Part shown: piece after piece, positions 1-64,000 of the stretch
Layout: each line of letters opens with the position of its first letter
How positions within the stretch are numbered: the first letter of the stretch is position 1
Origin: a virus
Lineage: Duplodnaviria > Caudoviricetes
Virus record (IMG/VR): IMGVR_UViG_3300031994_000043
Span: 32,001-96,000 of that record
Length of the DNA: 64,000 nucleotides
Direction: 5' to 3' (one strand)
Notes under the pieces: model-generated
Told to the model about the DNA's origin: nothing
The model's input: only the letters and a program-made list of their open reading frames with translations
Databases searched by the model: none
Translations under genes and position numbers: made by a program

Positions 1-395
1 ATTTTCATAAACATAAAATACTCCTGGAGCCTACGATAACAGAAATCTAACTTCTCTTTGAAAATGTTCAGATCACTTTTACAATCATCTACAGTCCAGG
101 AAAATCTCCAATTTCGGTCTACATCACGATAAAGAAGATTTTTATATCCCAATTTATCTACTTCTTTACCATAACCAACACAAACAAGCGCATACTGTTT
201 GTTGTTTTCATCAGGATTCGTCCAATCTACTCCAAAAATAGGTGCATTTTCTGTATATCCGAACTGAAGCATAGCATTCTTATAATTCTCTGGCAAATCC
301 TTTACTGTCAAAGCATTATGGTAAATGACCCACGAACCAGGAACATTAGCTTCAATTAGTTCCTCAATCTTACCGATGTTTTTGAAAATACCCAT
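1..395 (-). CDS. hypothetical protein, runs off the window end; probable member of the DF-tail family
   Basis: Hand translation MGIFKNIGKIEELIEAN...KEKLDFCYRRLQEYFMFMK; open to position 1; SD-like AAGGA upstream; not in the ORF track. Confidence 0.75.
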   Translation of the reverse strand, partial: MGIFKNIGKIEELIEANVPGSWVIYHNALTVKDLPENYKNAMLQFGYTENAPIFGVDWTNPDENNKQYALVCVGYGKEVDKLGYKNLLYRDVDRNWRFSWTVDDCKSDLNIFKEKLDFCYRRLQEYFMFMK

Positions 396-421
396 GTGAA
401 ATTTCCTTTTTATGGCAGTTA

Positions 422-670
422 TTAACATACTTCTGTTACTACTTCATATTGAATGTTCTGTTTGTCAAGTTCTGCTTTGACCTGCGGCAGTTCATACTCG
501 GCAAAACAAACTCGGTCATTGAAATCATATCCCCACTTAAATTCGTAAGTGCGTTCAATAGGGCGACATCCAAGCATACCCGGTTTACCCATAGTGGCTC
601 TTGTAATAAAGTCCACCATTATCTTATCACCACTTTCAATATGATAAACCATTCTTACACCTTCTTCCAA
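422..670 (-). CDS. hypothetical protein
   Basis: ORF in a co-oriented, tightly packed operon. Confidence 0.6.
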   Translation of the reverse strand: MEEGVRMVYHIESGDKIMVDFITRATMGKPGMLGCRPIERTYEFKWGYDFNDRVCFAEYELPQVKAELDKQNIQYEVVTEVC

Positions 671-972
671 TATGTAATACGATACTTAGAACCTTCATAC
701 AGATATGGAACCTTACCGATATAATCGTGTTCAGGATGCTTTTCCATAAACTTCAAACATTCTTGCTCAGATCCCACAAACTCACTAAACTCATACTTGC
801 TCGGGTCATTGGGATCCGAGACCTGGAAGTCAACCGGACGCATACCCAAAACCTGCGGATGTTCGTCAAGTTTCTTGTCCATCTTTGCTTGGAACTTTTT
901 GGCAATCTTTTCTGCTTTTGCTGCGCGGGCTATTGCCATTTCTGCCTTAGTTCTGCGGTGACGCTTTGCCAT
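655..972 (-). CDS. hypothetical protein with basic N-terminus
   Basis: ORF MAKRHRRTKAEM..., packed operon. Confidence 0.7.
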   Translation of the reverse strand: MAKRHRRTKAEMAIARAAKAEKIAKKFQAKMDKKLDEHPQVLGMRPVDFQVSDPNDPSKYEFSEFVGSEQECLKFMEKHPEHDYIGKVPYLYEGSKYRITYWKKV

Positions 973-976
973 ATTC

Positions 977-1264
977 TTACCCCAACTTGTTCTGGTTCAA
1001 AAGTGTAACGAATGTAGTATACTGGCACTTATCATACTTCAAATGAAGCATCTTGCCATTAACCTTCAAATCTACTCCATCGTCCTTGAATTCGCCAATC
1101 TTTCCATTATTCTTGTAAATCGCAAGTCCCATAACATTTGTCTTGTCATTCTTGAAACCCTTGATTTCACAGCCCATAACAGAAAGCAACTGCATAACGA
1201 GATTCTTATTGATGTTCATTTTCGGTTTCTCCTTAAAGTCCCATTTGAAGGTTGATAAAGCCAT
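977..1264 (-). CDS. hypothetical protein (true start probably MNINKN at 1219)
   Basis: ORF; GGAG SD precedes the ATG at 1219. Confidence 0.65.
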   Translation of the reverse strand: MALSTFKWDFKEKPKMNINKNLVMQLLSVMGCEIKGFKNDKTNVMGLAIYKNNGKIGEFKDDGVDLKVNGKMLHLKYDKCQYTTFVTLLNQNKLG

Positions 1265-1397
1265 CCAAGAAAATCAAACCAAAGAACACTACCATACCGA
1301 TAACACCCTGGAGAATGTAATTTCTCTTTTGCTTACGAGCCATAGCGCGGTTGTATTCTGTCCAGTTCGTGTAACCATTCGGGATGTATTCGTTCAT
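1233..1397 (-). CDS. small membrane protein, 54 aa
   Basis: Hand translation MNEYIPNGYTNWTEYNRAMARKQKRNYILQGVIGMVVFFGLIFLDGFINLQMGL; GAGG SD; first gene after a promoter; one hydrophobic segment. Confidence 0.7.
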   Translation of the reverse strand: MNEYIPNGYTNWTEYNRAMARKQKRNYILQGVIGMVVFFGLIFLDGFINLQMGL

Positions 1398-1427
1398 AGT
1401 TGTTACCTCTTTTAATTTTCTATATAA

Positions 1428-1493
1428 AATATACTAAATTTAAACTGCGCTGTCAATAGTTTTATTTCCTTTTATTGTAACTTTTTCTTTACA
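1428..1493 (-). promoter_or_regulatory. sigma70-type early promoter with upstream palindromic box
   Basis: TTGACA (1451-1456)-N17-TATATT; TGTAAC-N6-TTTACA at 1476-1493. Confidence 0.8.
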
Positions 1494-1503
1494 TACATAA
1501 TCT

Positions 1504-1779
1504 ATGACAATTTTTGATGGTTTCTTAACAAATAATAATGCAGTTTTAATTAACTTTGAGTCAATCTATGATAATGACCCTTATTTACAAAAGTTTACAG
1601 AAGATTCATTATATGAAAATAAGGTAATCTATAAGACTACCTTTAATGGAATTTTAACTAATCTAGAAGATCCATTGAAATGTTCTTTAACAGAATTTAA
1701 GAGTGTTTATGAGAATGATTTGTATTTAAGTAACTTTAAAGAAACAATTAAAGATGAATTAGATGAATTTTTAGTGTAA
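1504..1779 (+). CDS. hypothetical acidic protein
   Basis: 91-aa ORF followed by a hairpin terminator. Confidence 0.6.
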   Translation: MTIFDGFLTNNNAVLINFESIYDNDPYLQKFTEDSLYENKVIYKTTFNGILTNLEDPLKCSLTEFKSVYENDLYLSNFKETIKDELDEFLV

Positions 1780-1801
1780 TTTCTAGTTTGCTATCGCAAA
1801 C

Positions 1802-1836
1802 AAAAACATTTGAAGGATAAACCTTCAAATGTTTTT
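1802..1836. terminator. probable bidirectional terminator
   Basis: Perfect 15-bp inverted repeat AAAAACATTTGAAGG-ataaa-CCTTCAAATGTTTTT. Confidence 0.65.
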
Positions 1837-1839
1837 TAT

Positions 1840-2182
1840 TTTCATAAAGGAGAATTATTAGTAACAATCTCTTTTTGGGTAACTGGGAAGTTTGAAACTT
1901 CAGCCTATTTAGGAACACTAGAACTGAAGTTTTTGATTCTTTTTGGTATAACGTATGAAGAATCACTTCTGTGGGATTTACGAATAAGCTTATGGGTCGG
2001 TCTTCCTGTACTCCAGCTACATCTTATTCAACCAAGGCGGCTATTTGTTAAACTTGCGAGGTTTAACTACGATGTTCTTTCATTCAGATGTGTACGAACT
2101 ATTACACAAAATGGCTATCCCTCTACCGATAGTGGCATTGAGTTGTACTTCGCTCCGAGGAAATAGACTTTCAAATGTCAAT
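1840..2182 (-). ncRNA. candidate structured non-coding RNA downstream of the tRNA operon
   Basis: No convincing ORF; several hairpins; own TTTACA-N17-TATATT promoter (2188-2216); ends at the 1802-1836 hairpin. Confidence 0.35.
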
Positions 2183-2247
2183 AGCCAAATATAGTAATTA
2201 TTACTTTATGTGTAAAAGTTTTTTATTTTTTAGATCTTTGGTTTTAG

Positions 2248-2320
2248 AGCCCTATTCGGGATTTGAACCCGAAACAGATGAGTGGAAGTCATCTATGTTA
2301 GCCAGTTACACTAATAGGAC
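2248..2320 (-). tRNA. tRNA-Gly(TCC)
   Basis: Cloverleaf; anticodon loop CTTCCAC; U73. Confidence 0.9.
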
Positions 2321-2329
2321 TAATGTTCG

Positions 2330-2398
2330 TTGCAGGTATGGGTGCCGACCCCACTGCCACAAAGATATGAGCTTTATGTGTATGCCGATACTCCTGCA
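2330..2398 (-). tRNA. atypical tRNA-Met/Ile2(CAT)
   Basis: Anticodon arm TAAAG-CTCATAT-CTTTG; shortened D arm; T-loop GTCGGCA. Confidence 0.65.
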
Positions 2399-2402
2399 AT
2401 AG

Positions 2403-2473
2403 TTGTTCGTGCTGGAATCGGACCAACATTAAGTGAGTCAGAGTCACCTGTACTACCGTTATACTAACGAACA
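2403..2473 (-). tRNA. tRNA-Gln(CTG)
   Basis: Cloverleaf; loop CTCTGAC. Confidence 0.9.
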
Positions 2474-2481
2474 GTAATTTA

Positions 2482-2553
2482 TCCCAATGCCGGAGAACGA
2501 TTCCGAACTTCAAGTGCCACAAACTTGCGTGCTACCAGTTACACCACACCAGG
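2482..2553 (-). tRNA. tRNA-His(GTG), atypical T-loop
   Basis: Anticodon arm CAAGT-TTGTGGC-ACTTG; T-loop ATCGTTC. Confidence 0.75.
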
Positions 2554-2563
2554 GATGAAGTAG

Positions 2564-2637
2564 TGCTCCATCAAGGACTCGGACCTTGGACTCATCGCTT
2601 AAGAGGCGATTACTCTGACCAACTGAGTTAATGGAGC
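2564..2637 (-). tRNA. tRNA-Lys(CTT)
   Basis: Cloverleaf; loop CTCTTAA. Confidence 0.92.
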
Positions 2638-2643
2638 ATTTAG

Positions 2644-2717
2644 AGCGCTTGGAGAGATTTGAACTCCCGAATCGCGGAGTTGCAGTCCGCTGCATTACCA
2701 GGCTTTGCTACAAGCGC
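2644..2717 (-). tRNA. tRNA-Cys(GCA)
   Basis: Cloverleaf; loop CTGCAAC; U73. Confidence 0.92.
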
Positions 2718-2720
2718 ATG

Positions 2721-2774
2721 AGATTACTGTGGAAATTTATTTAAATGGCGACGTATCCTCCACCACAGTAATCT
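2721..2774. repeat. 12-bp inverted repeat inside the tRNA operon
   Basis: AGATTACTGTGG-N30-CCACAGTAATCT. Confidence 0.8.
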
Positions 2775-2780
2775 TTTTAG

Positions 2781-2851
2781 AGCACCTATCCGGATTTGAA
2801 CCGGAGCTTCAACTTTGGTAAAGTCGCTTGCTACCACTACAACATAGGTGC
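2781..2851 (-). tRNA. tRNA-Gly(ACC)
   Basis: Arm CGACT-TTACCAA-AGTTG; G1-C72, C2-G71 and U73 Gly identity elements. Confidence 0.85.
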
Positions 2852-2863
2852 AAAATTTGTTCG

Positions 2864-2936
2864 TACTCCCGCCTGGATTTGAACCAGGAATACCAGGTTC
2901 GTAGCCTAGTGGTTTATCCAGTTAGCCTACGGGAGC
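2864..2936 (-). tRNA. tRNA-Arg(ACG)
   Basis: Cloverleaf; loop CTACGAA. Confidence 0.92.
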
Positions 2937-2942
2937 ATTTAG

Positions 2943-3026
2943 CGGAGAATGAGAGACTTGAACTCCCAAGTGCCGAAACACAGCGGTTTTCAGGACCGCG
3001 CCCTTACCAATTAGGGGTAATTCTCC
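2943..3026 (-). tRNA. tRNA-Ser(TGA)
   Basis: Long variable arm, G73, loop CCTGAAA (C33). Confidence 0.88.
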
Positions 3027-3030
3027 ATAG

Positions 3031-3114
3031 TAGCCCAGGTGGGAGTTGAACCCACATGCCCATAGGGCGCTTGCTTCTAAGGCAAGTACGTCTAGCCAAT
3101 TCCGTCACCAGGCC
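3031..3114 (-). tRNA. tRNA-Leu(TAG)
   Basis: Long variable arm, A73, loop CTTAGAA. Confidence 0.9.
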
Positions 3115-3128
3115 ATAATTTGTTTTAA

Positions 3129-3199
3129 CAGAAGTACCAGGACTCGGACCCAGACGAACAGACTTGGAAACTGCCATGCTACCGTTACATCATACTCCT
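3129..3199 (-). tRNA. tRNA-Trp(CCA)
   Basis: Loop TTCCAAG, G73. Confidence 0.85.
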
Positions 3200-3205
3200 A
3201 TTTAG

Positions 3206-3279
3206 CGACACCGGCGGGATTCGGACCCGCGAATGATGGTTAGACAGACCACTGTGTTAGACCACTTCACCACGATGCC
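3206..3279 (-). tRNA. tRNA-Asp(GTC)
   Basis: Loop CTGTCTA, G73. Confidence 0.9.
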
Positions 3280-3285
3280 ATATAG

Positions 3286-3360
3286 TCCATAGGGATGGAT
3301 TTGAACCATCAGTCTCCACCTTATCAGAGTGGCAAACGGAACCAATCGTTATGCCTATGG
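3286..3360 (-). tRNA. tRNA-Ile(GAT)
   Basis: Loop CTGATAA, A73; divergent D arm. Confidence 0.82.
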
Positions 3361-3372
3361 ATAATTTGTTAG

Positions 3373-3445
3373 TGCCGCCGGGTGGAATCGGACCACCGAC
3401 GCGAAGCTCTTCAGGCTTCCGCTCTACCAACTGAGCTACAGCGGC
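3373..3445 (-). tRNA. tRNA-Phe(GAA)
   Basis: Cloverleaf; loop CTGAAGA. Confidence 0.92.
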
Positions 3446-3451
3446 AAGTAG

Positions 3452-3525
3452 TGGATACAGACGGGGTTCGGACCCGTGACCTCTTCAGTGCTAATGAAGC
3501 GTTCTTCCAACTGAACTACTGACCC
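3452..3525 (-). tRNA. tRNA-Ala(AGC)
   Basis: Arm CTTCA-TTAGCAC-TGAAG; G3:U70. Confidence 0.85.
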
Positions 3526-3532
3526 AAAGTTA

Positions 3533-3607
3533 TGGACACATAAGGGATTTGAACCCTTGACATCCTGCGTGCAAGGCAGGCGTTCTACCAAACTGAACTA
3601 ATGGCCC
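3533..3607 (-). tRNA. tRNA-Ala(TGC)
   Basis: Loop CTTGCAC; G3:U70. Confidence 0.9.
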
Positions 3608-3614
3608 GTTTTCG

Positions 3615-3686
3615 TAGTACATTCGGGATTCGGACCCGAGTTTCCGCCTTGAAAGGGCAGCGAACTAACCGCTATTCTAATGTACC
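3615..3686 (-). tRNA. tRNA-Glu(TTC)
   Basis: Loop CTTTCAA. Confidence 0.9.
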
Positions 3687-3692
3687 GTTTCG

Positions 3693-3766
3693 TAGTGCTA
3701 TCCGGATTTGAACCGGAGTTTTAAGAGTGAAATTCTTATGTCCTAACCAAACTAGACGATAGCACC
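3693..3766 (-). tRNA. tRNA-Glu(TTC), first gene of the operon
   Basis: Arm TAAGA-ATTTCAC-TCTTA; Glu-like D arm. Confidence 0.85.
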
Positions 3767-3767
3767 A

Positions 3768-3805
3768 TAAAAGAAAAATCCCGTGGTTTGTGTTCCACAG
3801 GATTT
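3768..3805 (-). terminator. intrinsic terminator (attenuator) immediately upstream of the tRNA operon
   Basis: AAATCCTGTGG-AACACAAA-CCACGGGATTT followed by TTCTTTT. Confidence 0.85.
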
Positions 3806-3830
3806 AATTTGTTACGCCGGAAAATTATAA

Positions 3831-3944
3831 CTAATCAAATGCCTGTGGAGAACCTCTATCTTCGCCTGCGAATGCACCTTCAAATCGTTCGTCAATGGCG
3901 AACCAATCCTGGGCGAGGCAAATGTGGGACTTAAGCATCATCAT
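3831..3944 (-). CDS. 37-aa leader peptide of the tRNA operon (putative attenuator peptide)
   Basis: MMMLKSHICLAQDWFAIDERFEGAFAGEDRGSPQAFD*; AAGGA SD; 3' end complementary to the terminator 5' strand. Confidence 0.8.
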   Translation of the reverse strand: MMMLKSHICLAQDWFAIDERFEGAFAGEDRGSPQAFD

Positions 3945-4071
3945 AATTTCTTTTTCCTTATATTGTATATATAACTTTTAATTCCTGTTTTTTGATTCTT
4001 TTGTTAAACACATCCAAAATAATTGTTATTGGTTTTTCAACCGCTACACAATCATTTTGTTTACATAGACA

Positions 4072-4100
4072 AATATAGTTTATTGTTTTTTATTTGTCAA
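4072..4100 (-). promoter_or_regulatory. sigma70-type promoter driving leader and tRNA operon
   Basis: TTGACA (4095-4100)-N17-TATATT (4072-4077). Confidence 0.8.
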
Positions 4101-4137
4101 TGGGTAAATGTAATAATTTTGATTTTTTTGATCTTCG

Positions 4138-4608
4138 TTATTTAAAGTCTTTTGCTAATTTAGCTTCTTTGATATATTCTTGCATAGCTTTTGAGGCTTC
4201 GCTTACTTCCATCCATTTGCCAAATTTAGTAACCAACTTCTGTAACTGTTCAAAAGTCAAATTCTTACAAACAGATTCAAAATCTTTCTGTATATTCCAC
4301 CAGTCGGGAACATTAGCATATCCAGTACCGGAGTAGGCAGGCGTGTAATAAAAACTGTATCTAGTATTATTCTTAACTGTACCAATTTTTATAATAGCGT
4401 CATATCCATATCCACTGTAACCAGATGAATTGAACGTGATTTTACATTCAATTCTCGGTTTGCTTTGTAGATTGCCTATAATGTCAAAGCAATCAAACTG
4501 CCCACCGAATTTTAATGTTGCTAGCTTATCAACTGCTACTTTAATGTTTTGGGCATTAGTTATAGCATTGTCGCATAAACTTTTAATTCTTTCTTCTGCG
4601 TAACTCAT
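4138..4608 (-). CDS. hypothetical protein, DF-tail family
   Basis: GGAG SD; ends QEYIKEAKLAKDFK. Confidence 0.8.
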   Translation of the reverse strand: MSYAEERIKSLCDNAITNAQNIKVAVDKLATLKFGGQFDCFDIIGNLQSKPRIECKITFNSSGYSGYGYDAIIKIGTVKNNTRYSFYYTPAYSGTGYANVPDWWNIQKDFESVCKNLTFEQLQKLVTKFGKWMEVSEASKAMQEYIKEAKLAKDFK

Positions 4609-4623
4609 TTAAACTCCTATGAA

Positions 4624-4655
4624 AAAGAGGGTTAGGTTGTTACACCCAACCCTCT
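4624..4655 (-). terminator. intrinsic terminator after the vWA gene
   Basis: AGAGGGTT...AACCCTCT followed by a U tract on the minus strand. Confidence 0.65.
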
Positions 4656-4675
4656 CGGGAGGTACAACAAACTAA

Positions 4676-6139
4676 CTATTCTTCAATGGAGAAGAGCTGT
4701 TCAGTAGTGAGATGATACAAACACCAATCCGGGATGTAACTCTCAGTACCTGGCGTGGAAATCATAAAGATTTTCTTGAAGAAATGTTCCGGCTTCGGGA
4801 AATCAAATCCCATATCAGTGAAATAGATAATACCATCAAATTTCGCCTTTCTTTCCTTAATTGCTTCAAGAACGCATTCAGGATTCGTGCATCCGCGACC
4901 AATCAGCTTGAAGTCGGACTTCTTCTGCTTCTGTTCGGTGAATGGACCGCAAACACCATCCCAGAAACAATAGGACACATCAGCATGTTTTACGAACTTG
5001 TTCACAATCGCACAACCACGTTCCACATCCTTATCGTCCATAGAACCGGAGCAGTCAATCGCAACAAGAATACGAGAACGGAACTTATGCTTCTTACCAG
5101 GAACATCAAATCCCTTTCTACGATCTGGTCGCATACGGGTATCTTCAGTGTACTTATCCACTGTGTTCGCCTTGAATCTCTTCAGGACTGTCTTCGGGTC
5201 AAATTTCGGAGTATTGGCAGCAAGAATAGCCTGGAGCAAACCACCACTAATGTTACCCCACTGAGAAGCATTTTCTGCAATGTGGTGAGTGATTTCCTGG
5301 ATTTCCTGGTCTACCAGAGTATTTTCTTCCCAACCTTCCGTAGCCTTTTCAGCTGCGTCCTGGGAGCCGTCAAAATACTCATCCAATGCATCCTTCGTCG
5401 GGTTTCCGCTTCCGCCCTTACCCTGTTGGTTGCCCTTGCCCTGGCCCTGTCCATTACCTTGTCCCTGACCCTGGCTTTGTCCCTGACCCTTTCCTTGGCC
5501 TTGGCCTTGTCCCTGTCCTTGACCCTGTCCCTGGCCCTGTCCGCCACCACCCTGCTTTTCAGCGCAATCCATCAACATAGAGAACACCTTTTCAAGGAAC
5601 CAGTGGTCTTCTTCATTGAACTTGATTTTAGCGGTTTCTTGACGGAATTTTGCCTTGTTCGGAAATTCCTGGAGCATCTGCATAACTTCTTGCTTGTGAG
5701 TATTCAACACAGAACGCTGATTTTCGTCAAACGAGATATAGTCAGATGCCTTCTTGAAAATCTGGAGCGGGTAGCATTTACGAGTAGTGATATGGTGCAA
5801 AGCAATTCGCAAACATTCACTAAACATAATGTAAGCCAAAATGGAACATTCCTGAATCTTGTTCAACCAAATCGGGTTATATTCCATGTTGATAGCACTA
5901 CCAGTGCCACGGCAATTCAAGCGGAGAGTGACCTGCGGGTCCTTGACCGGCTTTAAATCGCACAAACCAAAATATGTGAGAACGGCAGGTTCAAACTGCA
6001 TCAACTTCACTGCTGAAGTAATGAGCTGTTCGGACTTGGAATTACATTCATCCCACAGTTCCATATATTTCTTGTTATCTTCCTTATAAAGCTGGGCAAG
6101 TTCGTCCTTGGGAAGATTTGAAATTTGAATTAGAGCCAT
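4676..6139 (-). CDS. vWA-domain protein with N-terminal metallopeptidase-like domain (DUF2201-type) and GQ linker
   Basis: MIDAS motif IDCSGSM, GRGCT, YFTDM; (GQ)n linker; adjacent to a MoxR-like ATPase. Confidence 0.85.
   Translation of the reverse strand: MALIQISNLPKDELAQLYKEDNKKYMELWDECNSKSEQLITSAVKLMQFEPAVLTYFGLCDLKPVKDPQVTLRLNCRGTGSAINMEYNPIWLNKIQECSILAYIMFSECLRIALHHITTRKCYPLQIFKKASDYISFDENQRSVLNTHKQEVMQMLQEFPNKAKFRQETAKIKFNEEDHWFLEKVFSMLMDCAEKQGGGGQGQGQGQGQGQGQGQGKGQGQSQGQGQGNGQGQGKGNQQGKGGSGNPTKDALDEYFDGSQDAAEKATEGWEENTLVDQEIQEITHHIAENASQWGNISGGLLQAILAANTPKFDPKTVLKRFKANTVDKYTEDTRMRPDRRKGFDVPGKKHKFRSRILVAIDCSGSMDDKDVERGCAIVNKFVKHADVSYCFWDGVCGPFTEQKQKKSDFKLIGRGCTNPECVLEAIKERKAKFDGIIYFTDMGFDFPKPEHFFKKIFMISTPGTESYIPDWCLYHLTTEQLFSIEE
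5400..5555 (-). repeat. Gly-Gln coding low-complexity repeat
   Basis: Imperfect hexamer repeats encoding GQGQGQ. Confidence 0.85.
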
Positions 6140-6183
6140 AAATTTGTACCTCTTAAATTAGTTTCGTTTTTCGTGTATAGTCT

Positions 6184-6239
6184 AATATAGTAAATTGTGA
6201 GACGTATGTCAATCCAAATTGGGTAAAATAAAATTTACA
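6184..6239 (-). promoter_or_regulatory. early promoter with palindromic box
   Basis: TTGACA (6207-6212)-N17-TATATT; GGTAAA-N6-TTTACA at 6222-6239. Confidence 0.8.
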
Positions 6240-6326
6240 AAGAAAAAAGGTGGTTTTCCCATTAGTTGAGAAAACCACCCTCAACCACCAATAAGGAAAT
6301 TTGGGCGAACCCAAAACGAATTAAGA

Positions 6327-7532
6327 TTACTTAAATTCGTTCTGGATACGGACAATGCTAGTATAGAGAGCGTTCAGTGCGTTCACTTCCATACCATTTT
6401 CGTCCTTGACGCGGATTGGGCAGCTCTTACCGACCAACTTCGTCCACTTCTGCTTCTTTTCACGAGCAGTTTCTACTGCGTTCGTGTACACTTCCACCTG
6501 GATTTCCTTGGCGAGATGGGTGAGGAAGTAGTAGTAGTTAGTTGCGTACTTCTTGCCGAGTTCGGTCGGAGAATCAGGAGTTCCCATCTTGGATTCCTGT
6601 TCGTGGAGATACTGGCACACAGACTGTCCGAGCTGTACTGCCTCAATCTTGGACTTCTTGCAGAGGCTTTCTACCTTCTTGCCGAACTCCTTTTCAAAGT
6701 CCTTGGATTCCATAAGAGCCTTAGCATCCATACCAGTACCATGCTGAGCATAGTAGGTCTTGAACTTGGCAGCGATTGCCTGACCCACATAACCGGCACA
6801 GGATTCCTGGAGAATACCGAGACCCTTGTTGCCTTCAAACAAACCCTTTTCTGTTGCCATATCAAGGAAGTTTGCGAAATGAACCCAGGTACGGCGGGAT
6901 GGGAGAATACCATCAAAGCTCTTACCGGCCGTCTTGCTAGCCTGGGCATTGGAATACGGGTCAAGGTCACCGGAGTACTGGGAGATGTAACCCGTGACAA
7001 CGCGGTTCACACCAGCTTCAGTTGCCCAGTCAAGCCATTCCTGAACAGTCGGAGTGAAATTGTACACAACGAAACGGTCCATCTTTGCCGGGTCAAATTC
7101 TTCAACATCATAGTTACCATCGTCACCCGGATTGATGGCACAAATGACGTGTGAACCCGGAGCAAGCTTGAAGTTCAAAATCTTGTGGTCAAGGCCCAGC
7201 TGCATCATAGCATTGGTGACGAGGGTAGTACCACGGTTGATTTCATCCAGGAACAGAGTTACCGGGAGCGGATTGCCGTGTTCGTCCTTCTTATACCAAT
7301 ATGGCGGAACGAATTCGGTTTCACCAGTTTCGGAATTGATGCGAGGAAGACCAATAAGGTCACCGACATCGGAAATCTGGGAGGCCTGGAATTCAATACA
7401 GTCCTGATGCCAAACATTCTTTGCGAGCCAGCGAATGACTTCGGTCTTACCGATGCCGTGCGGGCCCTTCAACATCACGGTGTGAGAGTTAGGAGTTGCT
7501 GCGAGAACCATCTTGAGAGTCTGAATATCCAT
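6327..7532 (-). CDS. MoxR-like AAA+ ATPase
   Basis: Walker A GPHGIGKT, Walker B LFLDEINR, sensor AIN, arginine finger DPAKMDRF, PSRRTW. Confidence 0.9.
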   Translation of the reverse strand: MDIQTLKMVLAATPNSHTVMLKGPHGIGKTEVIRWLAKNVWHQDCIEFQASQISDVGDLIGLPRINSETGETEFVPPYWYKKDEHGNPLPVTLFLDEINRGTTLVTNAMMQLGLDHKILNFKLAPGSHVICAINPGDDGNYDVEEFDPAKMDRFVVYNFTPTVQEWLDWATEAGVNRVVTGYISQYSGDLDPYSNAQASKTAGKSFDGILPSRRTWVHFANFLDMATEKGLFEGNKGLGILQESCAGYVGQAIAAKFKTYYAQHGTGMDAKALMESKDFEKEFGKKVESLCKKSKIEAVQLGQSVCQYLHEQESKMGTPDSPTELGKKYATNYYYFLTHLAKEIQVEVYTNAVETAREKKQKWTKLVGKSCPIRVKDENGMEVNALNALYTSIVRIQNEFK

Positions 7533-7596
7533 AATTTATCTTTTTTCCTTTTTGTTTTATGGTGATTGTTTCAGTTAGTTAAAAATTACAAGTTAA

Positions 7597-7653
7597 AATA
7601 TAGTTTCTGTTTTTTGCCTTGTCAATGGTAGGTTTTGTAAAATGATTTTTACA
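7597..7653 (-). promoter_or_regulatory. early promoter with palindromic box
   Basis: TTGACA (7620-7625)-N17-TATATT; TGTAAA-N6-TTTACA at 7636-7653. Confidence 0.8.
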
Positions 7654-7655
7654 TT

Positions 7656-8033
7656 TTAGAAATCTTCCATCAACGCAGCGAGACGTTTCTTTTGGAAATG
7701 TGCCTTGTATTCCTTACACAGTTCACCCAAATGTTCACACAACATTTCATCTGTGTAAGTCCACGCCGGAACACATCCATTGAAGACGAAATCCTTATTT
7801 CCCAGGCTATCCTGCATATCTTCTACAGTTTCCAAACACGCATAAACGCATTCATCAATCATAGACAGAATGTAGCCTGAATTGTTCAGGAAACTTTCTT
7901 CATTGACATAAGCCATGACCGGTTCGTGCTTCATCCGTTCAGGGTCATTCAAAATCGCCTGGGAGTTCTGGTCTACATAAAGACCCAGGAGCATTACAAT
8001 TTTGTTAAACCTTTCAATACCTTCTGTTACCAT
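7656..8033 (-). CDS. hypothetical protein, DF-tail family
   Basis: Start moved to MVTEG (GAGG SD, downstream of promoter); ends KKRLAALMEDF. Confidence 0.8.
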   Translation of the reverse strand: MVTEGIERFNKIVMLLGLYVDQNSQAILNDPERMKHEPVMAYVNEESFLNNSGYILSMIDECVYACLETVEDMQDSLGNKDFVFNGCVPAWTYTDEMLCEHLGELCKEYKAHFQKKRLAALMEDF

Positions 8034-8063
8034 TGAAACCTCTTGTTGTTCGTTTCGTATTAT

Positions 8064-8130
8064 AATATAGTAAAAGAAAAACGGCTTGTCAATGGACAAA
8101 CCGCTTAAATTGTGTAAAAAGATGTTTACA
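8064..8130 (-). promoter_or_regulatory. early promoter with palindromic box
   Basis: TTGACA (8087-8092)-N17-TATATT; TGTAAA-N6-TTTACA at 8113-8130. Confidence 0.8.
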
Positions 8131-8131
8131 A

Positions 8132-8311
8132 TTAGTAATCTTCGTCTGAGTCACTCAAACCTATACCACACGCTTCATCCCATCCTTCCTTTTCAATAAT
8201 GTCCTGGACAGTATCTGCGTCAATATACATTAGTAACTGCTCTACAACTTCAGCTGCGTCTAAGGCACCATCTTGTGCGGCAGTTAAGAGTTTTTCCTTT
8301 ATATCTTCCAT
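8132..8311 (-). CDS. small acidic protein, 59 aa
   Basis: Hand translation MEDIKEKLLTAAQDGALDAAEVVEQLLMYIDADTVQDIIEKEGWDEACGIGLSDSDEDY; AAGGAG SD. Confidence 0.75.
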   Translation of the reverse strand: MEDIKEKLLTAAQDGALDAAEVVEQLLMYIDADTVQDIIEKEGWDEACGIGLSDSDEDY

Positions 8312-8326
8312 TTATAATCTCCTTTA

Positions 8327-8893
8327 TTAAAAATCGTTTGCGATGTTTGCTTGTTTACAGAAACTTTGTTTGTATTTCTTTTTTATATCTTTGATTTCAC
8401 CATTTATTCTTTCTATATCCGCTATTCGTTGTTTGTACTGATCCGTCCAATTTCTTAAATCCTGAGAATTTTGTAATGATTTACATATTTTCAAATAAGT
8501 TAATAGTTCTGTATAAGCCTTTTCTAAATCATCTACTGTATATATAGGAACTGGTTCACTACTCCATCTTCTGAAAAATTGAGGTGGAATCTTTCCTTTT
8601 TCCAAAAACAAATCTACATCGTAATTACTTATATTACTTAAATCTGCTGGCTTATAATAGAATACCGGGGCTTTAACTGTTTTTCGCCCATTCATAGTCC
8701 AAACATATCTTTCAAAATTCATTAAAGAACTTCCATCGTGTTTGTATGAATCACCAGAAAATTCAAAGACATCCCACTTTGGTCTGCGCTCAAAGTACTG
8801 TTTTGTTTCTGGGATTTGGGCAAATCGTATACTGTTAAACCCCATTGTTATTTCGTGCTTCGCACACCATTCTTTTATTTCTTTCCATATCAT
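8327..8893 (-). CDS. hypothetical protein, DF-tail family
   Basis: Ends FCKQANIANDF. Confidence 0.8.
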   Translation of the reverse strand: MIWKEIKEWCAKHEITMGFNSIRFAQIPETKQYFERRPKWDVFEFSGDSYKHDGSSLMNFERYVWTMNGRKTVKAPVFYYKPADLSNISNYDVDLFLEKGKIPPQFFRRWSSEPVPIYTVDDLEKAYTELLTYLKICKSLQNSQDLRNWTDQYKQRIADIERINGEIKDIKKKYKQSFCKQANIANDF

Positions 8894-8953
8894 TTTTAAA
8901 AATCCTCATTTAATTTGTTTAATTTAGTAAATTTCCTTAAACCTTCCAATACA

Positions 8954-9334
8954 CTAAAAATCGCTTTGAATACGATTTAGTTTCATTTCATACTTCTTCT
9001 GCTTGATTTCTTTTTCCAATTCTAGCCACTTTAAGTGCAATTGTCCGACTTTGTAAATTAAGGTATTATCATCGCATAATTCCATCCTAAATGTAGTATT
9101 TTCCCATATAAGTTCATAACTTTCTAATTCCAAAGTATTCTTATCCCTATGTTCTAACCAATGCCATTCGTACTTTTCACGGACATTCAATAAACACTTA
9201 TTCATCCCATAACTTACTACCCACTGCGTACCTTCCCCAAATCGCAGATATCGCATACCACCTCTATCCCTAGTTTCTACCATATTGAACTTTTCTTTCA
9301 ATAAGTCCATTACTTCATCCTGCGACATTATCAT
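8954..9334 (-). CDS. hypothetical protein, DF-tail family
   Basis: Ends EMKLNRIQSDF. Confidence 0.8.
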   Translation of the reverse strand: MIMSQDEVMDLLKEKFNMVETRDRGGMRYLRFGEGTQWVVSYGMNKCLLNVREKYEWHWLEHRDKNTLELESYELIWENTTFRMELCDDNTLIYKVGQLHLKWLELEKEIKQKKYEMKLNRIQSDF

Positions 9335-9863
9335 ACTTTAACTCCAATTTCGTTACTTCATCGTGTATAATACCAATAGGATAATAACTGTCCGAATGAT
9401 CAGTATAACACTCAAATATAGTCTTATGCTTACACTTAACCTTCAAATGAATCTTATATATCTTCTTATCAACCCACGAATCTTTTACTTCTTTTTCAAT
9501 CCTTTGATTTTCTGTATAACTGCAATTTAAGTCAAATGCTTCTAGATTCTTCGTCAAGCACAGTTCTTTATTTTTAATTTGATATAACCCGGCATAACTA
9601 CGATAACCATCGTCCTTATCTACAAAACAAATCCAATTATAATATAAATCCTTGTTCTTCATTGTAACAAAGTAAACTTGTTCACACCATCCTTCACTAT
9701 ATCCTTTATGATAAGAACAATCTTTTACTTCATTTCCCCTTTCATTATATACTTTAATCGTACTTTCTTCAAATTCATTACTTATTGTTTGTAACTTATG
9801 TAACATCGCCAATACTTTCTTGGCTCTGTCTAAATCAGTCCTTTCTATCCCTATTAACTTCAT
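9315..9863 (-). CDS. hypothetical protein (no DF tail)
   Basis: Start moved to MKLIG, adjacent to the upstream stop. Confidence 0.7.
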   Translation of the reverse strand: MKLIGIERTDLDRAKKVLAMLHKLQTISNEFEESTIKVYNERGNEVKDCSYHKGYSEGWCEQVYFVTMKNKDLYYNWICFVDKDDGYRSYAGLYQIKNKELCLTKNLEAFDLNCSYTENQRIEKEVKDSWVDKKIYKIHLKVKCKHKTIFECYTDHSDSYYPIGIIHDEVTKLELKYDNVAG

Positions 9864-9864
9864 T

Positions 9865-10227
9865 TTAAAAATCTTCCTTAATCTTGTCAATTTTCTTTTG
9901 TTCTTGCCACTTTTTACTCTTTTCTATATCCTTATTAAAATGCTCAATAACCTGCTCCATCTTCCATAAATCACATCTGTATTCCTTTCGCTTTTCCTTC
10001 CCACCAATCCTTGCTATATAATAAAAACTCTTCGTATCATTATGATAATATAACCTTATAAACGTGTCACTCATTTCACAGTCACCAAATAATAACGGCA
10101 AATCCCCATAATATACCATTTCATAGAAAAAATCGTCTTCTACATGGTGCTTCAATATAGGGCACTTTTCTAGCAATTCACTGATTACTTCATCTTTTTT
10201 ATATCGCTTTAGTATCTTCATATCCAT
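9865..10227 (-). CDS. hypothetical protein, DF-tail family
   Basis: Ends QKKIDKIKEDF. Confidence 0.8.
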   Translation of the reverse strand: MDMKILKRYKKDEVISELLEKCPILKHHVEDDFFYEMVYYGDLPLLFGDCEMSDTFIRLYYHNDTKSFYYIARIGGKEKRKEYRCDLWKMEQVIEHFNKDIEKSKKWQEQKKIDKIKEDF

Positions 10228-10405
10228 AATATAATAACTTTTCCAGGTTTTTCCAATATATACCGCGTTTTCAAAAAATTTTTTATTTTAAGTATAAACT
10301 TCACATAAAGTGGGTCAAACAAAAGTCTCGGTAGGTATGCCACATTATGAAGTACTTTCCGGTCGCAGATTTCACAAATAAATACCATAGGAAGTATTGG
10401 ACAGT

Positions 10406-10819
10406 TTAGAAATCATCCTTTATCTTTTTTAATTTAATATATTCCTTCATTCGTTTAATCTCATTAGAAATAAACCCACATAAATCTTCTATATCTTTAG
10501 ATGTAGGGGATAAATTTATTAGATACTCATTGTACTTACTAATTATATTATTATTTTTATCAATACAAGCTATACCTGTATATCCATAATAAGGTAAATT
10601 TTGAACATACTCTAAATGATGTGGATAAAGTAATCTATCTTTATCATAGAATATAAGAACACATTGGCCTTCGTCTTTAAAGTAATACTGAGCATACAGA
10701 TAAATTGAATAATTAGAAGGATGGTCAATGATAGCTTCTTTAGGGAAGTGAAGGTATAGGGCTTCTTTTACTCTATAATAGTTTTTAATTTGAGTTCTTT
10801 TGGTATTAGATTTAGTCAT
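10406..10819 (-). CDS. hypothetical protein, DF-tail family
   Basis: Ends YIKLKKIKDDF. Confidence 0.8.
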   Translation of the reverse strand: MTKSNTKRTQIKNYYRVKEALYLHFPKEAIIDHPSNYSIYLYAQYYFKDEGQCVLIFYDKDRLLYPHHLEYVQNLPYYGYTGIACIDKNNNIISKYNEYLINLSPTSKDIEDLCGFISNEIKRMKEYIKLKKIKDDF

Positions 10820-11174
10820 TGAAGTCCTCGGAAAGTTTAGATAAGCGTTTATTTTGTATAGATTCTTTGTATCGTTTAACTGCCTCTGTATAGTTGAATT
10901 TGAGTTGTTTTAGTTTAGTTCTTATTTCTTCAATAGAAAAGACAACATCGGCAGAGAAGTAGCACCATTCAAATTTATCCTGTTTAGTGAAAACGTATAT
11001 ATCGTGAGCAACATACCAAGCCGTAGAATCGTGCCAGATTAGATGAGTATTATAGGACACATTCTTTTGGGCTATATCTATGAAATCATACTCTAAAATT
11101 TTAGGAGTATTGACTTTCACATATAGGCCGAGTTCTTTTAAGAGAGAAGGTGGAAGTTCATTGAAAGGTAGCAT
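10812..11174 (-). CDS. hypothetical protein, DF-tail family
   Basis: Ends NKRLSKLSEDFND. Confidence 0.8.
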   Translation of the reverse strand: MLPFNELPPSLLKELGLYVKVNTPKILEYDFIDIAQKNVSYNTHLIWHDSTAWYVAHDIYVFTKQDKFEWCYFSADVVFSIEEIRTKLKQLKFNYTEAVKRYKESIQNKRLSKLSEDFND

Positions 11175-11176
11175 TT

Positions 11177-11500
11177 TTAGAAGTCCTTTTCTATATTAGA
11201 AAGTTTCTGTTCTATTTTATATGTTTTATAGAGAGAGATGGCAGCATTGTATTCTTTTTGCATCTCAGCAAAGTACTGTTCATACTCTTCAGGATAGATT
11301 CTTTCCCAACCTGCATACTCTATACAAGTTTCTGTCGCAAAGATATGAGTCGCGGCAAAGACATTATAAGGTGCAATCTTACTAAATGCGAACAAATTAC
11401 CAACAATAGGATAGTGACAAGGGTTTTTGAAATTATAATAGTTTTTAAGAGCGAGCTGTTCTAAATCGTATTCTCTAATGTAATCTTCTAAAGTTTTCAT
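11177..11500 (-). CDS. hypothetical protein, DF-tail family
   Basis: Ends EQKLSNIEKDF. Confidence 0.8.
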   Translation of the reverse strand: MKTLEDYIREYDLEQLALKNYYNFKNPCHYPIVGNLFAFSKIAPYNVFAATHIFATETCIEYAGWERIYPEEYEQYFAEMQKEYNAAISLYKTYKIEQKLSNIEKDF

Positions 11501-11865
11501 TGAAAGTCCTGTTTGATTTTGAGTTCTCTTAATTTGTTTTGAATTTCTTTAATTTGTTTAAGATACTTATAACATTCTTTTTTGAATAGAGCGAGAGAAG
11601 GTGCTTTAATCTTACGAAAAGACTCTATGAGAACGGCAGTTTCATCACTATCTTTTTCCATAGGTCGTATTCTTCCATTACTATCTAATTCTAGTTTGTA
11701 TGGAATAAAGAGAAATTCATTATCATACTGTAAGATAGTATAACTACACCGCGGGCCAAAAAGAATCTGGCCATTTAATTCAAAATACCCTTGATATTCT
11801 TTTAGTGCATCAGAATGGAAAATTTCTTTAGCTGCATTAAAATAATCTTCATAAGTGTGTTTCAT
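11497..11865 (-). CDS. hypothetical protein, DF-tail family
   Basis: Start moved to MKHTYE (ATGA overlap with the upstream stop); ends LRELKIKQDFQ. Confidence 0.8.
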   Translation of the reverse strand: MKHTYEDYFNAAKEIFHSDALKEYQGYFELNGQILFGPRCSYTILQYDNEFLFIPYKLELDSNGRIRPMEKDSDETAVLIESFRKIKAPSLALFKKECYKYLKQIKEIQNKLRELKIKQDFQ

Positions 11866-12212
11866 ACAAAATCCTTTTGCATTTTCATAAGTTTTCGGTG
11901 TGTTATTCTTTCTTTGCCTTCTTTGATTCTTTTCTTTATAGAGGTTCTCAAATGATAGAGATGGTTTCTTACTTCGTTCTCTGTTTGGAAATTTATAGAG
12001 CCAGCATAACCCCACCAAAAATGAGTGTCATCGTTATTCATATAGATTTGCTTTGCCATTCCAAAACTGCCATTCTCATAGAACCACAGTAAATGCCCAG
12101 AGTCTGGAGTGAAGTCTCTAAATCCATATTCAAGTCGGTCTGTATCTGTATCATAGTTTATTTTGACTAAATTTAATTCGTCTATGAGAGATTGAGAGAG
12201 CTGTGCTATCAT
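11862..12212 (-). CDS. hypothetical protein, DF-tail family
   Basis: Ends HRKLMKMQKDFV. Confidence 0.8.
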   Translation of the reverse strand: MIAQLSQSLIDELNLVKINYDTDTDRLEYGFRDFTPDSGHLLWFYENGSFGMAKQIYMNNDDTHFWWGYAGSINFQTENEVRNHLYHLRTSIKKRIKEGKERITHRKLMKMQKDFV

Positions 12213-12631
12213 TAGAAGTCCTTTTTCATATTAGCAAGTTTCTTATTTACAAGTTTTTCTTTTTCACATTTCTTATAGAATTGAAGGAGATTAAATTGTG
12301 CTTCTGCCCATTGAGAGAGAATTTGGAAATTGAATTTATCTGTATCTTCTACTTTATAACTAGCAGTATTACAAGAGAAGGAGTGTTTCCCTGTCGGAAG
12401 GAAAGAATACACCATAGTATCATACTCAATAGAGAGATAGCCAGTTCTAACATTACCTGAGACATAGACTGAACTAATCTTCTCCTCACCAAAATTTAAA
12501 CAAGAAAAACAATAGAAATCGTCATTACATCTTCTTTTAAGAGAACTACTGTAATTGTAATCATACTTTGTTAGAGTATCTTTTATTTTGTCCAAAAAGG
12601 TTCGGAGTTCAGTGTATTCGTCTTTTTTCAT
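12212..12631 (-). CDS. hypothetical protein, DF-tail family
   Basis: Ends NKKLANMKKDF. Confidence 0.8.
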   Translation of the reverse strand: MKKDEYTELRTFLDKIKDTLTKYDYNYSSSLKRRCNDDFYCFSCLNFGEEKISSVYVSGNVRTGYLSIEYDTMVYSFLPTGKHSFSCNTASYKVEDTDKFNFQILSQWAEAQFNLLQFYKKCEKEKLVNKKLANMKKDF

Positions 12632-13014
12632 TCAAAATCCTTTGATATATCATTTAGTTTATTCTTAATCTTATATGACTTAATCTTATGTTCAAAATCT
12701 ATAATCATCTCATTATAGTCAGATTCTGTAATGTTGTCAATGGTTTCTTTGGAAGAAACTTTTATAACATAATTATATTCTGGCGTATTGAATGGACCTA
12801 TATCCTTATAGATTATACTTCTATCTTCTAATTCGTGGTCAGTGTCATGATAGAATGCACAGGCTTTTTCTGTTTCAGCTAATTTTGGGTTGTATTCGGA
12901 AAAAGTTAGTCCTACATAGAAATTCTTTTTGTAATATGAATACTTTTTAGGATTCCAAGCCAAATATCCGTTTCTCCAATGATTTATAGCACTTTCATAA
13001 GATGTAGATTTCAT
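12628..13014 (-). CDS. hypothetical protein, DF-tail family
   Basis: Ends KNKLNDISKDFE. Confidence 0.8.
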   Translation of the reverse strand: MKSTSYESAINHWRNGYLAWNPKKYSYYKKNFYVGLTFSEYNPKLAETEKACAFYHDTDHELEDRSIIYKDIGPFNTPEYNYVIKVSSKETIDNITESDYNEMIIDFEHKIKSYKIKNKLNDISKDFE

Positions 13015-13391
13015 TCAAAATCTTCCTTCATTTTATTCAGTTTCAAGTATTCTTTCATTCGTAAAATTTCACTGGAAACTATATCACAGATGCGATTATA
13101 TTCCTTTTCTGTATTGAATTTAGCCACAGAGTAATCACGCAAATCCAGTACACGTTTACCATTATTAGATGGAGAAATTCGGTTGTTAGTTTTGTCATAA
13201 TAGAGATTTTCCGCATAAAGTATGTTTTTGTTCTCTTTGACAATTAGAACATAGGGACACAGTTCATAAGTGAAAATTTTACTACCGTCCAAAAATGCAG
13301 ATTTGGCACCGTCATTGATGTAAAGAACCTTTTCAGGAAATCTTTTTAAAAGAACACTTTTAAGCAGTTCAAATACTTGTTTATCAGTCAT
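13011..13391 (-). CDS. hypothetical protein, DF-tail family
   Basis: Ends YLKLNKMKEDFE. Confidence 0.8.
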   Translation of the reverse strand: MTDKQVFELLKSVLLKRFPEKVLYINDGAKSAFLDGSKIFTYELCPYVLIVKENKNILYAENLYYDKTNNRISPSNNGKRVLDLRDYSVAKFNTEKEYNRICDIVSSEILRMKEYLKLNKMKEDFE

Positions 13392-13582
13392 TAAAAATCT
13401 TCCTCCATTTTCTGTAAACGGCGGTCAATTTTATCTATCTTTCGGTCATATTCAGTTTGTTGTTTAGCCAATACTGCACTACGAAGATTTGTTTTCGCAA
13501 TCGTATCAGTAAGACCAGTCGCCTGAGCATATCGCTGAGCGGCTCTCTTGGATAAAAATGTTCTGCGACTGATCCAACTCAT
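13391..13582 (-). CDS. small protein, DF-tail family
   Basis: Start moved to MSWISRR (AAGGA SD); ends DRRLQKMEEDF. Confidence 0.75.
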   Translation of the reverse strand: MSWISRRTFLSKRAAQRYAQATGLTDTIAKTNLRSAVLAKQQTEYDRKIDKIDRRLQKMEEDF

Positions 13583-13595
13583 TTTCTTTCCTTTA

Positions 13596-14375
13596 TTAGA
13601 AATCGTCATTGACCTTGTCAAGCTTGGTAATGCGAGCAATCTGCTGGATAATCATATCTTCGTAATTCTTACGAGCTTCTTTCCATTCCTTATCTCGCTT
13701 GTTGTACTGTTTCATTGTGGCCTTGAACGGTTTACCATTAGTCTTAATGTAAGCCAACACATCAGCACACATCTTACCCTGAGCAACCACACGCGGCAGA
13801 TATGCTTCAAACTTATCAAACCAGGCGTTAATTGCTTCAGGAGTGGTGAGAATCCTGACATCATTGCTGGCGTAACGGTCTTCAAAATAGTTCAATTCGT
13901 TGTCTCGGAACAAACGATAGGACAGCGGAACCTTAATGTAGGTAGACGAGGCCTTAATGTTGCCTTCGTACATAAATTCAGTTTCCACATTATCCAAATC
14001 GCAAGCAATCATACACGGACGCTTTGGGTCAAGTGATAGACCGAGAATAAGTTCACCAGTGAACCAACCATCACGGGCATAACAGTACTGCTTTCGCATA
14101 TTCGGAAGTGTTTCCATTCGCAAGCCCTGATAGGTGATGAAATTGCCATTCCAGTCCGGTTCTGTCTTTAGATTTTCAAGCGACAAATTGAGTTTAGACA
14201 AACGATCTGTGACTAGCTGCTCAACATCCTGAGCAGACATGTTGTATGTAAAACCCTGCTTTTGCTTGTTGTGTAAATTGAGAGTAATCGGTCCATTACC
14301 CATATTACCAGCCATCTGTTGATAGAACTGTTGTGCCATTTGCATAATTGAATTTGGAGTAGGTCCATTTGCCAT
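13596..14375 (-). CDS. hypothetical protein, DF-tail family
   Basis: Ends ITKLDKVNDDF. Confidence 0.8.
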   Translation of the reverse strand: MANGPTPNSIMQMAQQFYQQMAGNMGNGPITLNLHNKQKQGFTYNMSAQDVEQLVTDRLSKLNLSLENLKTEPDWNGNFITYQGLRMETLPNMRKQYCYARDGWFTGELILGLSLDPKRPCMIACDLDNVETEFMYEGNIKASSTYIKVPLSYRLFRDNELNYFEDRYASNDVRILTTPEAINAWFDKFEAYLPRVVAQGKMCADVLAYIKTNGKPFKATMKQYNKRDKEWKEARKNYEDMIIQQIARITKLDKVNDDF

Positions 14376-14401
14376 AGTTATTTTTTCCTTTTAGTTTATT
14401 G

Positions 14402-14650
14402 TTAATTTTTCTTCTCAGCTAACAGAAACACATTTATGACGTGTAGAATTAGTGAGAGTGTCATAAGTAATGCGAAGAAAAACCAATTAACCCCGTCCAT
14501 TTTGTCAAATCCACGGGCAATAGGATAGAACACAAGCATTACAATCATTACAGTTGATGCTAAAGTTTCAATAATCAAATTAGGCTTGAAAATTCGCATA
14601 CAAATTGAGATAGCTGCGCAAGCAATTAGAATAGCCAAATCCAAAGTCAT
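14402..14650 (-). CDS. small membrane protein
   Basis: About three hydrophobic segments in 82 aa. Confidence 0.7.
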   Translation of the reverse strand: MTLDLAILIACAAISICMRIFKPNLIIETLASTVMIVMLVFYPIARGFDKMDGVNWFFFALLMTLSLILHVINVFLLAEKKN

Positions 14651-14651
14651 T

Positions 14652-14903
14652 TTAGCCCTCCCTCTTCACAACATCTTCAAATGTTTTGCACTGTTCAAGC
14701 GGAACAATCGGATCACCACAAACAGGGCAACGGGTAATCGGAAAGCTCATTTCCGGTCGGCCTGAGTCATCCAAAATTTCCACAGTGCATTTAGTCAAAT
14801 CACTGGTGATAGAGCAGGTGTGGTTATTATCAGCCCAATGACAAGTAAATTGAATTGGGTGCTTTGTAGAAATAGTATTGAGTTTTTCACAGAATTTGCA
14901 CAT
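14652..14903 (-). CDS. small Cys-rich (Zn-binding) protein
   Basis: Start moved to MCKFC; CxxC...CPVCG. Confidence 0.65.
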   Translation of the reverse strand: MCKFCEKLNTISTKHPIQFTCHWADNNHTCSITSDLTKCTVEILDDSGRPEMSFPITRCPVCGDPIVPLEQCKTFEDVVKREG

Positions 14904-14904
14904 A

Positions 14905-15252
14905 TTACTTACCTTCTTTTTCTGCGTTCTTAATTTCTTCGTCAATTTCGGATTCGTCTGCCCAACCCTTGAGAACACGAACCATAGAAGTTACAATGTT
15001 GTCAATTTCAATGAAACCCTTGGTTTCAGGTTCCCAACCTTCGCAAGAGAACGATGCAGTCTTCAATCCGTCAGTGTTTTCCGGGAACCATTCGCATTCG
15101 TTGAACTTGGAGCAGCGACCACAGGTTGATACACATTCACGCCAGCCATCACGAAAATGACGTTTTCCCTTGTACTGGGTTGCGGTGAATGTAAGTTCTT
15201 CACCATTGATGGTAGCAGTGCGAGTGATAGATTTAATTGCCTTCATAGCCAT
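14905..15252 (-). CDS. hypothetical Cys-containing protein
   Basis: GAGG SD; CxxCxxxxxC motif. Confidence 0.7.
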   Translation of the reverse strand: MAMKAIKSITRTATINGEELTFTATQYKGKRHFRDGWRECVSTCGRCSKFNECEWFPENTDGLKTASFSCEGWEPETKGFIEIDNIVTSMVRVLKGWADESEIDEEIKNAEKEGK

Positions 15253-15283
15253 AGTTGTACCTCTTGTTTTAGTTTCTAAGTAT

Positions 15284-15410
15284 AAAATAGAAAAAATTTA
15301 GCGGTTTGTCAATAAGAAAATCACCAAATTATGTAAAATTATGTTTACAATAAAAATTAACGCAGTTTGTCAATAAACAAACTGCGAAATTGTGTTAATT
15401 TTTGTTTACA
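15284..15410 (-). promoter_or_regulatory. early promoter with palindromic box, a second imperfect copy and a hairpin
   Basis: TTGACA (15307-15312)-N17-TATTTT; boxes at 15332-15349 and 15393-15410; hairpin CGCAGTTTGT...ACAAACTGCG at 15361-15386. Confidence 0.7.
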
Positions 15411-15412
15411 AT

Positions 15413-16033
15413 CTATGCGAACACTGCGTCTTCATCTCCATTAGTGCTGTCTAATTCGCAATCGTGATTATTAGAGAACTTAACTCCGAGTGTAGTGTAA
15501 ACCTGGTCGCCATAATCATACACGTCCGAACAAGCATATAATGTTGCGTTGTATTTTTTCAATAAATCGGAAAGTTCATTTTTAAATTCAGTTTCATATT
15601 TAGTTTGTCTATCTTTCTCAATTTTCTTTAGTCTATCATTGGTTACAGTTTCAAAAAATCTCTTAATTTCGTCATCAAAGTTAGTTTTACCTTCAAACGG
15701 ACAAGAAGGTTTATTCAACCAAGTTTTAATTGCTGAAGGACTTCCTTTATATTGTAAATGATATGGAATGTATTTTTTAGTTAAATCTGTATTTGTATCA
15801 TAAAAGCTTGAATAATTTGATTTAGTACAAGCATCCAAAGATACTGAATCTTTTACAAATTTATCTTTTTTGAGTGAACCCCATACAGACAATACAAGAT
15901 AAACACTTTTATCTTCTTTTAAATGACCGATAAGGAATTGTTCATAAACTCTATTTCCATCGTCAGTGTAACGCCATTCATTGAGAGTAAAGTTATGTTG
16001 TTTTAAAATTTCTTGTGCTTCATCTAATCTCAT
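15413..16033 (-). CDS. hypothetical protein with MxLxEA leader
   Basis: Start moved to MRLDEAQEILKQHNFTLNE. Confidence 0.75.
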   Translation of the reverse strand: MRLDEAQEILKQHNFTLNEWRYTDDGNRVYEQFLIGHLKEDKSVYLVLSVWGSLKKDKFVKDSVSLDACTKSNYSSFYDTNTDLTKKYIPYHLQYKGSPSAIKTWLNKPSCPFEGKTNFDDEIKRFFETVTNDRLKKIEKDRQTKYETEFKNELSDLLKKYNATLYACSDVYDYGDQVYTTLGVKFSNNHDCELDSTNGDEDAVFA

Positions 16034-16034
16034 T

Positions 16035-16754
16035 TTATTTGCTCTCATAATCTAATGCTGCCATTTCTTCATAATCAGGTTTATCACTATGATGAAGGTA
16101 AGTTCTCTTGCTTCCCATGTAATTATCATAATCCCAATTTATGTCTTCAATAAATGCAGCAACATTTTTGAATGTTCCACCGCCATCACCTTTAGGGGTT
16201 TGATATGATACTTGAAGTTTTTTAGATGGCTTTTCATCTTCATCTGGATAATACAGCGACCATCCAATTACATAGTCCTTTTTGCCTTTTCCCGGCTTCT
16301 TAAACATAAAGAACTTTTCAGTAGCGAAATCACCAATTCCTTTATTGTCGCCCATCTTTGCACCAATATATTTCCAACCTGTTTTCTTTAGTCCTTCAAA
16401 GATAGCAGCAATAGTTTTATTATTTTCTGGTGAACCGGCGAAGCTCTTTGCTCTTGTAATCTTTTGCTGAAGATTGCGTCCTTCTTCACCCCAAAGTGTA
16501 TGGTCATATTTTACTGGTTCTTCACCATAGTATCTTTTATAATCGTCTTTTGCATCATAATAGTCTTTACCGTGATTGCCTTTCTTCCAAAGCTTCTCAA
16601 AGTCTTTATCAAATGTTGAGTTGTGACGATGTGTCCACTTACGGCGCTGAGTTTGAGTCATGCCAGCAGGTAAATCAGCATCATCCCATTCATCTGTATC
16701 TTCAACAAGAAACCCTGCTTTTTTCAAAATTTCTTTTGCTTCTTTTAATTCCAT
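16035..16754 (-). CDS. hypothetical protein with MxLxEA leader
   Basis: Start moved to MELKEAKEILKKAGFLVE. Confidence 0.75.
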   Translation of the reverse strand: MELKEAKEILKKAGFLVEDTDEWDDADLPAGMTQTQRRKWTHRHNSTFDKDFEKLWKKGNHGKDYYDAKDDYKRYYGEEPVKYDHTLWGEEGRNLQQKITRAKSFAGSPENNKTIAAIFEGLKKTGWKYIGAKMGDNKGIGDFATEKFFMFKKPGKGKKDYVIGWSLYYPDEDEKPSKKLQVSYQTPKGDGGGTFKNVAAFIEDINWDYDNYMGSKRTYLHHSDKPDYEEMAALDYESK

Positions 16755-16755
16755 T

Positions 16756-17148
16756 TTAATACCCAAAACAATCCTGCCATTCTTTATTTACATCTTCCGT
16801 AAATTTTTCCAATTCGGGAGTCATTTCTGCTTCTAGTTTATCTTCCCACCAATCTTTGACTTTTTTGATTTTTACATTTTTCTCAAAGTCTTTAAACACT
16901 AATTGAGCATTACCAAAATTAAATGTAACAAGTAATGTATCAGTGTTAGGGTCCCATTTATAGTAAGTATCTATGTCATATTCTCGCATAGCAGTACCAA
17001 TAAATTCGTTTTCTTTATCCCCAGGTTTAAATTCTTCATCTTGAAATACTGCATTGATGATTTCACCAATTTCATATTTCCTTCTTGACTCTACAAGATA
17101 CCCGTGTAATTGTAATTTAGCAATAGCTTCATCTATATTCATTATCAT
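16756..17148 (-). CDS. hypothetical protein with MxLxEA leader
   Basis: MNIDEAIAKLQLHGYLVE. Confidence 0.75.
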   Translation of the reverse strand: MIMNIDEAIAKLQLHGYLVESRRKYEIGEIINAVFQDEEFKPGDKENEFIGTAMREYDIDTYYKWDPNTDTLLVTFNFGNAQLVFKDFEKNVKIKKVKDWWEDKLEAEMTPELEKFTEDVNKEWQDCFGY

Positions 17149-17158
17149 ATTTTACTCC

Positions 17159-18538
17159 TTATGAAATGGAACAGACTTCGTCATCTGCTTCACCATTCAA
17201 AAGGTCTGCAATTTCTTCATCAGATAGTCCTAAGGCTTTAAGTTTATTGACATCCCATTTCTTACTGGTTTTTTCATTTAGCCAAGTCTTGAAGTCTTGT
17301 TCCGTACTTTCTGTTTTTGTTTGTGTTTCTTCTTTTCTTATTGTTTTGATTTCGCCCACTTTCTTTAGTGGTTTAAAAGCATGTGTATGAGTCATTTGTT
17401 TAAATTGTTGTTTACCCATAAGGTATGGTTCCTTATCTATATCGTTAATAGGGAATAATGCTAATGCTTGTGGTGCATCAATTTTAGCTGCACTAATTTT
17501 ATTTGTTGCTCCATTCAAGCAGTTAATACCGTGCTGTCTAGCTTCATATTGTAATTTATAATCGTTACCGGCGTATTCAAATACACCTTCTTTACAAATA
17601 CTCATTAGTTTTTCAAAGTCTGTTCTGTTCATTATACAATAAGTATAATTCTTCTTTATATTACCAAAGATTCTGACATATTCATAATATGATTCAACAA
17701 TGAAAGCATCTTTTAATTTGTTAATGAGAGCCATTTTATCTTGCTCAGCATCTTTGCTTATATACTCATTTCTAGTAATGCCTAATTCTTTGAACTTCTT
17801 ATTCAATTCTTTGGCTTTCTTTAACCAGATACCATTGTGACAAGTAGCATCTGAACAGTCTAATATAGAAAGCCATTTTCTTCTTTTACCACGGCAAAAA
17901 TACTGATATGCTTCATACCAAGCTTCTTCAGCTAATCCATTATCGTAACAGTGAACATAATAGTGAAGCATTTCGTGAACAAGTGTATTTCTAAATTCGG
18001 CTAATGAAACATTACAGTTAGGGTTAATTAAAATTGCTGAAGGTTCAAACTTTTGAGCACTGAAATTAACTGAGTAACTAAATTTACCCATACAATCTTT
18101 TAATGGTTCTATTCTGACAGGTAGTTTATCTAGTTTGTTATCAAAATACTTAGCATTGAATTTGTCAAAAGCCTGATTAACGAATTCATTTGTTAATTCT
18201 ATCTTTTGGTAATCGCTTGAATCTACTTCAACTTCGGCAGGCTTTTCATTTTGCACAGGAGTTTCGTTTTTTGGTTCTCTATGTTTGATTACAGTAGTAT
18301 CTTCACCTCTATCCATAAAGGCAGTTACAGTATCCATCAAAGAACTAATTTTATTTCTGGCTCTATCGTCTAAAGGAAATTCCTTGTAGATTAAAGACAA
18401 CTGAGAATAAACTCTTTCAGAGTTCTTTTTGGACTTCTTCCAGGAGTTATATGCGTGTATTGCTTTCCAGTAGTAGTCCATCTGTTCAGGAGACAAATCA
18501 TCTGCTAATTTTTCAAATAAAAAATGCTCAAATTCCAT
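17159..18538 (-). CDS. SprT-like zinc metalloprotease domain protein
   Basis: FDKFNAKYFDNKL...TLVHEMLH...CHNGIW pattern typical of SprT-like domains. Confidence 0.75.
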   Translation of the reverse strand: MEFEHFLFEKLADDLSPEQMDYYWKAIHAYNSWKKSKKNSERVYSQLSLIYKEFPLDDRARNKISSLMDTVTAFMDRGEDTTVIKHREPKNETPVQNEKPAEVEVDSSDYQKIELTNEFVNQAFDKFNAKYFDNKLDKLPVRIEPLKDCMGKFSYSVNFSAQKFEPSAILINPNCNVSLAEFRNTLVHEMLHYYVHCYDNGLAEEAWYEAYQYFCRGKRRKWLSILDCSDATCHNGIWLKKAKELNKKFKELGITRNEYISKDAEQDKMALINKLKDAFIVESYYEYVRIFGNIKKNYTYCIMNRTDFEKLMSICKEGVFEYAGNDYKLQYEARQHGINCLNGATNKISAAKIDAPQALALFPINDIDKEPYLMGKQQFKQMTHTHAFKPLKKVGEIKTIRKEETQTKTESTEQDFKTWLNEKTSKKWDVNKLKALGLSDEEIADLLNGEADDEVCSIS

Positions 18539-18554
18539 TGGAAACCTCTTAATC

Positions 18555-18566
18555 TATTTATAAATA
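18555..18566. promoter_or_regulatory. overlapping divergent T4-type late promoters
   Basis: Palindrome TATTTATAAATA gives TATAAATA on both strands between divergent genes. Confidence 0.75.
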
Positions 18567-18570
18567 TAGT

Positions 18571-19179
18571 ATGAATTTATACGAAGCCGCAGATATATTA
18601 CATAAAAATGGATTTTTAATGGAATCATCCATTAAAGGTGATTTCGCAAAAGGTGAAAAAGGCGGTGAACCCTATTTTGATTTACCTAATGATTATACTT
18701 ATGATGATGCTAAAAGATACTTTATGGAAGCAATTTATGGTAAATTAGATGATGAAGATATACAAATTTATTGGGATAATTATTTGAGAAAATCCCGAAT
18801 AAAACAATTTGAAACAACATATAATCAGTTTGAAGATTACAAAAATAACACTAAACAAATTAAACTATATCGTGGATTGGTTCTAAATCGTGATAAAGAA
18901 GTAGATTTAGATAAAGCTGGTGAATGTTGGTCTTTTAATAAAAATGTTGCTGTAAAATGGGTAGATGGTATTTGGGATAATATGGTATTTAATCATATTG
19001 TAAATAGAGCTGAACTTGAAGACTGTAAGAAGGTTATTTTAACTGCTACAACAACATTAGATAATTGCCGTTTACCATATTCTATATGGCTTGCAGGACG
19101 ATTTGAAAGACCAGAATGGGAAGTTCGTGTAAAAGACGAATCAAAAGTTAAGATTATTAATTCAAAAGAAATAGAATAA
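18571..19179 (+). CDS. putative ADP-ribosyltransferase-fold protein with MxLxEA leader
   Basis: LYRG...CWSF...EWEV resembles the R-S-E triad. Confidence 0.5.
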   Translation: MNLYEAADILHKNGFLMESSIKGDFAKGEKGGEPYFDLPNDYTYDDAKRYFMEAIYGKLDDEDIQIYWDNYLRKSRIKQFETTYNQFEDYKNNTKQIKLYRGLVLNRDKEVDLDKAGECWSFNKNVAVKWVDGIWDNMVFNHIVNRAELEDCKKVILTATTTLDNCRLPYSIWLAGRFERPEWEVRVKDESKVKIINSKEIE

Positions 19180-20063
19180 TGACTGATTTCGCTAGTGAAT
19201 TTAAAAAGATTTTCAGTAATAGTTGCCCACCACAGACAGACTGGAACCAACCTAGATACTTTGATTCCTTAAACAATGACTGTTATGGCAGTGAGGCAGC
19301 TTTAATGGCAAGTTTAACGAGCGAAGCTTATAACAAATATGGTTTATCTGTTTATTACTTTGTCAAAGAACACGATACAAAGTTTGACCCATTACTTGGA
19401 GAAGACCAATTAGAAAACATTAAAAGAAGATTTGCTTTACAAGTTTATGCTGAGAATGTTCCACAATTACAGAAACAGTACCAATTACAAGGAATGATTT
19501 ATACCGAAATTGTGGAAGTTCAATGTACAATTCAACATTTCGCTGAAGCTTCTCGTTACGATTGGAAAACAGAAAACCCAACCGCATACGATTCTATTGT
19601 TCCAAAGATAGGCGACTTAATGTATTTCAAATACTCTGATTTGTATTATGAAGTATTGAATGTAAAACAATTTGCAGAAGGCACAACATTCTTAAGTACA
19701 CCAATTACATACAAATTTAGTTTGAGAGTTTGGAGAAATTCTCACGAAAATGTGGATGAGTTGAATGTAAACGATGATAATATGGAACATTTGAGAAGTT
19801 ATGTTGAACTTGGCGAAACTTTCAATGTTGAACACGATATGGAAGAACATACTGCGGCAAATAAGTTAAATCCTAATGCCGGTATGCAGGAGATACATAA
19901 GGACTACGTTCCTGACCAGACTAGCGTTGTTAAGGCCAAGGGAGACATACTGGCTATAAACGATAATCTCCAGGAAAAGGAGCAAGCACAGGCCGTTTAT
20001 GACCCAAATACTGACGAGTCTAAAAAAGATTTGCCACGAATTGACCCCTTTGACGGATGGTAA
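19179..20063 (+). CDS. neck/head completion protein (T4 gp14-like)
   Basis: FDPLLGED, PKIGDLMYF, YEVLNV and C-terminal DPF motifs. Confidence 0.65.
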   Translation: MTDFASEFKKIFSNSCPPQTDWNQPRYFDSLNNDCYGSEAALMASLTSEAYNKYGLSVYYFVKEHDTKFDPLLGEDQLENIKRRFALQVYAENVPQLQKQYQLQGMIYTEIVEVQCTIQHFAEASRYDWKTENPTAYDSIVPKIGDLMYFKYSDLYYEVLNVKQFAEGTTFLSTPITYKFSLRVWRNSHENVDELNVNDDNMEHLRSYVELGETFNVEHDMEEHTAANKLNPNAGMQEIHKDYVPDQTSVVKAKGDILAINDNLQEKEQAQAVYDPNTDESKKDLPRIDPFDGW

Positions 20064-20100
20064 TTATAAATAATAGACAAAATAAATGTGAGGTGAAATT

Positions 20101-20520
20101 ATGATAGAGAAAAAATGTAAAATCTGCGGTAACTTCTTTCATTCAAGAAAGATAGCAATGCATTATTGGAATATCCACCATAAGAAATATGGCGAATATA
20201 AAGATAATGAAGAAACGAGAGAAGTTCCTGACCCAGTTGGAGAAGAAGATGAGAAGAAAACCAGTAAGAAAACCAAAACCAGTTCCATCACAGGAACCAC
20301 AGAAGTAGAAATACAAACAACCCCGATAGAAACAGAAACAGTTCAAGAAGGTATTGTAAAAGTACCTGAAACAGAGCAAATCCCTTCGCCTGAATTATGG
20401 AAAGAAACAGCCCACTTGTTTGATGGGCCTGTTACTAATGAAGCAAGTAATGTTTTAAGAAAAACAGAAAAAGCAAATCCATTTGATAATGGCGAAACTA
20501 TAAACGAATGGTGTAATTAA
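20101..20520 (+). CDS. C2H2-type zinc-finger protein with acidic tail
   Basis: CKICG...HYWNIHH. Confidence 0.65.
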   Translation: MIEKKCKICGNFFHSRKIAMHYWNIHHKKYGEYKDNEETREVPDPVGEEDEKKTSKKTKTSSITGTTEVEIQTTPIETETVQEGIVKVPETEQIPSPELWKETAHLFDGPVTNEASNVLRKTEKANPFDNGETINEWCN

Positions 20521-20522
20521 AT

Positions 20523-21557
20523 ATGAAAATTTTAACTCCCACAGGTTATCAAAATTATCAAAAGATTATTAAGAAGAAAGCTGAATGTATTAAGCTTGTT
20601 TTTGACGATACAAGCATAAATTGTAGTTTAGACCACCGATTTGACAATGACGGTGTAGAAATTCCCGCAAACAAACTAAAAGTAGGTGATACTTTGTGCG
20701 GAAAGGTAATCAAAAAGATAGTTCCTTTGGGTGTTAAAGATGTTTATTCACCACTTATGGTAGAAGGTGGACACAAATACTTATCAAATGGTTTAATAAA
20801 CTATAACTGTTCATTTGAAGGTTCTTCACCTACACTTATTGAAGGTGATATAATAAAGACTTGGATTGGTATTGAACCAAAACGCACAGATTATGGTTAT
20901 CACATGAAAGTATTTGAAGATCCAATGCCAGGTGTTACTTATGTAATGGGTGTGGATAGTTCAACTGGTGTAGGACAAGACGATTGTGCGTTCCAAGTAC
21001 TTAAAATTGTGAATAAAGAATTATATGAACAGGTTGCAGTGTATAAAAACAACAAAATTAAACCATACGAATATGCCGCAGTGGTTGCCGAAGCAAGTGA
21101 ACGATACAATAACTGTCTAATGGTTGTTGAAAACAATGACTGTGGACGTTTCGTTACTGAAGAACTTTGGTATAACATTGGATGTGGTAACATATTGAAT
21201 ACAGACGGCAAAGGTATTGGTACAAGAGCAACACCTGCATCTAAACTTGAGGCCTGTATAATGCTTCGTGACGTAGCAAACGCAAAGAAACTTATTATTC
21301 ACGATTCAGAAACGATTTATCAGTTGAGTAGATTTGAACAAATCTCTCCAAACCACTTTAGAGGTGCTAAAGGTTGTCACGATGACCTTGTATCTAGTTT
21401 GTATTGGGCAATTTATTGTTTGAAACAACCTCAATTTGATTTAGATGCTGTACAGAACGCAGCAGTTGCTAAAAATGTTCAAGACGATTACGCTCCTCCA
21501 CCTTGTTTATTTGATGAGTCATCAGACAATAGTGATTTTTGGAAGAGTTTTAATTAA
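20523..21557 (+). CDS. terminase large subunit C-terminal (nuclease) half fused to the C-part of a split intein
   Basis: aa 1-95 intein blocks (KILTPTG, CSLDHRF, DVYS...YLSNGLINYN/C), then CSFEGSSPTLI, YVMGVDSSTG, VVENND, HDDLV of T4 gp17-type nuclease. Confidence 0.85.
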   Translation: MKILTPTGYQNYQKIIKKKAECIKLVFDDTSINCSLDHRFDNDGVEIPANKLKVGDTLCGKVIKKIVPLGVKDVYSPLMVEGGHKYLSNGLINYNCSFEGSSPTLIEGDIIKTWIGIEPKRTDYGYHMKVFEDPMPGVTYVMGVDSSTGVGQDDCAFQVLKIVNKELYEQVAVYKNNKIKPYEYAAVVAEASERYNNCLMVVENNDCGRFVTEELWYNIGCGNILNTDGKGIGTRATPASKLEACIMLRDVANAKKLIIHDSETIYQLSRFEQISPNHFRGAKGCHDDLVSSLYWAIYCLKQPQFDLDAVQNAAVAKNVQDDYAPPPCLFDESSDNSDFWKSFN

Positions 21558-22175
21558 ATGAGCTTTGCTAATAAAATAATACCTAGATTAGGACAACCGG
21601 CTGATGATAGTGAATGGTATGTCAAGGCGATGTATCAGTCTTTAAACGAATATATGACTGATATTGAAATTGCTATGGCAAGACCACAATTCACTGTAGC
21701 CGGTATTACTACAGTTCCTGGTTCTCCACCTATTCCAACACCTGTAACGGCTCCTGTCGGTCAGGTTTCAAACAAGCATATACAATTAACATATCCTGAA
21801 GTAAAAGCAGCTATGTTTTGTGGAAATGGAGCATTGACTTTTCCTAATTTGTTTAAACTATTTGCTTCCAAACTAATGCTTAATTTCACAAATGCTTATT
21901 CTTCTGCGATAGTTAGTGGAATAACCGCATTTACATTTGATGCTATAACACCTTTCACAACAATGGGAACTGCATTTATGACAGAAATTACTGGCATTGG
22001 TGCAGCAGGTGGAATGACACCTGAAATCTTCCATAATTCATTGAGTAAATACTTGGATTTAGCATTTAAATCTATCATTCCAGTAACAATGCCCTTTGTA
22101 GGTATGGGTTTAGTTCCATCTGGTCCGTTTACTGGTACGATTGTAATAGCATTTCAACAGGTAGCATTAGTATGA
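21558..22175 (+). CDS. hypothetical, probable virion protein
   Basis: P/G/T-rich 205-aa ORF in the late cluster. Confidence 0.65.
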   Translation: MSFANKIIPRLGQPADDSEWYVKAMYQSLNEYMTDIEIAMARPQFTVAGITTVPGSPPIPTPVTAPVGQVSNKHIQLTYPEVKAAMFCGNGALTFPNLFKLFASKLMLNFTNAYSSAIVSGITAFTFDAITPFTTMGTAFMTEITGIGAAGGMTPEIFHNSLSKYLDLAFKSIIPVTMPFVGMGLVPSGPFTGTIVIAFQQVALV

Positions 22176-23053
22176 TAGCACAGACATATAATAATTATTG
22201 GAAACTTGATTTGAAAGAATTACCAACAATGGGTAAGTTATATCCTGAAGGTACAGTAATCAAGATTAGACCTTTAAATGTTCAAGAAATAAAATACTTG
22301 GCAACAATTTGTGAAGAAAATGCTACTGATATCATTAACGAGATACTTGAAAAATGTGTATTATTGAAAAACATTGAATTTGAAGATATATTTTTAGGCG
22401 ACAGAACTTATTTGGCATTTTGGGTTCGTATCAACAGTTTCACAAAGAATTCTGGTTATGATATAAACATTAAGGAATGTGATAAGTGTAAGAATCCTTA
22501 TACAACCAACATAAAACTAACAGATTTTGAAGAAAAATATATCACTGAAGACCCACAGGAAATAGATTTACCTGATGCTGGTATTACATTGAAATTAAAA
22601 TACCCAACAATTAGGGATTTAGAAGTCAAATGCGAAGATAAAGAAGTAGAAAAATTTATTCGTCATATTGACGTCGCCGACAAGAATGTTGTTATATTGG
22701 AACAATTCATTAGAGGACTAAGTGCCCTTGATTATTCCATAATGAAAAACACAATAGATAAAATGGAAATCGGATTTAGTAATCAGGTAACCATTTATTG
22801 TCCTTTATGTGGTCAGCCACACACTTACACGATTGAATATACTGATATGGGATTGTTAGGTAGTGTAAACATATTTGAAATTCTTGAAATGACCTTGAGA
22901 ATAGCCAAGTCAATGAATTATCAGATTATGGACGATATGCCTTGGATGGAAGTAGAAATCTTACAGGAAGCTGCTAATAAGATTGACGAAGAAGAAAGAA
23001 AGCAGATGGAAAAAGACAATGGTAAGATTACTATGAACCGAAATAATATATAA
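22172..23053 (+). CDS. baseplate hub assembly protein (T4 gp26-like)
   Basis: LPTMGKLYP, IRPLNVQE, CDKC, LKYPT, CPLCG. Confidence 0.7.
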   Translation: MIAQTYNNYWKLDLKELPTMGKLYPEGTVIKIRPLNVQEIKYLATICEENATDIINEILEKCVLLKNIEFEDIFLGDRTYLAFWVRINSFTKNSGYDINIKECDKCKNPYTTNIKLTDFEEKYITEDPQEIDLPDAGITLKLKYPTIRDLEVKCEDKEVEKFIRHIDVADKNVVILEQFIRGLSALDYSIMKNTIDKMEIGFSNQVTIYCPLCGQPHTYTIEYTDMGLLGSVNIFEILEMTLRIAKSMNYQIMDDMPWMEVEILQEAANKIDEEERKQMEKDNGKITMNRNNI

Positions 23054-23190
23054 GTTCTCAAAAATAAAATTTTTCCGACAGTTTAAAGTTATTTAACTAT
23101 ATTTAATCATAGTTAAAACAAATTAAATAGACTCTGATAACTATGCGTAAGGACTGTAACAAGGAGGCTAAATAGAAAGGAAAATTTATT

Positions 23191-23818
23191 ATGGCAAAAC
23201 AAGACGATGAAAAGAAGTATTATGTAGATAACGCACGATTGAGAGAAGTAATCATTGAGTATAATCGTATGAACATTGACGATAATCGGTGATTGGTGTG
23301 CTTCGTATCTCCAGCGTTTGGAAAACAAGTTTTTAAAGCAGAAAATCACAGAAGAAAAGTACAATTCTGCCAAACAGTTTATCATTAACAAGTCTAGACA
23401 AATTAACAACCTTCACGAATCATACAATAATATGAGTCCTGAAGAAAAGCGTAAATTTAGACTTAATTTGGATAAACTAAAGAATGAAATGTGCGAATAC
23501 TTCCTAAAGATTATTAACGGTCGTATTAACTCATTTAGACTTCGTTCATCAGGTGCTTTAAAGAACCACGAGGACATTAACGATATAGTCCAAGACGCAT
23601 TTATCGCAGTAATGACATATATCAACCGTTACAATGATGAGAGAGCAACTTCTGCTTTCGCTTATGTAACACAGCTCGCAACAAATAGCATTTTGTTCTC
23701 ATTGAATGAAATTAAGGAACGTGAACAGAAAATGGTTACTGGACTTGATTTCTACGATAACTTGAATACTATTGATGACCCTCATAGTATGGATGGCTTG
23801 AATAAGTTTGTGGAGTAA
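23191..23818 (+). CDS. late sigma factor (T4 gp55-like), interrupted by a +1 frameshift near 23287
   Basis: Frame 1 MAKQDDEKKYYVDNARLREVIIEY...DDNR*; +1 frame continues to DIVQDAFI...YINRYN...SAFAYVTQ. Confidence 0.75.
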
Positions 23819-23820
23819 TT

Positions 23821-24138
23821 ATGGGCGGTTGGGATTTACAATGTGAAGGTTATTCTACTGCTAGGTATTTGTGGGAACATTATCCTGAGTTACACGATTT
23901 TCTTAAACCAATAGTAGAAGCAAATAAATGTACAAGGATTTATCCCTGTTATTTAAAAGTTGGTGATGAAAATGGTAACGAGTATTATGTGCTGCGATTT
24001 ATGGGCAAAGGTAAAATGCCCGTATACTACACTACTGATAGAAACAAAAAGTTAGTTACTATTGTTGCTGTGACGAGAAAAGTACCTGTAGAAGAATTAG
24101 ATTTAAACGAATTATACGAACATAGGGAATTACAATGA
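23821..24138 (+). CDS. hypothetical protein
   Basis: Packed ORF with GGAG SD. Confidence 0.65.
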   Translation: MGGWDLQCEGYSTARYLWEHYPELHDFLKPIVEANKCTRIYPCYLKVGDENGNEYYVLRFMGKGKMPVYYTTDRNKKLVTIVAVTRKVPVEELDLNELYEHRELQ

Positions 24139-24647
24139 AAGAAATTGAAGTAGAAGTTACTTTGTTAGAAATCAAGAATTTGTATGAGTATTTCTTTGCT
24201 GCATACAGACAACCTGGTTTGAGTCTTGAATGGAGTAAGGTCACAGTAAAGAATGTGAAATACTTGGAAACCCCATATAAACAAATTAGTCAGGGTGTTT
24301 ACAATGAAGAAAATGACCCAAAATTCTTTGAGTTCAGTGAGAAATACCAAAAACTAATTAAGAAGTATGCGGACCGAGATGACCAAGGAAACATTATTTA
24401 CGAAAATAATGACCCGGTCATTACAGAAATGATTGTAGAATTTGAGAAGGGTAAAAACGAACTAGAAACTGAATACAAAGACTTGTTAGACAAATTACAT
24501 AACAAGAATGAAATTAACAACAAATTCTTAAATCAAAAGGTTAAGATAAAGATAATGGTGCCGAACCTTGAGAGTGATATACCTGGAGCTGTTCCGCCAT
24601 TTGTTGTAGATGTTGTTACACGATATACAAAGAAAGAGGGTGAATAA
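24135..24647 (+). CDS. hypothetical protein
   Basis: ATGA overlap with the upstream gene. Confidence 0.7.
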   Translation: MKEIEVEVTLLEIKNLYEYFFAAYRQPGLSLEWSKVTVKNVKYLETPYKQISQGVYNEENDPKFFEFSEKYQKLIKKYADRDDQGNIIYENNDPVITEMIVEFEKGKNELETEYKDLLDKLHNKNEINNKFLNQKVKIKIMVPNLESDIPGAVPPFVVDVVTRYTKKEGE

Positions 24648-24659
24648 ACCCTCTTTTTT
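24633..24659. terminator. bidirectional terminator between convergent operons
   Basis: AAAGAGGGT-gaataa-ACCCTCTTT. Confidence 0.75.
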
Positions 24660-25431
24660 ATTTCCATTCATAAGGAATTTGTGCCAACTCTGCTGCACCA
24701 GTGTCAGTGTTTTCACCACACTTATTAAATGTAGAATTGTGGTTTGTTGGTGGATTAGCTTGTGAACTTGCTTGCTGATACAATGCTAAAGCACCTGATT
24801 GTACTTCTCTACAAAAACTAAACATACGTTCCATATCTGTTACTTTAGATGTATTAAATAAAGGAATTGTTGTTAGTTCACCATCAAATTCAAACATCGC
24901 ACGCATAGAAATAACATTAGAAGTATCAAACAAAGGGATGGATAGTAAAGCGGCACAATTATGAAACATACCAAGCATATTAGTAACACTAGAAGTATCA
25001 AATACAGTAGAAATAGTTGTAAAGTATTCACAGTTTTTAAACATATATTGCGTATTGGTTATTCCTTTTGAATTAGCACCTAAAACCTCTACAAGGTTCA
25101 TAGACCAATAAAATAAATTTTCAAAACTTGAACCACTCTTATAAACATCATACACATCAGTAGTACCTGGAACTAAAACCGCGGTATCATAAGAAGCATG
25201 TGTAGCTTTGCTCATATCTTTCAATGGTGCATTTCCATCATTTGTTCTAACTCTAACTGTATTAGCTGGTAAATGCAAAGGATTTAATGGGTCTGGTAAA
25301 TTTTCCAAGTCAATTACAAAAATTTTATCTGTAAAGCCAGTCATATACTGACCATTCTGTTTAGCACCTACAAATACTAAGTCATTGTCTATTTCATTTT
25401 GTCCGTTTGTATTTAAAATTTTATCACTCAT
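24658..25431 (-). CDS. DUF285/BspA-like repeat protein
   Basis: Repeats FDTSxVTNMxxMFxxC. Confidence 0.75.
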   Translation of the reverse strand: MSDKILNTNGQNEIDNDLVFVGAKQNGQYMTGFTDKIFVIDLENLPDPLNPLHLPANTVRVRTNDGNAPLKDMSKATHASYDTAVLVPGTTDVYDVYKSGSSFENLFYWSMNLVEVLGANSKGITNTQYMFKNCEYFTTISTVFDTSSVTNMLGMFHNCAALLSIPLFDTSNVISMRAMFEFDGELTTIPLFNTSKVTDMERMFSFCREVQSGALALYQQASSQANPPTNHNSTFNKCGENTDTGAAELAQIPYEWK

Positions 25432-25440
25432 ACAAACTCC

Positions 25441-26208
25441 TTATACCTTAACTTGTATGTTACCCAAACAATGCGGTGCTCCACAAATCAAGCACGATGG
25501 CAAGTTGTTTACAAGTTGTTTTGCTAAATTGTTTCCCAATGTAATTTGACCTGTAGTTGCTTGTATATCAACATTACCGAAAGCACTAACAGTAGTATTT
25601 CCCATTGAGTTAATCGTAACATCGCCACTTACATTTACATTCAATGGTGCTGGACCAGCACTATAAATGCTAGTTTGTATATCTATACTTCCATCTGGGT
25701 TAATTCTTGTTACAGCACCTGTGTGGTGAGTGAAAGCAATCTCACCTGTCTTACGATTCATAACAAGATAATCTCTCTGGTCGGTTTGGAACAATACCAT
25801 TGTCTGTGGATAGTCTTCAGTTCTTAAAAACCAATCCTTTGGGTTATATTTCAAATCTGAATATGAAGCATTAAATGCGACAGAAGTATATACTGGTTTA
25901 CTATCGTCACCGTTATCAAAGTAACCACGAACAATCGTGTTCAATTCAGGAATAACGAAATTACCTTTAGTTGAAGCCATAGAAGGGATATCTGGGATAG
26001 CCCAAGGAATGTTAGTTGTGGCTAAATCGTCATAATAACCATAGATTTTAATCTGACATCTACCTAATTGGTCTGGGTCATTGTTGTTAATGACAATACC
26101 AGTCCAGTGGTTGTTATCAGGTGTGTCTTTCTTTGGTACAATTTGGTCAGTAGCAATACTCTGTGTATTACCACCCATCAGTTGTCTAAATTGTTCTATA
26201 TCATTCAT
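25441..26208 (-). CDS. baseplate central spike (gp5/Vgr OB-fold), no lysozyme domain
   Basis: WTGIVINNNDPDQLGRCQI...IPWA...PELNTIVRGYFDNGD; beta-repeat C-terminus. Confidence 0.8.
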   Translation of the reverse strand: MNDIEQFRQLMGGNTQSIATDQIVPKKDTPDNNHWTGIVINNNDPDQLGRCQIKIYGYYDDLATTNIPWAIPDIPSMASTKGNFVIPELNTIVRGYFDNGDDSKPVYTSVAFNASYSDLKYNPKDWFLRTEDYPQTMVLFQTDQRDYLVMNRKTGEIAFTHHTGAVTRINPDGSIDIQTSIYSAGPAPLNVNVSGDVTINSMGNTTVSAFGNVDIQATTGQITLGNNLAKQLVNNLPSCLICGAPHCLGNIQVKV

Positions 26209-26216
26209 AATCTCAC

Positions 26217-27668
26217 CTATTTCTTTTTAGCCTTTTCTTCTTGTTCTTCCAAAATACCCATTCCATAAGTACCATCTGTAACACATTTGACTTCCATTGT
26301 GTAAGACTGGAATGCTTTGAAATGGTGCGATATACCAGCAATAATATAATTACCAGTATGGATTTTATCAACCGCATCTGCAGTAGAGAAATCCATATTT
26401 ATTTTGTCACCGAGTACAGGGCGACATTTAGCTGTTTGGTATTCCTTTGGAAGTCTATGAACATCAACAGTCATATTTATAAAGTTTTGAAAGAACGAAC
26501 GTCTAATCATTTCATTATGAACTGGTGCTATATCGTAGTGGTCATGATACTCTTTGAAGTATACGCCAGCGTCAATGTTCTTTGTTAATCTATCTAATTG
26601 AGAAGCAGCTTTGTTACTTCTACTTGCGATATACGGGTCATCTTGCTGATAAACGGCTTCTCTAAATTTTCCTATTGTTTTCTTGTCAGCAATTTGTGCG
26701 TCCACAATGCTAGTAGGGTCTAGGTTTCCTTGTGATGCCAAATCCTTCAACAATTCAACAACGTCTATATCTTTTGGTGTAATATCCAAATCAAACAAAG
26801 ACAATGCGTTATAAGGTGTGTAGTAATTAGCACGAACCTTATAACCACCCTGGTTTAGAATAGGGCCAGCTGCGTGTAAGAATTGTACTGAAGTAAATGG
26901 GTATTCCAAATCTTCTTTCTGTGTACTAGAACCTTGTAGACTTTCAATATAGTTTTTGACATTGGTAAATGTGCAGAGTTTCTTTTGTTGTGCTATTGTC
27001 TTGATAGAAGTATAAATCGTTTCACCATTCAAGTTCGTATAAATTATCGGAGCATCATCTTCGTCAATCCAAGCGTGTTCAACAATCTTCTCAATGAACT
27101 GTGCTCTTGTTTTGCGACAATTCAACCACAATCCTTTATCACTACCATCTATTTTCTTTGTTAGTTTCAATGTTGTATCGTCTAAAACTTCTTGAATAGC
27201 CTCGTCACTTCTTTTTGTGTTTTGGAATAATAAAGAATCAGGAGTTGTCTTTGGGTATGAAGCAACTTCATTCAAATAACTTTGAGCATCGTAAATGCCA
27301 ATAATTACATACTGATAGTTGGAACCTTCAATAGTAGGGATACACGATACGTTCTGTATCGTATATACTGAATCAACATAAGGTGTTGGGTCTTCGCCTT
27401 CATTCGCAACAATAGGTGTTACGATAAAATAAATTCTATCACCATTCTTTAGGTTGTAACCAGAGAAATATGAACCTTGGTCTTCAATTTCTATACGGAT
27501 AGTTGGTAACAAACTAAAAATGTTTTCTTCAATTACAATTTCTTTAATGCCTTGTGAAGAAATCAAACGGCCTTCTTTAGGGTCATTTATTCTAATGATA
27601 TAGCTTTCATAGCTGTTATCATAGGTTTTGGTATTACCGAGCAGGGTGGTTTCATTTGAAATAGACAT
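26217..27668 (-). CDS. baseplate hub protein (gp27-like)
   Basis: Upstream of the spike gene; IEENIFS...GDKINMDF...TGNYIIAGISHHF. Confidence 0.6.
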   Translation of the reverse strand: MSISNETTLLGNTKTYDNSYESYIIRINDPKEGRLISSQGIKEIVIEENIFSLLPTIRIEIEDQGSYFSGYNLKNGDRIYFIVTPIVANEGEDPTPYVDSVYTIQNVSCIPTIEGSNYQYVIIGIYDAQSYLNEVASYPKTTPDSLLFQNTKRSDEAIQEVLDDTTLKLTKKIDGSDKGLWLNCRKTRAQFIEKIVEHAWIDEDDAPIIYTNLNGETIYTSIKTIAQQKKLCTFTNVKNYIESLQGSSTQKEDLEYPFTSVQFLHAAGPILNQGGYKVRANYYTPYNALSLFDLDITPKDIDVVELLKDLASQGNLDPTSIVDAQIADKKTIGKFREAVYQQDDPYIASRSNKAASQLDRLTKNIDAGVYFKEYHDHYDIAPVHNEMIRRSFFQNFINMTVDVHRLPKEYQTAKCRPVLGDKINMDFSTADAVDKIHTGNYIIAGISHHFKAFQSYTMEVKCVTDGTYGMGILEEQEEKAKKK

Positions 27669-27671
27669 CTA

Positions 27672-28622
27672 TTACCCCGCTTTTAATGTGAATGTGATAC
27701 CGCGATTACCTGTTGTCCAGCCATTTACTTTGAAATTGTTTCTGATGATTTCGTATGATTGTTTGAGTGACTTAGGCGCCTCAAATCCGGCAAATACTTT
27801 GTCATTTATAGCAAATAAGAAGTTTGCTTTCTGTATTTTTAAGTAAGCATACAAATGGGCAGCTGCTACCAAGTTCAACAAAAGATTTTCTTTTTCGTCT
27901 TCAGGAGCATCCACGATTTTTGTATTAAACAATTCAAGCATTTCTTCTGCTAAATGATTACTCTTGTTGTGGTTATTCTGTAACAACAACATAACCTTCT
28001 TTCTTTGGTCTTTGTTATCTTCCATTTTCTCTTGAAGGTCTTCAGCACAATCCATAGTGAAATCATTGTAGTCTGGGTTCGTTCCAAATAAGTTATAAAT
28101 GGAGAACATCAAACTTTTATTCATCTGGTCAAAACCTTTCAAACCACCGATAGCTGAATGAGTACCTTTAACTTCTATTCGGCGCCCTTCATCATTAATC
28201 AAGTCACCACTTTCTTGTGAGAAGTTAATGTTCTTAAAACAAGATACAAGGAGAAATTCACCCTTTCCGATAGCAGGTTGTGGGGTAGTTACTTTCAAAG
28301 CATCTTCAACATATTCAGGTTTCAAATACGAATCCAACTTAGCTTTCTTTAGGAAGGAAACTAATTTAATTGGACCGAAATTTTGGAATGTGAATTTGTT
28401 TGCGTTAAGTTGTTCAAACAAGTCTTCAGGTTTAGCAATTAAATGACGTTCAAGCAAATCTTTATGCTTCTTTGCCATTTCGGAGTGTTTACCAGATTTG
28501 TTGTCTGACCAAAAAGACTTTAGGTATTTCTCTAATGCGGAAGTATCTATAAGGTTTCCAACATTAACATTACCTAAACTCTTTAAATTTCCATTTTGGT
28601 CTTTTGTATAAATCTCAGGCAT
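27672..28622 (-). CDS. putative PD-(D/E)xK nuclease-like protein
   Basis: GKGEFLL...SGDL...IEVKG. Confidence 0.45.
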   Translation of the reverse strand: MPEIYTKDQNGNLKSLGNVNVGNLIDTSALEKYLKSFWSDNKSGKHSEMAKKHKDLLERHLIAKPEDLFEQLNANKFTFQNFGPIKLVSFLKKAKLDSYLKPEYVEDALKVTTPQPAIGKGEFLLVSCFKNINFSQESGDLINDEGRRIEVKGTHSAIGGLKGFDQMNKSLMFSIYNLFGTNPDYNDFTMDCAEDLQEKMEDNKDQRKKVMLLLQNNHNKSNHLAEEMLELFNTKIVDAPEDEKENLLLNLVAAAHLYAYLKIQKANFLFAINDKVFAGFEAPKSLKQSYEIIRNNFKVNGWTTGNRGITFTLKAG

Positions 28623-28625
28623 ACA

Positions 28626-31517
28626 TTATTTATTATAATCAAAATTCAATACACCACCACAGCCATGTGAGCCGTCATCCATATATTCAACTTTAATACA
28701 ATGCCCTGGTTCAATTATTTTAGTTGTAGTTAATCTACTCTTATCTTGTCCAAGTACTCTGTATGCATTAAATAACAAATCGTGGTCTGGATTTTCATTT
28801 ACAACATAGAATGTATATAAACTTGTACTATTACCTAATTCGTGTTTAGGTATTGTATAATTGAATTTCTTGAAATATGAAATTATATCATCTATTGTAA
28901 TATCGTATCTAATTGCTCCACGATATGTAATACCAGATGTAGAATAAACGAATGTTCTAGGTAGATTTGATAATTTTCTATCTATATCATTGAAGTTACT
29001 AAAATTATAATTAACCTTTTTATAGTTTTCGTTTATCAAATTATCCAATGATTTGAAGGTCAATTTATATACATCATTAGAACTTCTCTTTAATGGAACG
29101 AATAGACCTTTAGTTGTATAAATTGCATTATGTAAGTTATACTTGTTCAATGAAGCAATCAATCTACTAGCACCACCAGTTTTTGTGTATGCGTATTTCT
29201 GTGTAACAGGTGTATTACCTCTTACAGCAAACATTCCAGGGAAATGCCAAATAGAAGTTTTCAAAAAGTCTGGGTCTTTATCGTTACAATCGTTATGGAC
29301 TAACTGATATGAATCCTTTTCAACGGAGAACAAATTAAGTCTTACACAATCATTTGAATAATCTGTTTTAATTGAAGCATATTCAGCAGGTGAATGACCT
29401 TTAACAGCATTGTTTGTTTTAATTCTACCATTACCTACAACAACAATCTTATTGAGTGAGAAGTCACCTTCATCAGATGTTAATGTGTTATATGATACAT
29501 TGTTATCTTGTGTGTGGTTGAAGTAGTATTTGTATAGACCAGCAGAATTAGCAGATGCAGAGAATGAAGTATCGTAATAAGAAGAATATACACCAGAATA
29601 TACGCTTCCATTATTGACATATTTTGTCAAAGCATTCTGTTCTTCATCACCTGGTTCATCTTTAAAAATCTTAACACCTAAACCTGTTAAGCAATCGTAA
29701 GAGTTGTAATTCCCAAATACAACAGAATAGTTGTTATTTATTTGTGGCTTATCAGGGTGTGAATAATAGAAGTAATACTTCTTATTTGTTTTATCGTAAC
29801 CAATTTGTTCTTTTGTATGATAGAAGTATTCGTTACTTGGATAACGGGTTACAGACAAACCATTAAAACCAATTAATGCTTCGTGACCTAAATTGAAATT
29901 TTTATCAAATGTTTCTGTCTCAGCACCATAATTCAAAGTCATTTGAGTTTTAGAAGAATCAAATGAAGTTATTTCTTCTTCCGAATCTTTCTCTATATTA
30001 TAAATTTGTGTTACAGTAGCAAATAAAGAGTTAGTCTTGTCAAACTCAGGAAGATTTTTAGCTGATGCAACATAATAAGTACTGTTTGTATTATTACCAA
30101 TGAATGTAACATTACTAGCTGTTACCTTTTGATATTTAATATCAGTACTATAAAGTTTGTCTACACCAATCATTACATTGTTATTGAATACAGTATTTCT
30201 ATAAGTTGGTTCTGTTTGACCTGGGTCATATTCTTTAGCACCATAATCAAACAAATTATTGTTTGCGTTGATTAAAGTACTGTCACCAAAACAGAAACCT
30301 AATGAGTTATTGTTAGACTCAATTAACAAGTTATTACTGTTATTACCACTGAATGAGTTATTACTAGAACGATACAATCCAACATTTTCTACAGGATAGT
30401 GTCTTGTTCCTAATGTGTTGTTTTTGTTAATAAATTCAAATGTAGAATAAGTACCATCAGTATATTTACTGTTGTGTGAATCAAACTTGAAGAAACTATT
30501 ATTAGCTGACACCAAGCTATAATCAAACAAATTAAATCGTTTGACTTTCTTTTTGATACATCTCTTATTTTCTTCGTCAATATCTTCAGGAAGAATATCA
30601 ACCTGAACATTTCTGTTACCAGTATTTTGGTTTAATGCGAAGAATCTTTTTTGAGCATTGTATTGTAAATTGACAGCATTGGTAATGAACTTGTTGTTTT
30701 CTAATTTACCATAAGACCATTGAATGTGTGGCTTAGTAATGTTTTTGTTCGCATTATCTACACCAACAAATACTCTTGGCTTTACATTCCAAGGAACATT
30801 TACTTTATTTGTTTTATCTTGTAAAACTAAATCGTATGGTTTTTGAACAACATTTGTATTGCCAGTTTCTGTGTCAAACTGGATAATGTTAATTTCTTCG
30901 CTGAAATCGTTATTTCTTGAATCTGGAGTTAGTGTATAGTTATCTACCATTTGGACTGTTGTTAAGTCCTTCATAGTTTCTTTTTCAACAAATTCATTAA
31001 ATTCAACATCTACAACACAAAGTTCTGTGTTGATTTTATCAGTATCTTTATCAGTGAATGTGACTTTAAATACAATCTTTTTAGACTGATTTTCGTCCAA
31101 ATTAACATCTTCAATGATAGCGGCCAAATATGACTTACGCATATCAGTATGATATATTGTAGATTCTTGATAAAGCTCACCAATTATAAGGATATTAAAA
31201 TTTGTTTCAGTTGTTTGACTTTTGTTTACTTCAAGTTCATATTTACCAAATCTAAAAGCCATTTGTGGGATTTTTTCATTGGTTACATAAGTACCTTCCA
31301 ATGCTGGAATGTAATTTAATTCATAAAGATTATCTGTTAATTCACTAACAGTTTCAACTGTAGCCCTACATTTAACTTTATCCAAATCTATATCTGATAG
31401 AGTTTTCAAATCTGAAACATTACCTGTATAAATGGCATAACCTTTAAGGTTTAATTTAATGCCATTGTTAGCGTGGATAATATGTTCAATACATTTATCT
31501 GTAAATTTCAATTCCAT
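28626..31517 (-). CDS. putative tail fibre/baseplate-associated protein
   Basis: 963 aa, Asn/Ser-rich beta-helix-like repeats, tail module. Confidence 0.55.
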   Translation of the reverse strand: MELKFTDKCIEHIIHANNGIKLNLKGYAIYTGNVSDLKTLSDIDLDKVKCRATVETVSELTDNLYELNYIPALEGTYVTNEKIPQMAFRFGKYELEVNKSQTTETNFNILIIGELYQESTIYHTDMRKSYLAAIIEDVNLDENQSKKIVFKVTFTDKDTDKINTELCVVDVEFNEFVEKETMKDLTTVQMVDNYTLTPDSRNNDFSEEINIIQFDTETGNTNVVQKPYDLVLQDKTNKVNVPWNVKPRVFVGVDNANKNITKPHIQWSYGKLENNKFITNAVNLQYNAQKRFFALNQNTGNRNVQVDILPEDIDEENKRCIKKKVKRFNLFDYSLVSANNSFFKFDSHNSKYTDGTYSTFEFINKNNTLGTRHYPVENVGLYRSSNNSFSGNNSNNLLIESNNNSLGFCFGDSTLINANNNLFDYGAKEYDPGQTEPTYRNTVFNNNVMIGVDKLYSTDIKYQKVTASNVTFIGNNTNSTYYVASAKNLPEFDKTNSLFATVTQIYNIEKDSEEEITSFDSSKTQMTLNYGAETETFDKNFNLGHEALIGFNGLSVTRYPSNEYFYHTKEQIGYDKTNKKYYFYYSHPDKPQINNNYSVVFGNYNSYDCLTGLGVKIFKDEPGDEEQNALTKYVNNGSVYSGVYSSYYDTSFSASANSAGLYKYYFNHTQDNNVSYNTLTSDEGDFSLNKIVVVGNGRIKTNNAVKGHSPAEYASIKTDYSNDCVRLNLFSVEKDSYQLVHNDCNDKDPDFLKTSIWHFPGMFAVRGNTPVTQKYAYTKTGGASRLIASLNKYNLHNAIYTTKGLFVPLKRSSNDVYKLTFKSLDNLINENYKKVNYNFSNFNDIDRKLSNLPRTFVYSTSGITYRGAIRYDITIDDIISYFKKFNYTIPKHELGNSTSLYTFYVVNENPDHDLLFNAYRVLGQDKSRLTTTKIIEPGHCIKVEYMDDGSHGCGGVLNFDYNK

Positions 31518-31521
31518 TTTA

Positions 31522-33951
31522 TTATTCCACTATTGTTATACCATCCAAAGTATTATCTGTCAATACCTGTGAATACTTAATAAATTGTTTAGATTCGTAA
31601 GGTTTAATTGTGATTTTAGCACTTGTGTCTGTACTAGCAGTATGGTTCTTTCTACGAAGCCAATAGATTACATTTAATGGTAATGAATCATTTTTAACGG
31701 GGACATAAGTCAAAGTGAATACAGTATTATTAGTATAGGAATTTGTAGTTGTATTCAAAATCGTTTTATTTTCTGTTTCAGAGTATGTTGAGATGACATC
31801 GTTAGGTACATTCAAATAAGCAGAGAATTGAACATTATCAGTAGAGTTTTTCTTATTAGAAACATTCAAGAATTGTGTAGGCGTTATGTTATCTATAAGT
31901 CCTTGAATTTCTGTAATCTTTGAGTTCAATTCTTCTTTACCCATATTATATGCTTGGTCTGAATTTAGTACATCATACATTGTGTTAAATGGCAATTCAT
32001 AAGTAACAGTAGAATTATTACCATTAGCACTGTAAGCAGTAATACCACTAAATCCATATCTAGCGGAATTATGAGTGTCATAATCGGAAATAGTAATATA
32101 ACCATCTTTATTGACCGTGAAAATGTTGTGTCTATAAAAGTTAGAGTCTTTAGCTGTAGAACCAGTACCACTAATTGTTTTCATTAACTTTTCAAATGCG
32201 GTTAAATTAGTGTTCCAATCTGGTATAGCAGAAACTTGACCTTTAAGCCATTTCTTATTCATTCTACCATCACCGACTACAAGGATTTCATTTGGGTCGG
32301 TTGTATTTTGGTTGTAATAACCTAAAAGAATTTTATCGCTTTCACCACCATTTTGAATTAAACCTTCACCAATACCGATAATGTTACCAGTAGGAGCATT
32401 AACCCAACCGAATGTATTACCAATCATTGTAAGACTGTCACCACTTTCTGTTAAGTTGTATAAACCACTGAATGAGTTAATAAAGGTTGAATTTGGTTTA
32501 TGGTAGTTGTCTACGTCATCTGGACAATAACATTTACCTTTCAAATAGTTTCCATTTGAATTAACAAAAGTACAATTTTTAAGAACACCCTTTTTATATG
32601 CTGTCACTGTCTTATTATTGGCATTAACATAAGAATATGGTGAGCACTGAGCAAGAACTGTGTTATTGTTAGAGTTATAGAAAGAAATTTGAGAAGCAGA
32701 CGATTCAACCTTATTAATGAATTGTGTGTTAATTGAGTTGAAATTAGAGTTAATAAAGTTTAATTGGTTTATTTTATCGTCATTAATTTCATTATAGTCG
32801 GAATGGATGAAACTGTTGTTGTAACAATCATCAGCAATTTTGTTACCACGGGAATAAATGAAACTATTACCAAATGTTCCAGTAACGGCTGTGTGATAAA
32901 TGTTATGGTCGCCAAATAATTCAAAGTTTATTTTCTGTCTACTTGCTCCTGTAACTTCGGAGATAGTGAAATAACCTGCAGATACACCAGATGTGTATTT
33001 TATATTTAAGCGGTCACCATTCCAAGTTTTGTTAGTGCCTGTAGTAGTTTGAGCAAGTGTTATTTGTGGAACAGTAGCACTTACTTCATCATTCGTTTCT
33101 GACATTATATTTAATTTAGCGAATGAGTCATAAGATGCAGGCATTTCTAAATTAGAAATAACCAAATCGTTTATTGTTCCAGCTGCGCTTCTATTATTAT
33201 CTACATTAGTTTGTCCATCATTAACCTTTGTTAGCCCAAAAGTATTTCTCATTTGAACATTTTTGTCTTCAATAGGTCTGTTCAATGAATCTACATAGGT
33301 TGTGTCAAAAGTTGACAAATCAATTTGGTCTTTTAAAGTAATGTTTATTGCTGTATTAAATTCAACTGTAGAAGGTTGGTTATGAACAATCTGTAATTTT
33401 TCTGTATCACTCTTAAAATAAACTATTGCTAATACAACATTGGTTTGTTCTTCAATAATTCCGCCTATACTAGATTCAACTAACTCTGGTTTATATGGAA
33501 CACCAATAAGGGCGATACCATCAAAATTCAAATCATCAGAACTGTTGTTATCAATGTTCAATGAATTTGTTTTTAATGAAATGTTATAAGAGAAGGAGTT
33601 TTCACCTTCTTCACCTTCATACGAAATACCAACATCAAGCAAATAGTTATGAGTAACTAAAGCATTATTATATTGATTATAATTCTTAGGTGTATAAATG
33701 CCAGCTTCGTAAGTATAACCAATACCAGTAAAGATTAATTGTGTATAACTTTCTAATTGTTTGAAAGTCAAATTATTTAAAATTGTTTCATTTTCCAATC
33801 TCAAAGCATTTAACAAAGATTTATTTTTGTCGGAAAATAAAACAGCACCTACTTTTGCAAATTGAATACCATTAGCTTGTTTAACAAAGGTTGTTCTACC
33901 TTCATTAGTAAAGAAACATTCTACGTCGTTATAATATACACCATTTGTCAT
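31522..33951 (-). CDS. putative tail fibre/baseplate-associated protein, paralogue of the downstream gene
   Basis: Shared motifs FT..(A)NGI, SxxNxI repeats, G.YN...VVG(D/N)GR...N(I/L)F(T/S)V. Confidence 0.55.
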   Translation of the reverse strand: MTNGVYYNDVECFFTNEGRTTFVKQANGIQFAKVGAVLFSDKNKSLLNALRLENETILNNLTFKQLESYTQLIFTGIGYTYEAGIYTPKNYNQYNNALVTHNYLLDVGISYEGEEGENSFSYNISLKTNSLNIDNNSSDDLNFDGIALIGVPYKPELVESSIGGIIEEQTNVVLAIVYFKSDTEKLQIVHNQPSTVEFNTAINITLKDQIDLSTFDTTYVDSLNRPIEDKNVQMRNTFGLTKVNDGQTNVDNNRSAAGTINDLVISNLEMPASYDSFAKLNIMSETNDEVSATVPQITLAQTTTGTNKTWNGDRLNIKYTSGVSAGYFTISEVTGASRQKINFELFGDHNIYHTAVTGTFGNSFIYSRGNKIADDCYNNSFIHSDYNEINDDKINQLNFINSNFNSINTQFINKVESSASQISFYNSNNNTVLAQCSPYSYVNANNKTVTAYKKGVLKNCTFVNSNGNYLKGKCYCPDDVDNYHKPNSTFINSFSGLYNLTESGDSLTMIGNTFGWVNAPTGNIIGIGEGLIQNGGESDKILLGYYNQNTTDPNEILVVGDGRMNKKWLKGQVSAIPDWNTNLTAFEKLMKTISGTGSTAKDSNFYRHNIFTVNKDGYITISDYDTHNSARYGFSGITAYSANGNNSTVTYELPFNTMYDVLNSDQAYNMGKEELNSKITEIQGLIDNITPTQFLNVSNKKNSTDNVQFSAYLNVPNDVISTYSETENKTILNTTTNSYTNNTVFTLTYVPVKNDSLPLNVIYWLRRKNHTASTDTSAKITIKPYESKQFIKYSQVLTDNTLDGITIVE

Positions 33952-33958
33952 ATTCTAT

Positions 33959-36490
33959 TTATATCTCGCATTTAGCATACTCGGTACCAGGTATCAAAGT
34001 AAAACTTGTTGTAATTGTAGCCGATTTACCTTCAGGTTCTGTTTTAGAAGCATCGGCAATAATTTCATCCAAATTAAGAAAATCAATTAATGTTTTAGCA
34101 ACTGTTCGGTCACTCTTCTTCAAACTCAAATAGAAGCCACCAGCACTTAACATTGACTCAAATTGAGTAAATGTAAATTCTTGTTCTATTTCATCTTTGG
34201 TTACTTTAAATGTTACACCATTGTTTGTGTATTTTAAGAACTCACCGATTTCGTTAAAGATTTCTGTTGGAGCAGGAAGAGCTTCATTTCCACTGGTTAC
34301 AGTACATTCAGGTGTGTAATTCAAACCAAATATATTAACATAACCTGTTTTTGGATTGACATCACAAAGATGTTTCATTACATAAGTATCTTCCAAGTGG
34401 TCTTTGTCTAGTGTCCAAGTTAAATTATATGTAACAACTTTATCGTCACTTACTTCATCAAGTTTGTAAACCAAATTAATATCTTTTGGAAGTGTAATTG
34501 TATACTTGATAGAATTTAAAATCTTTGTAATTGGTTTGATACTCTTAATCAAATCAATAAACATTTCAATGTTATCACAGAATGTTTTGAATGTATTATT
34601 TGTACCTTCCAAATTTAAGTTGAAACGAGAAGTCATAAAATAATCATTTGTAGTGTACATACCAGTTTCTTCAATAAAGTCAGGGTTTGTTTCAATTTCA
34701 TTTACACGTCTTACCCAAATGTTAATTACTCTACAAGAGAAACCAAACATCTTAATTGCCATTTCAATACCAGTGTTAGTTCCTTTATATCTGTTATATG
34801 CTGGTAATTGTTCAAGAACATACTTGATTATTTCAAATGTTTCTTTAGTATCTCTTGTGGTGAAACCTTCACCATTCTGTATTAAGTTAACTTCTTGTAA
34901 TGACTGAACGTCAAAATCAAATTCATTACCGAATTCTTTAGCATAATGATAAACTAATGTATCTTCAATTCTTGATATATCATTGAAATTAGCAATTCTA
35001 GCAATCTTTTCAAGACCAGATATATTTCTATTGCTATCCAATCCCTTATACATTGTGTTAATGTATAGTTGGAAGAATTCCATAAAGTCCGCAAATTCTG
35101 TTCCGTGTAGATACTTAGGAACATAAGGAGTGATATGGTATTTTCTACCTTCGTCACCATACACCCAAGGACCACATATAGCTGTGTTATATGTTCGTTC
35201 TTTAATGAGTTCGTCAATTTCAGGGAATCCTGTTTCTACCCATGCTTCAACTTCAACATTACCACTTTCTGTTAAACTTGATATTATGAATTTAGACAAA
35301 CCATCAAGTGGGTTGTGTTCCAAATTACTTTCAATAGCATTTTTATCTATGGCGCCGATAGACTCTTCAGTCAAACCAAACACATTTTCGTATTCCCAAA
35401 GAACTTCATTTGGGTCTTGAACAGTAGTAATAATTTTACCTTCAACACCATCTTCAAGGAAATAATTGTTTGGTTCAATATCTACGAACTTAATAATGAC
35501 AGGAACTAATTTGTTCAAATCGTCAATCGCAAGTGTCTTAAATGCTCTTTTGAATTTGTATACTGAATAGTTACCTGCAATATCCCAAACAATCAAAGAT
35601 ATATCAGAGTTATCACCATTGTTCAATATATCAAGGATATTACCTTTTTCGTGATAACCTGTATTATCTTTAGTTGCCCATTTTTCGTGGAGAGTAAATT
35701 TGACTTGATACTGTCCTGACTTTGTAGCATTAAACTTAATGTTATCTACATATTCTTGTTTAGCTGGTTTGGCTAATTTTCTATCAAAATAATAGATTAT
35801 ATCAGGGTCAGTTGGAATAAAATCTTCATTATAAGCACTAAAATTACCCCAATCAGGAATATCATCCCCTTTAACAAGTGCAATTTGTCTGCAATCCAAA
35901 CCAATTTCGTCTTTAAATTCTACAACAATATCTCTTAATGAATTAGTATAGTATAAGTCGCCCTTCTTTACACTATCTTCAAAATTACATTCCAATGCCA
36001 AGTATTCAGTACCATAATCACTAACAAATGCAGGTGGAATAGGGTCAATAGTTACATTCTGTACTGTATTAGTGATACGAATAAAATTATTATCACCTGG
36101 TCTTAAATATCTTGTTTTGTTGTATGGGTGACCTTCATCCCAAGTATCAGTAACACCATTTGGTCCTTGCCCTGTTTTACCTTCAGGATCCTTTTCATCT
36201 TCAGTTTTATCAGTAGCGATATCTGGTTCAGGTTCAACTGCTTGATACTCAAATACAGGATGATTAGGGTCCCAGGTGTATTCGTCATATCTTCTTAACT
36301 CATTAGCGTCGCCATTAAAATACCAAGTAGTATTGTTCCCATCACCACCACCCGGCATTTCAGGACGTAGAAAGATAGTGTTTGGGTCATCTTGATTATG
36401 AAAATCCCAGCGATAGTCCCAGGTGGCATCTTGTCTTCGTACAGATGAATTTATTATGGTTTCGCTATGTTTTAACATTATCCCTCCCAC
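33959..36490 (-). CDS. baseplate wedge protein (gp7/P2 gpI-like C-terminal domain)
   Basis: LPAYNRYKGTNTGIEMAIKMFG...IKSIKPI. Confidence 0.6.
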   Translation of the reverse strand: MGGIMLKHSETIINSSVRRQDATWDYRWDFHNQDDPNTIFLRPEMPGGGDGNNTTWYFNGDANELRRYDEYTWDPNHPVFEYQAVEPEPDIATDKTEDEKDPEGKTGQGPNGVTDTWDEGHPYNKTRYLRPGDNNFIRITNTVQNVTIDPIPPAFVSDYGTEYLALECNFEDSVKKGDLYYTNSLRDIVVEFKDEIGLDCRQIALVKGDDIPDWGNFSAYNEDFIPTDPDIIYYFDRKLAKPAKQEYVDNIKFNATKSGQYQVKFTLHEKWATKDNTGYHEKGNILDILNNGDNSDISLIVWDIAGNYSVYKFKRAFKTLAIDDLNKLVPVIIKFVDIEPNNYFLEDGVEGKIITTVQDPNEVLWEYENVFGLTEESIGAIDKNAIESNLEHNPLDGLSKFIISSLTESGNVEVEAWVETGFPEIDELIKERTYNTAICGPWVYGDEGRKYHITPYVPKYLHGTEFADFMEFFQLYINTMYKGLDSNRNISGLEKIARIANFNDISRIEDTLVYHYAKEFGNEFDFDVQSLQEVNLIQNGEGFTTRDTKETFEIIKYVLEQLPAYNRYKGTNTGIEMAIKMFGFSCRVINIWVRRVNEIETNPDFIEETGMYTTNDYFMTSRFNLNLEGTNNTFKTFCDNIEMFIDLIKSIKPITKILNSIKYTITLPKDINLVYKLDEVSDDKVVTYNLTWTLDKDHLEDTYVMKHLCDVNPKTGYVNIFGLNYTPECTVTSGNEALPAPTEIFNEIGEFLKYTNNGVTFKVTKDEIEQEFTFTQFESMLSAGGFYLSLKKSDRTVAKTLIDFLNLDEIIADASKTEPEGKSATITTSFTLIPGTEYAKCEI

Positions 36491-37272
36491 ATACTGAGAG
36501 AATCAAAAGTTCTCTTATCCAATGTGGTGAACTTAATTACAGGCCATTCTTTTTCGCACTGTCTAGCATAATTTGAAATTATGAATATACGCTTGATTAT
36601 AGGATTCTTTACTGTAATGACTTCTTCTCGCTTACTATTGTTAATGATATGATGCATAAGTTCTGGTTTGTATTTTACCAATTTAGTACAAAGGTTCTTA
36701 CTCAATGCTTTCGTAGCATTTTGTAAGTCGGCTTCACCACAAGAATCAATGAAACCATACAAGTCACTTGTCATTAAGACTTTCTTCTTAAATGTTTCCC
36801 AATCAGTCGCAATAGCTTCTTTCGCATCACCTAACAAGGAGACCGATTTTTCTTCAAACCAGTTATTCAAGTTCATTCTATTCCAAAGATACTTAGAAAT
36901 GATTTGACATTTCAAAACACGAAGTTCGTCCTTGAATGTTTCGGAATAAGTAACGAAATCAGTCCATTCTTTAGAATCTTCGTTTGCGATGACTCGGTTG
37001 ATAAATTCTTCGTAATAACGAGTTCCTTCAACTTGAATGATACATTCTGCTTTTGTGAATGGGTTGTTGCTATTGTTGTACATTGTTTCAGGATTTATTG
37101 TAACAGCATAAGAATTGGCTGTGGAAATTTCCTTCAATGTTTGAACTAACACATTGTAAGGACATTGAACATATCCTGTAAATATACTTTTAGATAGCAC
37201 ATTTTCTAATTCTTTTTTAGATAATGGCAAAGTTGTTTTCTGTATGTTAAAAATTTCACTATAACTGAGCAT
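36478..37272 (-). CDS. hypothetical protein
   Basis: 264-aa ORF after a TATAAATA box. Confidence 0.7.
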   Translation of the reverse strand: MLSYSEIFNIQKTTLPLSKKELENVLSKSIFTGYVQCPYNVLVQTLKEISTANSYAVTINPETMYNNSNNPFTKAECIIQVEGTRYYEEFINRVIANEDSKEWTDFVTYSETFKDELRVLKCQIISKYLWNRMNLNNWFEEKSVSLLGDAKEAIATDWETFKKKVLMTSDLYGFIDSCGEADLQNATKALSKNLCTKLVKYKPELMHHIINNSKREEVITVKNPIIKRIFIISNYARQCEKEWPVIKFTTLDKRTFDSLSMWEG

Positions 37273-37305
37273 ATACTATCCTTTATTACTATATTTATAT
37301 ACACG

Positions 37306-37333
37306 AAAAAGGACCCTAAACTGGGTCCTTTTT
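37306..37333. terminator. intrinsic terminator
   Basis: AAAAAGGACCC-taaact-GGGTCCTTTTT. Confidence 0.8.
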
Positions 37334-37356
37334 ATTACTAAATGTAGTATGATATA

Positions 37357-37680
37357 TTAGATACCAAATTTTTCGGCAAATTCTTCTGGTGAGTAAATGC
37401 CACCTTTTTTAGGTTCAATCTCAGTAATTTCACCATTTTTAATAGTAATTTTTACTTCACCAACATCGTCAAATACAGTATAAAATTCATAAATGTTACG
37501 ATATATAAGTTTGTAACCATCGCCTCTACGCCAATCAGAGTGCCATTTAATACCATTTTCCTGTGTATATTCATATACTACTTGACCAAGCCAATCAAGT
37601 GTATCATCTTCAGCATGGGTTTCTTTGATAAGATAATAACCTTGGTTATCCAAAAATTCTATTGCTTCTTGTAAATTCAT
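37357..37680 (-). CDS. hypothetical protein with MxLxEA leader
   Basis: MNLQEAIEFLDNQGYYLIKE. Confidence 0.75.
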   Translation of the reverse strand: MNLQEAIEFLDNQGYYLIKETHAEDDTLDWLGQVVYEYTQENGIKWHSDWRRGDGYKLIYRNIYEFYTVFDDVGEVKITIKNGEITEIEPKKGGIYSPEEFAEKFGI

Positions 37681-38087
37681 TATGCTTCCTCCAAATTTTT
37701 AACATTGAACTTCTTGATTAATTGCCAGTTATGTTTTTCTTTATGTGGCAAAACAAAAATTCTTACATTATGTTCTTCTATTTGTGTTGGGTCAATAATT
37801 TCAATCATATTCCATTTTTGAAGGCAAAACGCAATAGAATTTCTGCGTTCTATATCTTCCATACTAACATTACCGAAACCTGGAAAACCATCTTTTCCGC
37901 GGCCTAAAACGAATAATTGTTTAAAATGACCGATATAATATGTACCGAAATGTTTTAGCAAGTGGCAGGACTGGTATAAAATCTTATTTTTGTTATCGGG
38001 TATTCCCATTCTTGTTAGAGTTTCTTCAATGATAGATGGTTCTACCAGCAATTTTACCTCTAACAATTTATTTGTCATTGTATTCAT
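37680..38087 (-). CDS. regA: translational repressor RegA (T4-like)
   Basis: ETLTRMGI, LYQSCHLL, HFKQLF, RRNSIA, KEKHNWQL match T4 RegA. Confidence 0.9.
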   Translation of the reverse strand: MNTMTNKLLEVKLLVEPSIIEETLTRMGIPDNKNKILYQSCHLLKHFGTYYIGHFKQLFVLGRGKDGFPGFGNVSMEDIERRNSIAFCLQKWNMIEIIDPTQIEEHNVRIFVLPHKEKHNWQLIKKFNVKNLEEA

Positions 38088-38095
38088 TGTATCAC

Positions 38096-38569
38096 CTATT
38101 TAAGAATTAGAGGTTGTGGTTGCCATTCAAAGTCTTTCAATTCATTATTGAAAATTGTTTGGGCAACTTGGGCTGGATTTAATTCGGTCTCATTGGTATC
38201 GTTATTAAACTCTTTGGCGATTATATCACGAACTGTTGTATAACGAATTAAATCACTTTCATCTAATTTAGAGAAACCGTAATTATTATACCCTTTATTG
38301 GTGTACAATGTTTTTAATTCAGTGGCTAATGCAGATATATCAAGATAATGTTCATTATAGAAAAGATACTTTTTGTTCTGGACAATTCTAGCAGTCCAAG
38401 TCTTTGGGTTAATTTCTTTTAGATAATCAAAAACATCTTTTTCTTTCACCGGTGCTGGTGCTACTGGTGCGACAATTTTCTTGACTTTAACTTGCGGAAC
38501 CTCAACCTTTTGGTGGTTATAGGCTTTATCCATATTCAACTTCACATATTCTCTAAACGATAGATTCAT
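38096..38569 (-). CDS. hypothetical late protein
   Basis: CATAAATA-N4-ATG; N-terminus MNLSFREYV. Confidence 0.7.
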   Translation of the reverse strand: MNLSFREYVKLNMDKAYNHQKVEVPQVKVKKIVAPVAPAPVKEKDVFDYLKEINPKTWTARIVQNKKYLFYNEHYLDISALATELKTLYTNKGYNNYGFSKLDESDLIRYTTVRDIIAKEFNNDTNETELNPAQVAQTIFNNELKDFEWQPQPLILK

Positions 38570-38589
38570 ATTGTATTTATGAATTTTCG

Positions 38590-39000
38590 CTATTTACTAA
38601 TGATTCTATTGAATATATGGACTATCTTTCCATCTAATGAAACATAAGGAATTTTGAAACTAACTGAATGTTCACTTGGAATGGTTTTAACTTCAGCTTC
38701 ACTACGATAAATTGAAACAGGAACCCAGTATTCTATCTGGTCAAAAACCATATTTATTAGACCATCAATCTGTGTATGGTTTTCAAACAGAACTTTATAT
38801 AGGGGAGAACTAAAACTCAAATTGAAAATTCTCTCATAAGGTTCAGTACACAATACGGCTTCAATGGCTTGGTCAAGTGCGTCCGAGCCATAAATCTCTA
38901 CGTGTTCTGATAATTTATCCCCGTTCAAATCATAATAAGGGTTTGGTGTTCGTAATTCACCTAAATTCTTAAAATCCGGGTTGGCACTTAATGGCAGCAT
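38590..39000 (-). CDS. baseplate wedge subunit (gp25-like)
   Basis: ALDQAIEAVLCTEPYERIFNLSFSSPLYKVLFE...WVP. Confidence 0.8.
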   Translation of the reverse strand: MLPLSANPDFKNLGELRTPNPYYDLNGDKLSEHVEIYGSDALDQAIEAVLCTEPYERIFNLSFSSPLYKVLFENHTQIDGLINMVFDQIEYWVPVSIYRSEAEVKTIPSEHSVSFKIPYVSLDGKIVHIFNRIISK

Positions 39001-39003
39001 TTG

Positions 39004-39372
39004 TTATTTCCTCGTCATATATGTTTCAGGAATGTTAAAAAAAGTTTGCCCGATAGTGTGATTTTTGCTATTTTGGATAACCTGGACGTCAAAAAGTCTA
39101 ATACCATCTACAGGTATGGCTTCCTTGACCAGCTTTGCCACGCAGGATTGCCCGTTATTGTTTATGACTACCACATTACCTATCTCTAAAGGAACGTCTT
39201 CCTGGTGCGTTTCCTGGTCAGTACTGAGCGATGGGAAATCTTCCTTAATCTGTTTGGCTCTCATTACCTCAGTACGGAGAATATCTGCTATCCATTTTGG
39301 GCAATTTGGGGCAGTTGCCACCTTTTTACATGCTTCAAATAAAATATCTCTTTGTTGTTCGTATATGTTCAT
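39004..39372 (-). CDS. hypothetical protein
   Basis: Packed ORF. Confidence 0.65.
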   Translation of the reverse strand: MNIYEQQRDILFEACKKVATAPNCPKWIADILRTEVMRAKQIKEDFPSLSTDQETHQEDVPLEIGNVVVINNNGQSCVAKLVKEAIPVDGIRLFDVQVIQNSKNHTIGQTFFNIPETYMTRK

Positions 39373-40727
39373 TAAACACCACCTGTCATCAATTCACGTT
39401 CACTTGTATAACCCTTAATACCACTGACTTTCATAACCTTGTCTTTTAGTTTATCATTTCCGTTAACCGCAATTTCTACAGCACCTCGCATAGAAGAAAT
39501 TATATTATCGTTTTCATCTACCAATGCTAGTGTGGTCTGTAATTTGTCATTAGTTTGTTTGATAGAGTATTCTTCGTTAGCTGGTATCAAGGACATTCCA
39601 TCTAACATATTAGTGCTATCATATCTATATGTTTCAAATCCATCACCATTATTCATAGTAATTTCAACATAACCTTGAGAATCGTTAATAGTCATATTTC
39701 CCAAGATAGAATCCGAGCCAGCAGAATTATATTTTGGATTTTGTTCCTTAAATGCGTTAATAAATGCTCTGCGTTCCATTTTGAAGTATTGATAACATTT
39801 GTTCTTTTTCCAAAAGTCGCCATTCTTGATGTCATTCCAAGAAGCACCACCTGGGAATATGTTAGCTGCTATATTGAAAGCATTATTAGCTGCATTGACC
39901 TGTGAAGGTGTGAGCATACTATCAATTAATTTTTTCAAATCATTTTTAGCATTATTCAAGTTGTTAATGCGACTATCAAATGTATTCATATATTCGGCAG
40001 ACATTGTGGAATCAAGTCTATAACCATCACCACTTTCTTCAATACACATCTTTCTTAAACAAGTATTGTAATATGAATTAGCAGTTCTAATGTTAGAACA
40101 AATTTCGGTGTCAATAAGTACGCAATCAAAGAACTTCTTTAATCTATCAAGCATATCAAAAGCACCAATGTTAATCAAAGTATCTAATAGATTTTGAAGG
40201 AATCTTCTTACACGTTCTTTGTTTCGTTCCAACATATCAAGAAATTCAGTACACATAGCATAATACTGGTTGAGCATTTCTTTAACAGCACTCAAACCAA
40301 AATTAAATGTTAAACCAAATGAACAAATTTGATTTTTAAATTCTTTGAAATCACCGACAACCTTATACATTTCTTCCTGTGGTCTAGGGTTGTAGTTAGT
40401 GTATTTTCTAATTGTTCTACACAACAAAGAATTTGGGTCTAATACTTGTTCAAGGAACTCTGTACATCTGAACAAGCCTTGACATATCGCATCAAAGTCA
40501 AAATTCAGTAGCTTGTCCACCAGCCACTTTTGGAACACTCGGATAGCATTCAGTATTGTGTCAATTCCTACATCAATTACGAATCTGACAATAGACATTA
40601 GAGTATTGAATAAAGTATCTAATGCCTTCAATAATGCCTTAGCTGTTTTCTGTGCGACTTCCAACGCAGCTTTCACTAATAGAAAACTACCATAAATGTA
40701 TTCACATAGTATATCACCTATTCCCAT
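39372..40727 (-). CDS. hypothetical helical protein
   Basis: 451-aa packed ORF. Confidence 0.75.
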   Translation of the reverse strand: MGIGDILCEYIYGSFLLVKAALEVAQKTAKALLKALDTLFNTLMSIVRFVIDVGIDTILNAIRVFQKWLVDKLLNFDFDAICQGLFRCTEFLEQVLDPNSLLCRTIRKYTNYNPRPQEEMYKVVGDFKEFKNQICSFGLTFNFGLSAVKEMLNQYYAMCTEFLDMLERNKERVRRFLQNLLDTLINIGAFDMLDRLKKFFDCVLIDTEICSNIRTANSYYNTCLRKMCIEESGDGYRLDSTMSAEYMNTFDSRINNLNNAKNDLKKLIDSMLTPSQVNAANNAFNIAANIFPGGASWNDIKNGDFWKKNKCYQYFKMERRAFINAFKEQNPKYNSAGSDSILGNMTINDSQGYVEITMNNGDGFETYRYDSTNMLDGMSLIPANEEYSIKQTNDKLQTTLALVDENDNIISSMRGAVEIAVNGNDKLKDKVMKVSGIKGYTSERELMTGGV

Positions 40728-41332
40728 TATCTAGTTCCTTTACCTGTTTGTTCGTTTTCCATAACATCTTGTTCAGCAATAGTCCAATCGTCATAGTGTA
40801 CTGTCATAGAGTATTTTAATGCTTCTTGTCCTTCATAGGTCAAACTACCGGTATCTATTTTGGTAACAATACAGTTTCTCAAATGATACCTATATGTTTC
40901 GTTTCCGCCTGCTCTATCACCAACAACAATTTCTATTCTGTTAAAAATTGTAGTAAATTCTTTATGGATATAATTTGAATTTGAAGGTGTAGCATTTTTA
41001 AATTGTTTGAAAAAGTTGTAAACAACAAAATTGTTTTCGTGTGGGTCTGTATGAGTATAAAATTCTAATGTTGTATCTCCACTGTGTTTTCTAAGTACTG
41101 GAAAAGATTTTTCACTACCTAGAAAATGTTTTTGAATAATAGAAGTATCAAATGATGGCAAATCGGCTTTAATAGCAATCATACTTCTATCAGTATCATT
41201 ATTTAATGAATAACCTAAACTTTTGTCCTTATAAATTGAGTCCAAGTGAAAATTAACTCTGAAGATATAGTTATTTAATGGAGCAGAAGGTGGTTTCTTT
41301 AACATTTCTTTATGTAATTCTAATAATGCCAT
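40727..41332 (-). CDS. tail tube (gp19)-like paralogue
   Basis: ADLPSF...SGDTTLEF...LRNCIVTKIDTGSLTYE...YDDW. Confidence 0.6.
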   Translation of the reverse strand: MALLELHKEMLKKPPSAPLNNYIFRVNFHLDSIYKDKSLGYSLNNDTDRSMIAIKADLPSFDTSIIQKHFLGSEKSFPVLRKHSGDTTLEFYTHTDPHENNFVVYNFFKQFKNATPSNSNYIHKEFTTIFNRIEIVVGDRAGGNETYRYHLRNCIVTKIDTGSLTYEGQEALKYSMTVHYDDWTIAEQDVMENEQTGKGTR

Positions 41333-41977
41333 TTAATTATCTCCTGCGCAAGTATCATTTATTTGTGATTCACCATTACCCAATACTTTAAAATAGTCAT
41401 AAGAAAATGTTGCGGACTTCGTAATTACTTCGTTATCATTGTCATAAGACATTTCAGTAGAACCAATTTTAGTAACAAAACAGTTATGAAATTCAATAAT
41501 TACAGGATGTTTCTTTTGTAATCTATCTTCTCTAGGATTTAAATAATATATTGTATCTGGGTTAATGATAATCATTCTAATTGTTCTATGACCTTTATCA
41601 TCTACCTTTGTAAAATTTTGGTTGAATGAATAACCACCCTTACCTTCAAAATAAGCATCACATGCTGACTCAGCATGGAAAAGTTCTTCCAAAATTTTTG
41701 TTACTCTAAATGAAGTATTTTCATTGAACTTAATTTCCAATTCACCAGAGTTTTGAGCACGTCCTGGTAGTTTACCTTCAACACCAGCAAAATAAACAGG
41801 AATAGTGTTAATGTTTCTATCAGGCCAAGTACACGAAACTACTGCTTTTGCTAAGGTACGAGCATAATCGTCTGTTTTTTGGTTTACAAATAGCTGGGTA
41901 AAGTCCATTTCAAAAGACCACAATGGAACTGGGGCTTTATCGTAAAAATCATTATCCCAAATTGAATGAATAGACAT
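41333..41977 (-). CDS. tail tube (gp19)-like paralogue
   Basis: SCTWPDR...KLPGR..NSGELEIKFNE...FHNCFVTKIG...ATFSYDYF. Confidence 0.65.
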   Translation of the reverse strand: MSIHSIWDNDFYDKAPVPLWSFEMDFTQLFVNQKTDDYARTLAKAVVSCTWPDRNINTIPVYFAGVEGKLPGRAQNSGELEIKFNENTSFRVTKILEELFHAESACDAYFEGKGGYSFNQNFTKVDDKGHRTIRMIIINPDTIYYLNPREDRLQKKHPVIIEFHNCFVTKIGSTEMSYDNDNEVITKSATFSYDYFKVLGNGESQINDTCAGDN

Positions 41978-41997
41978 TTTATACCTCTAACTATTTA

Positions 41998-43293
41998 TTA
42001 CATACTTGCCTTGTATGCATTTTCAAATTCATTTCTATCACTAGCATTTAAGCCCATAGCATTTAGACCTGCCGTATAATATGTTCCTGTCTTGCCTTTC
42101 TTTACCCCTGCTTTTTTATCAAAGTCTGCTGCTCTTTGTGCCATTTCTTTAATTTCGGACTTACTAAACTCTGATTTTTCTTCTTTCTTTTGTTGTGGTT
42201 TAGAAGCTAGTTCTGGTTTAGGTTCTGTATTTTCTTTTGTTTTCACATTGTCAATTTTAGTTGGGTTAGGATTTGAAGTTGGTCCTTGTGGTCCTTTATC
42301 ACCACCGGTTTGTTGTCCGATATGTTCGTTACTAGCAACTTGTGTTTCTTGAACAGGTGGGTTACTTACTGGTGATGAATCGTCCAAATCCAAATCTTCC
42401 AATTCAGCAAGTTCAGGATTTCGTATCATATCCAAATCACTTTCATTTGCGGACTGTTTCCACATTTCTGTTTGTAGTTCTGGCTCAACTTCATCACTAT
42501 CCAAATCCAATCCCATTAGTTCGTTATAAGCAGGGTCATAGAGTTGTTCTTCCTTAATCATATCCAAATCAGACTGATTAGTGCTTTGTCTCCAGTCGTT
42601 TTCTATATCTTCTTTGTGTGCTTTAGGGTCACCTTCCACAAAGATAGTATCAGCATTAGCCTTTCCGTTTGGGTCATAAATTGGGTCTTGCGGAGTAATT
42701 TTCTTTGTTTCAGTTGTTTCACCATAATCAACTGGTTCGTCAATAGTTTGTCTATAATAAGTTTCAAATGATAATGTTACTGTGACTTTACAAGGGCTTT
42801 CATTTTGATAGTCATAATTATATACTGTATAATTTACAATTTTCAAATTCTCAAAATGATATAAGAACTTGTATCTCCATAAATTGTTATTCAAAACTTT
42901 AATTTGGATGATAGGTATTACTTTGTCTATGTTATAAACACCATAGTTAGTCATTAAACCATTACTGAATTTTTGGTTTAATTTATAACCCATATAATCA
43001 AATACTTTCTTTAGTGTACAAGAATAGTTATTGTTTTTATCATCCATATATTCGTAGAAATCCAAAGTCAATTCTTTACAAGAATCGTATTTTGGAGTAA
43101 CGAAAACTTGTGCGACATTACCATATTCAATAGTTTCTTCTTCGTATTCAAATTTAGGAATAGTAAGCCCTGTACAATTAACCAGAGGCTCTTCTTTATT
43201 GTTCAATGTGATAAGAACTTCAAAAGCATCAGATAGTTTAATTGACTTCTTATGCCAAAAATCTGTTATGTTTACAAATTGTCCTAATGCCAT
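41998..43293 (-). CDS. tube-fold protein with acidic low-complexity C-terminus
   Basis: LTIPKF...LTLDFYE...VTVTLSFE; duplicated W(R/K)QSxNxSDLDMI motif. Confidence 0.5.
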   Translation of the reverse strand: MALGQFVNITDFWHKKSIKLSDAFEVLITLNNKEEPLVNCTGLTIPKFEYEEETIEYGNVAQVFVTPKYDSCKELTLDFYEYMDDKNNNYSCTLKKVFDYMGYKLNQKFSNGLMTNYGVYNIDKVIPIIQIKVLNNNLWRYKFLYHFENLKIVNYTVYNYDYQNESPCKVTVTLSFETYYRQTIDEPVDYGETTETKKITPQDPIYDPNGKANADTIFVEGDPKAHKEDIENDWRQSTNQSDLDMIKEEQLYDPAYNELMGLDLDSDEVEPELQTEMWKQSANESDLDMIRNPELAELEDLDLDDSSPVSNPPVQETQVASNEHIGQQTGGDKGPQGPTSNPNPTKIDNVKTKENTEPKPELASKPQQKKEEKSEFSKSEIKEMAQRAADFDKKAGVKKGKTGTYYTAGLNAMGLNASDRNEFENAYKASM

Positions 43294-43296
43294 AAG

Positions 43297-44475
43297 TTAT
43301 CCCCTTCTTTGAACATAGAATGAACCAACTCTAGCTTCATTAGCTTGTCCACTTGCGTTCTTTTGTTTGAAATCAGATGCGAAACCAAGTGTACCATCTG
43401 GTTTTTCAATAACAGTAACTGCGTGTCCGTATTTTGAACCATCAGCATAAGTAATGTTAATTACATCACCAACTTTTAAATCACCATTCTTAACCATCTT
43501 ATTCAAATCGGCAGCACCATTACCAGATAGACCTTGAACTCTCTTATATCCATATCTACTCAAATCTTGATTTTCACCATTACCAGCAACAGCACCCAAA
43601 TCTTTCTGTCCAGTAGTAATAGCAGCTACAAGATATGTAGAAGTAGCACACAAACCATTTATACCCTTTTGATATGAATCTGTGATATAACCTTCTTTCT
43701 GTAAGTATTGAACAACCTGTGTAGTGTCATTTGTGTTAATGCCAGCAGTACGCATTCTGTCAAGTAACGCATCATAATTGGCTTCTCTGTTTTTATTGTT
43801 ACTTGTGAATTGTGTTAGTTTGTTATTAGAGTTAGGAATGATACTGTAATCTACACCGAAATTTACATTACCATAAGTAAATTCTGTATTCTGTACATTT
43901 TGTTCCATAGTATCAAGATTTGGATTGAAATTTGATGTTTGTGCTACATTTCTTTGCCCAGTAATCGTTCCCATTGATTCAGACCAATTTTCTACAATAC
44001 TATCCACAATAAATGAAGTGCTCATTGTGACTTGGCCAGCTGCACCATCACGCTTAAATTGTGGTTCATCATAAGAAACCAAATGACAAATGTATGCTGT
44101 GGATTTAGACTTGTCATAACGATTATGTTCTTCAAATTCTGTAATGACAACAGTAATTCTCCACGGTACTTTTCCGTAAGAATTAGAATTTAGTTTATCT
44201 ACAAATTGTGTAATTTCCATAGTATCTGTTTCTTCAAATGATATATCAAGTTTTCGTGAAGCTATATTCCATACTGGTATAGTGAAGATTGTATTACCCA
44301 AATACATTGAGCCTTCACTTGCTTGCCCTTCCATTTTTGGAACACTTACATTTGTAACGCAATATGTTAATTTATCATCATCAACACCAGGAAGTCCAGT
44401 AAAGAACTTTGCCACAAATCTAAATGGCAATTTAGGTCGCATATTCCAAAACTTATTTATAGAAAGTCCACGCAT
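43297..44475 (-). CDS. tube-fold protein fused to an NlpC/P60-CHAP-like amidase
   Basis: VSVPK...ISFEETD N-domain; GLCA...VGDVI...YGHAV...ASDFKQ C-domain. Confidence 0.6.
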   Translation of the reverse strand: MRGLSINKFWNMRPKLPFRFVAKFFTGLPGVDDDKLTYCVTNVSVPKMEGQASEGSMYLGNTIFTIPVWNIASRKLDISFEETDTMEITQFVDKLNSNSYGKVPWRITVVITEFEEHNRYDKSKSTAYICHLVSYDEPQFKRDGAAGQVTMSTSFIVDSIVENWSESMGTITGQRNVAQTSNFNPNLDTMEQNVQNTEFTYGNVNFGVDYSIIPNSNNKLTQFTSNNKNREANYDALLDRMRTAGINTNDTTQVVQYLQKEGYITDSYQKGINGLCATSTYLVAAITTGQKDLGAVAGNGENQDLSRYGYKRVQGLSGNGAADLNKMVKNGDLKVGDVINITYADGSKYGHAVTVIEKPDGTLGFASDFKQKNASGQANEARVGSFYVQRRG

Positions 44476-44482
44476 TGTAATA

Positions 44483-44500
44483 TATTTATACTAATAAATA
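44483..44500. promoter_or_regulatory. back-to-back late promoters
   Basis: TATAAATA (minus, 44483-44490) and AATAAATA (plus, 44493-44500). Confidence 0.65.
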
Positions 44501-44504
44501 CATT

Positions 44505-45869
44505 ATGGTAACGGATGAAGAAAGAAAATTAGCCAGAGAGTACGTCAATAAAAAGTACGAAAAGAAAAGTTCAGCATATATGAACGCTTCTAATGACAAG
44601 CAGAGAATGCGTATGATTGCTGACGGATCTGTGCTTGGAAAAGAAGATTTGGACTATAAGATTTTGGATGGTACGGCTGACGAATCTGCCATTAAGCAGT
44701 ATGCTATGTATCGTCAAAACCAAATAATTAAAACTGATACTGAAATCAAAGCTAAAAATGAGCGAAATTCCGTAGAAGCATTGCGTAGAGGTGATGCTAA
44801 AGTTATTGCAGTAATGGGTGATACTTATAATGAAGTTGACCCAGCATATATGGGTGGTGTACAGGAAAATCTACCTGAAAAACTTGAACCAGATACTACA
44901 GCACCAAATATAATAAATGTATCAAATGATAGTACAGAAAATAGTTTATATGAAGAATATGGAAACAACTATTTTGAACTAATTACTTATGATAACATAT
45001 TTAAAAGCAAAAATAACTCTTCAGGAACATTAACATTAGCCGGCGTATTGAAAGACATTCCTTCATTTGGTTTAACAACAGAATGGGATAAAGGTCCTGC
45101 TGCGTCAATTTCTGACACTGTTAAGAATTTTATGTGTTCACCTGGTGTGGAAATGGTTACAACATTAGGTGGACATGACCGTGCTTGGATGAATCTGGAT
45201 GAAGGTACTGACCGAACATATAAAACAACAAGTAGACCTTCTTTTGATTTGACATTCAAATTATATACAAATGAAAACATTGGTTCTAAATCATTGACAA
45301 CATATCAAACTTGGTTGAAAGCATTATCATTGTATGCTATGCCAAGTGTGGATGCTAAGGTGTCAATAAATGCTATGGCAAACAATGCTTTGAATGGTAT
45401 TTATGGTTGTGTAGATTTAGCTGACCAAATCGTAGATGCGGCAAAGAAAACATTTAATACTTCAATGAACGATACAGATAAAGACTTTCTTGACACGATG
45501 GCAGATGTAGCGACAAATGTTGTTAATACAGCAGCTGGTGCTATTGAAAGCAGAAATGGTGAATGGAGAGTTTCGTCAAACAATAACTTGAAAAATTATT
45601 ATGGTGCTAAATTGTGGTATTTGAAAATCTTACCAGGTATCTTTAGAAAGCCTTTGGTAGTTTATATTTCTAATTGGGGTATAACATATTCTAAAGAAAT
45701 AAACCCAAATACAGGAAAACCTATTTGGGTTGAATTTAAGATAAATTGTCAAATGGACCAGATAGCAAGTGCACCTATTTGGATGAAGTATTTAAGAAAT
45801 ACTACAAAACCAAACGCATATAAATTAGATTATGAAGAAACGATTACGGACTTAGAACAGTCTCGTTAA
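44505..45869 (+). CDS. probable baseplate/tube-initiator protein
   Basis: Shares motifs with 45844-46908 (F.T.W..., KP(I/L)W(V/I).F). Confidence 0.45.
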   Translation: MVTDEERKLAREYVNKKYEKKSSAYMNASNDKQRMRMIADGSVLGKEDLDYKILDGTADESAIKQYAMYRQNQIIKTDTEIKAKNERNSVEALRRGDAKVIAVMGDTYNEVDPAYMGGVQENLPEKLEPDTTAPNIINVSNDSTENSLYEEYGNNYFELITYDNIFKSKNNSSGTLTLAGVLKDIPSFGLTTEWDKGPAASISDTVKNFMCSPGVEMVTTLGGHDRAWMNLDEGTDRTYKTTSRPSFDLTFKLYTNENIGSKSLTTYQTWLKALSLYAMPSVDAKVSINAMANNALNGIYGCVDLADQIVDAAKKTFNTSMNDTDKDFLDTMADVATNVVNTAAGAIESRNGEWRVSSNNNLKNYYGAKLWYLKILPGIFRKPLVVYISNWGITYSKEINPNTGKPIWVEFKINCQMDQIASAPIWMKYLRNTTKPNAYKLDYEETITDLEQSR

Positions 45870-46908
45870 TCTTAATTGCTTGTGGAACTAATATATTGTA
45901 AATATATCTGTTAGACAATGACAATCTAGTTTCCAAAGATACATCAAAATTTATCCATAAGGGCTTAGGTACACTAATGCCCTGTTCTTTTACCATCTGG
46001 AATTGTCTACTTGGTGTGAATGAAAAACTCTTTACAATCCAGTCTATATTTAATTGACTTGTAACTGTATTTCCACTTGTGTCTTTAGAATTTACATATA
46101 AATCTCTTTTGTTGATTTTATCTCCCAAAAGAAAATTTACCGTAAAATTACCATTGTTCTTACCATTACCAGTAGTAGATACAATTTGATTATAAGTAGA
46201 ATCTGCAGTTTCTACTAAACTCTTTGCCGCTGAAGCAAATTTATTTTTTCTTGCTTCTTTTTCACCTGGTTTATCATTTGGGTTATCTCTGTCGGAAAAT
46301 CCAGCTACGAATGTTTTACCAGCATCTATAACAGTACCAATTATATTTGAAGTTCCTGCCATTGTGTTATTTAATGTATCTGCTATATCATCACCAAGTC
46401 CACGTCCGTCAGGATTGTTTGCTGCAGATGAAGATTTTACAGGAGAACATATATGAGTTAAAAACAAAATTACATCGTTATAATTTGTACATTCCATTCT
46501 ATTATTGTTATATGCTCTGAATTTTAATTGGACTTGAATTGGTTGAGCATCACCACTCATTTTTTGTTGTGTCCAAGCGTCAGAACAAATAAATGGTTGG
46601 AAACCTGCTTCGGATTGTCCAGCAAGAAATTTAACAAATTTACTGTTTACGAAACTTTCTATCTTTTTACCAATGACAGCACCACCAGCATCGCCCCAGT
46701 TAGTTTGAAAATTCAAAGACAAATTCTCTAGCATAATACCAGTAAATCCATCTAAAGTTAATCTCCAATAATTACTGTTATAAGTATAAAAATCATTATG
46801 AAATAGACTTATACTGAAACCATTTCCTACACCTAGATAGGAAGATGTTTTAGCTGTTTGAATATGTGATTGTTTATATACTTCAAATAAACTCATTAGA
46901 TACTCCAA
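45844..46908 (-). CDS. probable baseplate/tube-initiator protein
   Basis: Follows the tape measure-like gene; paralogue of the convergent gene. Confidence 0.45.
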   Translation of the reverse strand: MEYLMSLFEVYKQSHIQTAKTSSYLGVGNGFSISLFHNDFYTYNSNYWRLTLDGFTGIMLENLSLNFQTNWGDAGGAVIGKKIESFVNSKFVKFLAGQSEAGFQPFICSDAWTQQKMSGDAQPIQVQLKFRAYNNNRMECTNYNDVILFLTHICSPVKSSSAANNPDGRGLGDDIADTLNNTMAGTSNIIGTVIDAGKTFVAGFSDRDNPNDKPGEKEARKNKFASAAKSLVETADSTYNQIVSTTGNGKNNGNFTVNFLLGDKINKRDLYVNSKDTSGNTVTSQLNIDWIVKSFSFTPSRQFQMVKEQGISVPKPLWINFDVSLETRLSLSNRYIYNILVPQAIKINETVLSP

Positions 46909-48737
46909 ACAGCACTGGCTTTCTGTTCACCTTTATCAGTAATAGCAGTGTTAGTCAAAATACCCTGTAGAATTTCGTTAGTTCTATCTATCTTTTCTGT
47001 AACTTGGTTTATATCAACCTGATAGTTCATTGTAATGTTTTGTAGATTATTGGTCTTCTTTCCATCAGATGCTTGAGCATTGTTTTGTGCTAATGAATTA
47101 CCAATTTCAATCTTGTTTTTCTCAATGCTTACTACAGCCAATTTGATGTCAGTTAACAAAGCAATAGTATCTAAACGCATTTGTTCAAATCCTTTAATGA
47201 ATTCATTGAATGGGTTACTCTGTTTAGCTTCTTCCTTTGTATCAGAAGAGAATAGTCCAGCTAATTTATTCTTAATACCAGTAGCAACATCAGCAACACC
47301 ACCAAAGATAGTCTTTGCTATATTACCAGCACCATCAAAAATTGAACCAATCTTATTAACTACATCACCAACGAAATCTTTAACAGCACGAATAATACCA
47401 AGCATTTCATCATAGAATTGGAATACTCTTACAAAAGCTTCTTCCATAAATTTAAAAACTTTTGAAGAATAAAGTTTATCTAACAAATAGTTAAATGTAG
47501 ATTTTAGATTTTCTCTAAATGTATCTCCGAGCAGATAGTCTTTAACTTCAATTAAAGTATCTTTAACTGATGTAAACAAATTCTCTAAAATACTTTCACC
47601 TTCTGCTTCGTCTCTGGTATCAGAACCAAAGAAACCACCAACAAGACTCTTAAATCCACTGACTACACTCTTACCAACTTCAACGGCAGTTCCAATAGGA
47701 TTTTTTATAAAATCTCGTAAAAGATTAACCATACCTTCAAATACAGGTTGTAATGCTAATACAACATCTCTAATTGGAGTAAGTAAAGTAATTAGAACAC
47801 CACTTATCATATTGAAGGTTTTATTTACTGTTTCAATAACATTCTGTGTGAAAGTAAATATACCAGCTAAAGTATTAGCAATACCACCTAAAATTCCACT
47901 GATAACAGTATTGATGACAGCATACAAATTAGAGAAGATGTTAATCAAGTTGGTAAACATTGTACCTAAAGGACCTTTAATCATATCAAGTATATCGGCA
48001 GCAATACCCAATACTCTACTAAAGATTGGTATTATCTTTTTGATTTCGTCTTTAAATAACAAAGTAAATAAAACGATAGCACCAATAATTAAGAACACAT
48101 AAGGACCAATAGCAGAGTGTAATGCAGCTACACCTTTCACTAACAATTTCGTAATGAATTTATCTGCCATAGTGAAAAATTTAGAAACAACACCAAGTAA
48201 TGCTCCGCCAATACCTGATATATCTGCTTTGGCTTTTACACCTGCAGTTGACATATTCTTATTGACATTGGCTTCTTTATTCCAAATCTTTGCTACCTTC
48301 TTTGGGTTAGACCATAAGCTAAAGAACTTACGCTTTAGTTGTTCGTCATTTTTTCCGAACAGTGTTTTAACGGCAGCAACCGGTTTCTTTGTTATATTTC
48401 TTAATTTCTCTTTAACGGCAGCTATTGGATTTAGATTAGCAATCTTTGTCTTCAATCCACTAAAAGCAGCAGAAATGTTACTGCCTAATGCTTTGAATGG
48501 CGCAGTAAAATTCTTAAATCCTTTATTGAAAGTATCTCCAATCTTATTTCCAAGTGAACTCAATGAGAACGATTTAGATAATGATGAGCCTAAATGGGAT
48601 AAAGCACTAGCAGTTCTATCCAATTTTGCAGGAATAGTTTCCTTCATAGCGGCAACATCGTTCATTGTTAAACGAGTATTATCTGCTATTTTAGAAAGCA
48701 ATTTTGTATTTGTGTTTATTGCGGCTGCATTATCCAT
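46896..48737 (-). CDS. tape measure-like protein
   Basis: Long amphipathic helical repeats with a hydrophobic segment. Confidence 0.55.
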   Translation of the reverse strand: MDNAAAINTNTKLLSKIADNTRLTMNDVAAMKETIPAKLDRTASALSHLGSSLSKSFSLSSLGNKIGDTFNKGFKNFTAPFKALGSNISAAFSGLKTKIANLNPIAAVKEKLRNITKKPVAAVKTLFGKNDEQLKRKFFSLWSNPKKVAKIWNKEANVNKNMSTAGVKAKADISGIGGALLGVVSKFFTMADKFITKLLVKGVAALHSAIGPYVFLIIGAIVLFTLLFKDEIKKIIPIFSRVLGIAADILDMIKGPLGTMFTNLINIFSNLYAVINTVISGILGGIANTLAGIFTFTQNVIETVNKTFNMISGVLITLLTPIRDVVLALQPVFEGMVNLLRDFIKNPIGTAVEVGKSVVSGFKSLVGGFFGSDTRDEAEGESILENLFTSVKDTLIEVKDYLLGDTFRENLKSTFNYLLDKLYSSKVFKFMEEAFVRVFQFYDEMLGIIRAVKDFVGDVVNKIGSIFDGAGNIAKTIFGGVADVATGIKNKLAGLFSSDTKEEAKQSNPFNEFIKGFEQMRLDTIALLTDIKLAVVSIEKNKIEIGNSLAQNNAQASDGKKTNNLQNITMNYQVDINQVTEKIDRTNEILQGILTNTAITDKGEQKASAVWSI

Positions 48738-48756
48738 CTATTATACCTCATAGTAT

Positions 48757-49563
48757 TTATAGCCAAAATACATCATTGAAGGACTGATTATCACTTTCGT
48801 CAATTCCGTTATCAACACTATCAAAACTTTGACCGTCAATGAATGATACAGAATTGTCAGTCAACAAATTATTTCCACTACCATAACTTTGGTTTTTAGG
48901 GCCACCCATCCAGGAGTTTCGTTCACCTTCCCAATCGTATTTGTGTGCTTCAGCTTTGAGAGCTTGTATGTAATCTTTCATAGCTTCTTCACGGGTCTTT
49001 ACGATTTCTCTTTGTTCTTCCTGGAACTCTTTTTCTACTTTATCTAATCGTGCTTTCTCTTGGTTAGCAGCAATAGAAACACAAGCAGGACTACAATACT
49101 TTCTGTAACCTTCCGATATACTAATAAAATTGGTTGGTTTGCCACACATAGGACAAATACCATCTCCAGGTTTCTTATCGTATCGGTCGTAATAGTCCTT
49201 AACACTTATGTTGTGTGTATTAAGATGGTAGAAAAATCTACGCATCATAATCTGCTTTGTAGAACCAGCTATGCTGAAACCACAAATTTTACATTCTTTT
49301 GTACAAGTTTCATTGTTCGGGTCATTGGCTTTGTTTGTGTTCGCCATTCTACAATTTTCACATTTCTTTTTATATCCTTTAGACATAGAAATGAATGTAG
49401 TAGGCCCGCCACATACTTCACACTTTCCATCTGTAGGTCCAGCTACATACTTATCATAGTATTCTTTTATTTGTAACTGATGACTAGAACGAAGGTGTTC
49501 GGATAATGCCTTCTCAGTCACAAATGGATGTCCACATTCACGGCACTTATAAACGAGTTTCAT
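48757..49563 (-). CDS. multi zinc-finger protein
   Basis: Two units of C2H2 + K(E/D)YYD(K/R)Y + CxxCG.PT.FIS...GY.K.C. Confidence 0.7.
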   Translation of the reverse strand: MKLVYKCRECGHPFVTEKALSEHLRSSHQLQIKEYYDKYVAGPTDGKCEVCGGPTTFISMSKGYKKKCENCRMANTNKANDPNNETCTKECKICGFSIAGSTKQIMMRRFFYHLNTHNISVKDYYDRYDKKPGDGICPMCGKPTNFISISEGYRKYCSPACVSIAANQEKARLDKVEKEFQEEQREIVKTREEAMKDYIQALKAEAHKYDWEGERNSWMGGPKNQSYGSGNNLLTDNSVSFIDGQSFDSVDNGIDESDNQSFNDVFWL

Positions 49564-50160
49564 TTATTCCTCGTCGGTCAACAAATCTAAATCTAATGTT
49601 TCTACTTCAAATGTTACTGTGAACTTACTCAATTCGGATGTTTGACAGGTAAATTCGGCACTACTGATGTTACTCAAAATACAATGTCCGAATTTCAATT
49701 TTGAAATGACTTCATTGTTGTTAGACAAATTTATAACTTCAATCGTGTCAATACAGTCAAATCTCAAAAGTTCTTCACCAATTAAACTCTTTTTACCACA
49801 AGGATAACCATAACGCATATACATCGCCCAAGCATAAAATGCGTACCAGTTCTTTCTTGCTTCGTCTACTTGGAAGGTCATAGTGATAGTTTGTAATTCT
49901 CTAGCACCTATTGGGCTTGGGTGCTTTTGGTCTTCGTGTAAGTAAACAGAATGAAGAATTGGAACAGAAACATCTGGAACAGTAACGCTTTCAAGATACT
50001 GGTTCAAGTTGTTCATATTCAACTTCTTTCCTGTGAAATTTGGAAAATTACTGAAACGCACAATAAACTTGTTGTTATTGCTGTTGTTAATATCTTCAAC
50101 GAAATCTTGACCAGTTTCGTTTACAAATCCTATTGTATCTACGTTTTCTATTTCTTCCAT
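49564..50160 (-). CDS. tube-fold protein (gp19/gp3-like)
   Basis: ESVTVPDVS...ITMTFQVDE...FTVTFE. Confidence 0.6.
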   Translation of the reverse strand: MEEIENVDTIGFVNETGQDFVEDINNSNNNKFIVRFSNFPNFTGKKLNMNNLNQYLESVTVPDVSVPILHSVYLHEDQKHPSPIGARELQTITMTFQVDEARKNWYAFYAWAMYMRYGYPCGKKSLIGEELLRFDCIDTIEVINLSNNNEVISKLKFGHCILSNISSAEFTCQTSELSKFTVTFEVETLDLDLLTDEE

Positions 50161-50161
50161 A

Positions 50162-51487
50162 TTAAATCTCTAATTCTAACTTGACTTGGTTCTTTCGTAT
50201 TTTACCTGGATGGTCAGCAGAGTTTGTGATTGTTTGTATAATTTCGTGCCAATATATTGTACCTGATACAAATGCATTTCCAGCACTAAAATAATTTATA
50301 TCTTTAGATTGTATATCTTTGTTTTTATCAAATTCAAATGGTAATTCAATATACTTATCTGTGTATTCATCATATAAAGTAGATTTAACATTATCTTTAA
50401 TGAAATCAAATCCTCTTGCTGACTGACCACCATTTATCAAATCGTATGTTATACCACTCAACAAATAATCATTTGTGAAAGCAGAAGATTTAACAGTATA
50501 CAATGGTGTTGCTGAACTTTTTAATTCTTCAGGTCCATCTGTATACCATTTGTGTGTATTGTTATTGTATACTTGTTTATATCCATAAGCAGAAGAATCA
50601 AACGAACTTGTATTGTTTACATACAAATTATTAAGACCATTACCATCACCATTCCAGTCAAAATCAACTCTATCATATCCGTCAGGAACTACGTGTGGTT
50701 TGAAAACTGTGGTTTCTGTTACAGGGTCATCTGTATCTACTCTAGGCATTAAAGCACAATCAAACAATAGATTTTCACTATCATTTAATGTTATATTAAA
50801 ATTTGCGATACAGAAACCAACAAAACCTGTTGGGTCTAATTTGTGTGTAATTGGGTTATAGATGTTATAACCAGCATCAGGAATTGAACTTTTACCTTTA
50901 GTAACAACACGAATAATCAAAGTTTTGTTATCATCTAGCCAAAATTGAATACCATTTCTAATAAGTGAATAATCATTGGAGTTATAATAAGTTGGAATTG
51001 AATTAGTGAATACCTGATCATACAATAGTTCATCACCACATATTGTATGTGCTTTTCCTGTGCCTTCACAAGTAGGACATTCAATTACACCATCACCAGG
51101 AACAAAAGTACTTGGGTTATCACTTCGACCATGACCACCACATCTATCGCATCCTGCGGCAGGAAGTCTTGGTGGATAAAGAATACCTGTACCACCACAC
51201 TTTGTACAAGTTATTTTACCTGCGCCATCACAGCTCAAACATTTTTTAATTGTGTATTCTCTAGCATTTTTACAAATTTCAATAGTTGGTTCAGTATCTT
51301 TTTTGTATAATTCTTCAATAGCAAAAGTATCACCACCAGTAAGATAATCATTGATAAAGTATTCAAATTGTTCTTTAACTGTAATGTTAAAGGATTCTGA
51401 ATTAATGTTGATAGGGTTATCACTGTGAATAGTAATAACCTTCACCCATTTAGATTTTGGATCTTCTGTAATACTATAGGTTGCCAT
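50162..51487 (-). CDS. protein with DnaJ-type CxxCxGxG zinc finger
   Basis: CLSCDGAG, CTKCGGTG, CDRCGGHG, CPTCEGTG. Confidence 0.7.
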   Translation of the reverse strand: MATYSITEDPKSKWVKVITIHSDNPININSESFNITVKEQFEYFINDYLTGGDTFAIEELYKKDTEPTIEICKNAREYTIKKCLSCDGAGKITCTKCGGTGILYPPRLPAAGCDRCGGHGRSDNPSTFVPGDGVIECPTCEGTGKAHTICGDELLYDQVFTNSIPTYYNSNDYSLIRNGIQFWLDDNKTLIIRVVTKGKSSIPDAGYNIYNPITHKLDPTGFVGFCIANFNITLNDSENLLFDCALMPRVDTDDPVTETTVFKPHVVPDGYDRVDFDWNGDGNGLNNLYVNNTSSFDSSAYGYKQVYNNNTHKWYTDGPEELKSSATPLYTVKSSAFTNDYLLSGITYDLINGGQSARGFDFIKDNVKSTLYDEYTDKYIELPFEFDKNKDIQSKDINYFSAGNAFVSGTIYWHEIIQTITNSADHPGKIRKNQVKLELEI

Positions 51488-54237
51488 TATACACCATACT
51501 TATATGTTATCTTTAATCTAACAACAGGTATTTCATTATCCATACTGAAATTGACAATGTTGTTATTATCGTCTAATATGCTATCACAAAATGTTGCTTT
51601 GAATTGAGTGTACAAATCACGAACAAGTGTGTCAATCTGAGACCATCTATCACCATTAACATCTTCTTCGGAAAGGTCCACATTGTCATAGTAATTTTCA
51701 ATAATCTTTGGAACAAGATACATCCAGAATGCTTTTTCTGTTAATTGTGTTTCGTAAGTATTTTGTAGAATACCCTTACGCATAATAGTTTCGGAGCGTG
51801 TATTAGTACCTAATGCTTGTACGAAATATGGGAGTGGAATAGCACGATTAGCTTCATTAACTTGTGTAGCATTATTTACCCAATCCTGAATGAATCTCTG
51901 TGCTTCTTTTGCTTTATTAAGTGACAAACCATACTGATAATAGTTATATGTAGAATAGTTAGAAGTAGAATAGAAGTCATTACCATAAGATACAATAATC
52001 TTCAATTTAGAATTTGTACCCAATTTAATAGACTTTGGTATATCTTCTTTACCACTGAAATTAATGAAAATGTTGCTTTCTGTATTGTAAACATTTGAAG
52101 CATAAATATCTGCTTCATAGACATCTTTATAAACATTAGTGTTACTTTCATCAATAGAGTTCAATACAATACGAATACTCTTATTTGCGAGAGCATCAAC
52201 TTTCACTTCAGCACCAGTACTATCTACCAAAGGAATTTTAATTACATTGTATTCATAATTCTTTGAATTAGACAAAGTACCTTTTTCTTTATTGTTCTTT
52301 GTTACGTCATTGTTAATGTTATAGTAGAATATATCAGATATATTTGTTGTTTTTATATTGTAGTTGTATGTAACATCTTGTGCCTTGATAATATCAGATA
52401 CACGAATATCCAAATCCACAAAAGAAGTTTCTGGGCGACTGTTGAAGAATTTTACAATATCTGATTTGTAAATCTTTGTGCCGAAATTACAGTTATTGTC
52501 TAACCATTTGTAAATTTCGTTTTCCACATCACGCTTGTATTCTTGTAATTTAGACAAAGAATTGACTGTAACAGTACCTACAACATCGTAGTACTGAACG
52601 ATAGGTGGGAACGAATACATTTTACTATTCATAATCATTCTTGGCAAAGCATTATCACGAATAGTCTTAATGTTCTTTATCCATTGTTCAGATGGGTTAT
52701 TCATATACTGAACTGAATGGAATGAATCGTAACTCAAAAGATACTTAATGAAATCTGTCAAATGACTTAAATAACTATTTGAAGTTCCATAAACAGAGAA
52801 CACGCCAGATTGGTTTGTAGAACTATCTGTAAGCACATTTATTGGTGAATATACTGTAGATTTTGTATTGTACAAACTAGCTGCAATACAATAACAAATA
52901 CAGTTCTGTATGTACTTGTATGTAGTATCGCCACCGTGTTCAAAGTCTTCAATTTCGTCCTGACCCCAGGCTATTGCGTTCTTAACACGAATAGGTGAAC
53001 TTAGTCCTTTAAAATAAGAAATAAAATCTTGCTTTGTAACGAGTTTATTGTTACTAGCAAAATACAAAGGAGCATTATTCTTAATAGACTGTTGGTCTTC
53101 AAAATCAACACCATTAGCAATATCACTATTGAAAATGAGTTTAATGTTAGAACTCATGTCAATAGGTGTAGAGCCAGCGAATGTTGCCCAAATTTTATTA
53201 TTGACCTTTAGCTCGGAATTGGTTGTACCAACCTTATTTGCGTCGGCGCCATCACATTCAATATACTGAATATAAATGTTTTGGTCTTCTTTGTTCAAAC
53301 CATTAGAAGCAACCACACCATCACCAAATCTCAAACGAATAGTCTTGTCACTGTTTGTAGTCAATGAACAAACATTAAGTGTATCATCTCTAGTCTTGTT
53401 TACTTTTTCTTTTTGAACTTCTTTATTCAAATAGATAGAAACATCTTCAATATCATACAAGTTAACATCGGCAAATGCTTCGTCTTGTGTTTTACCGATA
53501 CCAACTTTACACCAGGAATTCTTCTTAAAGAATTGGTCTTTATACCATCCATTAGGGTCACGCTGACCATACCAGTTACTAAATTTTAAATTATCAATAT
53601 CGTAGAACTGGTAAGATTTACCCAACTTACTTGTATTAGAAACGCCATAAATTGTTTCTACTTTAACTTCGCCCTGGAAAACTTTAATTGGAATTAAGGT
53701 CGCATCATTGTATAACTTTTCACCAGACAATTCAATATAGTTTACAGAATCGGCTGGTTTAGAGAAATACAATGTTTTAGACCAAGTTGAACTCTGACCA
53801 TCCTCAATATCTTTTCTTGTGAGAGTATAAGAATAGTCAGTATTCAAAATATATTTCTTACCATTATAAGTTAATTCCATTTCTTCTTGAGGGAAGTAAA
53901 TGGTAGCCATATTAGTAGCCATAAGAGACTGTGGCAAAGGCCCACGCAAAACCACAGCAATTTCTGCTTCAGCAGGAGTATTACGAATAGGATTATACCC
54001 AAGGTTTTTGCCGTGTTTAATCACACTACTATCCAATTTAGCAGTGTCAATAAATGCTTCTTCAGCAGTTCGTTCCATATAATAGTTAGTCATATCAGCA
54101 GTTGCTACTAGCATTTCCATAAACAAGTTATAAATGCTAGCTGATGACATATTCTTGAAGCGTGGGTCATTCTTCAAGCGAGCGGTAAAATCTTCCAGCA
54201 TCTGCTGGTATGTAATACGGGTATAATTCTTGTTCAT
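51487..54237 (-). CDS. baseplate wedge subunit (T4 gp6-like)
   Basis: EAFIDTAKLDSSV...LGYNP, RFGDGV, QSIKNNAP...LVTKQDF. Confidence 0.85.
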   Translation of the reverse strand: MNKNYTRITYQQMLEDFTARLKNDPRFKNMSSASIYNLFMEMLVATADMTNYYMERTAEEAFIDTAKLDSSVIKHGKNLGYNPIRNTPAEAEIAVVLRGPLPQSLMATNMATIYFPQEEMELTYNGKKYILNTDYSYTLTRKDIEDGQSSTWSKTLYFSKPADSVNYIELSGEKLYNDATLIPIKVFQGEVKVETIYGVSNTSKLGKSYQFYDIDNLKFSNWYGQRDPNGWYKDQFFKKNSWCKVGIGKTQDEAFADVNLYDIEDVSIYLNKEVQKEKVNKTRDDTLNVCSLTTNSDKTIRLRFGDGVVASNGLNKEDQNIYIQYIECDGADANKVGTTNSELKVNNKIWATFAGSTPIDMSSNIKLIFNSDIANGVDFEDQQSIKNNAPLYFASNNKLVTKQDFISYFKGLSSPIRVKNAIAWGQDEIEDFEHGGDTTYKYIQNCICYCIAASLYNTKSTVYSPINVLTDSSTNQSGVFSVYGTSNSYLSHLTDFIKYLLSYDSFHSVQYMNNPSEQWIKNIKTIRDNALPRMIMNSKMYSFPPIVQYYDVVGTVTVNSLSKLQEYKRDVENEIYKWLDNNCNFGTKIYKSDIVKFFNSRPETSFVDLDIRVSDIIKAQDVTYNYNIKTTNISDIFYYNINNDVTKNNKEKGTLSNSKNYEYNVIKIPLVDSTGAEVKVDALANKSIRIVLNSIDESNTNVYKDVYEADIYASNVYNTESNIFINFSGKEDIPKSIKLGTNSKLKIIVSYGNDFYSTSNYSTYNYYQYGLSLNKAKEAQRFIQDWVNNATQVNEANRAIPLPYFVQALGTNTRSETIMRKGILQNTYETQLTEKAFWMYLVPKIIENYYDNVDLSEEDVNGDRWSQIDTLVRDLYTQFKATFCDSILDDNNNIVNFSMDNEIPVVRLKITYKYGV

Positions 54238-54240
54238 ATA

Positions 54241-55047
54241 TTATTTATTTGTAATCTTTGGCATAAAGTATTCTGGAGATAATGACAATGGAACTATTAC
54301 CTTATTAGTACAGTCACAAGGAATTTCAAAATAAGGTTTTACACCAAAATCTATATCAGCCATATAATTGCCGAAATTTGTAAAAGATAACGCATCAAGC
54401 TCACAAATGTAATTATAAGCCTTCATAATGGAAATCTTACTTCCGTTAATGGACTTAATGTAGCAAGCTATATTGAGTATCTGTTCATCAATTTCACCAT
54501 CTACAGTATACTTCTCAGGTTCACGCAAAATTTGGTTTTTAGAAATTTCGTTACCGATTGTTGGGAACCCGATTTCTATTGTATCACCATTATTCATTGT
54601 GTATGTTGGGTTGAAATCGTCCTGAATGTAATTGACGATAATATCCTTCATTTGTGTCTTGTACATAGCAGTCTTGCCACATTCTTTACAATTATACTTG
54701 ACATAGAAAGGATAATCATTATAAGTTAAATTTCTTAAATAGAAAATCAACCAAAATTTATCACCTACAAGAATATCGTTTACATTTATACCTTGTACAC
54801 AATGGGCAATAATACTATTCATTACACCATCAATAGTATCAGCAGTCAATGTAGACAAGTTCTTGATGTCAATGGTAGATAACTTCTTAACATACAAATC
54901 AGTAGCATAATACTTACCCTTAGATGGCAACAAGTCCTTATTCAAAGTTATCATATTCTTTTGTTGTTGAGCTGCAACCGCCATAGCGATTTGAGCCATA
55001 TCACCACCTTGTGGGATTTGAGTTTCGTCAATTTTTCTTGATTGCAT
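54241..55047 (-). CDS. second gp26-like baseplate hub assembly protein
   Basis: LPSKGKYY, GDKFWLIFYLR, CKECG, GFPT; similar to 22172-23053. Confidence 0.65.
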   Translation of the reverse strand: MQSRKIDETQIPQGGDMAQIAMAVAAQQQKNMITLNKDLLPSKGKYYATDLYVKKLSTIDIKNLSTLTADTIDGVMNSIIAHCVQGINVNDILVGDKFWLIFYLRNLTYNDYPFYVKYNCKECGKTAMYKTQMKDIIVNYIQDDFNPTYTMNNGDTIEIGFPTIGNEISKNQILREPEKYTVDGEIDEQILNIACYIKSINGSKISIMKAYNYICELDALSFTNFGNYMADIDFGVKPYFEIPCDCTNKVIVPLSLSPEYFMPKITNK

Positions 55048-55102
55048 TTTTTCACCTCACAATATAATTTTAATTTATAGTATTTATAAACGCAAAAAAT
55101 AA

Positions 55103-55122
55103 ACGGTCCCAAACGGGACCGT
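55103..55122 (-). terminator. terminator after the capsid operon
   Basis: ACGGTCCC-N4-GGGACCGT plus U tract on the minus strand. Confidence 0.7.
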
Positions 55123-55151
55123 CTATCTAAATCAAAGATTTATACCACCAA

Positions 55152-55508
55152 TTATGCTTCTGGGAATGCTTTCAATTCAGCAGTTGCATAATCGTCAGAG
55201 AAGAACAATTCTCCGGATACTGCAGATACAGCACCTTCAACAGCGTCTTCAGTGACAGGGGCCCAACCAGATTGTGGAAGAACATTGAGAACTCTCTTAT
55301 TCAATCCAGATGGTGTCTTGAGATTGAAGAAGGAATTATCAAAGCCATCAACACTTTCTTTATCAACAAATTCTGCTGCGGCAGATGCCAATTCAGTGTA
55401 GATACCATCCTTATAAGATGAAGCTACAAAGTAAGCAGAAATTGGGGCCTGTGGGTAATCGTTACCAATTTGGTACAAATCATTACCGTTAGATGTAGGA
55501 TTCTTCAT
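55152..55508 (-). CDS. hypothetical protein downstream of capsid (possible decoration protein)
   Basis: AAGGAG SD; co-transcribed with the capsid gene. Confidence 0.7.
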   Translation of the reverse strand: MKNPTSNGNDLYQIGNDYPQAPISAYFVASSYKDGIYTELASAAAEFVDKESVDGFDNSFFNLKTPSGLNKRVLNVLPQSGWAPVTEDAVEGAVSAVSGELFFSDDYATAELKAFPEA

Positions 55509-55554
55509 TATTATTTCTCCTTAAATTTAAATTGTTTGACTATTCCAGTTTAAA

Positions 55555-56889
55555 TTAGAATGTGAAACCTTCACCAGCTTTAGCCCAAATAGCACCAGTG
55601 TCGAACTTGAGCAAGCGGTAATAGTTGTCAGCACCCAACATATTGTTAGCGAAAGCATAACGGCTCATAACACCAACACGTGGAGAGAAGTCGTTAGGGT
55701 CAATAGCCTGATTTACTACACCAGTGACGTATGGGCAGAATACTACACCACAGTCGGATACGCCGGTACCCTTATAGGCGAGCAATACTTCACCATTATC
55801 AACACCAGTGAAAGCGTTTACAGCATAGTTATCACGGTAGACCTTGATAGAACCATTCAATGTACCAATTTCAGGTGTAGCGGTAGAGCCATTAACTTCA
55901 CCGGTAACCTTATTGAAGAATGGAGCAGCTTGCTGAAGAACAGAAGCCATATCTGGAGATACTACAGCGATATTAGCAGCAGCTCTACGAGTAGCAGTAG
56001 CAATATCGTTAGCAGTCTTAACAATGATACCTACGATACGAGAATATCTTTCCTGAGACCAACGGCCAACCCAACCATCTTGAACAGCATCGGCCTTGCC
56101 AGCGGTACAAACGATTGGCTTACAGATTGACTTACAACGAGCGATGGTTTCACGGTCAATTTCAGCAGTCATTTCGTACTGAAGAACATTAACCATTTCC
56201 TGCATCATTTCAACACCCTGCATTCTCTTAATATCTTCAGCAGATTCAAGAGAGAAGGAAGCAGCAAGTTTACGAGTCTTGGCAACGATGGACTGACGAG
56301 AGAACATCAAACCAAGTTCAGGAATCTTACCACGGAGACCTGTTGAGAAATCGTTGTGGGTCTGGATTTCGTCATACTTACCAGTAATCTTCCAAGCTTC
56401 AGCAGATTGTGTATCAACACCAGTACCTGCGTCAGGTTCACCACTTGTGTTAGCGGTAGAGCCAGAGAAACCAGAATATTCTGGAACAGCCTTCCAAGCA
56501 GCTTCAACCAATTTTTCAGGATTTGCTGCATCTTTATAAACATAACGAAGAGCGAATGCCAAACCAACTGGGCCAGAGAGTGGCTGGACACCAACTAGAA
56601 CGTTAGCAAACAACTGTGGGAATACACGGCGGACAAGAGCCAAAGAAATTGGAGCAAAGACAGCCTTACTGTCACCACCGTGAGGGATACCCTGGTCAGC
56701 ACCAAGTGGAGCACCTACACCCATTGTGAAGTCTTCGTTCAAAGCGGAGCCAACATCCTGACGGATTTGGTTTTCCATAAGCTTCTTCATGTTTTCACGA
56801 ATATACTTATCTTTAATACCATTGATTGATAGCTTTTCTTGACCCTGAGTAGCCAAGTTTTCTACCAATGTGTTTTTAATTGTATTCAT
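55555..56889 (-). CDS. major capsid protein (T4 gp23-like)
   Basis: LVRRVFP, GVQPLSGPVGLAFALR, AKTRKL, AEIDRE, FCPYV, DPNDFSPRVGVMSRY. Confidence 0.97.
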   Translation of the reverse strand: MNTIKNTLVENLATQGQEKLSINGIKDKYIRENMKKLMENQIRQDVGSALNEDFTMGVGAPLGADQGIPHGGDSKAVFAPISLALVRRVFPQLFANVLVGVQPLSGPVGLAFALRYVYKDAANPEKLVEAAWKAVPEYSGFSGSTANTSGEPDAGTGVDTQSAEAWKITGKYDEIQTHNDFSTGLRGKIPELGLMFSRQSIVAKTRKLAASFSLESAEDIKRMQGVEMMQEMVNVLQYEMTAEIDRETIARCKSICKPIVCTAGKADAVQDGWVGRWSQERYSRIVGIIVKTANDIATATRRAAANIAVVSPDMASVLQQAAPFFNKVTGEVNGSTATPEIGTLNGSIKVYRDNYAVNAFTGVDNGEVLLAYKGTGVSDCGVVFCPYVTGVVNQAIDPNDFSPRVGVMSRYAFANNMLGADNYYRLLKFDTGAIWAKAGEGFTF

Positions 56890-56964
56890 TTTTGATTCTC
56901 CTATATAAATGAGTTTTTGTTTTATATATTGTATTTATAATTTTTTTATTTGAAAATTTGTATG

Positions 56965-57945
56965 TTAATCTTCTTCCATATATCTAGCGGCTTCGTCAAG
57001 GAAACGATTAGATGATGGAGTCTGCTTTCTGTATTTTTCAGTTATTAAATCATCACGTTCAATAGCCTGTTCTGTTTTAGCAGCACGGGATACTGGGCGA
57101 GACTTCTTTTCAAACAAATTAGCACGATTGTTACGCATATTGATAGATTGTTCAGTAATCATTTCAACATAGTCATCAATGTCTTTCTTTGTTTCGGAAA
57201 GTGATTTGCTTTCAAAGAACTTTTGAACGCGGGCCTTTTGGGTAGCATCCAATCCATAGGTCTTTTCAGCGATAGTAGCCTTCTTGGTTGAATCTTCTAC
57301 AAGATCAATCAAACGCATATTTTCAGCAAGCTGCTTTTTCAATGACTTTTCCAATTCAGCATTTTCAGCTTTAGCTTCACGCAATTTCTTGGAACCAGTC
57401 AAATCCATTGGAACATACTGTTCTTCAAATAGGTGTTGAATACCTTCAATGATAGGTGCGTATGTTTCTGTCATAGCAGTCTTGTTAATAAGCTTTTCAC
57501 TAATCTTTTCGGAGATGTTATATTCAAGGTACTTGTCTAAACCAGTAATAACTTTTTCTTCAAGTGCTTCAAGTTCCTTACCATACTTTTCTGTGAACTT
57601 TTCGTCAAAATATTCATAGATGTACTGTTCAGCAGCTTCTTCCAACTTCTTACATTGGGTATCAAGCTTTTCTTGTGCCTTTTCAGTGATTTTGGCACAG
57701 CGTTCTTCACAATACTGGTTGGCGAGATTTTCCAATTCAACGGTTTTCTTTTCAACCTCTTCTTTGATTTTTTGATTACAAAATTCATCAGCTTTCTTGG
57801 CAATGGCTTGTTTTTCTTCTTCTAATTTTGCCTGAAGTCTTTCTTCTACTGCAGATTCAAAGGATTCTTTAATTTCCTGCAAATCTTCAGCAGTTAAAAC
57901 ACCAGCAAGTTTTTCAAGAATTTTATCCATTAGATTTTCCTCCAA
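56965..57945 (-). CDS. prohead core scaffold (T4 gp22-like)
   Basis: E/K-rich coiled coil with FESAV and LDKYLEY, directly upstream of the capsid gene. Confidence 0.85.
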   Translation of the reverse strand: MEENLMDKILEKLAGVLTAEDLQEIKESFESAVEERLQAKLEEEKQAIAKKADEFCNQKIKEEVEKKTVELENLANQYCEERCAKITEKAQEKLDTQCKKLEEAAEQYIYEYFDEKFTEKYGKELEALEEKVITGLDKYLEYNISEKISEKLINKTAMTETYAPIIEGIQHLFEEQYVPMDLTGSKKLREAKAENAELEKSLKKQLAENMRLIDLVEDSTKKATIAEKTYGLDATQKARVQKFFESKSLSETKKDIDDYVEMITEQSINMRNNRANLFEKKSRPVSRAAKTEQAIERDDLITEKYRKQTPSSNRFLDEAARYMEED

Positions 57946-58017
57946 TTTACTGTGAACATTTTTGTGTTATACACAATGTATTTATGAAAAATTTTACGCA
58001 ATTTTTTGTTGCTTTAA

Positions 58018-58042
58018 AAAGGGACTAACAAGTAGTCCCTTT
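58018..58042. terminator. intrinsic terminator
   Basis: AAAGGGACTA-N5-TAGTCCCTTT. Confidence 0.75.
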
Positions 58043-58066
58043 ATTTATATTTGAATTTGTATGTAA

Positions 58067-58657
58067 TTATTCGCCTGTAGCAACCATTTCAAATGTACTA
58101 TAACGGAATGTGCAAGTTCTTTGAACCTTTTCTGCACTTTCCATACCCAAACCAGTCTGTTGAACTGTCTTCGGCCATACATAGTAGAACTTGAACTCAA
58201 CAGGAAGTTTTTGTTTCAAAGCAGAATCATAAAGAACTACTCTAGCTGTAGCACAGTAGTCTTTAAGATAGTTAGAACTAGCACCACCTGTAATACCACC
58301 GACATCTATATCATTTTGGAATCCACCATTGAATAGTAAGTTCTGCCAGCGATGTAGTGCCTTAGAAATATACATATCCTGGAATTCGTCAAATGCGACG
58401 TCAAATGTACCATCCATAGTAGACTTACCAGGATAGACTAATTTTGTTCCCATATATTCGGTGATGAGTTCACCAAAATCTTTCTGTGGCATAGATGCGG
58501 TTTTAGCACGAAGCATAAAATCGTCTGTTCCAATAACATTTGACAATACAGAACCACTTTCATATTCAAAGATAATCTGGTAAAGATAATTCTTTGCAAG
58601 GTCTGGCAAATTCTTAATGGAAGTAGTAAATACAGACATATTGTTAGACATTGACAT
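58067..58657 (-). CDS. tail tube protein (T4 gp19-like)
   Basis: AKTASMP, YMGTKLVYPG, FDE, VWP, TCTFRYS. Confidence 0.85.
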   Translation of the reverse strand: MSMSNNMSVFTTSIKNLPDLAKNYLYQIIFEYESGSVLSNVIGTDDFMLRAKTASMPQKDFGELITEYMGTKLVYPGKSTMDGTFDVAFDEFQDMYISKALHRWQNLLFNGGFQNDIDVGGITGGASSNYLKDYCATARVVLYDSALKQKLPVEFKFYYVWPKTVQQTGLGMESAEKVQRTCTFRYSTFEMVATGE

Positions 58658-58702
58658 ATTTAATTTCTCCTAAACTTCTCTAATGTATTTATGACTTTCC
58701 AA

Positions 58703-59086
58703 TTATTGTCCACCGTGCTGTGGTGGTAATGTTTTCAAGAAAGCTTCTCTAGGTACACTACCAATATCAGTATCAACGGCGACCTGTTCTGGTTTCAATA
58801 GTTTGTGTGTGTGCATATCACCAAGTGGGATAACTTCCCAATTCATAATCAAGTGGATATGGTCGCAACAAGGAGCCAAACCTTCTTTATGGTCTGGGTT
58901 ATCCAACAACACATCACCAGTATATCCGTAACCAGTTTGATTATCCCAAATTACATACTTGTGGTGGTGAGGTCCCATCCATTGAGAACCTTCAAATCCG
59001 TCTGTATCACCTGCTTCAGCCATATTTTCGTTGATAACAGGTTTTACCTTACGGAATTCTTGAACAATGTAATCATCTAATTTCAT
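58703..59086 (-). CDS. His-rich hypothetical protein
   Basis: HHH, DHIH, HTH motifs. Confidence 0.7.
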   Translation of the reverse strand: MKLDDYIVQEFRKVKPVINENMAEAGDTDGFEGSQWMGPHHHKYVIWDNQTGYGYTGDVLLDNPDHKEGLAPCCDHIHLIMNWEVIPLGDMHTHKLLKPEQVAVDTDIGSVPREAFLKTLPPQHGGQ

Positions 59087-59095
59087 ATAAACTCC

Positions 59096-59556
59096 TTACT
59101 TAAAGTTCTTGATAAGACCAATAATCTTGTCTATTTCTTCAATGGTATCACTGAAGATGTTTTCAAGACTAATTTTTGTACTATATGCTCTTTTAAGATT
59201 TTCTAGTTCATCACGATATGCTTCAATTTTTACAAGCGCATTTCCCAAATCAAAGATTTCGTCATTCATATTGTAAGTTTTAGAATTTAATTTGAATGGC
59301 ACACCCATAGAAAGGACTGTTTCAACTAGCTTGTCAGCAAAATCACGAATGCAGTCATACAAATTTTCAAATTGTGTATGCTGGAAACCGGATTGACAAG
59401 ACCAGTGATAAGTGTGAATTTTGTCTGCAAAGACCAAACTGTCCATAGCAAAGGTGTAGAGTTTTTCTACTTCATTTGTTTGTGAACTAGCCAAAAAGGT
59501 CAAAAAATCTTGTGGAGCTTCTTTAACAACTTCTATTTCCATTTTATTTTCTCCCA
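59096..59556 (-). CDS. Dps/ferritin-like protein
   Basis: HTYHW...QHTQFENLYD...DKLVE; start moved downstream of the TATAAATA box. Confidence 0.7.
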
Positions 59557-59577
59557 TTATAATGTATTTATAAAAAA

Positions 59578-59601
59578 TGGTGGCTCTATACAGAGCCACC
59601 A
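59578..59601 (-). terminator. terminator after the portal gene
   Basis: TGGTGGCTCT-N4-AGAGCCACCA plus U tract on the minus strand. Confidence 0.75.
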
Positions 59602-59643
59602 GGGTGAAACGTGTCCGAGTTTTTCGGCTGTGAGTAAAACTTG

Positions 59644-61245
59644 TTAGAAACCTAAATCGTCTCCTTCTTCGTCATTTTCATCACCGCCTTCTTCCTTAGC
59701 TGCATCAGCTTTAGCAAGAATTTCTTGTGTTTCTTCTGCAATAAGTCTATCGTTTCTAATTCTCTGTTCGGAAGTTAAACCAAGTATATCTTCCATAAAG
59801 AATTGACGAGAGAACAAAGGACCAAGGTTTTCGGAACCAGGTTTGACATTATCCAATGTAGGAAGGAATTGAGATAGAGAACCAACAACACCACTTCTCT
59901 TTTCACACATAGACAAAGAACGCATAAGTTCAAAGTCAGTAGCTGGAATCAAGTCAATGTGATAAATGGTTTTGTCAAGATACTTACTATCATATCCACG
60001 AACCTGCAAATGAACGAGGAATACCTGATAAATGATGTCGCAGAACTTTCTACGAAGTCTCTTATTCAATTTTTGGAAAGATGCTTCTTCCAATGTAAGG
60101 CTTTCAACGCCCTGGGTATAAGGAGTGCCACCACCTTCACCAGATTGCCATCTACTAGAAGGAACCTGAAGAGCATCAGCAACTTGTTCACGGAACATTT
60201 TAACGTCATCCAACTGTCCGTTAAATTCTGTTGAACCCTTGAAATTTTCTACAGTAGAACCCTGACCATCAGAGTCAATAGAGAGCCAGAAATCTTCTAC
60301 GAAAGCCTGAACATTGTTATTGGACTGAATCATACCAGTAACAGGGTCAATAGTCAACTGCTTACGATACTTTGAACGAATTTCCTGCATATACTCAGGA
60401 ACCTTAGATGTAGGAAGTTTACCTGTGTAAATCTTGAAAATTCTCTTTTCAGGAGCACGTGTAATTCTGTAAACTGTCAAAGCATCTTCAATGGCACGAA
60501 GTTGGTTAATTGGGCGAATAGCGGGTTCCAAGTGACCGCGTATATCGTTCTTATTGTTACCCCAGAATCCATAGTTAATATAAGCAACTTGGTTTGTAGT
60601 AAATGATTTTGGTTCTGTGTCTAAATCAGGGTTCAACAATTTTATATCTTCAATGAAACCTTGAAGAATACCATCATCATAAACACACATTGTGCAGTAT
60701 GGTGGCAAACATTTAAGGCCAGCAACTTTATCACCTTTTGTGTTCAAACAAATTTCAAAGAACAATTCAGCATCAACCAACCACTTATAGTAGTAATACC
60801 ACAACTGGTCTTTTCCGAAAACTTCGTTAATGATATAATTGAATTCATCACGCAAAGTCATTAACTCAGTTTCTGTAAATTTTGATTTGAAAGCTCTGTC
60901 TATATCAAATGTGGCAACTTCACCCAAAGCATTTTCACAAACGGCTTCGTCAGCCATCATAGTCAAACACTTACGAACGAAAGGATATAATGCCAAATTA
61001 CGATAGGTACTAATTCTTTGTCTTTTGTTTGCGAAGACTTGTTCAAACATAATGCCAGATGCATCATATACATCTGAGCCTTCTACATAACCATTCAAAT
61101 AGCCATGAGTTAATCTTTTCCAGTCAACAGCATCTTCACTTCTACCATAAGAATTTAATGCTGCTTCAGCAGAACGAACCATCTGGTGTTCTGGCTCTGG
61201 TTGTAAGAATTTATCACTGAATGGATTTAAAAAACTTAAATTCAT
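59644..61245 (-). CDS. portal protein (T4 gp20-like)
   Basis: NQLRAIEDALTVYRITRAPEKRIF, EDFWL, ALQVPSSR. Confidence 0.96.
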   Translation of the reverse strand: MNLSFLNPFSDKFLQPEPEHQMVRSAEAALNSYGRSEDAVDWKRLTHGYLNGYVEGSDVYDASGIMFEQVFANKRQRISTYRNLALYPFVRKCLTMMADEAVCENALGEVATFDIDRAFKSKFTETELMTLRDEFNYIINEVFGKDQLWYYYYKWLVDAELFFEICLNTKGDKVAGLKCLPPYCTMCVYDDGILQGFIEDIKLLNPDLDTEPKSFTTNQVAYINYGFWGNNKNDIRGHLEPAIRPINQLRAIEDALTVYRITRAPEKRIFKIYTGKLPTSKVPEYMQEIRSKYRKQLTIDPVTGMIQSNNNVQAFVEDFWLSIDSDGQGSTVENFKGSTEFNGQLDDVKMFREQVADALQVPSSRWQSGEGGGTPYTQGVESLTLEEASFQKLNKRLRRKFCDIIYQVFLVHLQVRGYDSKYLDKTIYHIDLIPATDFELMRSLSMCEKRSGVVGSLSQFLPTLDNVKPGSENLGPLFSRQFFMEDILGLTSEQRIRNDRLIAEETQEILAKADAAKEEGGDENDEEGDDLGF

Positions 61246-61265
61246 AATAACCTCAAATTATATCA

Positions 61266-62054
61266 CTATTTATAATTAACTATTTTGTTCCATAGTCTTT
61301 CAGGCACATAAGTTTCCAAATCTTTTTTCAATTTTTCGTCTTTGATTAACTTCAAATCGTGATTAGCCATTGACAAGAACCAACTATCAACCATTAAGTT
61401 ATCTGCTATATCTTCAAGTTGTGGTTTATCAAAATAAAGATATGGCTGAGTAATGAAACCATCATCATTTCCCAAGTTATTTCTGTCTTGTCTTAAAGTT
61501 CTCAATGCTCCATATCTAAACAACATAACTAATTGAGAGAGCCATTCACCATCTTCTGGTGTTGCTTCACTACACCAGTCCCAAGCAACTTCAATACCTT
61601 TTGTGGAATCAGACCAAATTACTCCTTCAGGCCATTCACACAATAATTGTTCATTTATGTATTCTTGGAAGTTTTCATTGAACTGTGGTGCTAAAAATTT
61701 ATCTTTTACTTTATTGAAATCTTTTTTGACTGGTTCATAAGGTTTTCTGTTGTAGTTTATATCTGGGTTCTTTTTGTTGTATGCCATACCCATATTTTTA
61801 CGTGCAACAAATGACTTTTTTTGTTTGAGTTTAATTAAGTTCATTTTAGCATTACGCTTAATTTTACCTTTTCTCTGACCAAGTCTACGATTTCTTTTTT
61901 CTTTGGCAGTTATACGAACTTCTCTAGGTTTGCCGTTGGCATCGTATTCAACACGATAACCTTTACGGTTGGTCTTCCATTTCTTTACTTTCTTGTTCTT
62001 ACGAACAACATATTTGACCTTGAGTGCTTCGTTTAAATAATCATCAAAATTCAT
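61266..62054 (-). CDS. prohead core protein-like (gp68-type basic domain) with acidic C-domain
   Basis: MNFDDYLNE, then a K/R-rich region VVR...GYR...EKRNRR; upstream of portal. Confidence 0.5.
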   Translation of the reverse strand: MNFDDYLNEALKVKYVVRKNKKVKKWKTNRKGYRVEYDANGKPREVRITAKEKRNRRLGQRKGKIKRNAKMNLIKLKQKKSFVARKNMGMAYNKKNPDINYNRKPYEPVKKDFNKVKDKFLAPQFNENFQEYINEQLLCEWPEGVIWSDSTKGIEVAWDWCSEATPEDGEWLSQLVMLFRYGALRTLRQDRNNLGNDDGFITQPYLYFDKPQLEDIADNLMVDSWFLSMANHDLKLIKDEKLKKDLETYVPERLWNKIVNYK

Positions 62055-62075
62055 ACTATATTTATAGAAATAAAA

Positions 62076-62098
62076 AGAGGTAGAACTTTTCTACCTCT
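62076..62098 (-). terminator. intrinsic terminator
   Basis: AGAGGTAGAA-N3-TTCTACCTCT plus U tract on the minus strand. Confidence 0.7.
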
Positions 62099-62143
62099 AA
62101 ATTAAATGTTACCTAGTAGTCTATCTTCGTAATAGTCATCAAT

Positions 62144-62572
62144 TTATTCTTCTCCGTATAATCTTTCTTGTTCTGCATCCATTTCGTCTGCAAAATCACC
62201 TTCTTTAATTTTCTTATTAATATCAGCTAAAACATATTTCATACAAGTTTTACCAATATCAGTTGCCATAAATTTATCAGTATTTCCATCATCAAATACT
62301 GTAGTATCATAATGATTTTTATTGAAATCTTTTTGAACCAATATAATTGTTGGCTCACCATTTAATGAAAATTTGTAATTTTCACCAACGCCTACATCTC
62401 GTTCAGCACCATATACTTCATAGTTAATTTCAGCAGAATATAAGATATAATAATCTGAGCCGTCTATTGTTGGTTCAATTTCATATTCGTGTTCAAAGGA
62501 ACCACTAATAATGTTTTCAACCAACATATATCCTTTGCCATTCAAAAATTTTTTAGCTTCTCTTAAATCCAT
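62144..62572 (-). CDS. acidic hypothetical protein with MxLxEA leader
   Basis: MDLREAKKFLNGKGYMLVE. Confidence 0.75.
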   Translation of the reverse strand: MDLREAKKFLNGKGYMLVENIISGSFEHEYEIEPTIDGSDYYILYSAEINYEVYGAERDVGVGENYKFSLNGEPTIILVQKDFNKNHYDTTVFDDGNTDKFMATDIGKTCMKYVLADINKKIKEGDFADEMDAEQERLYGEE

Positions 62573-62582
62573 TTTAATTACC

Positions 62583-63452
62583 TCATTTTAATTTAATAAT
62601 CAATCTGTCAAACACGGTTTCGCCATTTAGTTTAAGTTTTCCATCTACGCCTAGAATTTCAAACGGCAAGTTATCCGGGTCCACATTTTGTAAAATACTT
62701 ACTGGCACACCAAGTACTTCGTCTGTGTCAGGTATTGCTCTCTGTGACTTTACAGAAATAATATCTGCGTTGTCAAATTTAGGGAATTTTTCCTCATCAT
62801 ATTCAACCAAATTCAAAGGTTTATATGATTTATTGACTGGAAGATTTGTGTACCAAGCACAATAGACGTGTTTATCCTTAGCACCTTCAGGTCTATAAAA
62901 ATTACCAACTGTTGTATAACCATATCTCAATCTGTGGTTCATATACAAATTCAAGCAAGTTGGTTTAGACATTTTAATCGGTGTACACAACATAATAAAA
63001 GGTTTACTCTTATATGTTTCAACAATTTTATTGAACAAACTAAAAGGTGGATTTGTTACGATTACATCGGCTTTCTTTGCTAATGCTTGACATTCAGGAC
63101 TTGTACAGTCACCGTTACCCTTTAAAGGATGGTCAATGCGTTTATCTCCATAGTATTCAGTCCAATAGGTATCTCCGCTGGTTTCATAATGAGAAGAAAT
63201 CAAACCTTTCAAACCGAGAGAATCAAAATTTTCTTCAAAATACTTGTAGAAATTAGACCATTCAGGGTTGTCGCAGCAACAATAAACGATTTTTCCACCG
63301 AAATTGTAATGTTTAAGTTCTTTTACAATATCCTTCATATAAGTGTAAAATTCGTCATCTTTGCTTTTTGCGGCTTGGTTCAAAACGTGTTTCTGTTTTT
63401 CCACTAAATAGCCTTTAGAACGCAAAAATTGTGTAGCTTCGGATAATTTCAT
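62583..63452 (-). CDS. adenine-specific DNA methyltransferase, EcoRI-like family, with MxLxEA leader
   Basis: KDDEFYT, VYCCCDNPEWSNF, NGDCTSPEC, VTNPPFSLF, WYTNL, GVPVS. Confidence 0.88.
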   Translation of the reverse strand: MKLSEATQFLRSKGYLVEKQKHVLNQAAKSKDDEFYTYMKDIVKELKHYNFGGKIVYCCCDNPEWSNFYKYFEENFDSLGLKGLISSHYETSGDTYWTEYYGDKRIDHPLKGNGDCTSPECQALAKKADVIVTNPPFSLFNKIVETYKSKPFIMLCTPIKMSKPTCLNLYMNHRLRYGYTTVGNFYRPEGAKDKHVYCAWYTNLPVNKSYKPLNLVEYDEEKFPKFDNADIISVKSQRAIPDTDEVLGVPVSILQNVDPDNLPFEILGVDGKLKLNGETVFDRLIIKLK

Positions 63453-63462
63453 ACTATATTTA

Positions 63463-63528
63463 TGTAAATTTTATTTTACAAGTTTTTACAGAAAATCCAT
63501 TGACAAACTGCCACAAATTATCTATATT
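63463..63528 (+). promoter_or_regulatory. early promoter with palindromic box
   Basis: TGTAAA-N6-TTTACA at 63463-63480; TTGACA (63500-63505)-N17-TATATT. Confidence 0.8.
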
Positions 63529-63560
63529 TACTATGTAAACAAGAAAACAAGAGGTTCCAA

Positions 63561-63986
63561 ATGAAAGTTAATCAACTCGCCACTATTATGAAACTCACCC
63601 CGCTCCAGCACTTTGGTTACATTTTCAAGATTAGCCAGCACGGTCTTGGTGTGGTTGAAGAAACAAAGAAAATTGCGTCAGACATTTGGAAGCAGAAGTT
63701 CGTCTATATCAATATGGCTCAGTCGGATATGTACGATGTTCATCTCCTGCTTGTTGAACACGCAAAAGAAATGGAGCCGACCACTTTCTTCTTTGACGAA
63801 ATGGAAAAGATTACCGAAGAAATGAGAAACTTTATTTTTAATCGTTTCTCTATCAACCGAGAAGATTACATCCACCCGGATTGCCACGTCATTTACGGTT
63901 CCAACGAAAATACTGAGTATTACCAGGCAGATGATTGGAACGATTATATTTTGTGCCACGGTATGGTTTTGAACATTGAAAAGTAA
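63561..63986 (+). CDS. degenerate, truncated paralogue of the MoxR-like ATPase
   Basis: SQHGLGVVE versus GPHGIGKTE; FFFDE; HPDCHVIYGSN versus APGSHVICAIN. Confidence 0.65.
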   Translation: MKVNQLATIMKLTPLQHFGYIFKISQHGLGVVEETKKIASDIWKQKFVYINMAQSDMYDVHLLLVEHAKEMEPTTFFFDEMEKITEEMRNFIFNRFSINREDYIHPDCHVIYGSNENTEYYQADDWNDYILCHGMVLNIEK

Positions 63987-64000
63987 AATTTTTGTTGTTA

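Follow-up and report, generated by a model that had tools for sequence, protein, structure and literature searches.

A likely ribosome-mediated attenuator before a tRNA array of a rumen phage, with a leader biased toward the codons that the array reads

The anatomy of a short leader upstream of the first tRNA array of an uncultured rumen phage, and the conservation of that leader among relatives, make it very likely that the leader is a ribosome-mediated attenuator, when the codon-tuned and the general form of such an attenuator considered below are taken together. The leader contains a 37-codon reading frame that is biased toward codons read by the tRNAs of the array, a bias that is frame-specific and statistically solid. 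That the attenuator controls the array by means of a leader written in the array's own codons has, in our estimate, about an even chance of being right, and codon tuning of the attenuator to the tRNAs of the array is likely but unproven. Because a tiny frame in array codons is followed by a switchable stop before the tRNAs, the phage probably adjusts its tRNA production to the speed at which the array's codons are decoded. Translation of the frame, function of the terminator, the direction of the switch, and what the switch senses are four things that we infer.

The window, meaning the whole stretch of 64,000 nucleotides that was analyzed, is part of a 109-kb uncultured virus record. No close cultured relative was found for the phage; blastn against 50,697 phage records gave zero matches, and scanning IMG/VR with three patterns and two proteins returned a single close relative only. 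Related sequence was present in gut or rumen samples from sheep, goat, and cattle, and the stretch itself was present, whole or in part, in 20 sequencing runs from 12 studies. One neighboring protein has 137 variants on record. Rumen samples from all three animals contain the lineage in abundance, and thus natural variation and metatranscriptomes are available for study. One metatranscriptome contig covers positions 3523 to 4269 and another covers the whole stretch, so that leader and tRNAs are contiguous in RNA libraries; the ends, strand, and level of a transcript are not readable from contigs, and carried-over DNA is possible.

The order of elements on the minus strand is the end of a 156-aa gene (4138), a promoter, an untranslated region, the leader open reading frame (ORF), a hairpin with a U tract, and tRNA-Glu. 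A reading made earlier from the sequence alone (the sequence-only reading) had placed a promoter at 4072 to 4100 and a 37-codon ORF before the first tRNA, and both are present. The promoter (4072 to 4100, minus strand) is of the sigma-70 type (TTGACA-17-TATATT), matches 11 of 12 consensus positions, and would start the leader transcript; the alignment of the three lineages of relatives described below shows that both of its hexamers are retained in all of them. The untranslated stretch that follows on the same strand, of about 120 nt, ends in the motif TATATATACAATAT (3973 to 3960) and a Shine-Dalgarno-like AAGGA (3959 to 3955). There is one mismatch between TATATATACAATAT and the phage late-promoter consensus, which consists of TATAAATA plus an extension. 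The T4-type late-promoter motif TATAAATA occurs in 30 copies in the phage, mostly just upstream of genes. The putative promoter at TATATATACAATAT is possibly a second, late transcription start just upstream of the ORF. In the lineage alignment the 5' untranslated region is conserved as much as the ORF is, which may point to a further role of the RNA or DNA itself.

The tRNA array (2247 to 3766, minus strand) contains 17 canonical tRNAs for 14 amino acids, as called by ARAGORN and Rfam: Glu (two), Ala (two), Phe, Ile, Asp, Trp, Leu, Ser, Arg, Gly, Cys, Lys, His, Gln, and a further Gly. An 18th element with anticodon CAT (about 2330 to 2399, minus strand) has a noncanonical cloverleaf and was called by neither program; the earlier count of 18 tRNAs serving 15 amino acids was therefore too high. 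No promoter-like site was present on the array strand from the terminator to the end of the array, and the array can thus be transcribed only through the terminator.

That terminator is a predicted intrinsic hairpin (3776 to 3805, minus strand) with an 11-bp stem, five of whose pairs are G-C, and an 8-nt loop. Its U tract, UUUUUCUUUUAU (3767 to 3778, minus strand), extends to the 5' end of the first tRNA, and the first three U residues (3778 to 3776) also pair with A residues at the foot of the stem. The hairpin ends 9 nt before tRNA-Glu, which starts at 3766, just where the sequence-only reading had described an 11-bp terminator with a U tract. The 5' strand of a predicted antiterminator, segment A (3827 to 3849, minus strand), holds the stop codon of the ORF, UAG (3833 to 3831), and the Pro codon CCA, the only one in the leader, which had correctly been assigned to a base-pairing segment. 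The 3' strand of the antiterminator, segment B (3794 to 3815, minus strand), overlaps the terminator with its last 12 nt; one of these, 3794, opens the terminator loop, and the others, 3805 to 3795, make up the entire 5' strand of the stem. Antiterminator and terminator are mutually exclusive because bases 3805 to 3794 are common to both.

The pairing is formed by UCCACAGG/AUUUGAUU/GUUAU (3849 to 3827) with GUAAC/AAUUAAAU/CCUGUGGA (3815 to 3794). The earlier proposal that the end of the ORF can pair with the 5' strand of the terminator was borne out, in that the minimum-free-energy fold of the leader is this antiterminator, an interrupted hairpin of 21 bp, and not the terminator. Folded alone, the antiterminator has -22.7 kcal/mol versus -15.0 kcal/mol for the terminator. 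When strand A of the window was shuffled the fold weakened to -13.1 +/- 2.9 kcal/mol, and 2 of 300 shuffles were as good as the real antiterminator. A further pairing of the trp type, in which an upstream segment 1 forms a protector or pause hairpin with strand A, was rejected: in four lineages, the early ORF formed no better duplex with strand A than shuffles did. The design is therefore one of two hairpins and not the four segments of trp.

Relatives were sought with a 21-nt pattern from the hairpin loop and strand B, a choice that avoids biasing the ORF. The pattern gave 17 metagenome contigs, look-ups through the neighboring protein added 8, and a search of the whole library at the protein level added 2. 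The cassette was present on about 25 related metagenome contigs, in three diverged lineages, and always upstream of the array. Lineage 1 is the type of the window, lineage 3 is exemplified by contig L017 (13133 to 13243), and lineage 2, exemplified by contig L024 (2425 to 2556), has a leader of 43 codons and is much more diverged, with about 60% difference. In L024 the terminator is followed by ORFs resembling homing endonucleases, and no tRNA was present within the 789 nt examined. The trp-like geometry that had been proposed, with a promoter, a short ORF, an antiterminator that includes the stop codon, and a terminator before the tRNAs, is real and is kept in all three lineages.

The two hairpins differ in the kind of support that the relatives give them. 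The earlier expectation of compensatory changes in both stems was realized in the terminator but not in the fixed register of the antiterminator. Over 12 distinct terminator sequences, pairing holds in 96.5% of cells, which no slid register approaches, and at two pairs both bases have changed (U-G to A-U and G-C to U-A). The antiterminator in the register of the window is 81.7% paired across the relatives, with no two-sided covariation in that register, so that its support consists of per-lineage folds and one-sided changes and not of strict covariation. Folded lineage by lineage, the antiterminator has -16.5 to -23 kcal/mol versus -15 to -17 kcal/mol for the terminator, and at most 14 of 300 shuffles of strand A matched the antiterminator of their own lineage. 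In L008, L017, and L030, strand A changes from C to U and from G to A with the pairs kept (C-G to U-G and G-U to A-U). Both strands are changed in L027, where the helix is kept and an internal mismatch is closed. In lineage 2 strand B is altered and the helix is rebuilt in another register around that lineage's own stop codon. The hairpin loop UUUCCGGCG and the whole of strand B were reported as invariant across all lineages in one place, and elsewhere strand B of lineage 2 was described as differing. The stop codon lies within strand A in all variants, either at the position that it has in the window or 13 nt earlier, as the result of a change from CCA-CAG to CCA-UAG.

The leader ORF (3831 to 3944, minus strand) has 37 codons followed by UAG. 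Translation confirmed the amino-acid composition given in the sequence-only reading. The peptide has 16 different amino acids among its 37 residues, none of them more than five times, and tandem or clustered codons for one cognate amino acid are absent. There are three ATG codons at its start in the window, and a pair of ATG codons and the purine-rich, Shine-Dalgarno-like element are retained in all lineages. The element stands 10 nt before the first ATG in the window and 9 to 11 nt before the start in the lineages, which is at the long edge of the range used by the phage's own genes, mostly 5 to 9 nt. Start and frame of the ORF are retained in the three lineages, and the unambiguous indels within it, one of 6 nt in L007 and one of 3 nt in L017, have lengths divisible by three. 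Depending on the lineage, three to five of the six frames of the stretch are open, and retention of the ORF alone is thus weak evidence for coding. Given those open frames and a pN/pS ratio of about 0.8 between lineages, retention was set aside as proof of coding; a ratio of about 0.8 is what would be shown by a leader peptide that has no function of its own. Translation is favored by the retained ATG pair and Shine-Dalgarno-like element, by the indels, by the share of third positions among the variable sites of the first 23 codons (5 of 8), and by the codon match in this frame only that is described below. The sequence evidence for translation of the leader ORF may be graded as moderate.

It is possible that the ORF is instead an ordinary small gene, or that the terminated transcript of about 190 to 290 nt is a small RNA, in either case with its own leaky terminator, so that constitutive partial read-through would supply the tRNAs and the alternative hairpin would have no regulatory role. 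Phages often set expression ratios by means of leaky terminators. A small gene or small RNA would also agree with the near invariance of the first 23 codons in lineages 1 and 3, where 5 of the 8 variable sites are third positions, with the motifs I-C-x3-D-W and G-A-F-A-G that leader peptides of different lineages have in common, and with the strong conservation of the 5' untranslated region. However, the C-terminal third of the leader is hypervariable, having been rewritten at least eight times with two stop positions, and each time the pairing with the terminator strand was kept. The pN/pS ratio between lineages also speaks against a small gene. No PHROGs family matched the peptide, and among 1.8 billion representative proteins its relatives were two variants of the same leader only, next to two spurious matches to long proteins. 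Furthermore, a strong dedicated promoter with a terminator about 300 nt further on, which is the sole route to 17 tRNAs, is the signature of an attenuator. We therefore consider a small gene or small RNA rather improbable.

Similar considerations apply to the possibility that the leader is an untranslated riboregulator, in which binding of a protein, small RNA, or tRNA would decide which hairpin forms and the reading frame would be fortuitous. The number of open frames, the long spacing of the Shine-Dalgarno-like element, the invariance reported for loop and strand B, and nucleotide conservation that continues into the untranslated region are all features that such a riboregulator might have. 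However, searches of 3767 to 4100 against Rfam, with E values up to 10, found no family in the leader, and hence no T-box. The ATG pair and the Shine-Dalgarno-like element are kept in all lineages, the stop codon is always within strand A, the unambiguous indels preserve the frame, and the codon match described next is confined to one frame. An untranslated riboregulator is accordingly the reading to which we assign very little probability, and a translated leader that acts as an attenuator is preferred.

Thirty-five of the 37 leader codons belong to boxes read by the tRNAs of the downstream array. The two exceptions, AGA and CCA, are read by a second, dispersed tRNA cluster that lies in the same genome 8 to 15 kb downstream, outside the window, and comprises Asn, Thr, Tyr, Pro, Lys(TTT), Gln(TTG), Arg(TCT), Leu(TAA), Leu(CAA), and Ser(ACT). 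It had been noted from the sequence that AAG and both CAG codons match Lys(CTT) and Gln(CTG) and that AGA is unmatched, which is correct; CCA is unmatched as well. The stated absence of Asn, Thr, and Tyr tRNAs holds for this operon but not for the genome, where the second cluster supplies these three as well as Pro. The codons that this cluster reads are those that the leader avoids (AAA, CAA, UUR, AGA, and the codons for Asn, Thr, Tyr, and Pro). The genetic code is thus split between the two clusters, and almost all codons of the leader come from the array's share. The sequence-only reading that the whole tRNA set is sensed was thus too broad, as the leader does not sample the second cluster.

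None of 20,000 composition-preserving open shuffles reached 35 of 37 codons. Of the 37-codon windows taken from genes of the phage, 0.11% reached this score, and none combined it with a codon for every amino acid that the array serves. The other five frames of the same DNA have 47 to 73% of their codons in array boxes, and the match is therefore specific to one frame. For comparison, 55% of the codons of phage genes fall in boxes of the array and 38% in those of the second cluster. The mismatched codons concentrate in the structural 3' segment. The diverged leader of lineage 2 has 39 consecutive codons within the boxes of the pooled array of the lineages, a run longer than any in the 118 longest ORFs of the phage. 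Its four mismatches other than Ile are its last four codons, which lie inside strand A. In families that are split between the clusters (K, Q, L, R, and S), the window's leader uses the array box 8 times out of 9 (P = 0.012) and the leader of lineage 2 uses it 9 times out of 11 (P = 0.031), mostly at nonhomologous codons, and 35 of the 43 lineage-2 codons are in boxes of that lineage's own array (P of about 0.007 to 0.05); all significance tests were framed after the pattern had been seen and the lineages are related, so that these P values are no more than indicative. Where a two-fold family is read by the array alone, G- or C-ending codons number 5 of 15 versus 4.3 expected, which indicates that simple G+C pressure does not explain the bias. 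Rare-codon content was set aside as an explanation because the enrichment of rare codons in the leader is only mild (CAI-like percentiles of 15%, 2.5%, and 2.2%).

If the bias were a record of the array that was kept up to date, leaders would be expected to change with their arrays. The sequence-only reading had suggested that leader content should covary with array content in related phages, and at fine scale this fails. Arrays vary by loss of tRNAs and by insertion of ORFs resembling homing endonucleases, and the leaders do not follow. The array of L016 lacks Phe and Val tRNAs, those of L030 to L033 lack the Ser, Arg, Gly(ACC), Cys, Lys, and Val tRNAs, that of L014 lacks the Gln tRNA, and those of L027 and L034 lack Arg(ACG); in every one of these cases the leader still carries the corresponding codons. 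Conversely, L028 has a tRNA-Val together with the leader of the window, which has no Val codon. Lineage 2 has four Ile codons in its leader and, in five independent contigs, no Ile(GAT) tRNA. An apparent tracking of tRNA-Val by codon 25, which is Phe or Val, suggested by the comparison of the window with L001, was rejected because L028 has Phe with a Val tRNA and because L016 and L030 to L033 have Val without one. Some cases do fit covariation: lineage 2 has gained a tRNA-Asn and has four Asn codons, and the window has neither a tRNA-Val nor Val codons. In 13 of 14 leader/array pairs the leader has a codon for every amino acid that the array serves. However, the leader of lineage 2 fits the array of the window about as well as its own, and the signal is therefore a shared bias and not tracking. 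Since the leaders do not follow changes in the arrays, the codon bias is an old feature common to the leaders and not a running record of the arrays.

These observations could also be accommodated by an attenuator that senses the general state of translation or the coupling of transcription and translation, such as ribosome availability or a slowdown late in infection, with the codon bias as a by-product, for example of inherited composition or of avoidance of A-rich codons for the sake of RNA folding. Architecture and conservation fit such a general sensor as well as they fit a codon-tuned one. A general sensor would not be expected to track individual gains and losses of tRNAs or to fit its own array better than another, and the conservation of nucleotides in the first 23 codons and the 5' untranslated region exceeds what a codon census would need. 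However, it would have no reason to avoid about 38% of the normal codon usage of the phage, in one frame only and to the point that 2 of 37 codons are read by the second cluster. Nor would it account for a bias that survives composition-preserving shuffles and that appears in split families without a rise of GC-ending codons elsewhere. We consider a general sensor unlikely, and the avoidance of that share of codon usage in a single frame makes a codon-tuned attenuator the best single reading.

In a codon-tuned attenuator, transcripts would start at the promoter at 4100 to 4072, and perhaps also at a late-type start near 3960. In the absence of a ribosome, segment A would pair with segment B as soon as B was made, the 5' strand of the terminator would be tied up, and read-through into the tRNAs would be the default. 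This default should hold because strand B is transcribed before the 3' strand of the terminator. If the ORF were translated quickly, a ribosome at the stop codon within A would mask A, segment B would pair with segment C, and the terminator would form, with terminated transcripts expected to end 0 to 9 nt before tRNA-Glu. The codons outside the structural segment are nearly all read by the array, with AAG and not AAA, CAG and not CAA, and CUN and not UUR, along with CGA, UCN, GCN, GGN, GAN, UUY, AUU, UGG, UGC, CAC, and AUG. Because nearly all leader codons are in array boxes, the speed of translation should report the supply of exactly these tRNAs. A short supply would make the ribosome lag or stall and lead to more transcription of the array, and an ample supply would lead to termination. 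The outcome would be a negative-feedback homeostat of the phage's tRNA supply that would also be induced if those tRNAs were lost in any way.

A stricter version of this mechanism is that the leader is a codon-by-codon census in which a shortage of any of about 15 tRNA species, caused by the codon demand of the phage or by cleavage by a host anticodon nuclease, stalls the ribosome before the antiterminator strand and so induces replacement tRNAs. We put this version forward tentatively and think it more doubtful than not. A connection to tRNA-cleaving defenses of the PrrC and PARIS type would follow logically from such a sensor and is purely conjectural.

The proposed switch resembles the trpL, hisL, leuL, and pheL leaders in that a short ORF lies close to the promoter, an intrinsic terminator precedes the regulated genes, and an antiterminator competes with that terminator as a mutually exclusive fold. 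As in trpL-type leaders, the antiterminator strand is proposed to be covered by a ribosome that has reached the stop codon and to stay free when the ribosome lags. In contrast to those four leaders, the phage leader has no run of codons for one amino acid, and it lacks the segment 1 that pairs with the antiterminator strand in trp-type leaders. Without a segment 1, an absence of translation should give read-through and not superattenuation. The regulated genes also differ from those of enterobacterial attenuators in that they are tRNAs and not biosynthetic enzymes, and the element is encoded by a phage. Leaders with codons for several amino acids, such that a shortage of any of them induces, are represented by ilvGMEDA (Leu/Val/Ile) and thr (Thr/Ile). 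However, those leaders cover two or three amino acids in clustered repeats, whereas the phage leader covers 14 to 16 amino acids, mostly with one to five codons each that are spread over the whole ORF.

Control of a decoding component by the decoding of a leader is shared with pheST, with its pheM leader, and with other attenuators of the translation apparatus. However, pheM responds to one charged tRNA and controls a synthetase, whereas the products in the phage are tRNAs themselves, which would close a direct feedback loop. T-box riboswitches likewise report tRNA status by a choice between terminator and antiterminator; they bind uncharged tRNA directly and have no ORF, in contrast to the phage leader, which has one and matches no Rfam family. 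The two-hairpin design is like that of stall-sensing attenuators of antibiotic-resistance genes in Firmicutes, found by Term-seq, where stalling of a ribosome at any point of a short upstream ORF keeps the terminator from forming. Those attenuators respond to drug-stalled ribosomes, and we know of no matching of their codons to the genes that they regulate.

The type of mechanism is classical, and its target, its breadth of codons, and its two-hairpin logic with a default of read-through are new. Full-text searches of the open-access literature gave no account of phage or cellular tRNA genes under the control of a leader peptide. The role of tRNA genes in phages has been debated for about 50 years, with codon compensation and, lately, replacement of tRNAs cut by host defenses as the main proposals, and the genes are usually regarded as constitutively expressed cargo. 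If the codon-tuned attenuator is real, the phage measures its tRNA supply and regulates its own tRNAs by feedback. Leader-peptide attenuation would be extended from amino-acid and synthetase genes to tRNA genes, and the number of amino acids sensed would go from between one and three up to about fifteen.

An ORF, a terminator, and a possible alternative pairing also precede the second tRNA cluster. A second attenuator at that site was rejected: the minimum-free-energy fold omits the alternative pairing, 12 of 24 codons are in the boxes of that cluster, a share that does not reach significance, two sigma-70-type promoters are situated after its terminator and ahead of the tRNAs, and the codons vary freely among relatives. 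The exact 14-mer TATATATACAATAT occurs twice in the 109-kb genome, each time just before a small ORF and terminator that precede a tRNA cluster.

Proline followed by UAG closes the leader peptide in four endings that were rewritten independently. Such endings were found in the related metagenome contigs L008, L027, L029, and L030 to L033 and in lineage 2, the most diverged group of leaders (for example, L024 positions 2425 to 2556). A C-terminal proline is known to slow peptide release. Slow release at this residue would keep the ribosome sitting on the strand of the antiterminator. It is also possible that the Pro-UAG ending is only structural, because the CC of the proline codon is also needed for the pairing.

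Across the 109-kb genome there are just two exact copies of the motif TATATATACAATAT, one before the leader and one before a cassette that precedes the second tRNA cluster. This cassette is not in the window but about 4.9 kb ahead of the window's start (positions 27084 to 26925 of the phage's own genome, minus strand), and consists of a 24-codon open reading frame and a terminator. A possible alternative pairing is present in the cassette, unused by the minimum-free-energy fold, and the codon content of the 24-codon open reading frame, when tested, was not significant. Two sigma-70-type promoters are located downstream of the cassette's terminator.

Just upstream in the window are two genes (positions 4676 to 6139 and 6327 to 7532, minus strand), which encode a MoxR-type AAA ATPase and a 487-aa protein. 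The latter contains a long Gly/Gln repeat and is a possible von Willebrand-A-type partner. These two are the sole neighbors conserved in more distant phages (L002 and L003), down to 50% identity. In L003, whose 487-aa protein has 50% identity, a promoter (TTGACA-17-TATATT) is followed by a 50-codon open reading frame, with only 5 nt between its end and tRNA-Leu. A terminator was not detected in this region (L003 positions 10320 to 10564), and thus the layout before the tRNAs of L003 is unlike that in the window.

Within the tRNA array, a tRNA-like element with the anticodon CAT (about positions 2330 to 2399, minus strand) has an acceptor stem of 7 bp and a D loop of 4 nt, and its T loop is aberrant. 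It was called by neither ARAGORN nor Rfam and is conserved in the related contig L001; possible identities are an atypical Met/Ile tRNA and a decoy. A is the wobble base in three tRNAs, all on the minus strand: Gly(ACC) (positions 2780 to 2851), Ala(AGC) (3453 to 3525), and Arg(ACG) (2863 to 2936). A34 is usual for bacterial Arg tRNA and unusual for Gly and Ala tRNAs. Some relatives (L007, L028, and L029) have Gly(GCC) in place of Gly(ACC).

The arrays of relatives are broken at differing points by 0.6- to 1.2-kb inserts with endonuclease-like open reading frames, one of which matches DUF559. Inserts were found at L001 positions 9440 to 10083, in the arrays of L015, L016, L029, and L030 to L034, and at L024 positions 2640 to 3358, immediately after the leader's terminator. 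In several cases missing tRNAs coincide with inserts.

Directly downstream of the array, positions 1969 to 2073 (minus strand) match the Rfam family cow-rumen-2 RNA over its full length (105 bits, E value of 1e-20), preceded by a promoter-like site of its own, TTTACA-17-TATATT, at positions 2216 to 2188 on the same strand. The RNA is found at the equivalent place in relatives L011, L014, L016, and L022. Therefore, cow-rumen-2, an orphan rumen RNA motif, is phage encoded and linked to the tRNA array.

Follow-up and report, generated by a model that had tools for sequence, protein, structure and literature searches.

An uncultured giant tailed rumen phage carries the DF-tail genes, an unnamed family that is specific to its lineage and greatly expanded. 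The small proteins they encode have fast-evolving bodies and share, at their C-termini, a predicted helix ending in Asp-Phe. This tail helix may dock all of these variable early proteins onto one common putative partner, a reading to which we assign a probability of about 0.45. On the 109-kb phage contig, 32 minus-strand ORFs end in DF plus zero to two residues, compared with a chance expectation of 1.6 (maximum 7) in 1,000 composition shuffles; the runner-up terminal dipeptide occurs 13 times. The count leaves out a 331-aa DF ORF that weakly matches a glycosyltransferase family, and two further ORFs are near variants of the DF ending. The family makes up about one-fifth of the genes on the contig and forms two arrays, one of which is carried by the window (the 64,000-nt stretch analyzed here), with 17 members lying upstream of it (genome positions 7282-14974, 27144-27596, and 31544-31906). 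In public data, the family is found in just 43 clusters among 1.84 billion representatives. Searches gave nothing above cut-off in Pfam for the 21 members scanned, no NCBIfam match for 26 members, no PHROG match apart from one weak body match (4138-4608, E = 7e-4), and no significant match among PDB sequences (best E = 0.14).

All 15 tails quoted in a first-pass annotation of the window are present at the minus-strand ORFs to which it ascribed them (Table 1), and its abutting and overlapping genes are confirmed as TAATG and NNATGA junctions; the family is larger than it reported. The truncated ORF at the window start, which it took for another member, is not one: ORF 1-428 runs to genome position 31919 and ends in EKTDTL, and a DF-tail member is the next gene past it. 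Gene starts were corrected for three members (7656-8033, 11497-11865, and 13391-13579), the first being set downstream of promoter 8064-8092 because the longer ORF extends upward across it. The terminal ND of 10812-11174 arises because this gene and the next start overlap by 8 nt. The 8954-9334 gene is the commonest family member in public data, and 11497-11865 has orthologues of 122 aa in L014 and L025. Member 8327-8893 is weakly similar to a 184-aa upstream member, and its orthologue in the close relative L001 is split by a frameshift. The 259-aa member is missing in L001 yet widespread elsewhere, with 88 homologues found, all ending in DF plus zero to two residues at identities as low as 38% among 38 aligned. 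The outlying member 4138-4608 adjoins the vWA gene, and its L001 orthologue is 90% identical.

Table 1. Members of the DF-tail family, neighboring genes, and promoters in the window.
Feature	Position	Strand	Remarks
DF-tail member, 156 aa	4138..4608	-	ends AKLAKDFK; outlier; tail-profile E = 0.05 at C-terminus
DUF2201-type metallopeptidase-like + VWA protein	4676..6139	-	DCSGS MIDAS-type motif; Gly-Gln repeat linker
MoxR-type AAA+ ATPase	6327..7532	-	own promoter 7597-7625; ends RIQNEFK; no tail-profile match
DF-tail member, 125 aa	7656..8033	-	ends KRLAALMEDF; tail-profile E = 1e-6
Sigma-70-type promoter, read as early	8064..8092	-	-35 inside stem-loop 8079-8106
DF-tail member, 188 aa	8327..8893	-	ends KQANIANDF; partial motif
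DF-tail member, 126 aa	8954..9334	-	ends MKLNRIQSDF; modelled
DF-tail member, 120 aa	9865..10227	-	ends KKIDKIKEDF
DF-tail member, 137 aa	10406..10819	-	ends KLKKIKDDF
DF-tail member, 120 aa	10812..11174	-	ends KRLSKLSEDFND
DF-tail member, 107 aa	11177..11500	-	ends QKLSNIEKDF
DF-tail member, 122 aa, from ATGA-overlap start	11497..11865	-	ends RELKIKQDFQ
DF-tail member, 116 aa	11862..12212	-	ends RKLMKMQKDFV
DF-tail member, 139 aa	12212..12631	-	ends KKLANMKKDF
DF-tail member, 128 aa	12628..13014	-	ends NKLNDISKDFE; missing in close relative L001
Perfect TTGACA-17-TATAAT promoter	12712..12740	-	within window-specific cassette
DF-tail member, 126 aa	13011..13391	-	ends LKLNKMKEDFE
DF-tail member, smallest, 62 aa	13391..13579	-	ends RRLQKMEEDF
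DF-tail member, larger body, 259 aa	13596..14375	-	ends TKLDKVNDDF
Sigma-70-type promoter, read as early	15284..15312	-	upstream of array

The tail motif, [YLIF]-K-x6-[KR]-[LI]-x-K-[IML]-x-x-D-F, occupies 17 residues at the extreme C-terminus and is longer than first described. Across 72 distinct tails, conservation reaches 97% at K-15, 100% at K/R-8, 99% at the hydrophobic position -4, 100% at D-1, and 99% at F0, with half of the helix circumference variable; K/R-8 is down to 42% in a distant clade. The invariant columns across paralogues are one Lys, Asp, and Phe only. The first-pass annotation had proposed scanning the genome with a tail profile, and one built exclusively from other genomes and then run against the ORFs of this phage matched 28, all C-terminally (0-2 residues from the end, except one near variant at 8) and with no internal match below E = 0.3. 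Longer proteins bearing the tail were searched for and none was found. Relatives whose anchor gene is just 40-60% identical retain the motif in arrays of different member genes. Mean tail net charge is +1.6, with body net charge spanning -15 to +9, and about five of the 17 tail positions are hydrophobic, beside the invariant Asp. These values were compared with the broad hydrophobic face and clear net positive charge of a C-terminal membrane-targeting amphipathic helix of the MinD/FtsA type. The C-terminal tail of SSB and the DF ends of T7 gp2.5 and gp4 are acidic and disordered, and they function only with a free carboxylate on their last Phe. These docking elements share with the family an Asp next to a C-terminal Phe, but the initial analogy to the SSB tail is not supported, as the family tail is helical in the model and mildly basic, and 16 of the 32 members extend one or two residues past the Phe.

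BLASTP comparison of tail-less bodies revealed one significant pair (10812-11174 with 11862-12212, E = 2e-6), and most small members can be aligned over their whole length with a full-length profile. The bodies are not arbitrary domains, and most are diverged paralogues. The early proposal of variable bodies with a constant tail is supported for the extra constraint on the tail and not for a modular tag on unrelated domains, given the end-to-end alignment, the helix, sheet, and long-helix model of one member, and the failure to find the tail on longer proteins. That AlphaFold2 model, of 8954-9334 (pLDDT 79), comprises a short N-terminal helix (residues 4-15), a small antiparallel sheet of six strands, and a long C-terminal helix (residues 88-124). 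A fold search reached a top Z of 6.8 (Mediator Med17C), with none at 8, and Foldseek against PDB and BFVD gave no match at E <= 0.001. Frataxin/CyaY-like (Z 6.1, rmsd 3.1 Å, 76 residues) and YjbR-like (Z 5.7) sandwiches have the same order of elements, at scores within the range expected of common arrangements and with no sequence relation. They lack the ~20-residue helix extension of the phage family, and the weak best matches align only up to about residue 100-106. In the model, the end of the helix that bears the motif would accordingly protrude past the sheet, a geometry deduced from helix length and alignment ranges rather than measured contacts. The model of the 259-aa member (pLDDT 76) adds extra helices after an alpha/beta core, with the tail helix packed back onto another helix and the last eight residues in low-confidence coil. 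Both this packing and the fall of K/R-8 in the distant clade speak against the docking reading.

In the proposed mechanism, the conserved half of the helix would present a stripe of hydrophobic residues, with Lys, Lys/Arg, and Asp beside it at i, i+7, and i+14. It would dock each paralogue on one shared partner, which may be a host hub or else a conserved protein of the phage, while the divergent body would give every paralogue a separate target. The array would then supply adaptors for host takeover or counter-defence, all with one common connector, and the DF codons would secondarily provide a GGA core for the next coupled cassette and a short repeat for cassette gain and loss. A more specific version, which we put forward only as a doubtful extension, casts the family as the phage equivalent of the F-box/PRANC strategy, in which more than 30 fast-evolving early proteins with different host targets would converge on a single hub through the 17-residue helix. 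Candidate hubs would be a protease, a chaperone, polymerase, or a nucleoid protein, and the array would serve as an exchangeable, recombination-fed library of such adaptors. Poxvirus ankyrin-repeat proteins are paralogues whose target-binding bodies vary and whose constant C-terminal PRANC/F-box-like end engages a known hub. The phage family resembles them in having many paralogues per genome and a short motif conserved at the very end of the protein; they belong to eukaryotic viruses, and it shows no sequence or fold relation to them and no Pfam match. SspB, an adaptor with a C-terminal ClpX-binding tethering peptide, likewise combines a target-binding body with a C-terminal peptide docking to a machine, but is a single gene, whereas here the genes form an array, the peptide is unrelated, and nothing points to a protease partner.

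Self-association of the tails, with helices pairing among family members as homo- or hetero-oligomers and no outside partner, is the foremost alternative to docking, although we consider it unlikely. The hydrophobic residues at 0, -4, -7, -11/-12, and -16 are spaced in a heptad-like manner, the model of the 259-aa member places the tail helix in an antiparallel helical hairpin, and Y-16/K-15 could pair with D-1/F0 in an antiparallel dimer. However, a parallel dimer would oppose like charges along K-15, K/R-8, and D-1, a symmetric antiparallel one would probably set R-8 against R-8, and coiled coils need no exact C-terminal end.

The conserved helix could also serve just the folding or stability of a small fold. 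That the genes are ordinary fast-evolving paralogues, with this helix as their most constrained element and no separate function, is somewhat less probable than self-association. The end-to-end alignment, the helix, sheet, and long-helix model of one member, and the lack of longer tail-bearing proteins agree with it, and tail and body identities are nearly equal between close orthologues (92% versus 87% conserved between the window and L001, a slight difference, p = 0.07). Against it, the invariant positions are charged, surface-type residues and a terminal Phe instead of core glycines or buried hydrophobics, the bodies contain no conserved column, and the conserved stretch of the helix comes after the portion alignable to known alpha/beta sandwich folds.

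The MoxR/vWA pair is a neighbor of the family, and a link between them is not supported. VWA partners of MoxR ATPases bind acidic target residues in CbbQO- and RavA-ViaA-type systems. This property, the location of the pair between array members, and the DxSxS-type motif kept in the vWA domain (DCSGS) would suit the first-pass suggestion that the pair reads the tail as a tag, or a reading of the tail as a timer or degron, in which the vWA MIDAS site would bind the conserved Asp or the C-terminus. We regard this as improbable, since no family member occurs on the 139-, 72-, and 49-kb contigs of three pair-bearing relatives (29 occur in the close relative), a co-occurrence result that is not final because these contigs are fragments, 15-37% complete, with 38-41% ATPase identity. 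Furthermore, many phages carry similar pairs without the family, the pair has promoters of its own, and its peptidase-like domain appears from the sequence to have HH in place of the expected HExxH.

The tail motif is under selection at the protein level. For the 8954 gene, which has a codon -2 ending in C and lies 60 nt ahead of the next gene start, 91 orthologue sequences keep DF unchanged and the other motif positions fixed, with -2 and -3 free to vary. Among the 32 genes, codon -2 ends in G in 10/18 with an adjacent start versus 1/14 without (p = 0.0075), yielding RGGAYUUY 6 nt ahead of the ATG; in coupled genes, the DF codons double as the GGA ribosome-binding core for the next cassette. 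Array gene content differs between close relatives. A comparison of array content, also suggested at first pass, identified three precise cassette indels relative to L001, all of which break inside the GAYTTY-stop/start junction, and the 12628-13014 cassette is bordered by the direct repeat GATTTTGAATGAA. These indels support the idea that conserved 3' ends promote cassette shuffling, with the DF codons as a short repeat where cassettes come and go. Both the G enrichment and the breakpoints would fit a terminal DF that serves RNA- or DNA-level needs (a ribosome-binding site or recombination site) instead of protein function. This explanation is very improbable, as DF stays in the 14 genes lacking an adjacent start and in orthologue sets without a GGA core, and K-15, K/R-8, L-7, and I-4, located 12-45 nt upstream, use many synonymous or alternative codons, as do the Leu, Lys, and Arg positions of the tail generally. 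A sliding-clamp-binding peptide of the T4 gp43/gp33/gp55 or PIP-like type is the least probable of these readings. A profile search for a clamp gene turned up none on the contigs covered, a negative that carries little weight because the control for this profile matched nothing anywhere. The h-x-x-D-F spacing resembles h-x-x-aromatic-aromatic, but the K-[IML]-x-x-D-F consensus, part of a long helix, lacks the Leu-Asp and two to three hydrophobics or paired aromatics of the T4-type C-terminal peptide, and a relative's DNA polymerase (PolB) ends VVTLDGFFE and this phage's own gp55 has GLDFY.

The transcription units that hold the array genes follow sigma-70-type promoters, which we read as early promoters in both arrays. 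TTGACA-N16-18-TAWWWT occurs in 21 copies versus 1.9 in shuffles, with the consensus TTGACAA...ACTATATT. In hyperplastic regions of T4-like phages, cassettes are shuffled by promoter-early stem-loop (PeSL) elements (PMC2839356, PMC4122927). The arrays resemble these regions of large myoviruses in that early-type promoters precede blocks of small, variable genes of unannotated function, close relatives differ by gene-sized indels with short repeats at the borders, and sigma-70-type promoters occur, some overlapping stem-loops; unlike in those regions, the genes belong to one paralogous family. PeSL-mediated shuffling is not supported here: composite terminator/early-promoter elements exist nearby (8079-8106 and 15361-15386), but the 3/3 indel borders lie at the coding junction and not at such elements.

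Arrays of small early genes of unassigned function are a standing puzzle of large phages. With a short terminal helix as the sole constant feature, a single peptide should identify the putative partner shared by more than 30 proteins. If docking is true, phages would share the 'variable body, common connector' design of large eukaryotic viruses. Regardless of mechanism, the family is a new one that can be used to annotate giant phages of the rumen and gut, which form an abundant group, and one codon stretch in it combines a protein motif, a ribosome-binding site, and a recombination junction.

The DF-tail family comprises small minus-strand proteins, read as early, that end in Asp-Phe plus 0-2 residues. 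Across the 109,449-bp viral contig that is the source of the window (bases 32001-96000), 32 minus-strand ORFs end in this way, arranged in two blocks at genome positions 7.3-15.0 kb and 27.1-46.4 kb; the count excludes a 331-aa ORF ending in DFFE with a weak glycosyltransferase-family match. Two near variants are also present on the contig: in the first, eight acidic residues follow DF, and the second has a DDC end. Per-protein composition shuffles (1000 trials) yield a mean of 1.6 and a maximum of 7 DF ends, and the terminal dipeptide second in frequency to DF occurs 13 times. All 15 tails quoted in the first-pass annotation were located where it had placed them; the truncated ORF at the window start, which to it looked like a further member, is not one, its full product ending in ...EKTDTL. 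Three gene starts were corrected (8033, 11865 and 13579). Searches of Pfam, PHROGs, NCBIfam and PDB sequences returned no named family for the members, a protein atlas search matched unnamed viral clusters only, and no description of the family was found in the literature. The existence of the family and the constraint on its tail are solid.

Alignment of 72 distinct tails, drawn from several genomes including this one, reveals that the DF noted initially is the end of a longer motif spanning positions -16 to 0, numbered back from Phe (see table). Positions -2, -3, -6, -9, -10, -13 and -14 are free, and a helical wheel computed from the conserved positions displays a conserved side covering about half of the circumference. 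The profile of protein ends that the first-pass annotation had called for, run as a 22-residue tail profile using sequences of other genomes only, matches 24 ORFs on the contig at E < 0.01 and 28 at E < 0.2. These matches end 0-2 residues from the C-terminus, with a near variant (8 residues) as the sole exception, and no internal match has E < 0.3. The RIQNEFK end of the MoxR-type ATPase (6327-7532), considered as a family tail, gives no match to the profile.

Conserved tail positions and features of the array region (window coordinates; tail positions counted back from Phe = 0)
Feature	Position	Strand	Residue or basis	Frequency
Tail	-16		hydrophobic	75%
Tail	-15		Lys	97%
Tail	-8		Lys/Arg	100%
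Tail	-7		Leu/Ile	83%
Tail	-5		basic	71%
Tail	-4		Ile/Met/Leu	99%
Tail	-1		Asp	100%
Tail	0		Phe	99%
Sigma-70-type promoter	4072-4100		promoter motif search
Sigma-70-type promoter	6184-6212		promoter motif search
Sigma-70-type promoter	7597-7625		promoter motif search
Sigma-70-type promoter	8064-8092		promoter motif search
Sigma-70-type promoter	12712-12740		promoter motif search
Sigma-70-type promoter	15284-15312		promoter motif search
Signature protein without DF tail	15413-16048	minus	shared N-terminal signature
Signature protein without DF tail	16035-16766	minus	shared N-terminal signature
Signature protein without DF tail	16756-17148	minus	shared N-terminal signature
Signature protein without DF tail	18571-19179	plus	shared N-terminal signature

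An RNA motif could also account for GAY plus UUY, so this was tested directly. Many different codons are used at the Leu, Lys and Arg positions, and codon choice for Asp and Phe matches that of the genome. Where a downstream start is adjacent, codon -2 ends in G in 10/18 genes, generating RGGAYUUY ~6 bases before the next ATG, versus 1/14 genes lacking such a start (p = 0.0075); DF is retained in all 14 of the latter. The 8954 gene (8954-9334, encoding a 126-aa member), in whose window copy codon -2 ends in C and the next gene start lies 60 nt downstream, has invariant motif positions across 91 orthologue sequences (68-98% identical), with variation at -2 and -3, and Asp and Phe are invariant in the 259-aa family down to 38% identity. 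This retention of DF without an adjacent start, together with its invariance in orthologues, shows that the DF constraint acts on the protein, with the same codons reused by coupled genes as a ribosome-binding core. A purely RNA/DNA-level origin is rejected by codon usage, orthologue invariance and the genes without an adjacent start. Residues past Phe come mostly from NNATGA start/stop overlaps (10 of 16 cases, counted by inspection).

The bodies, described in the first-pass annotation as largely unalignable, are almost so by BLASTP, which yields one significant pair. Profile search aligns most small members nearly end to end. Among 1.84 billion representative proteins, a full-length profile built from 26 small members matched only 43 clusters, of which 41 end in DF; most of the matches start close to the N-terminus and continue to the last residues. 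Many members share a similar N-terminal helix-strand signature. The AlphaFold2 model of the 126-aa member with 62 orthologues (pLDDT 79, pTM 0.69) is composed of a helix (4-15), six strands and a single helix (88-124). Its fold matches are all weak (best Z 6.8; frataxin/CyaY 6.1; YjbR 5.7; T4 MotA C-terminal domain 5.1-5.3) and mostly end at residues ~100-106, which leads us to infer that the 20 residues bearing the motif reach past the sandwich in the model. The 259-aa member (13596-14375; pLDDT 76) is modeled as an alpha/beta core leading into a helical hairpin, with a terminal coil of low confidence. Foldseek (PDB, BFVD) and wide VIA-align searches with both models gave weak matches only; hhalign of the 126-aa against the 259-aa subfamily, with shallow profiles, gave no match; and no longer proteins bearing the tail turned up in a search for them, a negative that carries little weight. 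We read the family as consisting mostly of diverged paralogues sharing one small fold, plus a few elaborated forms, rather than as arbitrary domains with a portable tag.

Searches of GenBank phages found neither near-identical DNA nor relatives of the 259-aa member, and ENA and Logan assemblies contain hundreds of matches on contigs of up to 417 kb, among them relative-bearing contigs of 258-417 kb. The contig itself, 32% complete by CheckV and ~35% G+C, carries portal, major head and tape-measure genes and 17 tRNA genes. With the 259-aa gene as anchor, 17/17 metagenome loci carry arrays; loci whose anchor is only 40-60% identical carry different members, still ending in K...h..h..DF plus one residue. 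The array comparison suggested earlier was run with a close relative, whose ATPase is 99.5% identical and whose family orthologues are 79-99% identical. It reveals cassettes differing both ways: 12628-13014 and 13596-14375 are absent from the relative, and two cassettes of the relative are absent from the window. All three single-cassette indels break inside the GAYTTY-stop/start junction, in keeping with the proposed cassette shuffling at conserved 3' ends, and a 13-base direct repeat lies on either side of the 12628-13014 cassette. The 188-aa member (8327-8893) is frameshift-split in the close relative (L001 8413-8978), suggesting that individual members are dispensable. Separately, 19/120 database orthologues of the 8954 gene (P0003, P0006 and P0012-P0014 among them) run past DF, having Gln where this gene has its TAG stop, two of them continuing into the next family member; this reflects either a TAG=Gln code applied by gene callers to those contigs or real TAG recoding in relatives.

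The contig carries a very regular sigma-70-type promoter with the consensus TTGACAA...ACTATATT. The pattern TTGACA-N16-18-TAWWWT occurs 21 times on the contig versus 1.9 in shuffles, with 18 minus-strand copies across both array regions. Stem-loops at 8079-8106, containing the -35 of a promoter, and 15361-15386, containing TTGACA, recall the PeSL of T4-like phages (PMC4122927). This is probably the early promoter, and from the motif and the PeSL-like stem-loops we read the DF-tail genes as early and as organised in translationally coupled operons. The promoter type and AGGAG-like ribosome-binding sites argue against a Bacteroidota host. A 1.7-Mb bin labelled Clostridia bacterium RGIG9710 (G005; L026, L027) holds 46 family matches on many small contigs, along with a phage-type PolB, and a further relative (P0029) is filed under a Methanobrevibacter sp. 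archaeal MAG. Fragments of giant phages of this kind seem to have ended up in both bins, whose labels are therefore not evidence of host.

A 59-aa, extremely acidic protein inside the array (8132-8311, minus; end SDSDEDY) shows 95% conservation in the close relative, and more distant arrays have gaps of a size that would fit it. This protein could act as a DNA mimic or bind the basic tails as their partner. Four larger proteins that lack DF tails (see table) share the N-terminal signature [LI]-x-E-A-x-x-I-L-K-x-x-G-F-x-h-E, which resembles the helix-strand start of many DF-family members; they have no Pfam matches and may form a second shared-terminus family or be distant kin. Upstream of the window, the 331-aa protein (L006 9470-10462; genome 16470-17465) has a sub-cut-off match to a TET-associated glycosyltransferase family (E = 2.9e-5), a hint of DNA hypermodification; the DFFE at its C-terminus seems to be a coincidence.

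A sliding-clamp-binding motif is rejected for the tail, which is unlike both the TLDGFFE C-terminus of a relative's family-B DNA polymerase (PolB), presumably akin to the clamp-binding end of T4 polymerase, and GLDFY of this phage's gp55. The analogy with the SSB tail drawn earlier also fails: the DF tail is helical in the model, mildly basic and often extended past Phe. The neighbouring MoxR/vWA pair, nominated in the first-pass annotation as tail reader, is provisionally rejected on phyletic grounds, with 0 family members on the contigs (15-37% complete) of three pair-bearing relatives and 29 in the close relative; the pair has its own promoters. Its vWA/metallopeptidase-like protein (4676-6139, minus) contains a long Gly-Gln/Gly-Lys repeat linker (about 5300-5450) of differing length, the protein measuring 487 aa here and 471 aa in the close relative. 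With a net charge of +1.6 and an invariant Asp, the tail is less likely to bind membranes or nucleic acids. Taken together, the conserved half-surface, charged residues seven apart and bodies ranging widely in net charge (-15 to +9) suggest, with self-association and a purely structural role as live rivals, that the tail is a docking helix common to these variable early proteins.
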